Assembly (NCBI GenBank): GCA_015661515.1
Contig: DQVX01000067.1
Span: 1 to 34,265 of the forward strand
Origin: Nanobdellota archaeon
GTDB lineage: Archaea > Aenigmatarchaeota > Aenigmatarchaeia > Aenigmatarchaeales > SZUA-1535
Direction: 5' to 3'
Length of the DNA stretch: 34,265 nt
In this document: piece after piece, positions 1-34,265 of the stretch
Numbering within the stretch: the stretch's first letter is position 1
Layout: the number at the start of each line of letters is the position of its first letter
The notes under the pieces: model-generated
The model's input: only the letters and a program-made list of their open reading frames with translations
Told to the model about the DNA's origin: nothing
Database searches by the model: none
Translations under genes and position numbers: made by a program

Positions 1-1
1 G

Positions 2-1036
2 GACTTTTTAGTAAAACAAAGTAAAGAACATGAAATTTTGGAATTTATATTAACAAAAAACAAAAAATTTGTTTTCTTAGATGAAGTTCAAAACTTAGAA
101 AATTGGGAATCCTTAGTTAGAACATTACTGAATCAGGGCTATAAAGTTTTTATCATAGGCTCAAGCTCAAAACTATTAAGCAAAGAAATAGCAACTCAAC
201 TAAGAGGAAGAAGCTTGAGTTATTTACTTTTGCCCTTTTCATTTAAAGAATTTTTAAAAGCTAAAAATTTTAAAACAAACGGTTTCATAACCTTTGAGAA
301 AAAAGGCAGAATTATGGAGTATTTAAAAGATTATATGTATTTTGGAGGCTATCCTGAAATAGTTTTAAAGGAAATAGAAAAAGAGAAGTATTTAAAGGAA
401 ATAATAGAATTAGTGTTTTTTAAAGATTTTGTAGAAAGAAAAAATATAAAAAACATAAAGGTAGCAAAATTGATTTTCGAGTATTTACTACAAAACTATA
501 CCAAAGAAATTTCTCTTTCAAGAATAAAAAATTATTTAAACAGCTTGAATCTAAAACCAAACTTAGAAACAGTTTCAAATTATCTTCATGATTTAGAAGA
601 TACCTTTTCAATTTTTCTTATTAATAAATTCGATTACAAAGTTCATTTAAGAGAATCCTGGCCTAAAAAAGTTTATTTGGTAGATAATGGCTTGCATTTA
701 CCCTTTAGATTTAGCGATGATAAAGGAAAACTAATGGAAAACTTAGTTTTCTTACATTTGAAAAGACAGGAAAACGAAAAACCTTTCCAAGAAATCTATT
801 ACTACAAAACAAAAAACAACAAAGAAATAGACTTTCTTGTTAAAAACAAAAATAAAATAGAACTAATTGAGGTTTGCTATGAATTTGATGAAGATCATAA
901 GAAAAAACTAATCAAAGCAATGAACGAACTAAAACTAAAAGAAAGCTTTTGCATTACATGGGATGAAGAAGAAATAATAGAAGAAAAAGGAAAGAAAATA
1001 ATGCTTATTCCTCTTTGGAAATGGTTGTTATGTTAA
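2..1036 (+). CDS. AAA+ ATPase of the DUF4143/COG1373 family, 5' end cut by window edge
   Basis: The frame of track ORF 38..1036 stays open back to base 2 (DFLVKQSKEHEILEF...). It aligns to the downstream paralog from its Walker B region onward (FLDEVQ vs LLDEIQ; shared GSSSKLLSKEIATQLRGRSLSYLLLP; shared C-terminal IPLWKWLL). The Walker A part must lie left of the window. Confidence 0.8.
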   Translation, partial: DFLVKQSKEHEILEFILTKNKKFVFLDEVQNLENWESLVRTLLNQGYKVFIIGSSSKLLSKEIATQLRGRSLSYLLLPFSFKEFLKAKNFKTNGFITFEKKGRIMEYLKDYMYFGGYPEIVLKEIEKEKYLKEIIELVFFKDFVERKNIKNIKVAKLIFEYLLQNYTKEISLSRIKNYLNSLNLKPNLETVSNYLHDLEDTFSIFLINKFDYKVHLRESWPKKVYLVDNGLHLPFRFSDDKGKLMENLVFLHLKRQENEKPFQEIYYYKTKNNKEIDFLVKNKNKIELIEVCYEFDEDHKKKLIKAMNELKLKESFCITWDEEEIIEEKGKKIMLIPLWKWLLC

Positions 1037-1089
1037 AAAATTTCCTAAAAATAGTAAATTTTTTAAATATTTTTTCCTAAAATGAATAC

Positions 1090-2370
1090 ATGTTTGATGA
1101 AAATTTTGTTATAGAATATTTTGAAAAGCTTTTTGAAAGATTGAAAAAAGAAGATATAAAACAAAGAGAACTAAAGATTTCTTTTATAAAAAATAAAGTC
1201 ACTGCCATAATAGGTCCAAGAAGAGCAGGAAAAACTTATTTTATTTTAAAATTTTTGAAAGAAAATAAAAACTCTATATATTTTGATTTGGAGCATGCTG
1301 CATTTAAAGATTTAACACATAAAGAATTTTTTGAAATAATTTCTATTTTTGAGGAAAGATTTAAAATTAAAGTTAAAAATGTTTTGCTTGATGAGATTCA
1401 AAGAATTGATAAATGGGAGATTCTTGTAAGAAGTTTGTTAGATAGTGGGTATAAAGTTCTTATCACAGGTTCTTCTTCAAAACTATTAAGTAAAGAAATT
1501 GCAACCCAATTAAGAGGTAGAAGTTTAAGTTATTTACTTTTGCCCTTAAGTTTTAGAGAATACTTGAATTTCCGCAATTTTAACTTAAGAAAACCTTTTT
1601 CTTTATCTGAGAAAGTAAAGATAATTAATTTTTTGAAAGAGTATTTAGAATGGGGTTCTTATCCAGAAATTTTGCTTGAATGGGATAAAAAAGAAAAAAT
1701 TTTGAAAGAGTATTTTGATACAGTATTACAAAAAGATTTCATAGAGAGATTTAAGGTTGTTAATGTTGAAATAGCAAAACTAATTTTTGAATTCGTGTTT
1801 CAAAACTTTTCTAAAGAGTTAAGTATTAATAAAATAGCAAATTTTGTTTCCTCAAAACTAAGCAAAAATGTAAAAAACATTGTTTATGAATATGTGGAAA
1901 AACTCCCAGAAAGTTTTGCAGTATTTTTTGTTGAAAGATTTGAAGAAAGTGTTTATAAAAGAAAAAGTTTCATGAGAAAAGTTTATATTTGCGATGTTGG
2001 GTTAGCGAATATAATAGGAGTTAAAAAAGATTTTGGTAAAAGAATGGAAAATATTGTTTTTTTGGAGTTATTAAGAAAAACCAATGAAAAACCGTTGATA
2101 ACTGTTTATTATTGGAAAGATTACCAGGGCAAAGAAGTCGATTTTGTCATAAAAGAAGGCTTAAGGATTAAGCAATTAATCCAAGTAACTTATGCTTCTG
2201 CGAGGGATGAAATAGAGCAAAGAGAATTAAGAGCCTTGGTTAAAGCTTCAGAACTTTTAAAGTGTAAAGATCTCTTAGTTATTACTTGGGACTATGAATG
2301 TGAAGAAGAATTCAAAGGAAAGAAAATTAAGTTTATTCCTCTTTGGAAATGGTTGTTAATATCAAATTAA
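1090..2370 (+). CDS. AAA+ ATPase, DUF4143/COG1373 family (full length)
   Basis: Walker A GPRRAGKT and Walker B LLDEIQ. C-terminal restriction-endonuclease-like DUF4143 region (GKEVDFVIK...LIQVTYAS). 426 aa, typical for the family. Confidence 0.85.
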   Translation: MFDENFVIEYFEKLFERLKKEDIKQRELKISFIKNKVTAIIGPRRAGKTYFILKFLKENKNSIYFDLEHAAFKDLTHKEFFEIISIFEERFKIKVKNVLLDEIQRIDKWEILVRSLLDSGYKVLITGSSSKLLSKEIATQLRGRSLSYLLLPLSFREYLNFRNFNLRKPFSLSEKVKIINFLKEYLEWGSYPEILLEWDKKEKILKEYFDTVLQKDFIERFKVVNVEIAKLIFEFVFQNFSKELSINKIANFVSSKLSKNVKNIVYEYVEKLPESFAVFFVERFEESVYKRKSFMRKVYICDVGLANIIGVKKDFGKRMENIVFLELLRKTNEKPLITVYYWKDYQGKEVDFVIKEGLRIKQLIQVTYASARDEIEQRELRALVKASELLKCKDLLVITWDYECEEEFKGKKIKFIPLWKWLLISN

Positions 2371-2711
2371 TAAAAAAGTAAAAGATAAGACAACAAACAC
2401 GCTAGAAAAAACATCCTTATAATTCTTTTTTGATTGAACTTTTTTAGGTACCAAATAATGTAAAGAGCCGAGAACAAAATTACGGTTAAAATTAATACAA
2501 AAATTCCGAAAATTTTATGGTAAAATACTAAAGGTATAACGTAAAAAGGTGCTACTACTTTAAGCAAAAAAAGCTCATTATTTTTAACTTTCTCAAACAA
2601 AACTAAAGCAATAATAAGTAAAAAGCACATAACATAAATTTCTTTTACAGAAGCAAAATAACAGAATAATAAAGAAACCACAAATATAACAATAAACTGC
2701 TTATGTTTCAT
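2367..2711 (-). CDS. hypothetical small membrane protein (about 4 TM) at the 3' end of the ATP synthase operon
   Basis: 114-aa ORF made of hydrophobic stretches. Its ATG (2711..2709) overlaps the end of atpD by 11 nt, on the same strand. I recognise no family. Confidence 0.5.
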   Translation of the reverse strand: MKHKQFIVIFVVSLLFCYFASVKEIYVMCFLLIIALVLFEKVKNNELFLLKVVAPFYVIPLVFYHKIFGIFVLILTVILFSALYIIWYLKKFNQKRIIRMFFLACLLSYLLLFY

Positions 2712-3324
2712 TTCTCTTCTCCTTACTTTTCATTCTCTTTAATCTAAAGATATTTTCTCTTTCCATTTCTTCCAATCTCTGAGCTACAAATTTCAGTTTT
2801 TCTTCTAAATTGGAAATAATTCTAAATTCAAGTGCATTTACTTTTCTTTTTGTTTTTTCTATTTCATCTAATATTCTGTAGAGCGAGTATATAACTTCGG
2901 AATATTTTATGAACTTTATTATAAGCTTTCTGTAAGCTTCTACAGCTTCTTCAACTCTAATATTAACTCCTATAAGCTTTTTTATATCACTTTCTTGTTT
3001 TTCTTCAAGCTCAATTTGATAAGTATGTATACCCATTAACTTTTTTTGTGTAAGTTTTATTTCTGAAAAATCTGGAACAAGCATAGCTATGCTTCTTAAT
3101 TTTGTAGCTCCTTCTGTTGTTTCAGCAAGTATAAGCTTTTTCTTTGCATGCTTATAAACACTTTCTATTTCTTCAATCATTTTTTTACTTTGATTAAATA
3201 ATCTGAAAAACTCCATTATTAGTCCATCTCTTTTTCTTTTTAGCAATTTATAACCAGATTTAGCTAAAGTTATTTTTTTCTTAAGTTCTAAAAGTTCTGA
3301 TCTTGTTGGTTTTACATCAATCAT
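2701..3324 (-). CDS. atpD: A-type ATP synthase subunit D
   Basis: MIDVKPTRSELLELKKK... N-terminus and coiled-coil composition typical of A/V-type D. Sits directly downstream of subunit B. Confidence 0.9.
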   Translation of the reverse strand: MIDVKPTRSELLELKKKITLAKSGYKLLKRKRDGLIMEFFRLFNQSKKMIEEIESVYKHAKKKLILAETTEGATKLRSIAMLVPDFSEIKLTQKKLMGIHTYQIELEEKQESDIKKLIGVNIRVEEAVEAYRKLIIKFIKYSEVIYSLYRILDEIEKTKRKVNALEFRIISNLEEKLKFVAQRLEEMERENIFRLKRMKSKEKRNET

Positions 3325-3326
3325 TT

Positions 3327-4709
3327 TTACTCACTTTTTCGCTTATAGTATTTTTGTTTTAGTTCAGGCGATATTCTTGTTAGTTCTTCTTCAGGAAGCA
3401 TTGAAAGAAGCTCCCATGCTATTTCAAGTGTATCTTCAATACTTCTATTTTCATTTATACCTTGTTGTATGAATCTTTTCTCGAACTCATCTGCAAATTT
3501 CAAAATAAGCTTTTCTCTTTCACTAAGAGCTTCTTCTCCTACTATAGCAGCCAATCCACGAAGTTCTCTTCCTTCTGCATACAAAGCATAGAGTTGATCA
3601 GCAACTTGTTTATGATCTTCTCTTGTTTTTCCCTTTCCTATCCCTGCATTCATTAGTCGTGATAAAGATGGTAATACATCTATTGGCGGATAAATACCTT
3701 TTCTATGTAATTCTCGAGAAAGTACTATTTGACCTTCTGTAATATATCCTGTAAGATCTGGAATAGGATGTGTAATATCATCTCCAGGCATTGTAAGAAT
3801 AGGAATCTGTGTTATACTACCTTTTTTACCTTTTATTCTTCCAGCTCTTTCATAAATAGTTGCTAAATCTGTGTACATGTAACCAGGATATCCTCTTCTT
3901 CCAGGTACTTCTTCTCTTGCTGTAGCAATTTCTCTCAAGCTTTCACAATAGTTTGTCATATCAGTTAAAATTACAAGCACATGCATATCTTTGTCAAATG
4001 CAAGATATTCTGCAGCTGTTAATGCCAATCTTGGAGTAAGTAATCTTTCTACTGCAGGATCGTTTGCAAGATTAAGAAATATAACAGCTCTTTCGAGTGC
4101 CCCTGTTTTTTCAAAATCTTCTATAAAACGTTGGGCTTCTTCATTTGTAATACCCATTGCTGCAAAAACTACAGCAAATTCTTCTTCTTTCCCTAAAACT
4201 TTTGCTTGTCGTGCTATTTGTAAAGCTAATTCATTATGAGGTAATCCAGAAGCTGAAAAAATAGGAAGCTTTTGCCCTCTAACTAAGGTATTCATTCCAT
4301 CTATTGCAGAAATACCTGTTTGAATAAATTCTGAAGGAGAAGCTCTTGAATAAGGATTTATAGCAGCTCCTGTAATAGGGAGTTCTTTTTCAGGAATTAT
4401 TTCAGGCCCCCCATCTATTGGTTTACCTCTTCCATTAAAAATCCTTCCAAGCATTTCTTTAGATACAGGTAATTTTATTATTTCTCCAGTAAATTTTACT
4501 CTTGTGTTTTTATCCATTCCCATTGTACCTTCGAATATTTGAACAACAACTATATCTTCGCTTACATCTAATACTTGTCCCATTCTTTTTTCTCCATTTT
4601 CAAGTACTATTTCAACAACTTCTCCGTAAGCAACATCTTCTGCTTTTTTCACAAACACCAAAGGACCTGTAATTTGCTCTATAGTTTTGTATTCTTTTAC
4701 AACTTTCAT
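3327..4709 (-). CDS. atpB: A-type ATP synthase subunit B
   Basis: Motifs SASGLPHNE and [15 protein letters not shown]. Start set at ATG 4709, which is preceded by GGAGGTGA plus a 5-nt spacer. The track start at 4724 lies inside that SD and is a less likely alternative. Confidence 0.92.
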
Positions 4710-4710
4710 T

Positions 4711-6441
4711 TTATTCACCTCCAAGAGCTTTGAATTCTTCTATCATCTCTTTTTCTATTTCACTAATAATTTTTTTGTAATCTTTTTGGAATTTTATTTC
4801 AGCTATTTTTTTCTTTGCTTTTATATTCAAAATATCCTCTATCGCAACACCTCTTTCTAAAGCACTTCTTGCAAGTTTTTCATAAGAAAGTATAAGTTTT
4901 AGCATAAGATAACTTTTCTCTGGTTCACTATAGCGATCTATTTCATGAAAAGCATTTTGTTGTAAGAAAAATTCTCTTATCATTTTAGCAACTTCAAGTG
5001 TTATTCTTTCATTTTCAGGAAGTGCATCGCTACCAACAAGCTGGACTATTTCCTGAAGTTTTTCTTCTTGTTGTAAAATATTCATAGCCTTTGTTACGAG
5101 CTCTTTCCAATCAGGTGAAATATTTTTTGCAAACCATTCTGAAAGAGCATCTAAATATAGCGAATAACTTGTAAGCCAATTTATTGCAGGGAAATGCCTA
5201 CGGCGTGCAAGTTTTGCATCTAATGCCCAAAAGACTTTAACAACACGCAAAGTATTTTGGGTAACAGGTTCTGAAAAATCTCCTCCTGGTGGAGAAACAG
5301 CGCCAATTATTGTAACACTTCCTATTTTTCCGCTTAATGTTTTAACTCTTCCTGCTCTTTCATAAAATTCTGCAAGACGTGCTGGAAGATATGCAGGATA
5401 ACCTTCTTCTCCAGGCATTTCTTCTAAACGCGAAGAAATTTCTCTCATTGCTTCTGCCCATCTTGAAGTAGAATCAGCCATAAGAGCAACATCATATCCC
5501 ATATCTCTGAAATATTCTGCTATTGTTATACCTGTATAAATACTTGCTTCTCTTGCTGCTACAGGCATGTTACTTGTATTTGCTATAAGCACAGTTCTAT
5601 TTATTAATGGTTTACCTGTTTTAGGGTCTTCTAATTTAGGAAATTCTTCAAGTACTTCTGTCATTTCATTTCCTCGTTCTCCACAACCTACATAAATAAC
5701 TATATCAGCATCAGCAAATTTAGCTAAAGTCTGCTGTGTTACTGTTTTACCAGCTCCAAATGGTCCTGGAATAGCTGCAGTACCTCCTTTTGCTAAAGGA
5801 AAGAATACATCTAAAACTCTTTGTCCTGTGATAAGAGGTATTTCAGGTTTAAATTTTTCTTTATATGGTCTTTGCTTTCTTACAGGCCATTCGTGATAGA
5901 GTTTTAATTCCTTTCCATTTTTAAGTGTGCAAATTACATCTTCTAAGGTATATTTACCTTCTTTTATTTCTTTAATTACGCCTTCTACTCCAGGAGGTAC
6001 GAGAATGTAGTGTTTTATATTAAACTCTTCAACATATCCTAATATATCACCGCCTTTAACTTTATCTCCTTTCTTCTTTTCAGGAATAAATTCCCATTCT
6101 TTTGTTAAATCAAGAGCAAAAGCTTCTATTCCACGAGTTATAAAATCTCCAGATTTTTCACGAAGAATATTAAGTGGCCTTTGAATACCATCATAAATCA
6201 TTCCTAATAATCCTGGACCCAAAGTAGCTGAGAGAGGTTTACCTGTATTTTCTACAGGTTCTTTTGGTTTAAGTCCTGTGGTATCTTCATATACTTGCAC
6301 TATAACTTTATTTCCTATTATTTTAATTACTTCTCCTAATAATTTTTCTTCCCCAACTTTAACAACGTCATACATCTTAGCATGCAAATCTTTTACAACC
6401 ACAACAGGTCCAGCAATTCTGTAAATTCTTCCTTTTTTCAT
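4711..6441 (-). CDS. atpA: A-type ATP synthase catalytic subunit A
   Basis: Walker A GPFGAGKT, plus GCGERGNEM and [10 protein letters not shown]. 576 aa, continuous, with no intein-sized insertion. Confidence 0.95.
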
Positions 6442-6445
6442 ACCA

Positions 6446-6757
6446 TCACCTCATTAAATCTATTCCTATAGTTTGAATTATTTTTTTGCGAAGTATTTCG
6501 TTTTTAAATTGTTCTGAAAATGGAATAATTATAGGAAATTTAAGATTTTCAAAATATTCTTTATCTCTTTGGGAAAGTTTTTCAAATTCTTCAGCTTCTA
6601 TTATTATAATTCCTGCATCTCTTTTTTCTGTAACTTCTTTTAGAATTTTAGTTATTTCTTTTCCTGATAATCCATCTGTATATTTTACATTTCTTATTCC
6701 AGCTATTTCAAACCCTAATGTAAATGATTTTTTTCCAAACACATAAATTTTTTTCAT
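6446..6757 (-). CDS. atpF: A-type ATP synthase subunit F
   Basis: Protein of about 100 aa between C and A, in the canonical position. Start chosen at ATG 6757, which forms an ATGA overlap with the atpC stop and lies 6 nt after GGTGAT. The track start 6763 is an alternative. Confidence 0.8.
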
Positions 6758-7767
6758 TGCCATATCACCAAATTTTTTCTTATTTCATTTTCAGATAATC
6801 CATAGTATTTTGCTCTAGCAATTAGTTTTATGTTTCTTGCTTCTGTTTCTTTCATTATAACATAAGCTATTAAAGGTGTTATTGATAAAGGATTAGTATG
6901 CATAAATTTTTCAACAAGCTTTAAATGATATACTTCTAATTTTGCATCAAGTTCTTCAGGCGAGGATTTTATATCAATATCTTTAAAAAATTCTCCAAAT
7001 CTTGAGACAATTTTAGAATGAATTTCTTCAAGCTCCAAACTTCGTAATTCTTCAAGCTCTTTTTTAGAAATGGTTCCTGGAAAAACAAATAATTTTAAAA
7101 CATCTTCTTTACTTAGCTTGGAATGTTTAAATTTTAATAATATTCTCAAATTTATTATATCAAGTCTTAACTTTAGAAACTTTTTAAGAATTTCTCCTTC
7201 TTTTTTTAGTTTGTTAGCAATTTCTGTAATCAAACCATAATATTTTTTATCTATATAATTTTCAATATCAATAAGCCTATTTTCTTCAAACCATTTTGCA
7301 AGTTTTTTTATTTCCTTTTCTGATAAAAATTTTAATGCCTTAAGAATTTCTTCAATTGTAGAATCTTTAAGAGTATTAATTTTTTCTCTTTTTAGTTTTC
7401 CAGCACATATAAAAATTTCTTCTTGAAAATTTCCAAGTTTTTTACATCTTAAAAGGTTTTTAACATTTTCTATATCATATTTCAAAAGATATATCTCAAA
7501 AATTCTTTTCGCATTTCCATGAGTAATTTTAAGTATATTTGATAGCTCTTTTTCCAAATTTATATTTACGCTTCTTTCTACAAGCTCAAATGGATTTTTT
7601 TCTTCAATTTTTTCAAATTCATAACCTTTTTCTTCTAAAAATTTTATCAAGGTATATATATCCATTTTAAGCATTTTTTCATATTCTTCCCTTTTCAAAA
7701 GCTTACTTTTTCTTACTCTAAACCTTGTTGCAAGATAAGGATATTTTTCTTGCCTTACTTTTATCAT
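6754..7767 (-). CDS. atpC: A-type ATP synthase subunit C
   Basis: 337-aa helical protein in the canonical E-C-F position. ATGA overlap with the atpE stop. Confidence 0.85.
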   Translation of the reverse strand: MIKVRQEKYPYLATRFRVRKSKLLKREEYEKMLKMDIYTLIKFLEEKGYEFEKIEEKNPFELVERSVNINLEKELSNILKITHGNAKRIFEIYLLKYDIENVKNLLRCKKLGNFQEEIFICAGKLKREKINTLKDSTIEEILKALKFLSEKEIKKLAKWFEENRLIDIENYIDKKYYGLITEIANKLKKEGEILKKFLKLRLDIINLRILLKFKHSKLSKEDVLKLFVFPGTISKKELEELRSLELEEIHSKIVSRFGEFFKDIDIKSSPEELDAKLEVYHLKLVEKFMHTNPLSITPLIAYVIMKETEARNIKLIARAKYYGLSENEIRKNLVIWQ

Positions 7768-8318
7768 ATATTTTCACCCATTTCTGCAATTCCTTTTACA
7801 ATTTCTTTTTTTAGCATTTCGAAAACAGCTTCAAAAGACATATCTATTCTTATGCTACCATCTTCATTTTCTACTATAAATCCACCAAATAGATCAGATT
7901 CTTTAACTTGAGAATTTTTAAAAATAGATTTAACGAGGGCAACATCTTTTTTGCTTACGTAAACTTTTTTCCAATCTTTTCCAGCTTTTTCTGCTAATGC
8001 TTGTATAATTTTTTCTCTTTGTTTTCCTTGAAGGTTAAAGAATTTTTCTCTAATTTCATTTAAAATTTCTTCAATAAGCTCTTTTTTCTTTTCCATAATC
8101 ATTTCCCTTTCTTTAAGTTTTGCTAATGCTTTTTCTCTTTTTTTCATTTCTTCTACAAGCTTTTTTACTTGCTCTAATTTTTGCTGCTTTATAGTTTCGG
8201 CTTTTTTCTTTGCTTCGCTAAGTATTTTTTCAGCTTCTTTTTCCCCTTCTTTTACAATTCTTTCAGCTTCTACCTTCGCAGAACTAATTATTTCTTCTAC
8301 TACTTTCTCTATTTCCAT
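7764..8318 (-). CDS. atpE: A-type ATP synthase subunit E
   Basis: 184 aa with a Lys/Glu-rich N-terminal coiled coil plus a globular C-terminus. Canonical K-E-C position. Confidence 0.85.
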   Translation of the reverse strand: MEIEKVVEEIISSAKVEAERIVKEGEKEAEKILSEAKKKAETIKQQKLEQVKKLVEEMKKREKALAKLKEREMIMEKKKELIEEILNEIREKFFNLQGKQREKIIQALAEKAGKDWKKVYVSKKDVALVKSIFKNSQVKESDLFGGFIVENEDGSIRIDMSFEAVFEMLKKEIVKGIAEMGENI

Positions 8319-8330
8319 TTTTCTCGCCTT

Positions 8331-8567
8331 TTAAGCCATTCCTAAAATCATTATTGCTACGACTAGACCAAAAATTACTAAAGTTTCTGGAAGTACTGTA
8401 AAGATTAAAGCTTTAATAAAAAGCTCTTCTTTTTCTGCTATTGCTCCTACTGCAGCAGCTCCTATATCTTTTTCTGCTAGTCCTGCCGCTATAGCAGTTA
8501 GCCCTACAGCTAATCCAGCCCCTATAGCTAAAAGACCTGTATCAACTGCAGCTTTTTCTACAGCCAT
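8331..8567 (-). CDS. atpK: A-type ATP synthase proteolipid subunit K (c), single hairpin
   Basis: Gly/Ala-rich TM1 (GAGLAVGLTAIAAG) and TM2 with an ion-binding Glu (LPETLVIFGLV). Start at ATG 8567 (MAVEKAA), 5 nt after GGAGGTGA. The track GTG start at 8576 lies inside the SD. Confidence 0.9.
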   Translation of the reverse strand: MAVEKAAVDTGLLAIGAGLAVGLTAIAAGLAEKDIGAAAVGAIAEKEELFIKALIFTVLPETLVIFGLVVAIMILGMA

Positions 8568-8579
8568 TCCCCTCACCTC

Positions 8580-10391
8580 CTATTTTTTTCCGAAAGGTGT
8601 ATAAGGTATTCCACCGCCTTTATAAAATTTTGTGAAAAATTCAACCCAGTTAAGTCTCAAAGCATGTAATGAGCATTCCAATAATGCAATAGCGACATGT
8701 AGTGCATGACCTAAAATAAGTATTATTATTGCTATAGGAATAAAAATAAAACCTTGAGCTAATATTTTTCCAGCAATATCATTTATTATTAAACCTAAGG
8801 AAGCTATTGCTATACCCATACCCATTAATCTGGAATATGAAAGTATATGGCTTAGTAATGTAGGAAGTTCAGCTATTCCTAAAAAGCCTTCTCCTTTTAG
8901 CAATAAAATCACACCAACTATAAACATAATTTCTGGGATTAAAGGATTTATATTTAGAGAATTTTTCCATAAAAGGAAAAATAAAATTCCTGCAAATTCT
9001 ATAAGAAGCCAGGAACCTTTTTCTATAATAGCATGTTTTATTCCATGAGCTATATAGGCATTAATAAATCCTAAAATCAACCCTATAGTTATGTGAACTA
9101 AACCAAAAATTATAGAGACAGTAAAAAGTTCATATATACCATGTATTCTTGAAATTACATGCGGAAGTTTTATTCCTAATATTTCTTCAGCACCAAAGAA
9201 TTCTCCATAAAGAAAACCAAAGAAAATAGTAGAAAATGAAGCAAGAATGAAAACATTTGATATTTCTTTTAAAGAAGGAATTTTTTTCTTTATAACTAGT
9301 GCGAGCACAAGAGTAACTATTCCATATCCTATATCTCCAAGCATAAAACCAAAATAAATAGGAAAGGTTAAAAATAGAAAGAAAGTTGGATCTATTTCAC
9401 CATATTTTGGAAGAGAATATATTTCAAGAAATGTTTTAAAACTACTTATTGGATATGGATGTGAAAGCTTAACAGGTGCTTCCTCTCTTCTTTTTACTTC
9501 TTCTGTTTTTATATAAACTTTATCCTTAGTAATTTCTTTAACAGCATTTATAATTTTATTTACCTCTTTTGCAGGTACCCAGCCTTCTATAAGAATTACA
9601 TTTTTACTTTCAGCAAATTTAAGAGGGGCTTCTGCTTTTTCTGCTTGTTCTTCAAGTCTTTCTTTCCATATTTCAAGAGTTTTTAAATTTTGTTCAGCAA
9701 GAGATTTAAGTCTTTCTTGTAGTTCTTTACTCTTCTTTTTAAGTTTTTCAAGTTCTAACTCAGGATTTATGTTTTTCATTTCTTTGATTAGTGAATAATC
9801 AAATTCATTAAAATTAAAATTTTGCAAAATTTTTCTTATTTTTTCTTCATTTTCTTTTTTAGAAACAATGAAAATAACGTAAAAATTATCTATTTTAGAA
9901 TATTTAAGAGCTAATATTTCAATTTCTTTAAAAGCTTTTTCATCAAATGTTTTTACTAACCCAGAAATAATAGCTATTTTTTTCGATTCCCAGAAAAGAT
10001 TTATATCTGCGCCAATAGCTTTTAAATAGCGCTTTATTTCTAAAAATTTTTCAAGTTTTTTTATTTTATTTTCCACTTCTCTTTGTTCAAAATTTATTTT
10101 TTCGACAGTAGAAATTATATCTTCACAAAGCTTTTCAACATCTTTTTTTGATTTTATTTCTTTTTCTTTTTTGGAAGAAACCTTAGGAAGTTTGGAAAGA
10201 GCAGCCCTTATTTTAAGAAGAATTCTTGATATTTCTTCAGCTTCTTCTAATGGTTTACCTAATTCAAATTCTCCAGGAATATAATCCTTTATATGAAGTA
10301 CTCCTAAGTTGTATAAACTTTCTATTATTTCTCTTTTCCATTTTTTATGTGTAATTATTTGTACTTTTACCATTTTTTCTGGAAAAATCAT
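8580..10391 (-). CDS. atpI: A-type ATP synthase subunit I (a-like stator/ion channel)
   Basis: 603 aa. Soluble coiled-coil N-terminal half and multi-TM C-terminal half with the conserved Arg context HILSYSRLMGMG. ATGA overlap with the atpH stop. Confidence 0.9.
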   Translation of the reverse strand: MIFPEKMVKVQIITHKKWKREIIESLYNLGVLHIKDYIPGEFELGKPLEEAEEISRILLKIRAALSKLPKVSSKKEKEIKSKKDVEKLCEDIISTVEKINFEQREVENKIKKLEKFLEIKRYLKAIGADINLFWESKKIAIISGLVKTFDEKAFKEIEILALKYSKIDNFYVIFIVSKKENEEKIRKILQNFNFNEFDYSLIKEMKNINPELELEKLKKKSKELQERLKSLAEQNLKTLEIWKERLEEQAEKAEAPLKFAESKNVILIEGWVPAKEVNKIINAVKEITKDKVYIKTEEVKRREEAPVKLSHPYPISSFKTFLEIYSLPKYGEIDPTFFLFLTFPIYFGFMLGDIGYGIVTLVLALVIKKKIPSLKEISNVFILASFSTIFFGFLYGEFFGAEEILGIKLPHVISRIHGIYELFTVSIIFGLVHITIGLILGFINAYIAHGIKHAIIEKGSWLLIEFAGILFFLLWKNSLNINPLIPEIMFIVGVILLLKGEGFLGIAELPTLLSHILSYSRLMGMGIAIASLGLIINDIAGKILAQGFIFIPIAIIILILGHALHVAIALLECSLHALRLNWVEFFTKFYKGGGIPYTPFGKK

Positions 10392-10705
10392 TTAACCACC
10401 GTATTAATTAAAATTTTAAGCCCATGCTCTACAAGTTTTTCTTTGTTTTCATTAAACTTTTTCTCAAGCTCTTTAACCTTTTTTTGAGCTTGATTTAACA
10501 TGTTTTCAATTTCTTTTTCAATTTCTTTCTTAGCATTTTCTATAATTTCTTTTTCTTGTTTTTCAGCTTCCTCCTCAGCCATTGCTATTATTTCTTGCGC
10601 TTCTTTTAAAGCTTTTTCAATTAATTTTTTCTTTTCCTCCTCAGCCATTGCTATTATTTTTTCAGCTTCCTCCTCAGCCCTTTTTATTTTAAGGAGCTCT
10701 TCCAT
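10388..10705 (-). CDS. atpH: A-type ATP synthase subunit H
   Basis: 105-aa Glu/Lys-rich coiled coil at the head of the operon, in the canonical H-I-K order. AGGTG lies 6 nt upstream of the ATG. Confidence 0.75.
   Translation of the reverse strand: MEELLKIKRAEEEAEKIIAMAEEEKKKLIEKALKEAQEIIAMAEEEAEKQEKEIIENAKKEIEKEIENMLNQAQKKVKELEKKFNENKEKLVEHGLKILINTVVK
10562..10679. repeat. imperfect internal direct repeats inside atpH (66-nt period; three copies of CCTCCTCAGCC)
   Basis: CCTCCTCAGCCATTGCTATTATTT occurs at 10570..10593 and again at 10636..10659. TTCAGCTTCCTCCTCAGCC occurs at 10562..10580 and 10661..10679. These encode the repeated IIAMAEEE / AEEEAEK segments. Confidence 0.85.
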
Positions 10706-10794
10706 ACTTTACACCTTTTTGGCTAAATTTAAATAATAAAATAAGATATATAAAATTATTGACTGGTATATATCACTATATAGAAAGTGGTAAA

Positions 10795-11730
10795 ATGGAA
10801 GAAAGAAAACTTCAAGAAACAGGGCATGGAACATTGATTGTATCTCTTCCTAAGAAATGGATAAAATTAAACAAACTTCATAAAGGAGACATAGTAATAG
10901 TTACTTATTACAAGGATTATTTGATAATTTCTATACCAAAATCCGAAAAATTACAAACAACAATAAAATTTCTGGACATAGAAACAACTTTTAGAGAAAT
11001 AGTTTCAAAGTATATTCAAGGTTTTGATAAAATACATTTAGTTGCAAGTTCTTCACAATGGAAAGAATTAAAAAAAGTAAGGGAATATATACTAAAAAAA
11101 CTTCCTGGAGTTGAAGTAACAGATACTGAAAATGGTATACTTATAGAAATTGTAGCTTCTACAGAAAATTATGGAATAGAAAGAATTATTGAAAGAATAA
11201 ATTCGAATTTAAGATGGATGATATTATCAATAAAGCAAGCTTTAGAAACAAAAGATATAGAACTTCTTAAAGAAGTTTGTGAAAAAGATGATGAAATAGA
11301 TAGGTTAAATTTGCTTGCTAATAGATACATTTTTTCAATTCTCAAAAATCCAGAGTTTTTTAAGCTAAGAGAAAAAATTATATATTTCAAAATAATTTTA
11401 GATAAGTTTGAATCTATAGGAGATAGCATTGAATCTTTAGCAAGAAATTTGATTTTTGTAGTGCAAAATAAAAACTTGCCTATGAAAAAATTTTCAAAAG
11501 TTCTTACTTTAATGGAAAAGCTTATCTCAGATGTTATAAAGGCTTTTTTTAACTTGGATAAACAACTCGCAAACGAAATAATATTTCGAGGGAATAATTT
11601 TTCAAAAATAGCTTTGTCTCAATTGAGAAATATTTCGATTTCAGAGAACTTTGTTATAGCTGTGGAAAACCTTTCACATATTGGGCAATTATGTAAAGAA
11701 GCTGGGGAAGCTATAATAGATTTTGTTTAA
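10795..11730 (+). CDS. PhoU-family regulator with N-terminal AbrB/SpoVT DNA-binding domain
   Basis: GTLIVSLPKKWIKLNKLHKGDIV is a SpoVT/AbrB swapped-hairpin signature. It is followed by PhoU-like helical repeats (EKDDEIDRLNLL). Start taken at ATG 10795 (MEERK). The track TTG at 10759 would include the TATATAT promoter-like element. Confidence 0.75.
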   Translation: MEERKLQETGHGTLIVSLPKKWIKLNKLHKGDIVIVTYYKDYLIISIPKSEKLQTTIKFLDIETTFREIVSKYIQGFDKIHLVASSSQWKELKKVREYILKKLPGVEVTDTENGILIEIVASTENYGIERIIERINSNLRWMILSIKQALETKDIELLKEVCEKDDEIDRLNLLANRYIFSILKNPEFFKLREKIIYFKIILDKFESIGDSIESLARNLIFVVQNKNLPMKKFSKVLTLMEKLISDVIKAFFNLDKQLANEIIFRGNNFSKIALSQLRNISISENFVIAVENLSHIGQLCKEAGEAIIDFV

Positions 11731-12323
11731 GATTTTTCTTCACTTTCTTTTTCTATTTTCATTTCTTTTGGAAGTTCAGGTAAAATTCTTACTTGAATTC
11801 CAATTACTCCTGGTTTTAGTTCTGCTCTTGCATAACCTGTGCGTACAAGTGTTTCTGCGTATTCTCCAGCATATTTAAGATATCCTGCAAAGAATTTTTC
11901 TGTTCTTGCTAATTCTCCAGATAATTTTCCTGAAATAGTTATACAACAACCAGCTGCTTTTTCCATTATTCTTCTTAGCATTACATGAGCAACTTTTTTG
12001 TAATTAATTCCTCTTTCTAAAGCTCTTGCAATTTCTCTTGCCATTACTTGAGCATCAAGCTCAGGAACTTCTACTTCGCGAACATCAAGATTTATGTTAT
12101 CTAATCCAAAATTCTTTTTTATTTCACTTACTATTTTATCTATATTTCTTCCTCTTCTTCCTATAACTAAACCAGGGCGTGCTGCATAAACAACTATTCT
12201 TAGTCCTAAAGGTGTTCTTTGTATTTCGCAATGTGAATACCCAGCCCTATCAAAGAGTTTTTCTAAATATTCTTCAATTTGAGCTCTTTTTATTCCTTCT
12301 ACAATAAATTCTTTTTCTTTCAT
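11727..12323 (-). CDS. rps3: 30S ribosomal protein uS3
   Basis: KH-domain region LGLRIVVYAARPGLVIGRRGRNI. Follows uL22. Confidence 0.93.
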   Translation of the reverse strand: MKEKEFIVEGIKRAQIEEYLEKLFDRAGYSHCEIQRTPLGLRIVVYAARPGLVIGRRGRNIDKIVSEIKKNFGLDNINLDVREVEVPELDAQVMAREIARALERGINYKKVAHVMLRRIMEKAAGCCITISGKLSGELARTEKFFAGYLKYAGEYAETLVRTGYARAELKPGVIGIQVRILPELPKEMKIEKESEEKS

Positions 12324-12706
12324 CTTTTTTCCACCACTAATTTTATATGTGCTATTTTAAGTTTTGAACCAAAACTACTTTTTCTTCTTCTTCTATATAT
12401 AGTTGGACCTTTATTTACAGATAAACATTTTATCCATAAATTTTCTATATCGAATCCTCTAAATTTAGCATTTGCTTCTACACTTTTAAAAATTCTTAAA
12501 AGAGCTTTAGCTGTTTTTGTATAAAGCTTACCATTTACATTTACTTCTTCGTTTACAAGCTTTTCTAAAAATTCCTTCGCTTTTGTAAATTTTTTATATC
12601 TTCTTACAACATACCTTGCAAGCTCGACTCCTTTTTTCCATGAAATATTCTCGGTTGTTTGAGCATACACCATTTTTTCTTTATCAATAGGCACAGGATA
12701 TCCCAT
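12320..12706 (-). CDS. rpl22: 50S ribosomal protein uL22
   Basis: Sits between uS19 and uS3, with size and Lys/Arg-rich composition as expected. Start at ATG 12706, 6 nt after AGGTG. The track GTG at 12715 is inside the SD. Confidence 0.88.
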   Translation of the reverse strand: MGYPVPIDKEKMVYAQTTENISWKKGVELARYVVRRYKKFTKAKEFLEKLVNEEVNVNGKLYTKTAKALLRIFKSVEANAKFRGFDIENLWIKCLSVNKGPTIYRRRRKSSFGSKLKIAHIKLVVEKR

Positions 12707-12717
12707 AGGCAGCACCT

Positions 12718-13107
12718 TTACTTAACAGAGACGAACTTACTTGATCTTGTAGCACCTATTCCTGGTGCAGAGTGTTTTACAGGTTTGCGTGTAGGAGCAA
12801 ATTCTCCAAGTCTATGGCCTATCATTTCAGGTGTAATTTTTACAGGTACAAATTCTTTTCCGTTATGTACTCCAATTGTTAAACCAACCATTTCAGGAAG
12901 AATAACCATATCACGACAATGAGTTTTTATAAATTTATTTGTACCTTTATACTTTCTTATTTTTTGTAAAAGCTTTTTCTCTGCTTCAGTAAAACCACGG
13001 CGAAGTTTTCTTCTTATTCTTGCAGTTGTTATTTTAGCAAATTCATCTAATGACATTTTCTGAAGCTCTTCTAAAGTATAACCTTTATAGGTAAATACTC
13101 TAGCCAT
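12718..13107 (-). CDS. rps19: 30S ribosomal protein uS19
   Basis: Motifs [29 protein letters not shown] and [13 protein letters not shown]. Start at ATG 13107 (MARVF), 5 nt after GAGGTGA. Confidence 0.93.
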
Positions 13108-13112
13108 AATTA

Positions 13113-13826
13113 TCACCTCTTATCTTTACCTGTTTTTCTAATACCAGTTCGTCTTGCAGCTATACTACCAACTTTTGCTCCAGGAGGAGCATGTCTTGAA
13201 ACAGTTTTAGGCTGCCCTGGACCAGTTTGTCCACCAAAAGGATGATCTACAGCATTCATTTTACATGGACTTGTTCTTGGCCAAAGTTTATTTCGAGCTT
13301 TCATAGCATAATATTTTTGTCCTGCTTTTACAAACGGTTTATCTTTTCTTCCTCCACCTGCAGGAATTCCAACTGTTGCTAAGCATCTACCATCAAATTC
13401 TTTAAATTTACCAGAGGGCATTTTAACAACTACAGTTTCTTCTGTTTTTGAAACAACAACAGCATAACTTCCACTTGCTCTGCAAAATTTTGGTCCAGAG
13501 CCAGGAAATGCTTCTATTCCACAAACAGGCGTTCCTGTAGGAATTTGGGAAAGTGGTGCAATACTTTTCGATGAAAAACTTCCTATAGTTATAGTATCTC
13601 CTACCATTAGCCCTTCTGTAGCAATTATAAGTGTTTCTTTTCCATCAGGTAAAGTAACAATAGCTACAGGTGCATTTCTTCCAGGATCATGAACAATATC
13701 TTTAACAATAGCATTTACAGGTTGAGATACATTAATATACCTAACTTTTCCTACATATCTATGCGAAGGTGCACGGTAAGTAGGTGAGCCTTTCCCACGG
13801 CGTTGAGCTATAATCCTTTTTCCCAT
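13113..13826 (-). CDS. rpl2: 50S ribosomal protein uL2
   Basis: [15 protein letters not shown]-terminus and [18 protein letters not shown] motif. Start at ATG 13826. The track GTG at 13835 is inside the SD AGGTGGGG. Confidence 0.95.
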
Positions 13827-13836
13827 TATCCCCACC

Positions 13837-14106
13837 TTATATCATTCCTAATCTTGTAGCTATATCTGAAGCTTTATATTCTTTTGAAAGTTTTACATAA
13901 GCTTTTTTTCTACCTTTTCTATCTATAAGAGTTCTAACTTCTTCTACTTTTACTTCAAAAAGTTTTTCAACAGCTTTAGCTATTTGCTTTTTTGTTGCAC
14001 TTCTATCTACTATAAAAACTATTTTATTTTGCGTTTCTATAAGCCCAACAGCTTTTTCCGTGAGTAAAGGATATTTTATAATTTTAAACGGATCAAAGTT
14101 ATACAT
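13837..14106 (-). CDS. rpl23: 50S ribosomal protein uL23
   Basis: 89 aa with [12 protein letters not shown] and [24 protein letters not shown]. Sits between uL4 and uL2. Confidence 0.92.
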
Positions 14107-14108
14107 AG

Positions 14109-14909
14109 CTATTCACCTAACCTCTTTTTAAGCACCTCAATTGCAGATTTACTCCATATTGTAATTCTTCCTGGATGTGCTCCAGGAGCAAGATGCTCTG
14201 CATTAAGGTCTTTTGCCGAAACTACATCTACACCAGGAATATTTTCAGCAGCTTTGGCAAGAGGAACATTTTTATGGGAAACAACAAAAAGTACAGATTT
14301 TTTCTTTTTATATCTTCTCCCACGCATTTTACCTTTTCCTGCTCTTACTTTTTTCTTTTTAGCTCTTTCGAGTTCTTTTTCTAATCCTATTTTTTTCAAA
14401 AATTCTTCAACTTCTTTTGTTCTTTTAATTTGTTCAACAGAGTCTTCAACAATTATAGGAAGCTCACCTTCATATTTATGTCCACGTTTTTTAACAATTT
14501 CAGGAATGGCAGTAGCAGAAATTGCAGAAATAAGAGCTAATAGTTTTTCTTTTTTGTTTATTTTTTGTTTCCATATTTTCTCAGCTTTTGGAGGATGAGC
14601 TCTTCTTCCACCAACAGCTTGAGGCACAAATCTTGCTCTAAAGTTTAGATGAGGAGAAGAATTATGAATTCTTGGCACTCTTGCAAGCTCACGATTCATC
14701 ATTGTCCATCTTCTATCTCTTCTTCCGTGATAATGGGCGCTTGTTCTTTTTCCAGCAAGAGGATCTGCACCATAAGGTTGGCGTCTATTTGCTTGGAAAG
14801 CAAGAACACAACGTCTTATAATATCTTCTCTTACAGGTTGAGAGAAAAAGCTAGGTAAATTTATTTTTTCTACAACTTTTCCTTCTATGTTAAGTACATT
14901 TGCTTGCAT
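14109..14909 (-). CDS. rpl4: 50S ribosomal protein uL4
   Basis: 266 aa with [20 protein letters not shown] and [14 protein letters not shown] motifs. Sits between uL3 and uL23. Confidence 0.93.
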
Positions 14910-14923
14910 TTTTTAACACCTAA

Positions 14924-15886
14924 TTACTGTTTTGGTGCCAAAGATATATAAGCTATATTTATTGGTGGGTTCTTTTCAGGCGGTCTTATAGCAAAGCGCA
15001 TTCTTATTAATCTTTTCTTTGGTCCAGGAACAGAGCCTTTAACAAGCACGCCTATTGTTTTCAATATTCCATAATGAGGGAATCCGCCTTTTGGATTTAT
15101 TTCTTCAGGTTTAACTATTTTAATTATTCTTTTATTTAGCTCTGTTCTTGTTTGGAATCCATGCTGCCCAGCTGCTGGAACTGTTGGAAGTACACGTCCA
15201 CGACCTCGGCTACCAAGTGCTCCTACATGTCTATGCATTTGTTTCATTTTTCTTCCATGTAGCTTTATTCCAAATCTTTTTACAGGCCCTTCAAACCCAT
15301 GTCCTTTGGTTACTGCAGTTACATCTATCCAATCCCCTTCTTTAAATACATCTGTAACATTAAGTTGTTTTCCTAATAAACTTTTTGCATATTCAAACTG
15401 AGCCTCTGGTGAACCTGCAATACCTATTTCAAAAATTTCAGGTGTTTTTTTGAAAGTAGGATTAGTATGGCATATTAATCTAACTTTAGCAACTTTTTCA
15501 ATATCTACATCTTCAGGATTTATTTTAGGAATTTTTCCTTTTCCAAGCGTTGTTTTTCTTCTCAGCTTAGAATCAAGGTTTTCTGCAAATATGTCGCAAA
15601 GTGTTTTCAAACCTTCGTAAGTTTGCTTATAGCATCTAAATCCAAAAACAGTAAGAGGTGGGCATTCTATAACAGTAACAGGTGTAAAAACTTTCATTCC
15701 ATATGTAGGAGAGTTTTTATCTTCATCTACAAGTAGCACATGTGTCATTCCTGCTTTATATCCTGCGAATCCTAAAGCTTTTGGCTCACCTTCTATTTCT
15801 GGGAAATTTTGCCTTGGATAAATACGTTTAGCTCTTTTTCTTGGATAAAATGCTCTCGAACCTCTTTTTGGTCTACTTTCTCTCAT
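14924..15886 (-). CDS. rpl3: 50S ribosomal protein uL3
   Basis: RPKRGSRAFYPRKRA N-terminal motif, plus AGYKAGMTHV and TKGHGFEGPVKRFG. Start at ATG 15886, 5 nt after AGGTGA. The track GTG at 15895 is inside the SD. Confidence 0.95.
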   Translation of the reverse strand: MRESRPKRGSRAFYPRKRAKRIYPRQNFPEIEGEPKALGFAGYKAGMTHVLLVDEDKNSPTYGMKVFTPVTVIECPPLTVFGFRCYKQTYEGLKTLCDIFAENLDSKLRRKTTLGKGKIPKINPEDVDIEKVAKVRLICHTNPTFKKTPEIFEIGIAGSPEAQFEYAKSLLGKQLNVTDVFKEGDWIDVTAVTKGHGFEGPVKRFGIKLHGRKMKQMHRHVGALGSRGRGRVLPTVPAAGQHGFQTRTELNKRIIKIVKPEEINPKGGFPHYGILKTIGVLVKGSVPGPKKRLIRMRFAIRPPEKNPPINIAYISLAPKQ

Positions 15887-16038
15887 TCGCTTCACCTAAA
15901 AACTTTATTGAGTTTGAAAAGAAAGGTATTTAAATTTTTTTATGATATGTGCGAGTAAATTTATTAATTTTTAGAACAGAAACTGTTACTTTGGTATCTT
16001 AAAAGTTATTTATAAAGTCTGAAGTTGTATAATTCTTT

Positions 16039-17760
16039 ATGATAGAGAATGTTTTTGTTGAATTAAGCATAATCATAATTCTTGCAGTAATAATTTCTGG
16101 GATTATGAAATTTTTAAAACAGCCACTAATAATTGGATATATTCTTACAGGAATTTTAGCTGGCCCACTTTTTCTTAACATAGTTAAGCCACATGATGTA
16201 ATAACAACTCTTTCCCAGTTTGGAATAGTATTCTTGTTATTTATAGCAGGTTTAAGTTTAAACCCAAAGGTATTGAAAAGTGTAGGTAAAGTTTCTCTTA
16301 TAACAGGCTTAGGGCAAATATTATTTACTACTATTATAGGCTTTATAATTGCAAAACTTTTGGGATTTTCGGATATAGAAGCATTGTACATAGCTGTAGC
16401 ATTAACTTTTAGCAGCACTATTATAATAGTAAAATTACTTTCTGATAAAAATGATCTTCAAAGTCTTTACGGAAGAATCTCTTTAGGTTTTCTTATTGTA
16501 CAAGACATAGTTGCGATATTTATTTTAATGGTAATTTCTTCTTTAAACAATGCTATTGATGTTATAAATTTTGTTATGAAAACAATTTTAACAGGGATAG
16601 GTTTGCTTGTTTTTATAGGATTTTTAAGCGTATTTGTTTTACCAAGAATCATTAATATTGTTGCAAAATCACAAGAATTTTTGCTTTTGTTTTCAATAGC
16701 ATGGCTTCTGTTTATAACTATTATTTTCCATTACTTCAATTTCTCAATAGAAATTGGGGCATTGATTGCTGGTATTTCTCTTTCTATGTCTCCTTATCAT
16801 TTTGAAATTAAATCTAAAATGTCTGTACTAAGAGATTTCTTTATTCTTTTCTTTTTTGTTTTACTCGGTTCGCAAATAAGTATTATGAATGTTTCACAAT
16901 TTTTATTACCTATTCTAATTTTTTCTTTATTCATTCTTATCGGAAATCCACTTATAGTAATGTTTTTAATGGGGTTGCTTAGATATACAAAAAGAACAGG
17001 ATTTTTAGCAGGCTTAACTGTAGCTCAAATAAGTGAGTTTTCCTTAATATTAATAGCTTTGGGTGTTAAAGTAGGGCATTTATCTAATGATATATTAGCT
17101 ATGGTAACAACCATAGGATTAATAACAATGTTTGTTTCTACTTATATGATAATTCATGCTAACAAACTATATTGCTATCTTTCTAAATATCTAAACATTT
17201 TTGAAAGAAAAGGAAGAAAAATCGATGAACATATTCATCACAAAGGTAAGCACTACGATATTATTTTATTCGGTTGTAATAGAATAGGATGGAGTTTGCT
17301 TAAATCTCTTAAAAAGGTTAGTAAAAACTTACTTATTGTGGATTATGATCCTGAAATAATAATTTCCTTAGCAAAAAAAGGATATGAATGTAGGTATGGA
17401 GATGCAAATGATATAGAATTCCTAAACAAATTGGATTTCTCTAAAACAAAAATGGTGATTTCAACAATTCCAGATATAGAAACTAATTTGTTGCTTATAA
17501 GAAAAATTAAAGAAGTCAATAAAAAAGCTATAATAATTATTGTTTCTCATCAAATCGAAGAAGCTTTGAAATTATATGAAAGTGGAGCAACATATGTTAT
17601 AATGCCATATTTCTTAGGCGCTCAACATGCATCAACGTTAATAGAAAAATATGGAATGGATTTAAGAAAGTTCCTTGAAGAAAAATCAAAGCAAATAGCT
17701 CATTTGAAGACAAGAATTAAATTGAAACATGAACATCCTAAAGCAGAAAGACATAGATAA
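16039..17760 (+). CDS. Kef-type monovalent cation:proton antiporter (CPA2) with C-terminal RCK/TrkA-N domain
   Basis: About 12 TM segments of a Na/H-exchanger-like region, followed by a Rossmann-like IILFGCNRIGWSL ... DANDIEFL domain. 573 aa. Confidence 0.85.
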   Translation: MIENVFVELSIIIILAVIISGIMKFLKQPLIIGYILTGILAGPLFLNIVKPHDVITTLSQFGIVFLLFIAGLSLNPKVLKSVGKVSLITGLGQILFTTIIGFIIAKLLGFSDIEALYIAVALTFSSTIIIVKLLSDKNDLQSLYGRISLGFLIVQDIVAIFILMVISSLNNAIDVINFVMKTILTGIGLLVFIGFLSVFVLPRIINIVAKSQEFLLLFSIAWLLFITIIFHYFNFSIEIGALIAGISLSMSPYHFEIKSKMSVLRDFFILFFFVLLGSQISIMNVSQFLLPILIFSLFILIGNPLIVMFLMGLLRYTKRTGFLAGLTVAQISEFSLILIALGVKVGHLSNDILAMVTTIGLITMFVSTYMIIHANKLYCYLSKYLNIFERKGRKIDEHIHHKGKHYDIILFGCNRIGWSLLKSLKKVSKNLLIVDYDPEIIISLAKKGYECRYGDANDIEFLNKLDFSKTKMVISTIPDIETNLLLIRKIKEVNKKAIIIIVSHQIEEALKLYESGATYVIMPYFLGAQHASTLIEKYGMDLRKFLEEKSKQIAHLKTRIKLKHEHPKAERHR

Positions 17761-17792
17761 TTTTAAAATTTTTTCAATAATTTAATTTTCAC

Positions 17793-18149
17793 ATGAAAAT
17801 AGTTATTGATACAAATTTTTGGATATATGCAGTGCTTTATAAGATAAGAATATTCGAAGAGCTATTAGGCTATGAAATATATACCTTAGACAAAGTTTTA
17901 CAAGAATTAAAGCAAATTTCAAAAAAGAAAACAAAACAAGCTATAGCTTCTAAAATTGCTCTTGGAATGATTGAAAAATTTAATGTGAAAATTATAAATG
18001 CTCCTAAATCTGCAGACGAAAAATTGGTTGAACTCGCAACACAAGGTTTTATAATAGCAACAAATGATGCTGAACTTGTGAAAAAAATAAAAAATTTAGG
18101 TGGAAAAGTAGCTCAAATTCGTCAGAAAAAGTACATTGAATTTCTTTAA
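17793..18149 (+). CDS. PIN-domain protein (Fcf1/COG1412-like)
   Basis: MKIVIDTNFWIY (first acidic PIN motif) and IIATNDAELVKKIK (C-terminal acidic motif). 118 aa. Confidence 0.75.
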   Translation: MKIVIDTNFWIYAVLYKIRIFEELLGYEIYTLDKVLQELKQISKKKTKQAIASKIALGMIEKFNVKIINAPKSADEKLVELATQGFIIATNDAELVKKIKNLGGKVAQIRQKKYIEFL

Positions 18150-18948
18150 AATAGTTTTCCACCTATAAAAGCTAAAAGACCTAAAAACATAGAAATTTTC
18201 GACCATTTTACTGCTTTGCTTGGAGAAATAAGAGAAAGAACACAGGTATAAGCAAAACTTAATACACAAGGGAGTACTAATAAAAGATACGCATCACTGA
18301 AAATTCCTAGTAAATACGGAAGAGGTGCTAAAGCAATTGAGCAGAGCATAAAGCTTATAGAAAAAATACTTGCTTCGAATTTTCCTATAGCTACGGCAAG
18401 CGTTTTTATATTAGCTTTTTTATCACCTTCAAAATCTTCGACATCTTTTATTATTTCCCTTCCTATATTCGAAACAAAAGCCAAAAGAGATAAAACTATT
18501 GGTGCAGGGTTTTGCGAAATTATTCCACCGTAAAGAAATATAGAAGCCACTAAATAAGCTATTACAAGGTTTTTAATAAATATTATTCTTTTTAGTTTAA
18601 ATGAATAAAGTATAAGAAGAATAGAATTGAAAAAAGCCAAAAGAAAAGCATTAATTCCTAAAAAAAGAGAGGTAATTATTCCAATACAAAAGAAAATTGA
18701 AGAAAAAATTACTAAAAGTTTGCTATATTTTTTTGTTATTTTCCATTTTTGAGGCTTATTTATTTTATCAATTTCAATATCAAAAAAATCGTTTATTAAC
18801 ATCCCTCCTGCGCATATAAAAAATACAGAAACAAATGCTAAAAGAAATATATTAAACTCTGAAACATCTCCTATCCATAAAGAAAAAATTATAGCTAAAC
18901 CAGCCATTAAGCAATTTACTGGCCTTAAAAGTAAAATAAAATCTTTCA

Positions 18949-18949
<1 letters not shown>
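18146..18949 (-). CDS. UbiA-family prenyltransferase, digeranylgeranylglyceryl phosphate synthase-like
   Basis: First Asp-rich motif NDFFDIEIDKINKP and second motif KDVEDFEGDKKANIKTLAV. Polytopic membrane protein of 267 aa. Confidence 0.82.
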
Positions 18950-19702
<753 letters not shown>

Positions 19703-19705
19703 ATT

Positions 19706-20149
19706 TCATATCATTCTTTCAAGAAGCTCATTTATAGCAGAACCTCTATATCCAAGTTCACCTTTTGGGTAATGTTCTTTTATAGATTTTTTAAATCCCT
19801 TGGAAGGAGGTGCAAGCCTAAAAACAGGTTTTAAACCAAGTCTTATTAATACTTTTGCCGGCTGTTCTTCACTCTTTTTAAGTTCTTGTAATACCTTTTC
19901 TACTTCTTCTTTACTAAGTCTTTTATCTCCAATTTTTCTTCCACGTTTTTCTATTAGCTTTTTCAATGTTTCTTCTGAAATTTCACCCCATGTAATATAA
20001 TCTTTAGCTTTTTGAAGCATTCCTTTTATAGAATCATTTAATTTAAAAAGCACACAATGATGTTTACGATGTAATCTAAGCATTTTTAAAGTATCTTGTA
20101 TATCCCTTCTTACACCAACTCTTCCACGAATCCTTATTACTGCAATCAC
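19706..20149 (-). CDS. rpl30: 50S ribosomal protein uL30
   Basis: (M)IAVIRIRGRVGVRRDIQDTLKMLRL. GTG start 6 nt after GGTGA, with a GTGA overlap onto the uS5 stop. Confidence 0.92.
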   Translation of the reverse strand: MIAVIRIRGRVGVRRDIQDTLKMLRLHRKHHCVLFKLNDSIKGMLQKAKDYITWGEISEETLKKLIEKRGRKIGDKRLSKEEVEKVLQELKKSEEQPAKVLIRLGLKPVFRLAPPSKGFKKSIKEHYPKGELGYRGSAINELLERMI

Positions 20150-20832
20150 TCTTTCTCACCTATTATACCAGATTTTATTTTAAATTCTTCTGGAAGCTTA
20201 TATCTATGAAGAGATTTAAGAGCATCAAAAACTGCTCTTACAAAATTTATTCTTGTTCTTGTATCTCCACGTGATTTCATCCATATATCTTGGATTCCTG
20301 CTAAGCGTAAAAGCTTTTTAATTTCATCAGGAGCACATAATCCAAGACCACGAGGAGCAGGCATTAGTTTTACTCTTACAGATCCACATTTTCCTGTAAC
20401 AGTTAATGGTATAGAATGTTTTTCTCCACATCTACATTCCCAAGAACCACAACCTCTTAAAATAGGAATAATATTTTTCTTAGCTTCTCTTACAGCTTTT
20501 TCATAAACTTCTCTTTGCTTACCCATAGGTCCTGCTCCAAGTCCTATTCCAACCCAACCATCTTCATTTCCAACTGCTACAAGCATAGAAATTTTATGTC
20601 TTCTTCCGCTCTTGTGCATGCGTGTTGTTCTTCTTACAGGAACTCTTTTCTTTCCTCCACCTTTTCCTGAAGAACCTCCTATAAGAAAGATTTCTACTTT
20701 AAGATTAGGAAGAAGAAAATCCACTATTTCAGGTTCCATTATTCTATACCCTTTAAGGAAAACCTCATCTAAGCTATTTATTTCTCCATTTAATACTTTT
20801 CTTCCTAACTCTGTTTTAGGAACCCATTCCAT
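20146..20832 (-). CDS. rps5: 30S ribosomal protein uS5
   Basis: GGGKKRVPVRRTTRMHKSGRR and VAVGNEDGWVGIGLG motifs. Start at ATG 20832 (MEWVPKTELGRKV), 6 nt after GAGGTG. Confidence 0.93.
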   Translation of the reverse strand: MEWVPKTELGRKVLNGEINSLDEVFLKGYRIMEPEIVDFLLPNLKVEIFLIGGSSGKGGGKKRVPVRRTTRMHKSGRRHKISMLVAVGNEDGWVGIGLGAGPMGKQREVYEKAVREAKKNIIPILRGCGSWECRCGEKHSIPLTVTGKCGSVRVKLMPAPRGLGLCAPDEIKKLLRLAGIQDIWMKSRGDTRTRINFVRAVFDALKSLHRYKLPEEFKIKSGIIGEKE

Positions 20833-21328
20833 TGAAAGCACCTCTTATTCTTTCAGCAACTTCTTTTACTTTTTTTTCCATATCTTCTGATATATGTTTT
20901 CCATATATTCTTTCTTCTGAAGGTAAAATTTCTTCTGAATGAGGAACATGAATTCCTGCATCAAGCACACCTTTAAGAGCAGCATATATTCTTCCTCCTT
21001 TTGTAGATGTTTGCAAACCTATATCTAAAACACCTTCTTTTATTCCAGCTTTTTTAGCTTTAAGCCCAGCTAATAAACCTGTTAAATATGCAGCAGGAAC
21101 ATTACCACAGTAATGATCCCAACCATATTTTGCAAGCTCTTTTGAAAATGCCTGAACTATAGTATGATCACCTTCTCCAGTCCATTTTATAAACTGTACA
21201 CGCATATGCTTTAAAGATTTTCTTACAACTACTCTTATTTTCCCTGATTTAAGCAATTTTAATCTTTTTCTATAATTAGTTTTTAGTTCTCTTCTTCTCC
21301 TATGTTTTACTACATATCCTTTTTTCAT
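20816..21328 (-). CDS. rpl18: 50S ribosomal protein uL18
   Basis: HRRRRELKTNYRKRLKLLKSGKIRVVVRKSLKHMRVQ. ATGA overlap with the eL19 stop. AGGTGA lies 6 nt upstream. Confidence 0.93.
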   Translation of the reverse strand: MKKGYVVKHRRRRELKTNYRKRLKLLKSGKIRVVVRKSLKHMRVQFIKWTGEGDHTIVQAFSKELAKYGWDHYCGNVPAAYLTGLLAGLKAKKAGIKEGVLDIGLQTSTKGGRIYAALKGVLDAGIHVPHSEEILPSEERIYGKHISEDMEKKVKEVAERIRGAFNGMGS

Positions 21329-21798
21329 TTGTTTTCACCTTCTTTTAAAAGCTCGTGGTCTTTTAGATATGCTAGCAGGTGCTTTTTGCTTCTAAACATA
21401 CCACCTTTTATTAAGCGGTATATTTTTCTATATACAGATCTTTCGATAACACCTTTATCACGCAAAATCTTAATAAGTTTTCTTTGTGCACGAACTTTTT
21501 TCAACCATTCAGTTTTTTCTCCTTGTCTTGCACCTTTTGCCCCTTTTCTACTTCCTGGTCCACGTCTTCTTCCTTTTTTCTTTTGAAGCATTTTTTTCTT
21601 TGCTTCAGGGTTTTTTTCTCTTTTTTCTTTAATTTTTTTGATTACACCTTTTTTAATAAGCTTTCTAACGTCTTCTCTTGTAATAGCTTTTTTTGCTTCT
21701 TCTACTTTTTCAGGATCTATCCATACTTTAGTTATACCACATTTAAGCAAATCAGCTGCCATTCTTTTTACAGTCCTTATATTTGTCATAACCATCAC
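21325..21798 (-). CDS. rpl19e: 50S ribosomal protein eL19
   Basis: RMAADLLKCGITKVWIDPEKVEE and KGRRRGPGSRKGAKGAR motifs. Start ambiguous among GTG 21798, ATG 21795 and ATG 21789. Confidence 0.9.
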   Translation of the reverse strand: MMVMTNIRTVKRMAADLLKCGITKVWIDPEKVEEAKKAITREDVRKLIKKGVIKKIKEKREKNPEAKKKMLQKKKGRRRGPGSRKGAKGARQGEKTEWLKKVRAQRKLIKILRDKGVIERSVYRKIYRLIKGGMFRSKKHLLAYLKDHELLKEGENK

Positions 21799-21956
21799 AT
21801 CATTTCTGGCTTTTCTTTTGAACCTTCGATAAGCACACCAAAATGGTTAAAAAATGCATTACAACATGGACATTTAAATACCTTAGGAGTTTTTTTCCAT
21901 TCTATACCTTCTATTCCACAATAAGGGCATTTATTTTCACTTACCATTAGGAACAT
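21795..21956 (-). CDS. small CPxCG-type zinc-ribbon protein (53 aa, not in ORF track)
   Basis: Hand translation: [56 protein letters not shown] 21956 lies 5 nt after GGTGA, the same spacing as at neighbouring genes. The ORF overlaps the last 20 nt of eL32, and its TGA (21797..21795) overlaps the eL19 start region. It fills the only sizeable gap in the operon. Confidence 0.6.
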   Translation of the reverse strand: MFLMVSENKCPYCGIEGIEWKKTPKVFKCPCCNAFFNHFGVLIEGSKEKPEMM

Positions 21957-22350
21957 TTTCTTCACCACATTTTAGAGGGTTTAATACTCTTAATCCAAGT
22001 TCTTGAGCTTTTTTCATTATTTCTATTCTTTTCTTTTTTCCAACTTGCGAAGCTATTCTTACTGCATGTATTTTAGGATCTAAACCTTCTAGATCATTAA
22101 CATTAAATACTCGTACTTCTTTAAGTCCTGATGGGTGTAAACCTCTTACAAGAGCAGGTGAACCATAACCAGGATGTGGAAGAAAACCTTTACCTTTTTC
22201 ATGTCTTCTTAATTTCGAGTGTCTTCCTTTAGGTCTGCGCCATTTTTCTCCTAATCTTGGAAATCTAAACCAATTTTGCCTAAGGAATTCTGGCTTTTTC
22301 CTTTTCATAATTCTTCTTATCTTAAGCAATCTTTTCAACTCCTCTATCAT
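21937..22350 (-). CDS. rpl32e: 50S ribosomal protein eL32
   Basis: [30 protein letters not shown] motif. ATGA overlap with the uL6 stop. Confidence 0.92.
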
Positions 22351-22877
22351 TCTTTACTCACCAAATAAATTCCATCTTGGAATACTCTTCTATCAAGATG
22401 TGTAACTCTTGTTGCTTGCTCTATATTAGCAGCTGTTTGCCCAACTTCTTCTTTATTTATACCTTCTACTATGATTTCTTGCCCATTAACTTTTACATTA
22501 ACATTTCCAACAATTTTAGCTATTCTAGGAACTTTTTCGCCCAAAAAGTTTTTAATTATTACTTTATCTCCTTTTACTTCCACAGTTATAGGAAAGTGAA
22601 CATAAACAGCTTTAAGCTTATATTTGTAACCTTGAGTAACACCTTTTATCATATTCCTTATATGTGCAGCTATTGTACCTACCATAGCTTTTATTTTTCT
22701 TCTATCAATTGAACTTTTTACAATAACATTTTTTTCTTGAATTTTTATTTCTATATAATCTCTATAAAGCGGTGAGCTAAAATCTCTTTCAAGCTCACCT
22801 TTTGGACCTTTAACTTTAACTTTAAGCCCTTCTACTTCAATTTCAACATTTTCTGGAATTTTTACTTTTTTCTCCAT
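22347..22877 (-). CDS. rpl6: 50S ribosomal protein uL6
   Basis: [27 protein letters not shown]. 176 aa, between uS8 and eL32. Confidence 0.93.
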
Positions 22878-22887
22878 TTAAATCACC

Positions 22888-23274
22888 TTAATAAACATAT
22901 ACCAAAAGTTTTCCTCCTATTCCTTTTTTCTTTGCTTCTTCGTGAGACATAACACCTTGAGAAGTTGTAACTATAAGTATCCCAAGTCCTGCAGCAGGTA
23001 AATATCTTCGCTCATATTTTTCAAATTCATCTTTTTTAACAGAAAATCTAGGTCTTATAGCACCACATTTATTTATTCTCCCTAAAAGCTCTATTTTTAT
23101 TTTTCCTCCTCTCCCATCTTCTATATATTCAAAATCTCCTATGTAATTATATCTTTGCATGACTTTAAGAATATTTTTTATCAAATTTGATGCTTTAACA
23201 ATTACAAAAGGTTTTCCTACTCTTTCAGCATTTGTTATTGCTGAAGCAAAATCCGAAACTAAGTCATGCTGCAT
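22888..23274 (-). CDS. rps8: 30S ribosomal protein uS8
   Basis: [18 protein letters not shown] and C-terminal [11 protein letters not shown]. Start at ATG 23274, 6 nt after AGGTG. The track GTG at 23283 is inside the SD. Confidence 0.93.
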
Positions 23275-23286
23275 AATTAACACCTT

Positions 23287-23475
23287 TTAGGAATATTTTT
23301 TAAAACCTATTTTTTTGGCAATTTCTCTAAAGCATTGTCTACAATACATTAGCCCATATTTTTTTATTATACCACCATATCTTCCACATCTTCTACACAT
23401 ATATAAAGCTTTTCCAGTTGTTCTTTTCTTAGGTGTTCCACCTAAAAACTGTTTCATTCTCTCTATTCTACTCAT
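23287..23475 (-). CDS. rps14: 30S ribosomal protein uS14 (zinc-binding type)
   Basis: 62 aa with CRRCGR...CRQCFRE. Confidence 0.93.
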
Positions 23476-23975
23476 ACTATCTCAACCCCGAATGTTTTTT
23501 TAACCCATTCTATGGCTTCATGTTTTTTAATTATATGCTTTTTACCAATTTTTCTTTTAAGCTTTTTACGTTTTACTCTATAGCCAGGTCTTTCAAGAGT
23601 TACACAAACATCCATACCTAAAATTCCTATTTCAGGATCAAATTTTACTCCAGGAATATCTATATATTCTTTAATACCGAATGAGAAATTTCCAAATTCA
23701 TCAAAACATGAAGCTGGAAGTTTGTTATCTATAGCCTTTAAAGCTTTTTTAAGAAATTCATAAGCTTTTTCTTTTCTTAATGTAACTTTTGCTCCTATAG
23801 GTCTATTTCTTGCCATCCCAAATGTAGTTCTTTTATGAGTTTTTGTAATTATAGGTTTTTGATTAGTAAGTTTTTCAAGAAGTTTTAAAGCTCTTTCAAG
23901 TTTTTCTCCTCCTCCACCACAACCTATATTAAGCGTGACTTTTTCTATTCTTATTTCTCTCATCGGGTTCTGCAT
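23472..23975 (-). CDS. rpl5: 50S ribosomal protein uL5
   Basis: [18 protein letters not shown] and [15 protein letters not shown] motifs. Confidence 0.93.
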
Positions 23976-23979
23976 AGTT

Positions 23980-24651
23980 TCACACCTTTATTAATGGTTT
24001 ATCTTCACCTACAACTATTATGTTTTTGAAAGGAGCCCAAAAGCTTTCTTCTCCTTCTATGAATACTCTATTAAGCTTCCATCCCCTTTCTATTTTTACA
24101 ATTTTTCCCATTTTTCCAGCATTTTTACCTGCAAAAATAAAGCATAGTACACCTTCTTTAAAAGGAATGTGCTTAACTATTTTTTGAGAAGGGACTTCAA
24201 TTAAAAGGGAATCTTGAGTATTATATGTATTTTCTCCTAAAATATTTCTTCCATCATGAAGATTAAACTGTATTCTACCACCCTTTACAGCTCTTTTACC
24301 TATTATTTTACAAATCTTTAACCTTTTTTCGCTTTCATCTATTTCTACAGGAAGTAGTTTTTTACCTCTTGGTAATATCCTATATGCTTTGTTCATTTTC
24401 GGAATTTCTACAACATCAAAAACACCAACTCCAAATTTATGATCCTTTATTACTCTACCATCAACAAGAATTTCACCTTTTTTAATAATTTTTTTAACCT
24501 CTTTATAAGTTTCTGCAAAGCCTAAATAATCTCTAATAAGCACAGCAAGAGCTATTGATCTTTCTAAAGGATGTGGTCCACGTGGAGCTACTGTATATTT
24601 GGCTTTTTTCTTTTCTTTTGCTAAAGGATGTGCCAATCTTTTTAATATCAT
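23980..24651 (-). CDS. rps4e: 30S ribosomal protein eS4
   Basis: LKRLAHP..., [24 protein letters not shown], and a KOW-like C-terminal part. ATGA overlap with the uL24 stop. Confidence 0.92.
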
Positions 24652-25031
24652 TCACTTCCACCTTTTCCCGCTCTTTCAATAATTTTAAGGCGCATTTTAT
24701 CGCTCATATCAGCTTTTATAATCATAAGGTTTGAAGGGTGAATAGGAACTTTTACTTCTTCTCCAGTTGATTTTTTTCTTGTAATTCCTTCTATATATAC
24801 TCTAAGCTTTTTTAAATCAACTTTTACAACTTTTCCTATCCTTCCCTTAAATTCGCCTCTGAGTATTTTAACTTCATCACCTTTTCTTACAGGTAAAGAC
24901 CTTCTTCCGAATTTTTCTCTCAACTCTTTGCTCAAATGAGCACTCATAAGTTTTTGCCTTTTATGGAGTGGGGCTTCATACAAAGCCTTTCTTTGTTTTC
25001 TTGGTTGTTTTGAATGTGTTTTGTTAGTCAT
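24648..25031 (-). CDS. rpl24: 50S ribosomal protein uL24
   Basis: [34 protein letters not shown] plus a KOW motif [16 protein letters not shown]. Confidence 0.93.
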
Positions 25032-25032
25032 A

Positions 25033-25431
25033 TTACACCACGATTGAAGCTATTTTTCCTATAGCAGGAAATCTTTCTACAGCTTCTTTAGCAACAGGGC
25101 CTTTTATTTCACTTCCTCTTGGTTCATTTTTTTCATTAATCAATACAGCAGCATTATCTTCAAATTTTATTCTCATTCCATCAGGTCTGCGATATTCTTT
25201 TTTCTGTCTTATTATAACAGCCATAACTACTTGTTTTCTTATTTTTGGATCTCCTTTTTTTACTGAACAGAAAACTATATCTCCAACTCCTGCTTTTGGA
25301 TATCTTCTTCTAACACCTTTATACCCACGTACAGCTATTATTTGCAAAACTTTTGCTCCTGTATTGTCTGCACATTTAAGATATGTGCCAACATTAAGGG
25401 CTTTTGTTACTTTAGAGCCTATACCCTTCAT
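25033..25431 (-). CDS. rpl14: 50S ribosomal protein uL14
   Basis: [17 protein letters not shown] and [22 protein letters not shown]. Confidence 0.94.
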
Positions 25432-25763
25432 TTTTCACCCCTTTTAAGCACTTCTATTACAACAAATGATTTTGTTTTTGATAACGGTCTACATTCCATA
25501 ATTTTTACTATATCTCCTTCTTTAGCATTAATACATTCAGGATTATAAGCAGCAACTTTTGTTTTTCTTCTTTCATATCTTTCATATTTTGGGACATAAT
25601 GAACATAATCCCATTGGACTATAGCTGTTTTATGAGCTTTTGCAGAGACAACTTTACCTACAAACATTCTTCCTCTTACAGGTAAAGTTCCGTGCCATGG
25701 ACATTTTGGGTCAGAGCATTCTTTTTCAGGAGGCTTTGCAGGTACACCAATATTTCTTACCAT
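25428..25763 (-). CDS. rps17: 30S ribosomal protein uS17
   Basis: [34 protein letters not shown] and [16 protein letters not shown]. Confidence 0.93.
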
Positions 25764-26047
25764 TTTCTCACCTTCTTTTTTATTCTTTCTTCAGGCCGTG
25801 CAAGTATAGCATTTCCATCTACTAGCACTTTTTTTCCATCAGGTAATATAAACATAAAGATTGTATCTTTTTTTGGAATTTTTTTAATTTTACTCTTTTC
25901 ATCTTCTATCCATAGCATATTTTTTGTTTCATTCACTACAAGCCCTTTTATCCCTTCATTAAGTTTATTTTTAGCTTGTTTCACCTCTACTTTTAAACCT
26001 ATAAGTTCATGTTGTAATATGTTTTTTGGTGTAATTTTAATTTTCAT
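25757..26047 (-). CDS. rnp1: RNase P protein component 1 (Rpp29/Pop4 homolog)
   Basis: [35 protein letters not shown] (Sm-like Rpp29 core). Canonical position between SUI1 and uS17. Confidence 0.85.
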
Positions 26048-26352
26048 TAAACTATCACTTCTATTTGTTCTTCATTAAATCCAAATTCTACAAGTAATTT
26101 TTTAACTTTTTCTCTATGATCTCCTTGTAATTCAAGTCTATCATTTTTATATGTTCCTCCACATGCAAGTTTTTTCTTAAGCTTTCTTAATAGTTCTTCA
26201 GGATTCATATCTTTGGAAATCCCTTCTATTATTGTTACATTTTTTCTATAACGCTTTTTTTCAAGATATATTTTAATTTTTGCAGATTCTTTTTCTATTG
26301 CTTCACATACACAGAGCTCTTTTGGCAAACCACATTTTTTACAAACTTCTAT
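26047..26352 (-). CDS. sui1: translation initiation factor aIF1 (SUI1); start codon unresolved (AUA 26352 proposed, TTG 26328 is the first canonical start)
   Basis: SUI1 core KIYLEKKRYRKNVTIIEGI...LACGGTYKNDRLELQGDHREKVKKLL. The frame is open back to the uL29 stop and encodes EVCKKCGLPKELCVCE upstream of the TTG. There is no in-frame ATG or GTG. ATA lies 6 nt after GGAGGTGA. Confidence 0.85.
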   Translation of the reverse strand: MEVCKKCGLPKELCVCEAIEKESAKIKIYLEKKRYRKNVTIIEGISKDMNPEELLRKLKKKLACGGTYKNDRLELQGDHREKVKKLLVEFGFNEEQIEVIV

Positions 26353-26358
26353 TTCATT

Positions 26359-26559
26359 TCACCTCCCTTTACGAAGATTTAATTCAGTAAGTATTCTTGC
26401 TATACATCTTCTAAGTTCTCTTATTCTTCCAGGATTTGTAACCGCTCCTACTACACGTTGAGCATTTAGTTTCATTAATTCAAGCCTAAATTCATTTAAT
26501 TTTTTCTTTAACTCTTCTTCACTCATTTTCTTTATTTCTTTTTTTCTTATTATCGCCAT
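26359..26559 (-). CDS. rpl29: 50S ribosomal protein uL29
   Basis: 66 aa with EIKKMSEEELKKKLNEFRLELMKLNAQ. Confidence 0.92.
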   Translation of the reverse strand: MAIIRKKEIKKMSEEELKKKLNEFRLELMKLNAQRVVGAVTNPGRIRELRRCIARILTELNLRKGR

Positions 26560-26565
26560 TTTAAT

Positions 26566-27009
26566 TCACCAATTTTTTGAATTTTCTATTATTTCAACAC
26601 TTCCTCCTGCAGCTTCTATTTTTTCTCTTGCTCTTTCTGTAACGTATATTGCTTTAATTTTAAGTGGTTTCGTTATAGTTCCACTAGAAATAACTTTTTT
26701 GTATCCAAGTTCTAACAAATTTATTTCTTCTTTTCCAAGTTTTGAAGCGAGAATATCAAGTTCTCTTAAAGTTATTACCTTTTCTCTTTCTCTCTTTCTT
26801 TTGATTGTTGGATACATTCCACGTTTAAAGCCTATTTTACCGAAATGTTGAGGATCTTGCATTAAAACCATTTGTCTTTTATGATCTTTACTACCAGCAA
26901 AACCTTTTCCTCCTCTACTACCTTTTCCACGGTGTTTTTTCTTTGAACCAAATCCATGAGTTTTACTTCCTCTAAGTTTTCTTACTTTTTTTCTTCTTCT
27001 CACAACCAT
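26566..27009 (-). CDS. rpl15: 50S ribosomal protein uL15
   Basis: RKLRGSKTHGFGSKKKHRGKGSRGGKGFAGS N-terminal motif. 147 aa. Unusually placed directly upstream of uL29. Confidence 0.9.
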   Translation of the reverse strand: MVVRRRKKVRKLRGSKTHGFGSKKKHRGKGSRGGKGFAGSKDHKRQMVLMQDPQHFGKIGFKRGMYPTIKRKREREKVITLRELDILASKLGKEEINLLELGYKKVISSGTITKPLKIKAIYVTERAREKIEAAGGSVEIIENSKNW

Positions 27010-27033
27010 GGGTTAGTTTATTAAAATCAAAGG

Positions 27034-27045
27034 TTTAAATATTTA
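27034..27045. promoter_or_regulatory. candidate shared TATA element (contains palindrome TAAATATTTA) between divergent rpl15 and 27066 ORF
   Basis: It is the only strong TATA-like element in the 56-nt spacer. Its centre lies about 25 nt from ATG 27066 and about 31 nt from ATG 27009. Neither gene has an SD. All intergenic DNA here is A+T-rich, so specificity is weak. Confidence 0.35.
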
Positions 27046-27065
27046 TCCCAACCCTCAAATACTTT

Positions 27066-27326
27066 ATGGCTTTAACAATTTTAATTTTAAGAATTTTAGG
27101 AATACTAGATATAATTGCAGGATTTTTGATAATTTTAGCTCATCCTATAGGAACTTGGTATTTAATTTTCAAAGGCTTTATCTTTATACTTTCTTCCAAA
27201 GGCACGTGTATTCTTTCTTGGGCAGATTTTTTATTCGGAATTTTAGCTTTATTTTTCTTTTCTCAATATATAGCTTTTATAATATTCTTTTATTTAATTG
27301 TAAAAGGAGTATTTTCATTAATTTAA
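27066..27326 (+). CDS. hypothetical small membrane protein (3 TM)
   Basis: 86-aa hydrophobic ORF in an otherwise unoccupied interval. No family recognised. Confidence 0.45.
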   Translation: MALTILILRILGILDIIAGFLIILAHPIGTWYLIFKGFIFILSSKGTCILSWADFLFGILALFFFSQYIAFIIFFYLIVKGVFSLI

Positions 27327-28513
27327 AAAAGATGTTTAGCAAGCTTTATCAATCCAGGCCTTTTTAGTAAAATTTTAGCAAGCTTTATCAAATTTTTGCC
27401 ATGAGTAAAGTCTATTAAATCTTTTCCTGTAAGATGCTCTGCTAAAAAGTTTAAATCTTCATCACTTAGCTTTTCTATAACTTCCCTTAATTTTTGTACT
27501 TTTTCAAGCTCTTTACCTCTTTGTTCCCACCATATCTTATTATATTTCGAAAGCATTTTTGAAGAAGTATCATTTTTTTCAATAGCTTCTGCTATAACTT
27601 CAGCGGCAATTTTTCCTGCAATTTGCGCTTCTTTCACTCCACCTCCATGTATTGGGTTAACTTGATGTGCAGCATCACCTACAACAACTAAACCGTCCAA
27701 AACCATGTTTTTCAAAAAACCTCCAACAGGAATACCACCTGCGTTTATTTCTATTATACTACCATTTTTAAGATTTTCATTATTTTCAACAAATTCATAA
27801 AGATATTCTCTTGCAGATTTTTCGGCAAAACTTCCACAAATACCTATGCCGACATTTGCTTTATCTTTACCCTTAGGAAATATCCATATATATCCACGAG
27901 GAGCTATTTTATTTCCAAAATAAAAAACTATTTTATGTGGGTCTTCAAGCTCTATTCCTACCATTTCAAACTGATACCCAGAATCTATATTAATAAGAAG
28001 ATTTGTTGTATTTAATCCTGCTTTTCTTGCAATTGTAGATTCAACTCCATCAGCAGCAACAACAACTTTACTTTCAACTTTATATTTTTTCCCTTCCCAT
28101 TCTACTACAACACCTTTAATAAAATTACTTGATTTAATAACATCTTTAACATTTGCTCTTACTATTATTTTAGCACCTTTTCTTGCAGCTTCTTCAGCAA
28201 GCCATTTATCATAAACCTTTCTTTCAAGAACATAGCCAACAGTTTCTTTATACTTTATTTCAATACTTTTACCATTAGGAGCATATACAATTGCACCATT
28301 TATAGTTTGAGCTATACATTTCTTTGGTATTTTTTGTCCAAGAAGTTTTACAGCATTTTCAGAAAGACCTTCTGCACATCTTTTTGGTGCACCTATTTCT
28401 TGTCTTTTTTCAAAAACAACAACGTTTATTCCTTTTTCTGCAAGATATTTTGCTGTACTTGTTCCTCCTGGCCCTGCCCCTACAACAATTACATCATATT
28501 TTTCTGCTATCAT
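27323..28513 (-). CDS. geranylgeranyl reductase family flavoprotein (digeranylgeranylglycerophospholipid reductase-like)
   Basis: FAD fold YDVIVVGAGPGGTSTAKYLAEKG, then RCAEGLS and GDAAHQVNPIHGGG motifs. Start at ATG 28513 (MIAEKYDV), forming an ATGA overlap with the upstream ferredoxin stop. The track start 28546 reads through the ferredoxin gene. Confidence 0.88.
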   Translation of the reverse strand: MIAEKYDVIVVGAGPGGTSTAKYLAEKGINVVVFEKRQEIGAPKRCAEGLSENAVKLLGQKIPKKCIAQTINGAIVYAPNGKSIEIKYKETVGYVLERKVYDKWLAEEAARKGAKIIVRANVKDVIKSSNFIKGVVVEWEGKKYKVESKVVVAADGVESTIARKAGLNTTNLLINIDSGYQFEMVGIELEDPHKIVFYFGNKIAPRGYIWIFPKGKDKANVGIGICGSFAEKSAREYLYEFVENNENLKNGSIIEINAGGIPVGGFLKNMVLDGLVVVGDAAHQVNPIHGGGVKEAQIAGKIAAEVIAEAIEKNDTSSKMLSKYNKIWWEQRGKELEKVQKLREVIEKLSDEDLNFLAEHLTGKDLIDFTHGKNLIKLAKILLKRPGLIKLAKHLF

Positions 28514-28689
28514 TTTTTCTCTACCCTTATAGCTCCTGAAGGACAAACTTTTTCACATATTCCACAAAGCACACATTTTTCATGATGGTTAATTATTCCT
28601 CTTTCTTCTAATTCTAAGGCTAAAACAGGACATACGCTTACGCAAGCCCCACATCTTAAGCAAAGATCTCTTGCTATATGCCATGACAT
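28510..28689 (-). CDS. 2x[4Fe-4S] ferredoxin (59 aa, not in ORF track)
   Basis: Hand translation: MSWHIARDLCLRCGACVSVCPVLALELEERGIINHHEKCVLCGICEKVCPSGAIRVEKK. It carries two CxxCxxCxxxCP motifs. The track ORF 28589..28798 is a different frame of the same DNA. Confidence 0.85.
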   Translation of the reverse strand: MSWHIARDLCLRCGACVSVCPVLALELEERGIINHHEKCVLCGICEKVCPSGAIRVEKK

Positions 28690-28710
28690 AAAAAATACAT
28701 TTGAAAAAGT

Positions 28711-28727
28711 TAAATTTAAATATATTT
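28711..28727. promoter_or_regulatory. candidate TATA region (TAAATTTAAATATATTT) between divergent ferredoxin and speH
   Basis: Lies about 25-30 nt upstream of the SD-less ferredoxin ATG (28689), consistent with a leaderless mRNA. It could also serve speH, giving a leader of about 40 nt. Confidence 0.35.
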
Positions 28728-28786
28728 TTGCTGTTGTATTTTAAGGAAGGTGAAAGGCATGGACGAAGATGATTCGGCGAGGAGAA

Positions 28787-29149
28787 ATGTCTGTACACAT
28801 AATAGCAGACTTTTTTGGAGTAAAAGCAGAGCTTATAAAATATGCGGAAAAAATGAAATTGTTACTCGACCCTATAGTTTTCAAAGCTGGTTTAACAATT
28901 CTTGATTCAAAATATCATCAATTCAAACCTTTTGGTGTTTCTTGCATATATCTTCTAGCAGAATCTCATGTTTCTGTTCATACATGGCCAGAAGTTGGGT
29001 ATATGGCAATTGATATATTTACCTGTGGTGATGAAGAAAAAGCATTTAAATGTTTTGAATTATTACAAAAGACATTTAACCCAAAAAAAGTTAAAAAACA
29101 AGTGATTTTAAGAAATTATTATAAAAATCTCCCTAAGCAAGAAGTGTAA
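28787..29149 (+). CDS. speH: S-adenosylmethionine decarboxylase proenzyme (pyruvoyl-dependent, SpeH type)
   Basis: MSVHIIADFFG N-terminus and self-processing site context LLAESHVSVHTWPE. Start at ATG 28787, preceded by GAGGAG. Confidence 0.88.
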   Translation: MSVHIIADFFGVKAELIKYAEKMKLLLDPIVFKAGLTILDSKYHQFKPFGVSCIYLLAESHVSVHTWPEVGYMAIDIFTCGDEEKAFKCFELLQKTFNPKKVKKQVILRNYYKNLPKQEV

Positions 29150-30031
29150 TTAATTTCTTAAAAGTTTTATAAAATCTTTTTTGGTTTTTACTTCTTCTAA
29201 ATCTTTCTTAGAAATTATTGGTATTTTACATTCTTTTCTATAATCTTCTGTTATTACAGCACCGCTTAATCCTAAGAATTCAACAAATTCAGCAAATTTT
29301 TTGTATCTATAGCTTATTTTTCTTTTATCTTGCTCTATATCTGAAATTATTATTTCTTTTTCTTTTGCAGAAACATCAAATGGAGCATGATATGTGAAAT
29401 ATGTTTCAAATCCTATTTCATTTAGCTTTTTAGCAACAAATTTTTCTAAGCTATCCTTTGCCTTGCCTTTAAATTCATATTTTCTGAAAACATGCGCTTT
29501 ACCACTTACTTTTTTTCCAAGAACTTTTTCTATTTTTTTAACAATTTTTATACTTGCTTTTAGTCTGAATTTTTCATGCATATAAATTGTTTTTGATGAA
29601 ACACCAACAAGATTTGCAAGTTGTTTTTGAGATAATTTATTTTCTATTCTTGCTTTTCTCAAAGCTACAGGATCTATTTCAACATATACTCCTCCTTTTT
29701 GTCTATAAAATTCTGGAAATTCTTTATCCAATATCATTCTAAAAGTTTCAATACACATAGCTGGAATTTGAAATCTTTCATAAATAACTCCAGGCACAAG
29801 TTTTTCATAATTTGTATTGTTACCTATTAAAAATGGATAAGCATCCAAAGCAGATGAAATAGATTGAAGAGAAAGAGCATGCTGCAAAACAAAACTATCA
29901 ATATTTTTTAGAATTTTGATTAACAAAAGTTCATCTTTTTTTCCAGCTATGTCAAAACATCCAGTAGATTCATAAACTTCATAATCTCTTTCTATTAACA
30001 AATTTTTTACAGCTTCTTTAATTTCACGCAT
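29150..30031 (-). CDS. archaeal HTH (XRE/Cro-C1 type) transcriptional regulator, COG1395-like
   Basis: Central HTH KARIENKLSQKQLANLVGVSSKTIYMHEK flanked by N- and C-terminal domains. 293 aa. Confidence 0.7.
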   Translation of the reverse strand: MREIKEAVKNLLIERDYEVYESTGCFDIAGKKDELLLIKILKNIDSFVLQHALSLQSISSALDAYPFLIGNNTNYEKLVPGVIYERFQIPAMCIETFRMILDKEFPEFYRQKGGVYVEIDPVALRKARIENKLSQKQLANLVGVSSKTIYMHEKFRLKASIKIVKKIEKVLGKKVSGKAHVFRKYEFKGKAKDSLEKFVAKKLNEIGFETYFTYHAPFDVSAKEKEIIISDIEQDKRKISYRYKKFAEFVEFLGLSGAVITEDYRKECKIPIISKKDLEEVKTKKDFIKLLRN

Positions 30032-30097
30032 AAAATATTTTTAAACCGTGCAAAACTTAAAAATTTTTAAATTTCTAAATTTTATAATAACTTGGTT

Positions 30098-30239
30098 GGG
30101 CACGTAGCTCAGCCTGGTCAGAGCGCCAGTCTTATATGGCTGGGCTCTGGTAAAGCCTAAGCAAACTGGTGGTCGCCGGTTCAAAAGCAAGGCTAAAAGA
30201 GCAAGAGTTTTTCTGCAGAAATTCCGGCCGTGCCCACCA
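30098..30239 (+). tRNA. tRNA-Ile, anticodon UAU, with two introns (27 nt at 37/38; 37 nt in T-loop at about 59/60); CCA encoded
   Basis: Acceptor GGGCACG/CGTGCCC, D arm GCTC-AGCCTGGTCA-GAGC, anticodon stem CCAGT (30126..30130)/ACTGG (30165..30169), and loop CTTATA|A with TAT at 30133..30135. Intron 30137..30163 forms a canonical bulge-helix-bulge: CTTA/TAAG central helix, bulges TAT and CAA, outer helix GGCT/AGCC. T arm GCCGG (30175..30179)/CCGGC (30224..30228) encloses 44 nt instead of 7. Removing 30186..30222 restores TTCAAAT. Confidence 0.9.
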
Positions 30240-30247
30240 TTCAAAAA

Positions 30248-30253
30248 TTTTTT
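30248..30253 (+). terminator. oligo-T run downstream of tRNA-Ile
   Basis: TTTTTT 9 nt after the encoded CCA. Archaeal termination commonly uses T-runs. Confidence 0.3.
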
Positions 30254-30311
30254 AAACATATTCTTTGCCAATATGGGAAAAGACTAAAAATGTAAAAGCA
30301 CTAAACACAGT

Positions 30312-31103
30312 TTAGATTTCAGCACCTTCTAATGCACGGGAACAAATGCATGTTCTTTTTTCAGGTATTTGCGATATAACTTTTTCCAGAAGCTTTTTAG
30401 TTTTGTTAACATTTTTCTTCATTGTCTCGATTACAAGTTCTGTGCTAACTTTTTCCTCTTCTTCTTTCCACACATCATAATCTGTTACCATTGAAATAGA
30501 AGCATAGCAGATTTCTAGCTCACGTGCTAGTTGAGCTTCTGGAACAAGAGTCATGCCTATTATGTCGGCAAAATTTCTGAACATGAAGGATTCTGCTTTT
30601 GTTGAAAATCTTGGGCCTTCTATGCAGATGTATGTTCCCTTTTCCGAAAAATCAAATCCAAGCTTTTTTGCATTTTCTATGAGAAGATTTCTAAGCTCAG
30701 GACAAAAAGGCTCTGCCATAGTTATATGCACAACTTTTGGACCATTGTAAAATGTATATTCTCTTCTTTTTGTAAAATCTATAAACTGATCAGGAAATAC
30801 AAGCATCCCAGGTTTGAGCTCTTCTTTCAGTGAGCCAACTGCATGTACAGCAATGATTCTTTCAACACCAATTTCTTTCAAAGCCCAGATATTTGCGCGA
30901 TAGTTTACTTTATGAGGTGGTATCTGATGTTTTTCTCCATGTCTCGGAATGAATGCTATTTTTATTCCGTTAGCATCGAAAATAGAAATAGGTGCTGTTG
31001 CTCTTCCATAAGGTGTTACAATATCTATCTTTTCGATGAGATCAAAATTTTCTATATCTACAACCCCTGTCCCGCCTATTATCCCTATTCTGACTTTTTT
31101 CAT
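30312..31103 (-). CDS. mtnP: 5'-methylthioadenosine phosphorylase (PNP family 2)
   Basis: IGIIGGTG N-terminus, then FIPRHGEKHQIPPHKVNYRANIWALKEIGV and MTLVPEAQLARELEICYASISMVTDYD motifs. Confidence 0.88.
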   Translation of the reverse strand: MKKVRIGIIGGTGVVDIENFDLIEKIDIVTPYGRATAPISIFDANGIKIAFIPRHGEKHQIPPHKVNYRANIWALKEIGVERIIAVHAVGSLKEELKPGMLVFPDQFIDFTKRREYTFYNGPKVVHITMAEPFCPELRNLLIENAKKLGFDFSEKGTYICIEGPRFSTKAESFMFRNFADIIGMTLVPEAQLARELEICYASISMVTDYDVWKEEEEKVSTELVIETMKKNVNKTKKLLEKVISQIPEKRTCICSRALEGAEI

Positions 31104-31132
31104 GAATTTATTATTGAATTATAAAATTAAAA

Positions 31133-31144
31133 AATTTTAAAATT
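31133..31144. promoter_or_regulatory. palindromic A/T element AATTTTAAAATT between divergent mtnP and PRTase genes
   Basis: Perfect 12-nt palindrome centred about 25 nt upstream of ATG 31164, which has no SD. Low specificity in A+T-rich DNA. Confidence 0.3.
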
Positions 31145-31163
31145 CTACAACTGAAAATTAATT

Positions 31164-31814
31164 ATGCCTTCAAAATTTAAATGTGAATTTCGTTCATGGG
31201 AAAATATATATACTTTAAGCAGAATTGTTGCAAGAAAAATAAGAGAAAGCAATTGGGAACCAGATGCAATAATAGGCATAACTCGAGGAGGTTGGGTCCC
31301 TGCACGAAACCTTTGCGATTTTCTTGGTGTTAAAGATCTATTCGGTGTAAAAATAGAACATTGGGGAGTTACAGCTACTCCAGATGGTGAAGCAAAATTA
31401 AAGTGGCCTTTGAACGTTGATCTTTCAGGTAAAAAGGTTCTTGTTGTAGATGATATAATAGATACTGGAGAAAGTATGCTCATAGCTATTGAGCACATTA
31501 AAACTCTCAATCCAAAAGAGATAAGAACAGCAGCATTGTTTTATATAAAGGGTAGTAAATTTATTCCAGATTATTTTGCAGAAGAAATAGAATGGAAATG
31601 GATAATATTTCCATGGAATGTTACAGAAGATTTAATAAATCTAATTTCAAATTTTCTTAAGGAGCGAGAAATTGTAGAAATAAGCGAAGTAATAGATGGG
31701 CTTAAAGATTGGTATGATATAGAGCTTACTGAACAACAACTAAAAGAAGTGCTGGAAGAAATGAGAATAAGAAAAATAATAAAAGTAGATGGAAATAAAA
31801 TCACGAAACTCTAA
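31164..31814 (+). CDS. purine phosphoribosyltransferase (COG2236-like) with C-terminal extension of about 60 aa
   Basis: PRPP-binding loop KKVLVVDDIIDTGESM, with ITRGGWVPARNLCD upstream. The C-terminal EREIVEISEVIDGLKDWYDIELTEQQLKEVLEEMRIRKIIKVDGNKITKL looks like a small helical or winged-helix add-on. Confidence 0.8.
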   Translation: MPSKFKCEFRSWENIYTLSRIVARKIRESNWEPDAIIGITRGGWVPARNLCDFLGVKDLFGVKIEHWGVTATPDGEAKLKWPLNVDLSGKKVLVVDDIIDTGESMLIAIEHIKTLNPKEIRTAALFYIKGSKFIPDYFAEEIEWKWIIFPWNVTEDLINLISNFLKEREIVEISEVIDGLKDWYDIELTEQQLKEVLEEMRIRKIIKVDGNKITKL

Positions 31815-31824
31815 TAGGATTAGA

Positions 31825-31946
31825 GGGCCGGTGGTCTAGTGGTATGACGCCTGCTTCACGAGCAGGAGATCGGCGGTTCAAAACAGAAAGAATATTATTT
31901 TTCTTTTACAATGTTTTATTCTTTGAAATTCCGCCCCGGCCCACCA
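31825..31946 (+). tRNA. tRNA-Val, anticodon CAC, with one 47-nt intron in the T-loop (about 59/60); CCA encoded
   Basis: Acceptor GGGCCGG/CCGGCCC. Anticodon arm CCTGC-TTCACGA-GCAGG with CAC at 31857..31859. T arm GGCGG (31872..31876)/CCGCC (31931..31935) encloses 54 nt. Removing 31883..31929 restores TTCAAAT. TTCA (31877..31880) pairs with TGAA (31924..31927), followed by the 3-nt bulge ATT. Confidence 0.88.
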
Positions 31947-31951
31947 TTGAG

Positions 31952-31959
31952 TTTAAATA
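31952..31959 (+). promoter_or_regulatory. TATA box (TTTAAATA) for SRP RNA
   Basis: Matches the archaeal TATA consensus. It lies about 24-31 nt upstream of the first paired base of SRP RNA (31983). Confidence 0.45.
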
Positions 31960-31960
31960 G

Positions 31961-31967
31961 TTTTTTT
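31961..31967 (+). terminator. oligo-T run downstream of tRNA-Val
   Basis: TTTTTTT 15 nt after the encoded CCA. Confidence 0.3.
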
Positions 31968-31982
31968 GACCATAAATTATTT

Positions 31983-32256
31983 GCAGGAGGCTAGGCCGGG
32001 GGGTTGGGGGTCCCCTGTAACCGGAAATCCCCCTTATGCCGGGGCCGAAGCCCGAGGGCGGCTATGTGCTGAAAGGAAGTCCTGCAGGTGAACAATGAAA
32101 TTCCGTCCCGTGGAGTCGTAGCCGTGGCGAACCGGTCAGGCCCGGAAGGGAGCAGCCGTAAGCCACGAGCTACGATGTTCACGGGGGTGCGGAATGGAGG
32201 AAGCCTGCAGGGGCGCTTCCTTTCAGCACATAGTCCACCGAGGGCGCGCCTCCTGC
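31983..32256 (+). ncRNA. signal recognition particle RNA (7S RNA), about 274 nt
   Basis: 5' Alu-domain sequence GGCTAGGCCGGGGGGTTGGGGGTCCCCTGTAACCGGAAA...GCCGGGGCCGAAGCCCGAGGG is typical of archaeal SRP RNA. Helix 8 core is GGTCAGGCCCGGAAGGGAGCAGCC with a GGAA tetraloop at 32144..32147. The termini pair (GCAGGAGGC with GCCTCCTGC). Long helix 5 pairings include 32062..32079 with 32216..32233. G+C-rich island in A+T-rich DNA. Confidence 0.9.
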
Positions 32257-32278
32257 ACTATTAAATGGTGAAATAAAA

Positions 32279-33067
32279 ATGAAAAGACGTAAATATAATC
32301 AAGAAAAGCCACTTTTTTTGTTATTTTCTTTGGTTATGTTTCTTTTAGGATTTTCTTTTGCAAATATGCTTTATACAATAAATAAACTTGAGATGCAAAA
32401 CGTAAAAATAGTCGAGAAAAAAATCCCAATATATATAACAAAAAGCAATTATAATTCAACAACTTTATATTTGCTTGCTGTTGATCAAGAAGGAGAAGGT
32501 GTAGTTATACCACTAAAAGTTGAAGTAAGACCAGGTACAGGAAAAGTTTTAGCAAATATAGAAAACTTACTTTTTTGGATTGATACTCAACATTCACTTC
32601 AGATTGCGAGAGACATAGCAGCAAATATTACTGGAAGAGATCCAGAAAGTTTTGATGTGATATATACTCTTGAGTCGAACGCTTCTATAGTCGGTGGGCC
32701 TTCTGCAGGAGCCGCTTTTGCAATAGCAACAATAGCAGCTTTAAAAAACATAACTTTGAATAACTCTGTTTTAATAACTGGAACTATAAATGAAGATGGA
32801 ACTATAGGAGAGGTTGGCGGAATTTATGAAAAAGCAGAAGCTGCAAAAAAAGCTGGAGCTAAAATTGTTTTAGTACCTCCTGGACAAGCAACAGAAATAA
32901 AACTTGTTCCTGAGGAAAAATGCATTACACGTCCAGGTTTTATTTTTTGTGAAACAATATACAAAAGAAAGAAAATAAATATTTCCGAGAAAATTGGAAT
33001 AGAAATAAAAGAAGTTTCAAATATTTATGAAGCAATGAAATATTTTTTCGGTGAAAGATATGGATAA
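32279..33067 (+). CDS. membrane-anchored Lon-like (S16) serine protease domain protein, COG1750-like
   Basis: N-terminal TM segment, catalytic Ser context IVGGPSAGAAFAIATIAAL, and ITGTINEDGTIGEVGGIYEKAEAAKKAGAKIVLVP carrying the Lys of the Ser-Lys dyad. GGTGA lies 7 nt upstream of the ATG. Confidence 0.8.
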   Translation: MKRRKYNQEKPLFLLFSLVMFLLGFSFANMLYTINKLEMQNVKIVEKKIPIYITKSNYNSTTLYLLAVDQEGEGVVIPLKVEVRPGTGKVLANIENLLFWIDTQHSLQIARDIAANITGRDPESFDVIYTLESNASIVGGPSAGAAFAIATIAALKNITLNNSVLITGTINEDGTIGEVGGIYEKAEAAKKAGAKIVLVPPGQATEIKLVPEEKCITRPGFIFCETIYKRKKINISEKIGIEIKEVSNIYEAMKYFFGERYG

Positions 33068-33650
33068 AAAAGAGCTTCAGGATATAGCAATTTCTGTAAT
33101 AGTACTTTCAGTAGCATTTTTAAATATTATAGGAGATTTTACTTTAGAAAATTTTGTAATAAGTTTATTAATAGTAATTTTTGTATTTGTAGTTCATGAA
33201 TTAGCTCATAGAGGGGTAGCAAAATATTATGGTTTTTCTGCTAAATATGTTGCTTGGCCTTTTGGTTTATTGCTAACTCTTTTGACGAGTTTCGGAAGCT
33301 TTCTTTTAGGTGGTAGCTTTCTATTTGCTGCACCAGGTGCAGTACAAATTTCTCCTTATTCAGATAAATTTGCATTTCAACTAAGACCTATGACTAAAAA
33401 AGAATATGGTATTATAGCTCTTTCAGGTCCTGCTTCAAATATAGCTGTAGGAGTTATATTCTTTTTACTATTTTTAATTTTTCCTTCTCCAATATACTTC
33501 TTGTACAATATTTCTAAAATTTCATTTTGGTTAGCTTTTTTCAACCTTCTTCCCATTCCACCGCTTGATGGGAGTAAAATTTTAATATGGAATATTAAAA
33601 TATGGTTTATTATAATAGCATTTGCTTTTATTGGCTGGATGGTGATATGA
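33060..33650 (+). CDS. M50-family (site-2 protease-like) membrane metalloprotease
   Basis: HELAHRGVAK (HExxH) in a TM helix and NLLPIPPLDGSKI (NxxPxxxLDG). Start at ATG 33060, 5 nt after GGTGA, overlapping the upstream stop by 8 nt. The track GTG at 33051 is inside the SD. Confidence 0.82.
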   Translation: MDKKELQDIAISVIVLSVAFLNIIGDFTLENFVISLLIVIFVFVVHELAHRGVAKYYGFSAKYVAWPFGLLLTLLTSFGSFLLGGSFLFAAPGAVQISPYSDKFAFQLRPMTKKEYGIIALSGPASNIAVGVIFFLLFLIFPSPIYFLYNISKISFWLAFFNLLPIPPLDGSKILIWNIKIWFIIIAFAFIGWMVI

Positions 33651-34088
33651 ATGTTATTGAGAAAAACAAAAAATATAGCTCTTTTCATAGATGGTCCAAA
33701 CATGATAAGAAAAGAATTTTCTTTTGGGTTAGAAGATATAGTTAAAAAAGCTAAAAAATATGGAAGAATAGTTATAGGAAAAGTTTTTCTTAATCAATTT
33801 GCCCCTGAAAAATTAATAGAAGCTGTTGCTAATCACGGTTTAGAACCTATAATAACCTTAGGTGAGAAAAATGCAACTGATGTTGATGTTGCTTTAGCTG
33901 TACATGCTATGGAAGCTGTGCATGATCCTAAAATAGATATTATTGTTATTGCTACAAGAGATGCTGATTTTACACCTTTACTTCAAAAAATAAAAGAGCA
34001 TGGAAAATTAGCTGTACTAATAGCAGCAAAAGAAGCTTTAGGAACGTCTCTCAAAAAAAGTGCTGACAAAGTAGAGCTTTTGAAGTGA
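33651..34088 (+). CDS. NYN/LabA-like (COG1432) PIN-like domain protein
   Basis: IALFIDGPNM (first Asp motif), DVDVALAV and IVIATRDADFTPLLQKIKEHG motifs. GGTGAT lies 4 nt upstream of the ATG. Confidence 0.78.
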   Translation: MLLRKTKNIALFIDGPNMIRKEFSFGLEDIVKKAKKYGRIVIGKVFLNQFAPEKLIEAVANHGLEPIITLGEKNATDVDVALAVHAMEAVHDPKIDIIVIATRDADFTPLLQKIKEHGKLAVLIAAKEALGTSLKKSADKVELLK

Positions 34089-34093
34089 GGCAT

Positions 34094-34265
34094 ATGGTAG
34101 CTGAAGAGTTTAAAAAAGTTATAGAAAAATTTGGATTTGAAAAAGGTCAATGCAAAAAAGGATTAATTGAAAAAAGAAAGAAAAATCATTTAGCAGCCTA
34201 TGATTTTAGTTTTAGCGATTTTTTAAATTATTCTACAGATCAACCTATTGCTATAGAATATCAAA
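34094..34265 (+). CDS. hypothetical protein, 3' end beyond window
   Basis: ATG 34094 is preceded by GTGAGG. The open frame MVAEEFKKVIEKFGFEKGQCKKGLIEKRKKNHLAAYDFSFSDFLNYSTDQPIAIEYQ runs to the window edge. No family recognised. Confidence 0.4.
   Translation, partial: MVAEEFKKVIEKFGFEKGQCKKGLIEKRKKNHLAAYDFSFSDFLNYSTDQPIAIEYQ

Follow-up and report, generated by a model that had tools for sequence, protein, structure and literature searches.

A candidate translation-associated zinc-ribbon microprotein encoded between eL32 and eL19 in uncultured archaea

No gene array in archaea is more conserved than the spc operon, whose content is regarded as settled, with eL32 followed directly by eL19. In the 34,265-nucleotide stretch of DNA analysed here (the window), an open reading frame of 53 codons lies between these two genes. 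The original prediction, made from the sequence of the window, took it to be an unannotated gene for a small zinc-ribbon protein, possibly one associated with the ribosome. The locus thus raises the question of whether the frame is a gene, to what kind of protein it gives rise, and what such a protein would be doing among the ribosomal proteins. To our knowledge, the ribosomes of the uncultured archaea that carry it have never been purified.

The reading frame and its conservation

The frame occupies positions 21795..21956 of the minus strand, which is the operon strand, and runs from an ATG to a TGA at 21797..21795; both its coordinates and its translation agree with the ORF list and are as originally predicted. 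Starting at an alternative in-frame GTG at 21968 would give a protein of 57 aa. The upstream partner is the gene for eL32 (21937..22350, minus; Pfam Ribosomal_L32e, E 9e-40), and the start of the microprotein gene overlaps its 3' end by 20 nt (21937..21956), exactly the overlap that had been claimed. A Shine-Dalgarno-like GGTGA was read at 21962..21966 (minus), within the last codons of eL32 and at the predicted distance of 5 nt before the microprotein ATG. The GGTG is retained at the equivalent site in the relatives L001 and L009-L013, and across the family the enrichment of such motifs is modest, ie 41% compared to 22% in control windows. Downstream lies eL19 (21325..21795, start at 21795/8, minus), recognised by the Pfam L19e N- and C-terminal domains. 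The stop codon had been said to overlap the eL19 start region, and the overlap amounts to a single shared base: the junction reads TGATG, the last base of the microprotein TGA being the first base of the eL19 ATG. Start/stop overlaps typical of translational coupling recur in relatives, in keeping with the proposal that the gene is a translationally coupled member of the operon. A scan for bacterial-type promoters and terminators performed no better than on shuffled sequences.

The identical protein has been called on five other public contigs with the same synteny. The word-indexed search that gave these contigs returned only one further homologue, P0002, which is 87% identical. When the DNA was aligned with that of L001, an 87%-identical relative, the substitutions within the ORF were found mostly at third codon positions. 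Substitution rates against L001 were determined from Nei-Gojobori counts over codons 8-48, the overlap with eL32 being excluded. In the frame of the ORF dS was 0.79 and dN 0.091, giving a dN/dS of 0.11, well under the limit of 1 proposed along with the original prediction; the corresponding ratios for the other two frames were 1.15 and 0.51.

More distant relatives were sampled through eL19 homologues at graded identity, and from these their contigs. An ORF of 48-53 aa with the pattern CPxCG...CPxC occupies the gap between eL32 and eL19 in L009-L013, where eL19 is 83, 77, 73, 66 and 65% identical, respectively. The ORF and its frame are retained in L001 and L009-L013 while eL19 identity drops from 88% to 65%. 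At an eL19 identity of 56% (L014) the ORF is absent and eL32 abuts eL19, and the same arrangement is found in the loci from Bathyarchaeia and Nanohaloarchaea (eL19 identity 39%), which were the sole eL19-based returns from GTDB genome contigs and were used as negative controls. The frame and the four cysteines are kept in relatives both close and distant, as had been anticipated, and the sequence comparisons show that the ORF is a real gene under purifying selection.

The gene was originally described as unannotated, which holds for some assemblies and not for others. Several public assemblies already carry it as an unnamed or hypothetical protein gene call. In the public MAG contig L012 the ORF (1418..1570) is uncalled, because the eL19 call there (1501..2034, 177 aa) has been over-extended upstream across it; annotation pipelines do, therefore, sometimes lose this gene.

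Protein family, predicted fold and gene neighbourhood

A phmmer search against 1.84 billion cluster representatives gave 39 matches at E<1e-3, nearly all of them 48-63 aa long. In HMMER-derived alignments of 40 and 54 sequences the residues C10, P11, C13, C29 and C32 are invariant and G14, G17 and F39 nearly so, as is G40 in the 40-sequence alignment. The first zinc knuckle is C10-P-Y-C13 followed by G14 (21918..21929, minus), and the second is C29-P-C-C32 (21861..21872, minus). The two Cys pairs of the original prediction, CPYC and CPCC, are thus present, with a spacing from C13 to C29 of 15 residues rather than the 14 stated. Relatives have Ser or Asn at the third position of CPCC, so the effective second knuckle is C29/C32. 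The core of the ribbon comprises codons 10-40 (21838..21929, minus) and follows the pattern CPxCGxxGxxWxxxPxVFxCPxCxxxFxxFG, which is matched once in the window. Beyond it, at 21798..21837 (minus), comes a C-terminal tail, VLIEGSKEKPEMM, consisting of a short hydrophobic strand and then a charged part that is predicted from AF2 pLDDT to be disordered.

Further members were sought in metagenomes with a degenerate DNA motif equivalent to CPxCGxxG-x11-CxxCxxx[FY]xx[FY]G. It matched 15 of 15 positive loci and none of three negative loci, and it matches once in the window compared to no match in 100 shuffles. The metagenome scan gave at least 120 matches, and all those listed are family ORFs of 44-59 aa. 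Since a match to the motif already requires the Cys, Gly and aromatic residues, the invariance of these was judged from the HMMER-derived alignments only. The 120 complete ORFs listed correspond to 108-109 unique proteins, and many of the metagenome loci may be related populations. At positions which the motif does not force, the 108 unique sequences among the matches listed have W20 in 96%, P24 in 85%, F or Y27 in 82% and P30 in 94%. In the same 108 sequences the FG is followed by [LIV][VI][LIV]E, with the E present in 79%. The tail of these sequences (median 14 residues) has 25% acidic and 7% basic residues and ends in W (49%), F (19%) or I (9%) followed by T, S or N (79%). Among the matches listed the core carries a mean charge of +2.9 and the tail one of -2.6. 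Family proteins are about 45-60 aa in length, and the first Cys, at residue 10 in the window protein, is found at residues 4-14 in nearly all members and at residue 22 in one.

Two subfamilies were distinguished. Subfamily 1, which includes the window protein, has a hydrophobic N-terminus (MF/MY-L-I/M-G) and its gene is located between eL32 and eL19. In subfamily 2 the N-terminus is short, the first knuckle contains CGT and the protein ends in W[STN]. The taxon-labelled members come from a few MAGs marked by their submitters as Nanoarchaeota, Micrarchaeota, Aenigmarchaeota or simply 'archaeon', and their source names are 'hypothetical protein'. The taxon-labelled eL19 closest to that of the window, at 62% identity, is in a MAG labelled Micrarchaeota. 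No description of the gene was found in a literature search.

The zinc ribbon that had been expected from structure prediction was obtained. With the 54-sequence alignment, AF2 gave a model of the window protein with a mean pLDDT of 79, rising to 88-90 over residues 11-40, with strands at 18-21, 26-28 and 41-43 in a zinc-ribbon topology. In the tail the pLDDT falls to 73 and then to 43. The subfamily 2 model has the same topology (pLDDT 74, tail 53), and neither model contains a helix. The predicted fold is, accordingly, a C4 zinc ribbon in which two CxxC knuckles flank a beta-hairpin and a third strand follows the second knuckle, and the core is basic and the tail acidic across the family, the tail being predicted to be intrinsically disordered in both subfamilies. 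A Foldseek search of the PDB with the two models gave no match below E 0.2; those listed are generic ribbons, namely Rieske proteins, RBR domains, Cas12f/TnpB, NudC, RNAP subunit I, TFS4 and eL43.

No member of the family scored above any Pfam or NCBIfam cut-off. The commonest sub-threshold models were MJ0042 (22 of 54 members), TFS4 (17/54), YnfU (16/54), L37ae (15/54) and DUF7573 (11 of 40). Against PDB sequences the family profile gave nothing below E 1e-3, the best matches, all to the ribbon only, being eS27 (E 1e-3, 31 residues), TFS4 (1.5e-3) and eL43 (1.6e-3 to 1.7e-2). Two members carry the JGI automatic names 'L37AE/L43A' and DUF1610, for which the scores give no support. The haloarchaeal CPxCG micro-proteins (HVO_0758, HVO_2901, DUF7573) are similar in size class, in the CPxCG knuckle and in having acidic regions. 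The matches to DUF7573 had a best E of 1.7e-4, scored 17-18 bits where the cut-off is 30.2, and covered the knuckles only; the genes of the haloarchaeal proteins are not known to lie in the spc operon. Judged by the Pfam, NCBIfam, PDB-sequence, Foldseek and literature searches, the microprotein family belongs to no described family. The family is new and of a known kind, namely small zinc-ribbon proteins encoded in the neighbourhood of translation genes.

The gene neighbourhood was determined with HMMs built for uL6, eL32 and eL19, which were used to scan 131 non-redundant loci of those collected; 115 of these were informative for context and 16 were too short to tell. In this set eL32 was directly upstream on the same strand in 101 of the 115 informative loci (100, plus L094), and in the 100 the gap from eL32 to the microprotein gene ranged from -32 to +131 nt. 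In eight loci eL32 was upstream at a distance, with roughly 430-820 nt between, and each of the six of these that were inspected had one ORF inserted between the two genes. In L020, L108, L121 and L125, which form one sublineage, the inserted ORF is about 206-214 aa long with an HDHxDH motif and, by eye from the sequence, reads like a metallo-beta-lactamase-fold hydrolase; the microprotein gene in these four loci is still coupled to eL19. Two loci had eL32 adjacent on the opposite strand, in convergent orientation, and four of the 115 had no ribosomal gene nearby. In L040 and L123 the microprotein gene is not beside eL32, being located between very large ORFs (>750-1000 aa) which, again by eye, read like surface proteins, yet a protein near-identical to that of L040 and L123 is encoded after eL32 in L092.

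Conservation of the downstream gene was less strict. Of the loci collected, 54 had eL19 immediately after the microprotein gene, and 52 had no eL19 although their sequence continued for at least 500 nt beyond it. The subfamily 2 contigs that were looked up have the order RpoA''-uL6-eL32-microprotein, beyond which come genes that are unrelated and lie on the opposite strand. The pairing with eL32 persists without an adjacent eL19, which points to eL32 as the constant partner. In 27 loci containing all four genes the mean identity to the window was 62% for uL6, 66% for eL32, 52% for the microprotein and 61% for eL19, and the divergence of the microprotein correlated with that of the other three (r 0.82-0.88). 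It follows that the gene has been inherited vertically with the operon and has evolved only slightly faster than its neighbours.

Two other features of these neighbourhoods were recorded. In L062, L098, L105 and L120, all of subfamily 2, a protein of 130-137 aa recurs a few kb from the microprotein gene, with the sequence MKKG.KLPK... and a C-terminal ribbon, CPSC...C(S/T)(R/K)CG. The eL32 of the Bathyarchaeia and Nanohaloarchaea loci, which are without the microprotein, is 177 and 214 aa long (L007 2471..3004 and L008 2326..2970) and bears a long, highly charged C-terminal extension, compared to 104-140 aa in loci carrying the microprotein. To link the extension with the absence of the microprotein would, with two cases only, be pure speculation.

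Possible role of the protein

Our best explanation, to which we assign a probability of roughly 0.55 from the gene context, is that the protein is a lineage-specific ribosomal protein, held on rRNA near eL32 and eL19 by its basic ribbon and docking through its acidic/aromatic tail. On this view the gene is expressed, and its family is passed on vertically within the archaeal spc operon of uncultured lineages labelled DPANN. The gene is inserted between eL32 and eL19 and would be translated in step with both, through the Shine-Dalgarno motif in the eL32 3' end and the overlap of stop and start codons, so that the amount of protein would be matched to eL32 and its action would be on the large ribosomal subunit. 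The basic face of the ribbon (conserved K/R, W20, P24 and F27) would bind rRNA near eL32 or eL19, and the C-terminal peptide, acidic and aromatic, would attach to a basic neighbour or to a recruited factor.

There is a precedent in the aS21-type proteins (DUF1610/COG2888/HVO_2753), which are likewise small archaeal zinc ribbons that were at first linked to translation by gene context alone and later seen in ribosome structures. The T. kodakarensis ribosomes 6skf, 6skg and 6th6 include a chain entered as 'Predicted zinc-ribbon RNA-binding protein involved in translation', so that small zinc ribbons to which gene context first drew attention have turned out to be ribosomal. The aS21-type proteins themselves are a different family. 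They belong to the small subunit and have two zinc sites with four CPxCG-type pairs, whereas the microprotein family has one site and two conserved CxxC pairs; only six of 54 members weakly matched the PRK14890 or HVO_2753 models (E>1e-3), and the family profile gave E 0.3 with the PDB chain 6skf_Az and 0.11 with 9fny_A1.

Several observations count against a ribosomal protein. A near-neutral net charge and an acidic tail are unusual features for such a protein, four loci have the gene away from ribosomal genes, and the family-wide enrichment of Shine-Dalgarno-like motifs is only modest. Operon membership can, moreover, mean hitch-hiking on a strong constitutive promoter. Association with the ribosome is something we infer from sequence and position, and do so much more strongly given the adjacency to eL32 in 101 of the 115 informative loci. 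A gene that accompanies eL32, or occupies the eL32-eL19 junction, over a broad radiation of uncultured archaea has a strong claim to be a part of their translation apparatus that has so far been missed. If it is ribosomal, the archaeal ribosome would gain one more protein, and one with an unusual acidic docking tail.

A more detailed version is offered tentatively, as something that may well prove wrong in one or other of its parts. The protein would be an unrecognised lineage-specific protein of the large subunit, anchored by its ribbon near eL32/eL19, in which the acidic tail ending in W or F offers a docking site to a factor of translation or of the nascent chain, much as the C-terminal tail of the P-stalk does on a larger scale, and the insertion between eL32 and eL19 would be a rare change common to several DPANN phyla. 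Such a rare genomic change, if truly shared by DPANN phyla, could be used as a marker where DPANN monophyly is debated. A large protein-family survey found no DPANN-specific families (PMC8204110), perhaps because proteins as small as this one are missed. Whatever the protein does, whether its gene is there or missing at this single fixed junction can be scored simply and without an alignment, and such a character has a bearing on how the DPANN lineages are related.

Much of the same evidence would be accounted for if the protein were a chaperone or assembly factor dedicated to eL32 (or eL19). In that case the protein would not be a stable component of the ribosome; its tail would shield the basic ribosomal protein, whose capture would be ensured by co-translation. 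The strict adjacency to eL32 and the overlap of start and stop codons speak for such a factor, and an acidic disordered tail on a small folded domain has the composition typical of escorts of basic proteins, as in the dedicated ribosomal-protein chaperones of eukaryotes. The ribbon core is itself basic, however, and resembles an RNA binder, and we know of no archaeal dedicated ribosomal-protein chaperone of this kind. The present evidence fits a chaperone and a stable ribosomal protein alike, and on balance we regard the former as unlikely.

Less likely again is a non-ribosomal zinc-ribbon regulator riding in the operon, either one binding RNAP in the manner of TFS4 or RpoP or an RNA-binding autoregulator of the operon. 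The closest backbone superposition was indeed with the C-terminal ribbon of TFS4 on archaeal RNAP (7oqy_Y; rmsd 0.9 Å over 30 residues, 37% identity, E 0.32), to which may be added the weak NCBIfam and PDB-profile matches to TFS4 given above, the RpoA'' gene at the head of the cluster in one subfamily, and the four loci outside a ribosomal context. None of the RNAP or TFS matches is significant, however. The TFS proteins are 90-110 aa long, with an N-terminal ribbon and a linker; in the microprotein family the N-terminal domains are missing and the gene context is a different one. For RpoP (Rpo12) the NCBIfam model PRK00398 gave E 0.06-0.08 and 13 bits against a cut-off of 89, and PDB chains E 0.1-0.17. 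The constant neighbour is eL32, and no RNAP gene occurs in those eL32-microprotein-eL19 loci for which neighbours are listed.

The protein might also be a known one, ie a diverged and relocated orthologue or paralogue of eL43/L37Ae, eS27, eS31 or eL40, which we consider improbable. The weak profile matches to eS27 and eL43, the 15 of 54 members touched by the L37ae model, the JGI name 'L37AE/L43A' of one member and the eL43 chains listed by Foldseek (E 0.5-1.5) speak for it. Like eL43 the protein is small, with a single C4 ribbon, a CPxCG first knuckle and a hairpin of 14-15 residues, and is encoded with translation genes. The scores, however, are far below the cut-offs and no better than those for the TFS4, MJ0042, YnfU and Lar ribbons. 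The Pfam model for eL43 (Ribosomal_L37ae, PF01780) did not match the window protein even at E<=10, and the best match of any member to the NCBIfam model PRK03976 was sub-threshold at E 8.7e-4. Members of the eL43 family, at 65-95 aa, are strongly basic proteins; a long, basic N-terminal extension precedes their ribbon and a GGAY-type motif follows it. In the microprotein family the extension of about 30 aa and the strongly basic composition were not found; the first Cys is preceded by 3-14 residues (by 21 in one member), and the ribbon is followed by FxxFG[LIV][VI][LIV]E and an acidic tail in place of basic ends. No canonical eL43 was seen within the collected loci themselves, an absence that speaks neither for nor against a replacement.

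The case for eS27 is similar. The knuckle spacing of 15 residues is the same and eS27 was the best PDB sequence match, but in eS27 the N-terminal region, of about 30 aa, is basic and the C-terminus is of the PTGGK type; only two of 54 members matched PRK00415 at E<0.1, none reached the cut-off, and the basic N-terminal region is lacking. Nop10 gave PDB chains at E 0.6, and its C-terminal Cbf5-binding helix is absent from the AF2 models. For eL40 and uS14 the window has separate candidates. PRK04136 (eL40) does not match the microprotein, and matches end to end, at E 4e-7 and 29 bits (cut-off 54), a C4 protein of 59 aa (...CRKC...CRHC...) encoded at 18949..19128 (minus). This ORF has no Pfam match and is probably, from its sequence, a divergent eL40 that pipelines may leave unnamed. 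A zinc-type uS14 with its own CxxC pairs is encoded at 23287..23475 (minus), and Pfam Ribosomal_S14 is recorded for the corresponding gene in L002, a contig identical to the window. A COG survey of tiny DPANN genomes reported the loss of L13e, S30, L18a and L39e, and not of zinc-ribbon proteins (preprint 10.1101/2021.01.31.429008), which also argues against a displaced known protein. The assertion that the protein is unlike eL37, eL40, eL43, eS27, eS31, uS14, RpoP and Nop10 has thus been upheld, in that there is no clear HMM match to any of them. Lastly, a chance ORF in a non-coding spacer, for which its shortness (53 codons) and the lack of a database family match might be cited, is refuted: more than 100 loci retain the frame, the length, the Cys pattern and the position of the ORF, and the synonymous bias is specific to the microprotein frame.

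Other features of the window

The ribosomal superoperon of the window (11727..27009, minus) is rearranged, as judged by the gene list of L002. The gene for uL15 (26566..27009) is located upstream of uL29-SUI1-RNase P p29-uS17...uL30, and the uL3-uL4-uL23-uL2-uS19-uL22-uS3 block (about 11727..15895) lies downstream, not upstream, of the spc block. Between the spc and uL3...uS3 blocks are genes for a flavin reductase, the probable eL40, UbiA, a PIN protein and a Na+/H+ exchanger. No tRNA genes were found anywhere in the window. An archaeal SRP RNA was found at 31984..32255 (plus), matching Rfam RF01857 over its full length with 181 bits. At the other end of the window, on the plus strand, there are two tandem paralogous genes for AAA_14 + DUF4143 ATPases (38..1036 and 1090..2370), the first of which appears to be N-terminally truncated.

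Follow-up and report, generated by a model that had tools for sequence, protein, structure and literature searches.

How does an archaeon begin to translate its initiation factor aIF1 when the gene has no canonical start codon ahead of the first conserved cysteines of the protein? The question is raised by a 34,265-nucleotide stretch of DNA from a Nanobdellota archaeon (contig DQVX01000067.1), here called the window, with a G+C content of about 30%. The gene lies in a minus-strand operon running from 27009 to 19706 in the order uL15-uL29-aIF1-Rpp29-uS17-uL14-uL24-eS4-uL5-uS14-uS8-uL6-eL32-eL19-uL18-uS5-uL30, where uS17, uL14 and uL24 were named from matching genes in locus L110. All of its products except aIF1 and Rpp29 are ribosomal proteins. 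The order uL29-aIF1-Rpp29-uS17, a typical archaeal context, is the same in the window, in L001-L004 and in L110-L122. The features around the aIF1 start are as follows:

26359..26559, minus strand: uL29 gene, 66 aa, stop TGA at 26361..26359 (Pfam Ribosomal_L29, E=1.4e-19)
26359..26366, minus strand: Shine-Dalgarno (SD) sequence GGAGGTGA, 8 nt, read directly, inside the last uL29 codons
26353..26358, minus strand: 6-nt spacer AATGAA, containing an out-of-frame ATG at 26357..26355 (ATG AAA TAG)
26350..26352, minus strand: ATA, the proposed near-cognate aIF1 initiation codon
26305..26343, minus strand: zinc-knuckle segment C-K-K-C-G-L-P-K-E-L-C-V-C, including TTG 26328..26326
26047..26352, minus strand: full-length aIF1/SUI1 CDS, 101 codons plus stop TAA 26049..26047
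~26286..26077, minus strand: SUI1 domain (Pfam PF01253, residues 23-92)
25757..26047, minus strand: RNase P subunit Rpp29 gene (Pfam RNase_P-MRP_p29, E=3.2e-27)

The ribosomal-protein supercluster is split in the window (11727-15886 and 19706-27009); uL3-uL4-uL23-uL2-uS19-uL22-uS3 are not adjacent to uL29, and uL15 stands directly before uL29 rather than after uL30. Upstream of uL29, L003 and L004 have uS3, L001 has a radical-SAM gene and L112 has an ATPase gene. A MazG-family gene (L002:1805-2107) sits between uL14 and uL24 in the ribosomal-protein operon of L002 and is absent from the window. Two tandem genes of the window (38-1036 and 1090-2370) carry AAA_14 and DUF4143 domains; the N-terminal AAA part of the gene at 38-1036 is missing, or the gene is cut by the window edge. 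No tRNA genes were found within the window.

Read on the minus strand, the junction runs CGT AAA GGG AGG TGA AAT GAA ATA GAA GTT TGT AAA AAA TGT GGT TTG and goes on CCA AAA GAG CTC TGT GTA TGT GAA. Past the uL29 TGA, the same frame translates as N-E-I-E-V-C-K-K-C-G-L-P-K-E-L-C-V-C, and this TGA, which closes the aIF1 frame upstream, is itself part of the SD. The window sequence holds no ATG, GTG or TTG between the in-frame TGA and the first cysteine (Cys1). The first-pass annotation of this stretch had pointed to this arrangement, and our reading bears it out: aIF1 lacks a canonical start ahead of its first Cys pair; the frame of uL29 runs on past its stop into aIF1; TTG 26328 is the first canonical start in the ORF list and falls between both Cys pairs; the sole nearby ATG is out of frame, 1 nt past the SD; and the ATA follows the SD by 6 nt, a spacing usual for genes of the window. 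The M. jannaschii aIF1 N-terminus to which it had likened the cluster was also correct, as judged from the alignment to PDB 4MO0 and the published motif (PMC6237735).

The open reading frame matches PF01253 over residues 23-92 (E=1.1e-21; 77.5 bits, cutoff 25.5). Its best solved relative is M. jannaschii aIF1 (PDB 4MO0, E=8.9e-31), in an alignment that begins at query residue 2 and Mj residue 3; because it opens at query residue 2, the Cys cluster belongs to the match. The cluster, CKKCGLPKELCVC at 26343..26305, has the form CX2CGLPX3C(phi)C of Methanococcales-type aIF1 and is predicted to bind zinc. Published work found this zinc knuckle in 64% of 744 archaeal aIF1 sequences and about 0.8 Zn bound per protein in Mj-aIF1 (PMC6237735). 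We found 1733 aIF1 homologs, mostly 99-104 aa in length; those bearing names were mostly 'Candidatus Aenigmarchaeota/Aenigmatarchaeota' MAG proteins. The four knuckle cysteines showed no variation in an alignment of 51 homologs, and the ATA aligns with the Met of three-residue homolog N-termini, e.g., METC, MSIC and MAVC. In L042, L090 and protein P0067, a further CxxC pair precedes the canonical knuckle on its N-terminal side, e.g., MAEICPKCGGRLSGNVCSKCGLPPDLCVC, and suggests that the zinc-binding N-terminus may be duplicated or extended in these proteins.

We compared the junction with that of the same organism in other samples and of close relatives. An identical 93-aa aIF1 gene call was present on six contigs. 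Three contigs from different samples (SRR7792449, ERZ23486590 and SRR26701687) are 99.8-99.9% identical to the window, and all three assemblies give the junction as exactly GGGAGGTGAAATGAAATAGAAGTTTGT, as in the window. Five species-level relatives, i.e., L001 (NCBI GCA_964409305.1), L002 (Logan), and L005, L006 and L007/L008 (JGI metagenomes), encode aIF1 proteins with 82-90% amino acid identity to that of the window. Their junctions follow the pattern GGAGGTGA-AA[T/A/G]GAA-ATA-GAR-RTN-TGY, with an in-frame TGA three codons before the ATA, and none has a canonical start ahead of Cys1. No near-cognate codon other than the ATA is conserved in the stretch from the in-frame TGA to Cys1. Between the ATA and the second Cys pair, close relatives differ by synonymous or conservative codon changes (V/I, K/R); such changes, together with the invariant cysteines, indicate that the knuckle is translated and that the start lies between the TGA and Cys1.

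The first-pass annotation had left three options, i.e., initiation at AUA, a weak UUG start and a base-call error. The alignment of aIF1 orthologs, in which the ATA, the 8-nt SD and the upstream stop are conserved, favours AUA, and the comparison excludes the other two. We give next to no credence to a sequencing or assembly error (ATG misread as ATA, or the loss of an A that throws ATG 26357 out of frame), for all that the site is A-rich and an earlier sequence of S. solfataricus aIF1 wrongly showed a frameshifted gene (PMC8211752), because four assemblies agree and the same ATA and frame recur in 11 other species-level loci; moreover, in place of this ATG, L001 and L006 have AAG and L002, L005 and L007 have AGG, as an ordinary codon of a longer uL29 frame (...GGE[KR]K-TAG).

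Initiation at TTG 26328 would yield a 93-residue aIF1 without the first Cys pair. This is the first canonical start, and the closest database proteins, P0001 (NCBI/ENA) and P0002 (Logan), were called from the equivalent TTG as 93-aa aIF1. However, the CGLP Leu codon is TTG only in the window, L001 and L002; it is TTA in L005 and L007/L008 and CTG in L006, and in these last three relatives no in-frame canonical start follows before codon 38, which lies within the SUI1 domain. The SD scan found no SD ahead of the TTG, and half a knuckle could not bind Zn. Orthologs that start uniformly at this Leu or Met, with a variable upstream Cys pair, were not found; the TTG varies and the cysteines do not. 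We therefore reject the TTG start as very improbable, since the codon is not conserved.

It is similarly hard to credit recoding, i.e., a uL29-aIF1 fusion made by TGA readthrough or frameshifting, or a -1 shift from the mini-ORF ATG AAA TAG. The two genes do share a frame, separated by TGA, in the window and L007/L008. They stand in different frames in L001, L002, L005 and L006, however, and 73-179 nt apart in a subclade with CTG at the start position; because the frame relations differ among relatives, no single event fits. Nor is the mini-ORF ATG conserved, a further ground for rejection, and a slippery heptamer is absent.

The placement of the ATA is that of a start codon. In the SD scan, genes of the window carry [A]GGTG[A] 4-8 nt before the start, with a mode of 6-7. 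These SD-led starts comprise ~25 ATG codons, one GTG (uL30) and, at aIF1 alone, ATA; the GGTG-ATA spacing of 7 nt is the modal spacing of the ATG genes. The scan recovered the full GGAGGTGA context at three gene starts only (rows 4719, 8577 and 26363). Across the 18 loci of the tree described below and L056, SD-led starts besides aIF1 numbered 67 ATG, 5 GTG and 4 TTG, and every real ATA or CTG start with an SD belonged to aIF1. The occurrence of ATA at the aIF1 start exceeds chance. Compared by eye only, SD strength showed no clear difference between near-cognate and ATG-type aIF1 genes. A weak predicted hairpin that would mask the SD by pairing the uL29 codons (A)AUCUUC, CCUCC in relatives, with the GGAGG of the aIF1 SD (26368-26385 with 26361-26366) had z values of -1.2 to -1.8, indistinguishable from shuffled controls; it is absent in L006, and compensatory changes were not seen.

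In six other genes of the window, an in-frame GTG is the GGTG of the gene's own SD, and an SD-spaced ATG follows 9 nt downstream (GTG/ATG at 13835/13826, 12715/12706, 23283/23274, 20841/20832, 13116/13107 and 15895/15886). Start prediction in this genome is thus systematically led astray by the SD-embedded GTG, at which a mechanical ORF caller starts. In L001, the closest relative, the aIF1A gene (885-1208; Pfam eIF-1a) begins with TTG, 6 nt after GGTGA, and so is a second initiation-factor gene with a non-AUG start.

The ATA start extends beyond the close relatives. We inspected the best 80 of more than 600 genome pattern matches, and all the sequences compared come from metagenome assemblies. 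Among the matches listed, a second ATA group comprises L056, L115/L116, L117, L118/L119, L120 and L121/L122, from sources that include groundwater MAGs and a TARA sample. It follows the pattern GGTG-N7-ATA-[GCA/GCC/GCT/ACA]-[GTT/GTG/ACA]-TGY, with the ATA three codons before Cys1. The distance from GGTG to ATA was exactly 7 nt in 12/12 ATA-type loci among the matches listed. A point against the ATA start in L117 is a GTG that stands immediately before Cys1.

A rough neighbour-joining tree of the window clade and its sister clade (18 genes) placed this codon in a wider setting. At the Met position, these genes have ATA in six cases, CTG in ten, GTG in one (L038) and ATG in one (L037), so that ATA or CTG occupies it in 16/18. 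The CTG loci belong to the sister clade (L003, L004, L030, L031, L032, L034, L050, L078, L113 and L114). A canonical start is absent in L004, L114 and L078, where CTG is the only possible start; in L113, a TAA lies immediately 5' of the CTG, and there too no other start is possible. The other six CTG loci have an in-frame GTG inside GGTGA, with the CTG 5 nt past GGTGA; this GTG could formally be the start, but we read it as part of the SD because the same pattern marks the SD in genes of the window. CTG makes up 0-30% of the Leu codons in CTG loci (0/49 in L050), yet it stands at the start position in 10/10. Conservation of ATA is by itself weaker evidence, since ATA makes up ~50% of the Ile codons in these loci. 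The number of independent origins of ATA and CTG is uncertain, as the tree rests on ~100 residues. Most sampled archaeal aIF1 genes among the matches listed begin with ATG; outside Aenigmatarchaeota-type loci, ~10 of roughly 57 in a bare tally of these matches start with GTG or TTG, which we judged unremarkable.

We also considered a reassignment of AUA to Met and rejected it informally: ATA accounts for about 56% of the Ile codons of the window, and the ATA codons internal to aIF1 match Ile or Val in homologs, which likewise disfavours it.

These comparisons, which draw on genomes of uncultivated organisms, show a coding knuckle, the lack of a canonical start, and an ATA or CTG that is conserved together with its SD spacing and confined to this gene. 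The best explanation, which we hold with good though not full confidence, is an SD-directed AUA start that would be weak, probably sensitive to aIF1 and often overlapping the uL29 stop. The 8-nt SD GGAGGUGA within the last uL29 codons would pair with the 3' end of 16S rRNA and, by the usual spacing of 6-7 nt, bring the AUA (26352..26350) into the P site. Initiator Met-tRNA would then read AUA with a third-position mismatch; that initiation occurs at AUA by the initiator tRNA is, in our view, highly likely. Ribosomes ending uL29 6 nt upstream would probably feed the site. The product would be the full 101-residue aIF1 including the N-terminal zinc knuckle, and in sister lineages CUG would take the place of AUA.

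An AUA start, being weak, would keep aIF1 at a low level within a highly expressed ribosomal-protein operon, together with Rpp29. The aIF1 stop and the Rpp29 ATG (26047..26045) overlap as TAATG (26045-26049), and Rpp29 lacks an SD of its own; from this overlap and the missing SD, Rpp29 is probably translated only by ribosomes leaving aIF1. As aIF1 would destabilise initiation complexes on non-AUG codons, its own synthesis might fall when it is abundant and rise when it is scarce, a negative feedback like that of IF3 on the infC AUU. By analogy with that system we consider such autoregulation by aIF1 an evenly balanced prospect. That a DPANN (Aenigmatarchaeota-type) lineage kept AUA/CUG because aIF1 represses its own near-cognate start is a more tentative proposal, to which we give somewhat less than an even chance.

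The main rival differs from our preferred explanation in the last step alone: the AUA or CUG start is real and sets a low, fixed translation of aIF1 and Rpp29, with no feedback from aIF1. The operon, in which these two are the only non-ribosomal products, is very highly expressed, the TAATG arrangement would pass a low rate on to Rpp29, and near-cognate starts work at ~1-2% of AUG in E. coli (PMC5499595), all of which speaks for a static brake. Against it, GTG, TTG or a weaker SD could lower expression equally, and the aIF1 SD is among the strongest of the window. Moreover, some feedback would be automatic if aIF1 discriminates against non-AUG codons, as it does in vitro against AUU. We hold a purely static role to be possible but doubtful.

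A second alternative is that ribosomes finishing uL29 restart on aIF1 without a full new cycle of initiation, so that the identity of the codon matters little; the ATA would then be a by-product of changes in the overlapping uL29 stop (ATGA to ATAG or ATAA). The uL29 stop overlaps the aIF1 start by 4 nt (ATAG, ATAA or CTGA) in nine of the loci listed (L001, L002, L005, L006, L056, L117, L120, L121 and L078) and precedes it by 1-6 nt in four others: the window (6 nt), L115, L118 and L030. Overlapping gene pairs are reportedly coupled in archaea, which counts in favour of this reading. Since the uL29 stop overlaps the ATA in most relatives, translational coupling is probably part of the mechanism, and coupling to uL29 termination is likely wherever the genes abut. 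However, the ATA is retained in the window, L007/L008 and L115 although the uL29 stop has moved off it. In L003, L004, L031, L034, L113 and L114, uL29 ends 73-179 nt upstream of the CTG; these genes are uncoupled, yet the CTG and an SD of their own persist, so that coupling to uL29 is not the general reason for the unusual codon. The constant 7-nt spacing also points to a codon placed by the SD. Reinitiation as the main cause therefore strikes us as unlikely, but it is compatible with the SD-directed AUA start as a contributing route.

The uL29 end itself occurs in two forms. In L001, L002, L005 and L006, uL29 is three codons longer than in the window and ends in a TAG overlapping the ATA. A 1-nt difference, GGG at 26365-26367 of the window versus GG in L001 (2906-2911) and L002, alters the uL29 C-terminus. 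The 66-aa protein with its TGA inside the SD is found in the window, L007/L008 and L110-L112, and the 69-aa protein with the TAG overlap in L001 and L002, the same overlap being present in L005 and L006. The difference in length is real, since both forms recur in independent assemblies.

The AUA reading bears on annotation. For L056 and L117, the CDS in the NCBI records already begins with this ATA, which provides a precedent. Among the best 120 protein clusters, 6 are cut short within the zinc knuckle, at MPKELC, and ~16 more carry Leu where Met usually stands, in an N-terminus of the form [M/V]-x-x-L-x-E-[I/V]-C; the latter probably begin at a GTG that merely belongs to the SD. On this reading, gene callers that accept only ATG, GTG and TTG would mis-annotate an essential factor, a weak point of automated start prediction in SD-rich, AT-rich archaeal genomes. 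To our knowledge, AUA and CUG are not established archaeal start codons. If the AUA reading is true, aIF1 would be the first archaeal gene with a conserved AUA/CUG start, on the very factor that polices start-codon choice; AUA and CUG would be genuine, regulated archaeal start codons; and the aIF1 mRNA would offer a natural substrate for measuring aIF1 stringency against near-cognate codons. The autoregulation principle of IF3 and eIF1 would then extend to a third domain, with one feedback logic in all three: IF3 and AUU, eIF1 and a weak Kozak context, aIF1 and AUA/CUG.

Published work bears on the discrimination that this logic needs. S. solfataricus aIF1 rejects AUU mRNA in vitro, as cited in PMC4705826 and PMC6237735; the discrimination reported for aIF1 thus concerns AUU in Sulfolobus rather than AUA, CUG or the lineage of the window. 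A near-cognate start is no guarantee of sensitivity to the factor, since IF3 had only a weak effect on an AUA mRNA in E. coli extracts (PMC5499595). Ribosome profiling of H. volcanii saw near-cognate sites and set them aside (PMC7261190). Full-text literature searches found no description of a near-cognate start or of autoregulation for archaeal aIF1; Monestier 2018 mentions only the eukaryotic eIF1 loop.

Three known systems resemble the aIF1 start. Coupled ATGA and TAATG gene pairs share with it the 4-nt overlap seen in most relatives and an SD inside the upstream gene, and aIF1-Rpp29 is itself a classical TAATG pair; unlike in such pairs, the restart codon would not be ATG, GTG or TTG, the uL29 stop of the window stands 6 nt before the start, and the two genes are not adjacent at all in one CTG subclade. 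Bacterial infC starts with AUU/AUC and is autoregulated by IF3 (PMC5499595). Here too, the gene of a fidelity factor would itself start non-canonically, at a codon conserved across species behind a normal SD (PMC5499595, PMC4705826), and negative feedback would be an expected consequence. The differences are that the SUI1 fold of aIF1 is unrelated to IF3, that the codons are AUA/CUG rather than AUU/AUC, that the feature is seen in Aenigmatarchaeota-type lineages and not in all archaea, and that aIF1 lies within a ribosomal-protein operon, where its start often overlaps the stop of uL29. In eukaryotes, the ortholog eIF1 has the same role in start-codon fidelity, and the start of its own mRNA is likewise suboptimal: eIF1 is autoregulated through a poor-context AUG (PMC4705826; Ivanov et al. 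2010, as cited in PMC6237735 and PMC4705826), such that a high level of the factor reduces its own synthesis. The eIF1 start, however, is an AUG in a weak Kozak context reached by scanning, whereas the putative aIF1 start is a non-AUG codon positioned by a strong SD. The possible parallel with the autoregulation of infC and eIF1, which the first-pass annotation had proposed, is a reasonable analogy, and one that is strengthened because non-AUG starts persist across the whole clade.

What the first reader, a model, noticed from the sequence alone, without database searches (positions are those of the whole stretch)
30098..30239. tRNA-Ile with a genomically encoded UAU anticodon and two introns
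The canonical 37/38 intron is defined by a textbook bulge-helix-bulge motif, which fixes the anticodon loop as CU-UAU-AA. From memory, almost all archaea decode AUA with a CAU tRNA modified to agmatidine by TiaS. The reported exceptions that carry tRNA-Ile(UAU) instead are Nanoarchaeum equitans and Korarchaeum cryptofilum. ATA is visibly one of the commonest codons in this window, so how AUA is read without misreading AUG matters here. The gene also carries a second, non-canonical intron in the T-loop. That motif is imperfect: the central helix TTCA/AGAA has an A-A mismatch, the bulges are AAA and ATT, and the outer helix is GCA/TGC.
Basis: partly seen in the sequence, partly recalled or inferred. 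Interest (0 to 1): 0.65.

Follow-up and report, generated by a model that had tools for sequence, protein, structure and literature searches.

The report
Two-intron tRNA-Ile(UAU) gene, vent DPANN archaeon
This is a real archaeal isoleucine tRNA gene with a genome-encoded UAU anticodon and two introns, but such genes turn out to be common across DPANN archaea, so it is a new example of a known kind and not a rarity.

Summary
Removing a 27-nt intron (30137-30163, position 37/38) and a 37-nt intron (30186-30222, position 59/60) gives a perfect 75-nt cloverleaf plus an encoded CCA, which ARAGORN calls tRNA-Ile(tat).

Intron 1 sits in a strict bulge-helix-bulge motif that fixes the anticodon as UAU. 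Intron 2 sits in a relaxed motif with one A·A mismatch. Its position is confirmed by five other two-intron genes, four of them with a fully paired central helix or a differently placed mismatch. A tRNA-Val(CAC) 1.7 kb downstream carries the same kind of 59/60 intron.

ATA is the third commonest codon here (59% of Ile codons). The organism is an AT-rich hydrothermal-vent archaeon related to Aenigmarchaeota (DPANN).

The rarity framing is out of date. tRNA-Ile(UAU) with a 37/38 intron was described in ARMAN archaea in 2011. My truncated genome scan found it in at least seven DPANN-labelled groups, and 33 of 37 resolved genes have the 37/38 intron.

I could not test whether tiaS and tRNA-Ile2(CAU) are absent, whether the RNA is spliced, or how U34 is modified. 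Verdict: confirmed, new member of a known kind, moderate-to-low interest.

The parts
30059..30075 (+). A/T-rich box AAAAATTTTTAAATTTC, a putative archaeal BRE/TATA promoter element about 23-39 nt upstream of the mature 5' end
   Evidence: The same or a similar box lies at the same distance upstream of the orthologues in L131, L140 and L148. Promoter function is inferred and not tested.
30098..30136 (+). 5' exon, tRNA positions 1-37: acceptor 5' strand, D arm, anticodon stem 5' strand, loop C32 U33 U34 A35 U36 A37
   Evidence: It is identical in L131, L140 and L148.
30133..30135 (+). Anticodon TAT (UAU), reading the codon AUA
   Evidence: The anticodon is fixed by the strict BHB splice junction. 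ARAGORN calls the spliced form Ile(tat).
30137..30163 (+). Intron 1, 27 nt, canonical position 37/38, strict hBHBh' motif
   Evidence: Central helix CUUA/UAAG 4/4, bulges UA|U and CA|A, outer helix h' GGCU/AGCC, stem-side helix h 7 bp. 12 of 20,000 shuffles do as well. The same architecture occurs in 30 of 33 other archaeal UAU genes.
30164..30185 (+). Middle exon, tRNA positions 38-59: A38, anticodon stem 3' strand, variable loop, T stem 5' strand, T-loop UUCAAA
30186..30222 (+). Intron 2, 37 nt, non-canonical position 59/60 in the T-loop, relaxed BHB motif
   Evidence: Central helix UUCA/AGAA 3/4 with an A·A mismatch, bulges AA|A and AU|U, h = T stem 5 bp, h' GCA/UGC. 59/60 is the only register that works in all six two-intron genes. 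L148, L131 and L146 have 4/4 central helices. 169 of 20,000 shuffles do as well.
30223..30239 (+). 3' exon, positions 60-73 plus a genomically encoded CCA (30237-30239)
30240..30253 (+). Downstream T-rich stretch (ttcaaaaatttttt), a likely archaeal oligo-T terminator
   Evidence: Read directly from the sequence. Terminator function is inferred.
31825..31946 (+). Context: a second hidden tRNA gene, tRNA-Val(CAC), with one 47-nt intron (31883-31929) also at 59/60. It shows that this genome routinely processes T-loop introns.
   Evidence: Rfam gives a sub-threshold tRNA hit. The spliced form is a perfect cloverleaf in ARAGORN. The central helix UUCA/UGAA, 4/4, was read from the sequence. The T-loop intron scan also finds it.

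Best explanation
The locus is a functional gene for a precursor tRNA-Ile with the anticodon UAU, in an AT-rich hydrothermal-vent archaeon related to Aenigmarchaeota (DPANN).

Proposed pathway (all steps inferred unless marked shown):
1. The precursor is transcribed from an A/T-box promoter.
2. It folds so that each intron lies in a bulge-helix-bulge motif. This geometry is shown from the sequence. The strict motif is at 37/38, where C32-A35 pair with intron UAAG. The relaxed motif is at 59/60, where T-loop UUCA pairs with intron AGAA.
3. The archaeal splicing endonuclease cuts in the four 3-nt bulges.
4. An RtcB-type ligase joins the three exons.
5. The result is a 75-nt tRNA with A73 and an encoded CCA. 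The cloverleaf of the spliced product is shown.

The mature tRNA is charged by IleRS and reads AUA, the main isoleucine codon of this genome. This probably takes the place of the usual TiaS / agmatidine-tRNA-Ile2(CAU) system, as reported for ARMAN, Nanoarchaeum and Korarchaeum. Some modification of U34, or a property of the ribosome, must prevent misreading of AUG.
For: - The spliced product is a perfect cloverleaf, called tRNA-Ile(tat).
- The strict BHB at 37/38 is the best-scoring motif in the whole precursor and is rare under shuffling.
- L131, L140 and L148 keep the same exons (L131 differs at one base). Their introns sit at exactly the same two sites but differ: intron 1 is 27-36 nt and intron 2 is 31-195 nt.
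- The intron-side strand of the intron-2 central helix varies while still pairing with T-loop UUCA: AGAA, UGAG, UGGG, UGAA, UGGC.
- All 37 resolved archaeal UAU genes splice in silico to tRNA-Ile(tat).
- The cloverleaf is 99.6% paired across 24 distinct mature sequences, and 14 of 21 pairs change on both sides.
- tRNA-Val(CAC) in the window, tRNA-Val in L131 and tRNA-Pro(GGG) in L129 also carry 59/60 introns.
- ATA accounts for 61.6 codons per 1000 and 59% of Ile codons.
- The gene is 61.5% GC in a 30% GC genome.
- An upstream A/T box is conserved among the orthologues.
- Precedent: ARMAN archaea have tRNA-Ile(UAU) and lack TiaS and tRNA-Ile(CAU). The ARMAN-2 pre-tRNA-Ile(UAU), with a strict hBHBh' motif at 37/38, is cleaved in vitro (PMC3239211).
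Against: - There is no RNA evidence. Four metatranscriptome runs from the same vent study give no coverage of the locus.
- The processing-competent fold is about 15 kcal/mol less stable in silico than the minimum-free-energy fold (-42.6 versus -57.3 kcal/mol at 37 C). The minimum-energy fold pairs the D arm with intron 2.
- The central helix of intron 2 has an A·A mismatch.
- The absence of tiaS and of tRNA-Ile2(CAU) was not tested, because only 34 kb of the genome is available.
- The covariation count rests on splice sites that my script chose by requiring stem pairing, so it leans towards the structure.
Confidence: 0.85

Rival explanations
1. The gene is functional but redundant. The genome also has tiaS and tRNA-Ile2(CAU), and the UAU tRNA is a minor or supplementary AUA reader.
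For: Nothing in the window rules this out. Only 34 kb were examined, and no tiaS or CAU tRNA would be expected in so small a sample.
Against: In every documented archaeal case, tRNA-Ile(UAU) goes together with the absence of TiaS and tRNA-Ile(CAU) (PMC3239211, PMC8450103). AUA makes up 59% of Ile codons here, so its reader must be a major tRNA. UAU genes are widespread across DPANN, which points to a lineage-level decoding system.
Confidence: 0.1
2. The gene is a decaying pseudogene. The imperfect T-loop motif (A·A mismatch) and the competing misfold prevent maturation.
For: The central helix of intron 2 is only 3/4 paired. The minimum-energy fold is not the BHB fold. No RNA reads were found.
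Against: The sequence is 100% identical in nine contigs from different samples. The exons are unchanged in L140 and L148 and differ at one base in L131, while the introns have diverged strongly. L140 keeps the same AGAA strand. Relaxed BHB motifs at 59/60 are cleaved experimentally by broad-specificity endonucleases (PMC3239211). The neighbouring tRNA-Val uses the same intron site. The promoter-like box is conserved.
Confidence: 0.04
3. The intron lies in a different register, so the tRNA is Ala(UGC). ARAGORN proposes this in intron mode once intron 2 is removed.
For: ARAGORN -i reports 'tRNA-Ala (tgc) i(37,27)' for the sequence lacking intron 2.
Against: That register ignores the BHB motif, whose bulges place the cuts after A37 and before A38. 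Pair 3:70 is G-C and not the G3:U70 that defines alanine identity (established knowledge). The body of the tRNA aligns with 23 other tRNA-Ile(UAU) sequences at 86% mean column identity.
Confidence: 0.01

Closest known systems
ARMAN-2 (Micrarchaeota, DPANN) pre-tRNA-Ile(UAU) with a 25-nt intron at 37/38 (Fujishima et al. 2011, PMC3239211)
   Same: It is a DPANN archaeon with a genomically encoded UAU anticodon and a strict hBHBh' intron at 37/38. The same genome has relaxed 59/60 introns in other tRNAs. It is reported to lack TiaS and tRNA-Ile(CAU).
   Different: The ARMAN gene has one intron, whereas this one has a second at 59/60 in the same gene. The phylum differs (Aenigmarchaeota-related), the setting is a thermophilic vent, and CCA is encoded. 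The ARMAN splicing was shown in vitro; splicing here is not shown.
tRNA-Ile3(UAU) of Nanoarchaeum equitans and Korarchaeum cryptofilum (PMC6000648, PMC8450103)
   Same: These are archaeal tRNA-Ile genes with a UAU anticodon that replace tRNA-Ile2(CAU). The Korarchaeum gene also carries an intron.
   Different: They belong to other lineages. Neither paper reports a T-loop intron in these genes.
Multiple-intron tRNA genes of Thermoproteales and other archaea with non-canonical BHB introns, 59/60 being a recurrent site (from my own knowledge of Sugahara/Fujishima/Kanai work; 59/60 in ARMAN-2 tRNA-Cys per PMC3239211)
   Same: They have a relaxed BHB intron in the T-loop that uses the T stem as the flanking helix. 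They need a broad-specificity splicing endonuclease. The intron sequence evolves fast at a fixed site.
   Different: Here the lineage is a DPANN clade. The endonuclease type of this organism is unknown.
Eukaryotic tRNA-Ile(UAU), which always contains an intron and matures to a pseudouridine-A-pseudouridine anticodon (PMC3575796 for the anticodon; intron dependence from my own knowledge of yeast Pus1 work)
   Same: It has a UAU anticodon with a 37/38 intron that pairs with the anticodon in the precursor. AUA is read without a modified cytidine.
   Different: No modification data exist for any DPANN tRNA-Ile(UAU). Intron-dependent modification here is only a hypothesis.
Mycoplasma mobile tRNA-Ile2(UAU) (PMC3575796)
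   Same: It has a genomically encoded UAU and no cytidine-modifying enzyme. AUA is read specifically.
   Different: It is bacterial and has no intron. U34 was shown to be unmodified, and specificity comes from IleRS Arg865 and the ribosome.

Membership tests
Archaeal tRNA-Ile, UAU isoacceptor | Canonical cloverleaf (7/4/5/5-bp stems, 7-nt anticodon loop and 7-nt T-loop) after intron removal | tested here: met
   ARAGORN draws the spliced sequence with all stems fully paired.
Archaeal tRNA-Ile, UAU isoacceptor | Positions 34-36 are UAU, with the reading frame of the loop fixed by the splice junction | tested here: met
   The strict BHB places the cuts after A37 and before A38. The same CUUAUA|intron layout occurs in 33 archaeal genes.
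Archaeal tRNA-Ile, UAU isoacceptor | Ile-type body: A73, A37 following U36, and a D arm and T arm like those of other archaeal tRNA-Ile | tested here: met
   Alignment with 23 other distinct tRNA-Ile(UAU) sequences gives 86% mean column identity, with an invariant D arm and A73.
Archaeal tRNA-Ile, UAU isoacceptor | Charged by IleRS; decodes AUA and not AUG | not testable with these tools
   This needs aminoacylation and ribosome-binding assays or tRNA mass spectrometry.
Archaeal tRNA-Ile, UAU isoacceptor | Expressed and spliced in vivo | tested here: inconclusive
   Contigs from metatranscriptome runs X11-X14 give no coverage of the locus. The organism is barely represented in them.
TiaS-independent AUA decoding system | The genome lacks tiaS and tRNA-Ile2(CAU) | not testable with these tools
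   Only 34 kb are available. Neither is present in the window, but that says little. Supplements of four DPANN papers do not mention TiaS.
Canonical archaeal BHB (hBHBh') tRNA intron | Two 3-nt bulges on opposite strands separated by a 4-bp helix, flanked by helices h and h', at position 37/38 | tested here: met
   Central helix 4/4, bulges UA|U and CA|A, h 7 bp, h' 4 bp. 12 of 20,000 shuffles do as well.
Non-canonical (relaxed) BHB tRNA intron at 59/60 | 4-bp central helix between T-loop 54-57 and the 3' end of the intron | tested here: inconclusive
   The window has 3 of 4 pairs (A57·A mismatch). L148, L131 and L146 have 4/4, and L143 has 3/4 with the mismatch at the other end. This is acceptable for a relaxed motif but not for a strict one.
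Non-canonical (relaxed) BHB tRNA intron at 59/60 | 3-nt bulges carrying the splice sites, with the T stem as flanking helix h and an intron hairpin as h' | tested here: met
   Bulges AA|A and AU|U, h 5 bp, h' 3 bp. 59/60 is the only register that satisfies this.
Non-canonical (relaxed) BHB tRNA intron at 59/60 | Insertion site conserved among orthologues while the intron sequence and length vary | tested here: met
   Six genes have introns of 22-195 nt at 59/60. Partial homology exists between L148 and L131 and between the window and L140.
Non-canonical (relaxed) BHB tRNA intron at 59/60 | The genome encodes a broad-specificity splicing endonuclease, (alpha-beta)2 or epsilon2 type | not testable with these tools
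   No endonuclease gene is present in the window or in the fetched loci.
tRNA-Ala(UGC), ARAGORN's alternative register | G3:U70 identity pair | tested here: not met
   Pair 3:70 is G-C.

The most novel reading that the evidence does not exclude
Reading AUA with a genomically encoded tRNA-Ile(UAU) may be a DPANN-wide system that resembles the eukaryotic one, and not a scattering of isolated exceptions. Its 37/38 intron is nearly always present (33 of 37 resolved genes, with C32-A35 always paired to the intron). The intron may be retained because a modification of the anticodon, such as pseudouridine at 34/36 as in yeast, is made on the intron-containing precursor. That modification would be what keeps U34 from reading AUG.
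Probability: 0.15. Interest if true: 0.65.

Novelty: new member of a known kind. Interest (0 to 1): 0.35.

Why it matters
[quoted passage not shown] Organisms that use a plain UAU anticodon must solve the AUA/AUG discrimination problem in some other way.

This locus adds a thermophilic, Aenigmarchaeota-related lineage in which AUA is the dominant isoleucine codon. Together with the scan, it suggests that the UAU solution is the rule across DPANN archaea and not a curiosity of two or three genomes.

There is also a practical point. Both tRNA genes in this window are invisible to standard tRNA finders because of their T-loop introns. tRNA complements, and therefore apparent 'missing tRNAs', in such MAGs will be under-called.

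Tried and rejected
- **ARAGORN, default mode.** It finds nothing on the window or on 14 related loci, because the introns hide the genes.
- **ARAGORN, intron mode.** It finds nothing on the unspliced gene. With intron 2 removed it mis-registers intron 1 and calls Ala(tgc). I rejected this on the BHB geometry and on G3:C70.
- **Rfam.** The tRNA model gives only sub-threshold partial hits (17 and 26.5 bits). Nothing known matches the 195-nt intron of L131.
- **Single-sequence folding.** It does not recover the BHB fold.
- **RNA evidence.** Four metatranscriptome runs from the same vent study give no coverage.
- **Synteny beyond close relatives.** Homologues of the neighbouring MTAP gene at 70-73% identity (L132-L134) no longer have the tRNA next to them.
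- **Naming the relatives.** Cluster look-up gave no names. Assembly accessions were not found in the paper library.
- **TiaS.** I had no way to query it against this organism's genome. Searches of the DPANN literature and of four papers' supplements for TiaS / K06932 returned nothing.
- **Antisense ORF.** The 76-aa TTG-start ORF antisense to the tRNA has no support, and I treat it as a by-product of GC-rich DNA.

Full report
**1. Observation**

The window is 30.4% GC and archaeal. It carries an archaeal SRP RNA at 31984-32255 (181 bits). At 30098-30239 (+) lies a GC-rich island, and its spliced product is 61.5% GC.

Read by hand, the sequence divides as follows:
- a 39-nt 5' exon ending ...CCAGU-CUUAUA;
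- 27 nt of intron (30137-30163);
- a 22-nt middle exon, A-ACUGG-UGGUC-GCCGG-UUCAAA;
- 37 nt of intron (30186-30222);
- a 17-nt 3' exon, U-CCGGC-CGUGCCC-A-CCA.

Joining the exons gives a cloverleaf with every stem fully paired, which ARAGORN calls tRNA-Ile(tat). ARAGORN sees nothing in the unspliced window. The Rfam tRNA model reaches only 17 bits on it.

**2. The two introns**

I scanned the precursor for bulge-helix-bulge (BHB) geometry: a 4-bp central helix H, two 3-nt bulges, and flanking helices h and h'.

- H = CUUA/UAAG, 4/4 pairs;
- bulges UA|U and CA|A;
- h' = GGCU/AGCC;
- h = 7 bp.

This fixes the loop as C32 U33 U34 A35 U36 A37 | A38, so the anticodon is UAU.

The T-loop intron has these features:
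- H = UUCA/AGAA, with an A57·A mismatch;
- bulges AA|A and AU|U;
- h' = GCA/UGC;
- h = the 5-bp T stem.

I tried all six possible registers within the T-loop. Only 59/60 gives the T stem as the flanking helix together with a central helix of at least 3/4 pairs.

With the splice sites held fixed, shuffling intron 1 matches its motif in 12 of 20,000 trials, and shuffling intron 2 does so in 169 of 20,000.

ARAGORN's intron mode suggests a shifted intron and an Ala(UGC) anticodon. That register ignores the bulges, and the tRNA has G3:C70, so I reject it.

**3. Relatives**

The same contig, with a 100% identical tRNA region, occurs in eight other metagenome or Logan assemblies. Read-index searches place the organism in hydrothermal-vent metagenomes.

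Organism-named homologues are consistently Aenigmarchaeota:
- uL3: six of the seven organism-named hits; the seventh is labelled Aminicenantia bacterium;
- MTAP: best named hit at 69% identity;
- A-ATPase subunit A: 71%, with a Diapherotrites hit at 70%.

Structured RNAs are much more GC-rich than the genome: 64% for the SRP RNA and 61-65% for the tRNAs, against 30% overall. This fits a thermophile, but that is an inference.

Five further genes carry both introns:
- L131, a syntenic NCBI MAG contig from GCA_054030055.1;
- L140 and L148, from the metagenome pattern scan;
- L143 and L146, with diverged exons, from the same scan.

L140 and L148 have exons identical to the window's, and L131 differs at one base (position 44). 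The introns, however, vary: intron 1 is 27-36 nt and intron 2 is 31, 39 or 195 nt.

In all six genes 59/60 is the only workable register. The intron-side strand of the central helix varies while still pairing with UUCA: AGAA, AGAA, UGAG, UGGG, UGGC, UGAA. Because the exon side is fixed by T-loop function, this one-sided variation is what a real BHB predicts.

Intron 2 is homologous within the clade but evolves fast. L148 and L131 share a 16-nt hairpin, and the window and L140 share the 3' end.

T-loop introns are a habit of this clade:
- the window holds a second hidden gene, tRNA-Val(CAC), at 31825-31946, with a 47-nt 59/60 intron and a perfect UUCA/UGAA helix;
- L131 has its orthologue;
- L129 has a tRNA-Pro(GGG) with a 28-nt 59/60 intron.

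**4. How unusual is UAU?**

The literature names Nanoarchaeum equitans and Korarchaeum cryptofilum (PMC6000648, PMC8450103). Fujishima et al. 2011 (PMC3239211) add ARMAN-2, -4 and -5, which have tRNA-Ile(UAU) and lack both TiaS and tRNA-Ile(CAU). The ARMAN-2 pre-tRNA-Ile(UAU), with a 25-nt strict-BHB intron at 37/38, was cleaved in vitro by its epsilon2 endonuclease.

Of those 120 loci, 25 were archaeal, and all were either DPANN-labelled or unclassified 'archaeon':
- Woesearchaeota;
- Pacearchaeota;
- Nanoarchaeota;
- Aenigmatarchaeota;
- Micrarchaeota;
- Iainarchaeum;
- Nanohaloarchaea.

The other 95 were bacterial, mainly Patescibacteria/CPR, Saccharibacteria and Planctomycetes.

From the genome and metagenome scans together, 37 genes could be resolved, and all of them splice in silico to tRNA-Ile(tat). 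Of these, 33 have a 37/38 intron of 27-117 nt, and 30 of those 33 have a fully paired CUUA helix.

On 24 distinct mature sequences the cloverleaf is 99.6% paired, and 14 of 21 pairs change on both sides. My splice-site picker required stem pairing, so this count leans towards the structure.

A genomically encoded UAU anticodon is therefore common in DPANN. This window adds a vent Aenigmarchaeota-related clade and a second intron.

I found no open-access paper that links DPANN as a whole with TiaS loss.

**5. Function**

ATA is the third commonest codon in the window's 42 ORFs. It accounts for 61.6 codons per 1000 and 59% of Ile codons, while ATC is nearly unused at 3.3 per 1000. The AUA reader must therefore be a major tRNA.

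- **Shown:** gene structure, BHB geometry, conservation and codon demand.
- **Inferred:** transcription from the conserved A/T box at 30059-30075; cleavage by the splicing endonuclease and ligation; charging by IleRS; replacement of the TiaS system; and a U34 modification or ribosomal property that avoids AUG misreading. For comparison, Mycoplasma mobile uses an unmodified U34 together with IleRS and ribosome adaptations (PMC3575796), and eukaryotes use a pseudouridine-A-pseudouridine anticodon.

**6. Caveats**

- No RNA evidence could be obtained.
- The BHB-competent fold is about 15 kcal/mol above the minimum-energy fold in silico. Intron 2 (AGGCU...GAGC) is complementary to the D arm, and the GCUCUGG segment of intron 1 is complementary to the 3' strand of the D stem.

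**7. Verdict**

The rarity premise is outdated. This is a new member of a known kind and is of moderate-to-low interest.

The most interesting open thread is the near-universal 37/38 intron in DPANN tRNA-Ile(UAU). It parallels eukaryotes and might reflect an intron-dependent anticodon modification.

Noticed in passing
window 31825-31946 (+): A second hidden tRNA gene, tRNA-Val(CAC), with a 47-nt intron (31883-31929) at 59/60, a perfect UUCA/UGAA central helix and an encoded CCA. ARAGORN misses it and it falls below the Rfam threshold (26.5 bits). It lies 37 nt upstream of the SRP RNA.
   Followed up: yes
window 31984-32255 (+): Archaeal SRP RNA (181 bits) at 64% GC in a 30% GC genome. Together with the 61-65% GC tRNAs, this suggests a thermophile.
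   Followed up: partly
L131 4180-4476 (-): The orthologous tRNA-Ile(UAU) in GCA_054030055.1 has a 195-nt GC-rich intron 2 (fold -99.7 kcal/mol) made of several strong hairpins. It has no Rfam match. It shares a 16-nt hairpin with the 39-nt intron of L148, so it looks like an expansion of the same intron.
   Followed up: partly
L106 4694-4842 (-): An Aenigmatarchaeota MAG (56% GC) has tRNA-Ile(UAU) with a second intron at a different site, 48/49 (central helix GUGG/CCAC, 4/4). Its first intron did not fit my strict 37/38 test.
   Followed up: partly
L129 20975-21076 (+); L131 1460-1562 (-): Relatives carry tRNA-Pro(GGG) and tRNA-Val(CAC) with 28-nt and 31-nt introns at 59/60. T-loop introns seem to be the norm in this clade, so standard tRNA counts for these MAGs will be too low.
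   Followed up: partly
Genome-contig loci L009-L128: 95 of the 120 pattern hits for a UAU tRNA-Ile are bacterial: many Patescibacteria/CPR and Saccharibacteria, plus Planctomycetes, Chloroflexota and a Streptomyces plasmid. Genomically encoded UAU is also widespread among reduced-genome bacteria.
   Followed up: no
window 30107-30115 versus 30190-30202, and 30117-30124 versus 30142-30150: Intron 2 (AGGCU..GAGC) is complementary to the D arm (GCUCAGCCU). The GCUCUGG segment of intron 1 is complementary to the 3' strand of the D stem. The intron-1 motif recurs in L131, L140 and L148. These pairings drive the non-tRNA minimum-energy fold. Whether they are functional or chance is unknown.
   Followed up: partly
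window 38-2370 (+): Two tandem AAA_14 / DUF4143 ATPase genes sit at the contig start, next to a complete A-type ATP synthase operon (2701-10705, minus strand).
   Followed up: no
window 11727-15895 and 19706-27009 (-): The ribosomal-protein gene cluster is split in two. Between the halves lie a Na+/H+ exchanger-TrkA fusion, a PIN-domain gene, a UbiA prenyltransferase and a flavin reductase.
   Followed up: no
window ORFs overall: Isoleucine codon use is extreme: ATA 61.6, ATT 39.7 and ATC 3.3 per 1000 codons. AAA alone makes up 10.5% of codons.
   Followed up: yes

Follow-up and report, generated by a model that had tools for sequence, protein, structure and literature searches.

An archaeal SRP RNA without helix 6 in a DPANN-type lineage without detectable SRP19

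Whether an archaeal SRP can dispense with both helix 6 of its RNA and the protein SRP19 is the question raised by the locus described here. Textbooks and reviews treat the two as universal in Archaea and Eukarya and use them to mark off the bacterial SRP. In canonical archaea, the tetraloop and A-minor contacts of helix 6 clamp helix 8 and pre-organize the SRP54-binding site (PMC2905702). The window, meaning the whole stretch of 34,265 nucleotides that was analyzed, comes from a hydrothermal-vent metagenome and carries an SRP RNA gene that a sequence-only reading had folded by hand and described as lacking this hairpin. The genome to which the window belongs (G000) is a MAG of 664,916 bp in 77 contigs, 92.2% complete and with 0.56% contamination.

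Region 31983-32256 of the plus strand is a genuine archaeal SRP (7S) RNA gene. The Rfam model Archaea_SRP (RF01857) matches positions 31984-32255 (+) with 181 bits (E = 6e-43) over model positions 1-317, far above its gathering score of 96.5 bits, and it is the only Rfam family to reach its gathering score within the 34-kb window. The unconstrained MFE fold has an energy of -166.9 kcal/mol (z = -10.5 against 200 dinucleotide shuffles) and runs helix 5 continuously into the base of helix 8. The G+C content of the RNA is 64.6%, compared with 30.7% in the flanking genes and 29.9% in the genome as a whole. A structural RNA of 65% G+C in a genome of 30% G+C, together with the vent origin, points to a thermophile in which only the structural RNAs are G+C-rich. 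The host is accordingly described as a genome-reduced (0.66 Mb), A+T-rich archaeon of DPANN type, and probably a thermophile. Its vent origin, the small genome with G+C-rich structural RNA and intron-bearing tRNA genes, a phylum made up of one class of small genomes, and an SRP RNA architecture shared with MAGs labelled 'Nanoarchaeota archaeon' at NCBI would fit the Nanoarchaeota/Nanobdellota (DPANN) of GTDB. The element TTTAAATA occupies the place expected for an archaeal TATA box, for which it is a candidate, and the RNA is presumably expressed with the predicted ends. Scans for sigma-70 promoters and terminators around the gene returned nothing usable, the former being irrelevant for archaea. 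The features of the gene are collected in Table 1.

Table 1. Positions of the SRP RNA gene and its structural elements in the window (CM, covariance model; A1, the 29-sequence alignment described in the text)
Feature	Position	Strand	Basis or remark
Candidate archaeal TATA box TTTAAATA	31952..31959	+	Centred some 27 nt before the predicted first base, 31983; sequence reading
SRP (7S) RNA gene	31983..32256	+	RF01857 match, MFE z-score, composition
Helix 1 (terminal), 5' strand	31983..31992	+	Pairs with 32247-32256; CM alignment, MFE fold, covariation (columns 2-9 / 273-280 of A1)
Alu (small) domain	31993..32047	+	CM alignment, posterior '*' throughout; compensatory changes in helices 2-4
Helix 2	31993-31997 with 32043-32047	+	CM alignment
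Helix 3	31998-32016	+	CM alignment
UGUAA motif	32016-32020	+	CM alignment
Helix 4	32021-32042	+	CM alignment
Helix 5 (long), 5' strand	32049..32122	+	Pairs with 32169-32246; CM, MFE, covariation
Helix 6 slot	junction 32122..32123	+	0 nt here; about 40 nt in canonical archaeal SRP RNAs
Helix 8 (SRP54 M-domain binding site)	32123..32167	+	CM alignment, covarying stems in 29 sequences
Helix 8 basal stem	32123-32128 with 32162-32167	+	CM alignment
Helix 8 internal loops GAAC/UAA and AGG/AGCA; GGAA tetraloop	32144-32147 (tetraloop)	+	CM alignment
Helix 5, 3' strand	32169..32246	+	CM, MFE, covariation

The pairings proposed by hand are all present in the sequence. The termini GCAGGAGGC (31983-31991) and GCCTCCTGC (32248-32256) pair exactly, and 18 perfect pairs join 32062-32079 to 32216-32233. 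Further up helix 5, CCTGCAGG (32081-32088) pairs with 32204-32211, TTCCG (32101-32105) with CGGAA (32190-32194) and CCCGTG (32107-32112) with CACGGG (32180-32185), all exactly, while the last segment, GTCGTAGC (32115-32122) with GCTACGAT (32169-32176), includes one G-U pair. CGTGGC (32123-32128) then pairs exactly with GCCACG (32162-32167), with zero nucleotides after 32122 on the 5' strand, and leads to the GGAA apex, found where it had been placed. The RNA thus shows a full-length score above the gathering threshold, Alu helices 2-4 with the UGUNR motif, and a helix 8 that carries the SRP54-binding loops and ends in a GRRA tetraloop. It has no helix 6 hairpin with a GNAR tetraloop ahead of helix 8, where the 5' strand of helix 5 ends, and is consequently classed as a variant of RF01857 and not as a typical member.

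The gap is sharply defined. At 32122/32123, the covariance model has 40 consensus positions to which the RNA contributes 0 residues, so that nothing of the helix 6 block remains. The MFE fold agrees, and the alignment places no hairpin anywhere in 32090-32125, the interval in which the sequence-only reading had suggested looking for one. Apart from a single bulged A on the 3' side (A32168), the junction strands contain no unpaired nucleotides. Helix 5 stacks straight onto helix 8, and where a three-way junction would be expected there is one continuous helix 5/helix 8 stack. In nine canonical outgroups aligned to the same model, helix 6 is aligned in full with a GGAG-type (GNAR) loop, as a GNAR-capped insertion of 40-42 nt that maps to window positions 32114-32127. 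Their SRP RNAs measure 306-325 nt, compared with 272-274 nt here, which bears out the earlier impression of a shortened RNA.

Loss of the hairpin during assembly can be dismissed, as Logan contigs bridge 32122/32123. In two hydrothermal-vent metagenome runs, these contigs cover 31825-32161 with 0 differences and cross the junction without insertion; the flanks are also present in Logan contigs of a second, older vent study. Some DNA runs contained apparent joints skipping 66-105 nt, which proved to be SRP RNAs of other organisms with the same conserved ends. The sole RNA run (X12) yielded a contig of 193 nt that is about 93% identical over 31998-32131 and then diverges, being either the RNA of a relative or a chimera. 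It provides no expression evidence for the SRP RNA gene of the window.

The same architecture recurs among relatives. In the order to which the window belongs, the RF01857 search found an SRP RNA in 31 of 41 genomes, and 28 of the 30 full-length RNAs are 268-286 nt long with 0 residues at the junction. An alignment (A1) was assembled from 29 sequences of 265-276 nt, comprising this order and two hot-spring MAGs named 'Nanoarchaeota archaeon' at NCBI. RNAalifold predicts 93 consensus pairs for it, 82 of which carry at least one compensatory double change. Many double changes fall in helix 5 (columns 121-144 / 191-218), and compensatory pairs are found both at the former three-way junction (columns 136-144 / 191-199) and in the stem at the foot of helix 8 (columns 146-150 / 185-189). 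None of the 29 sequences departs from the GGAA tetraloop, from AGCA or from the UAA on the 3' strand of the asymmetric loop, and the AGG/AGCA and GAAC/UAA internal loops are unchanged across the clade.

These data also bear on the possibility that helix 6 is provided in trans or joined on after transcription, from a split or processed RNA, so that the mature RNA would be canonical. Unusual RNA processing would not be out of place in this genome, where tRNA genes with non-canonical introns adjoin the SRP RNA, and precedents may be seen in the rearranged and circularized SRP RNA of Thermoproteus (PMC4731332) and, by analogy, in split tRNA genes. However, the junction strands are continuous and covary as one helix in the 29 sequences, no bulge-helix-bulge or splice-like site is found there, and the genome contains a single RF01857 match. 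A helix 6 provided in trans would, moreover, have no ligand where SRP19 is missing. This explanation is scarcely credible.

Absence of helix 6 extends to the entire phylum as sampled, which a single gene could not have shown. The phylum consists of a single class, with genomes of 0.4-2 Mb. In a sample of 151 genomes, all of that class, an SRP RNA was found in 141 at E <= 0.001. Judged by length, 120 of the 141 lack helix 6: 120 RNAs are no longer than 289 nt, another 20 range from 304 to 399 nt, and the last one is cut off by the end of its contig. The score exceeds 96.5 bits in 127 genomes. The other 14 of the 141, being short of 40 model positions, do not reach the gathering threshold, and routine annotation consequently misses the SRP RNA gene in those genomes. 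The RNA represents a true structural variant of a universal ribonucleoprotein, and one that its whole lineage shares.

The twenty longer RNAs require separate consideration, since they might have retained the hairpin. Canonical helix 6 was found in none of those examined (L031 and 19 others). Two RNAs of 306 nt each from the order of the window (genus g10; L030:136-441 and L031:1501-1806) were rejected as helix 6 holders, their hairpin lying about 24 nt upstream of the site. This hairpin, of 33 nt, branches off close to the 5e region, on the 5' strand of helix 5, and is conserved in both (stem GCCGUG/CGCGGC, loop CGAAG or CGAAA); the covariance model fits it onto the helix 6 columns only by force, with many non-canonical pairs. 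Nineteen longer RNAs (304-399 nt) from other parts of the phylum were likewise rejected, their insertions being located in the Alu loops, at the apex of helix 8 or 3' of helix 8. In one group, large insertions occupy the loops of Alu helices 3 and 4. SRP19 was not found in the genomes of the lineages with longer RNAs.

A single RNA, that of genome G250 (L174), has a hairpin exactly at the helix 5/helix 8 junction. It comprises 41 nt with a 16-nt loop and no GNAR motif, and it is accompanied by a second clean insertion of about 30 nt at the apex of helix 8. The SRP RNA of its congener G249 (L171:1501-1773) is nearly identical and lacks both insertions, which marks the junction hairpin of G250 as a recent gain. 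Comparison of the two sequences suggests a discrete, recent acquisition of expansion hairpins. In some lineages of the phylum, hairpins have sporadically grown again at the junction or close to it, which shows how variable the S domain is.

Whether SRP19 is absent together with its RNA site was addressed at the protein level. The sequence-only reading had pointed to a genome search for SRP19, and no such gene is detectable in G000: the Pfam model PF01922 gives no match even at E <= 10. This model is imperfectly sensitive. It recovers SRP19 in all eight named non-DPANN archaea (58-81 bits), and a Sulfolobales MAG scored 63 bits, but the built-in control missed Sulfolobus acidocaldarius. For this reason, a custom, more sensitive SRP19 profile was made from eight sequences (Archaeoglobaceae, Sulfolobales, Bathyarchaeia, Thermoplasmata, DHVE2, Methanoperedens, Methanobrevibacter and Methanospirillum). 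When it was run against 9178 six-frame ORFs of G000 with all HMMER filters off (--max), the best match had E = 0.11, which is noise. That match, of 37 aa on contig C43, is off-frame within the 3' end of rpoA'' (RNA polymerase A''), and the next candidate (E = 0.19; ORF 33651-34088) is a clear NYN-domain protein (84.7 bits).

The same absence extends to relatives. SRP19 was found in none of the 41 genomes of the order, in none of the 274 genomes of the phylum that are at least 80% complete, and in none of 41 phylum genomes around one named Nanoarchaeota MAG; the lone 'hit' in the 274-genome search (E = 0.01) is full of stop codons. As a positive control, the same tool and threshold found SRP19 above the curated cut-off in 59 of 61 genomes of the canonical archaeal phylum that holds the Bathyarchaeia MAG. 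Because G000 is a MAG with about 8% of the markers missing, the case for absence in this particular genome leans partly on the phylum-wide pattern.

A divergent or very short SRP19 might nevertheless be present and bind helix 8 or another part of the RNA. DPANN proteins evolve fast, and the failure of the six-frame PF01922 control on Sulfolobus acidocaldarius shows that a true SRP19 can be overlooked. Against this stand the physical absence of helix 6, the main docking site, the noise-level result of the filter-free custom profile, and the contrast between 0 in 274 plus 41 genomes and 59 of 61 in a canonical phylum. No conserved small protein gene lies beside the SRP RNA. A hidden SRP19 is accordingly regarded as very improbable.

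The remaining core of the particle is present. SRP54 of G000 (439 aa, contig C71) contains the N, G and M domains, with 117.5 bits for the SRP_SPB domain and 216.7 bits for the GTPase domain. The RNA-binding motif of its M domain, SRIKRIAKGSGT, is intact; the 439-aa ORF shows RIAKGSG. FtsY (319 aa) matches the SRP54 GTPase domain with 246 bits. Of the protein genes expected for a canonical archaeal SRP, only that of SRP19 is not found.

Taken together, the most likely interpretation, to which a probability of about 85% is assigned, is a functional SRP RNA of a DPANN-type lineage that lacks both helix 6 and SRP19, in a particle made up only of SRP54 and RNA. The SRP would probably be a two-component one, SRP54 plus an Alu-bearing RNA, with a Bacillus-like build. 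In such a particle, the M domain of SRP54 would make direct contact with the internal loops of helix 8, in the way Ffh binds bacterial 4.5S/6S RNA, and the SRP54-RNA complex would then engage FtsY at the membrane. The SRP54 site may be pre-organized by the lengthened coaxial stack of helices 5 and 8, or SRP54 may do this on its own. Published work makes this biochemically plausible: archaeal SRP RNA binds SRP54 without SRP19 (PMC2905702, the 2010 review of Zwieb and Bhuiyan; PMC6098224 agrees), and Haloferax volcanii tolerates deletion of SRP19, whose importance there is diminished (PMC2905702; PMC6098224 agrees).

A different composition would result if a non-homologous protein had replaced SRP19 and steadied helix 8 or the helix 5/8 stack, giving a particle with two proteins. 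SRP RNAs do recruit additional proteins; HBsu, for example, is recruited to the Alu domain of the B. subtilis SRP. Within the archaea, the SRP RNA of Sulfolobales also binds L7Ae at a k-turn in helix 5 (PMC5539422), so that extra recruits are possible. Nothing in the present data points to such a protein. The only widely conserved neighbor of the RNA gene is a 262-aa membrane Lon_C protein (26 of 38 loci), an unlikely RNA chaperone, and reconstitutions show archaeal SRP54 binding without a helper (PMC2905702). A replacement protein is therefore considered quite unlikely, and the particle of SRP54 and RNA alone remains the preferred interpretation.

Comparison with known SRPs places the RNA more precisely. 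With canonical archaeal SRP RNAs (RF01857) it has in common the terminal helix 1, the UGUAA motif and Alu helices 2-4, and the long helix 5; its helix 8 likewise carries the GGAA tetraloop together with the AGCA and asymmetric-loop motifs. Canonical examples are Methanocaldococcus jannaschii, Archaeoglobus fulgidus and Sulfolobus solfataricus, for which S-domain structures include 1LNG, 2V3C and 3KTW (PMC2905702). The differences lie in the approximately 40-nt GNAR-capped helix 6 with its three-way junction, where the window RNA has 0 nt, and in SRP19, which is part of the canonical particle but missing from the genome of the window.

The sequence-only reading had likened the RNA to the Bacillus type, and the architecture upholds this: Alu helices 2-4 and UGUAA align at high posterior probability, and a single continuous hairpin, ending in the GGAA-capped helix 8, makes up the S domain. 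Bacillus-type SRP RNA (6S/scRNA, about 270 nt; Bacteria_large_SRP, clan CL00003) has a similar length and the same combination of an Alu domain with one long hairpin ending in helix 8 and no helix 6. It also works without SRP19, with SRP54/Ffh as the single protein on the S domain, as is presumed for the window particle. On the other hand, the window RNA scores best with the archaeal model, overlapping lower-scoring matches of CL00003 having been set aside, and it has the archaeal helix 1 in a host with archaeal SRP54 and FtsY, whose relatives are archaea with SRP RNAs of archaeal type. The resemblance is one of presumed convergence by loss and not of membership. HBsu-type binding to the Alu domain is not to be expected for the window RNA. 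The E. coli-type 4.5S RNA shares an S domain consisting of a single helix 8-capped hairpin, to which the M domain binds helper-free, as it presumably does here, but it has no Alu domain and lacks most of helix 5, both of which the window RNA keeps.

Origin by loss is presumed in this comparison. Alternatively, an SRP without helix 6 and SRP19 could be the ancestral archaeal state, kept by a deep-branching DPANN lineage, in which case no reductive loss would have taken place. This is unlikely, although its consequences would be considerable: SRP19 and helix 6 would have arisen later, on the branch that gave rise to eukaryotes and the remaining Archaea, and the architecture of the S domain would offer a discrete character for rooting the archaeal tree.

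Beyond marker lists that touch on it incidentally, an archaeal SRP without helix 6 and SRP19 has hardly been described in print. A 2010 survey reported SRP19 'in all archaea subgroups' then known, coexisting with helix 6, in a table without a DPANN lineage (PMC2905702). PF01922 is listed among the CheckM markers absent from all 152 Woesearchaeota genomes of one study (PMC8421398) and from Parvarchaeales and Jingweiarchaeales in another (PMC10134863). These lists agree with the 0 of 274 obtained here. In both, the accession appears in the genome-quality methods, where SRP19 is not named, SRP RNA is not considered, and no interpretation is given. Within the library searched, queries on SRP19 or SRP RNA in DPANN, Nanoarchaeum and Woesearchaeota found no description of helix 6 loss, and none linked PF01922 absence to SRP RNA or reported an archaeal SRP RNA without helix 6; a paper on RNA processing in N. 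equitans makes no mention of SRP.

The existence of a species-rich archaeal phylum without either element means that nature, and not just a Haloferax knockout, can do without the SRP19/helix 6 module. Structural and biochemical work thereby gains a naturally occurring minimal archaeal SRP, presumably consisting of SRP54 and an Alu-bearing RNA. For completeness estimates of DPANN genomes, PF01922 is unfit as a universal marker.

Several further observations concern the RNAs and the genes around them. In the order of the window, one RNA (L013) carries a 21-nt insertion in the loop of helix 3. Elsewhere in the phylum, several families have a helix 8 apical insertion of 32-54 nt right after GGA (L174, L176, L177, L178 and L179; also L184, L185 and L188), in the format CAGG..GGA[insert]G..AGCA. 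It would form an extended arm in place of the tetraloop that normally contacts the receptor complex. In L180, L183, L189, L191 and L192, an extra hairpin lies 3' of helix 8; the resulting order h5-h8-hX-h5 is the mirror image of the canonical h5-h6-h8-h5, and the hairpin of L191 is GAAA-capped.

Directly upstream of the SRP RNA, at 31825-31946 (+), lies a tRNA-Val(CAC)-like gene with an encoded CCA and approximately 47 extra A+T-rich nucleotides within the T-loop region. ARAGORN reports no tRNA over 29900-32300, and the Rfam tRNA model stays below its gathering score across the window; intron-bearing tRNAs of this kind would consequently escape standard annotation. On the other side, at 32279-33067 (+) and directly beside the SRP RNA, is the gene of the Lon_C (S16 protease) domain protein, a predicted membrane protein of 262 aa. 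The 26 of 38 loci that share this neighborhood are spread across the order and the class (L002-L031, L165-L173). In the window, the Lon_C gene is followed by an M50 peptidase gene (33051-33650) and then by that of the NYN-domain protein (33651-34088).
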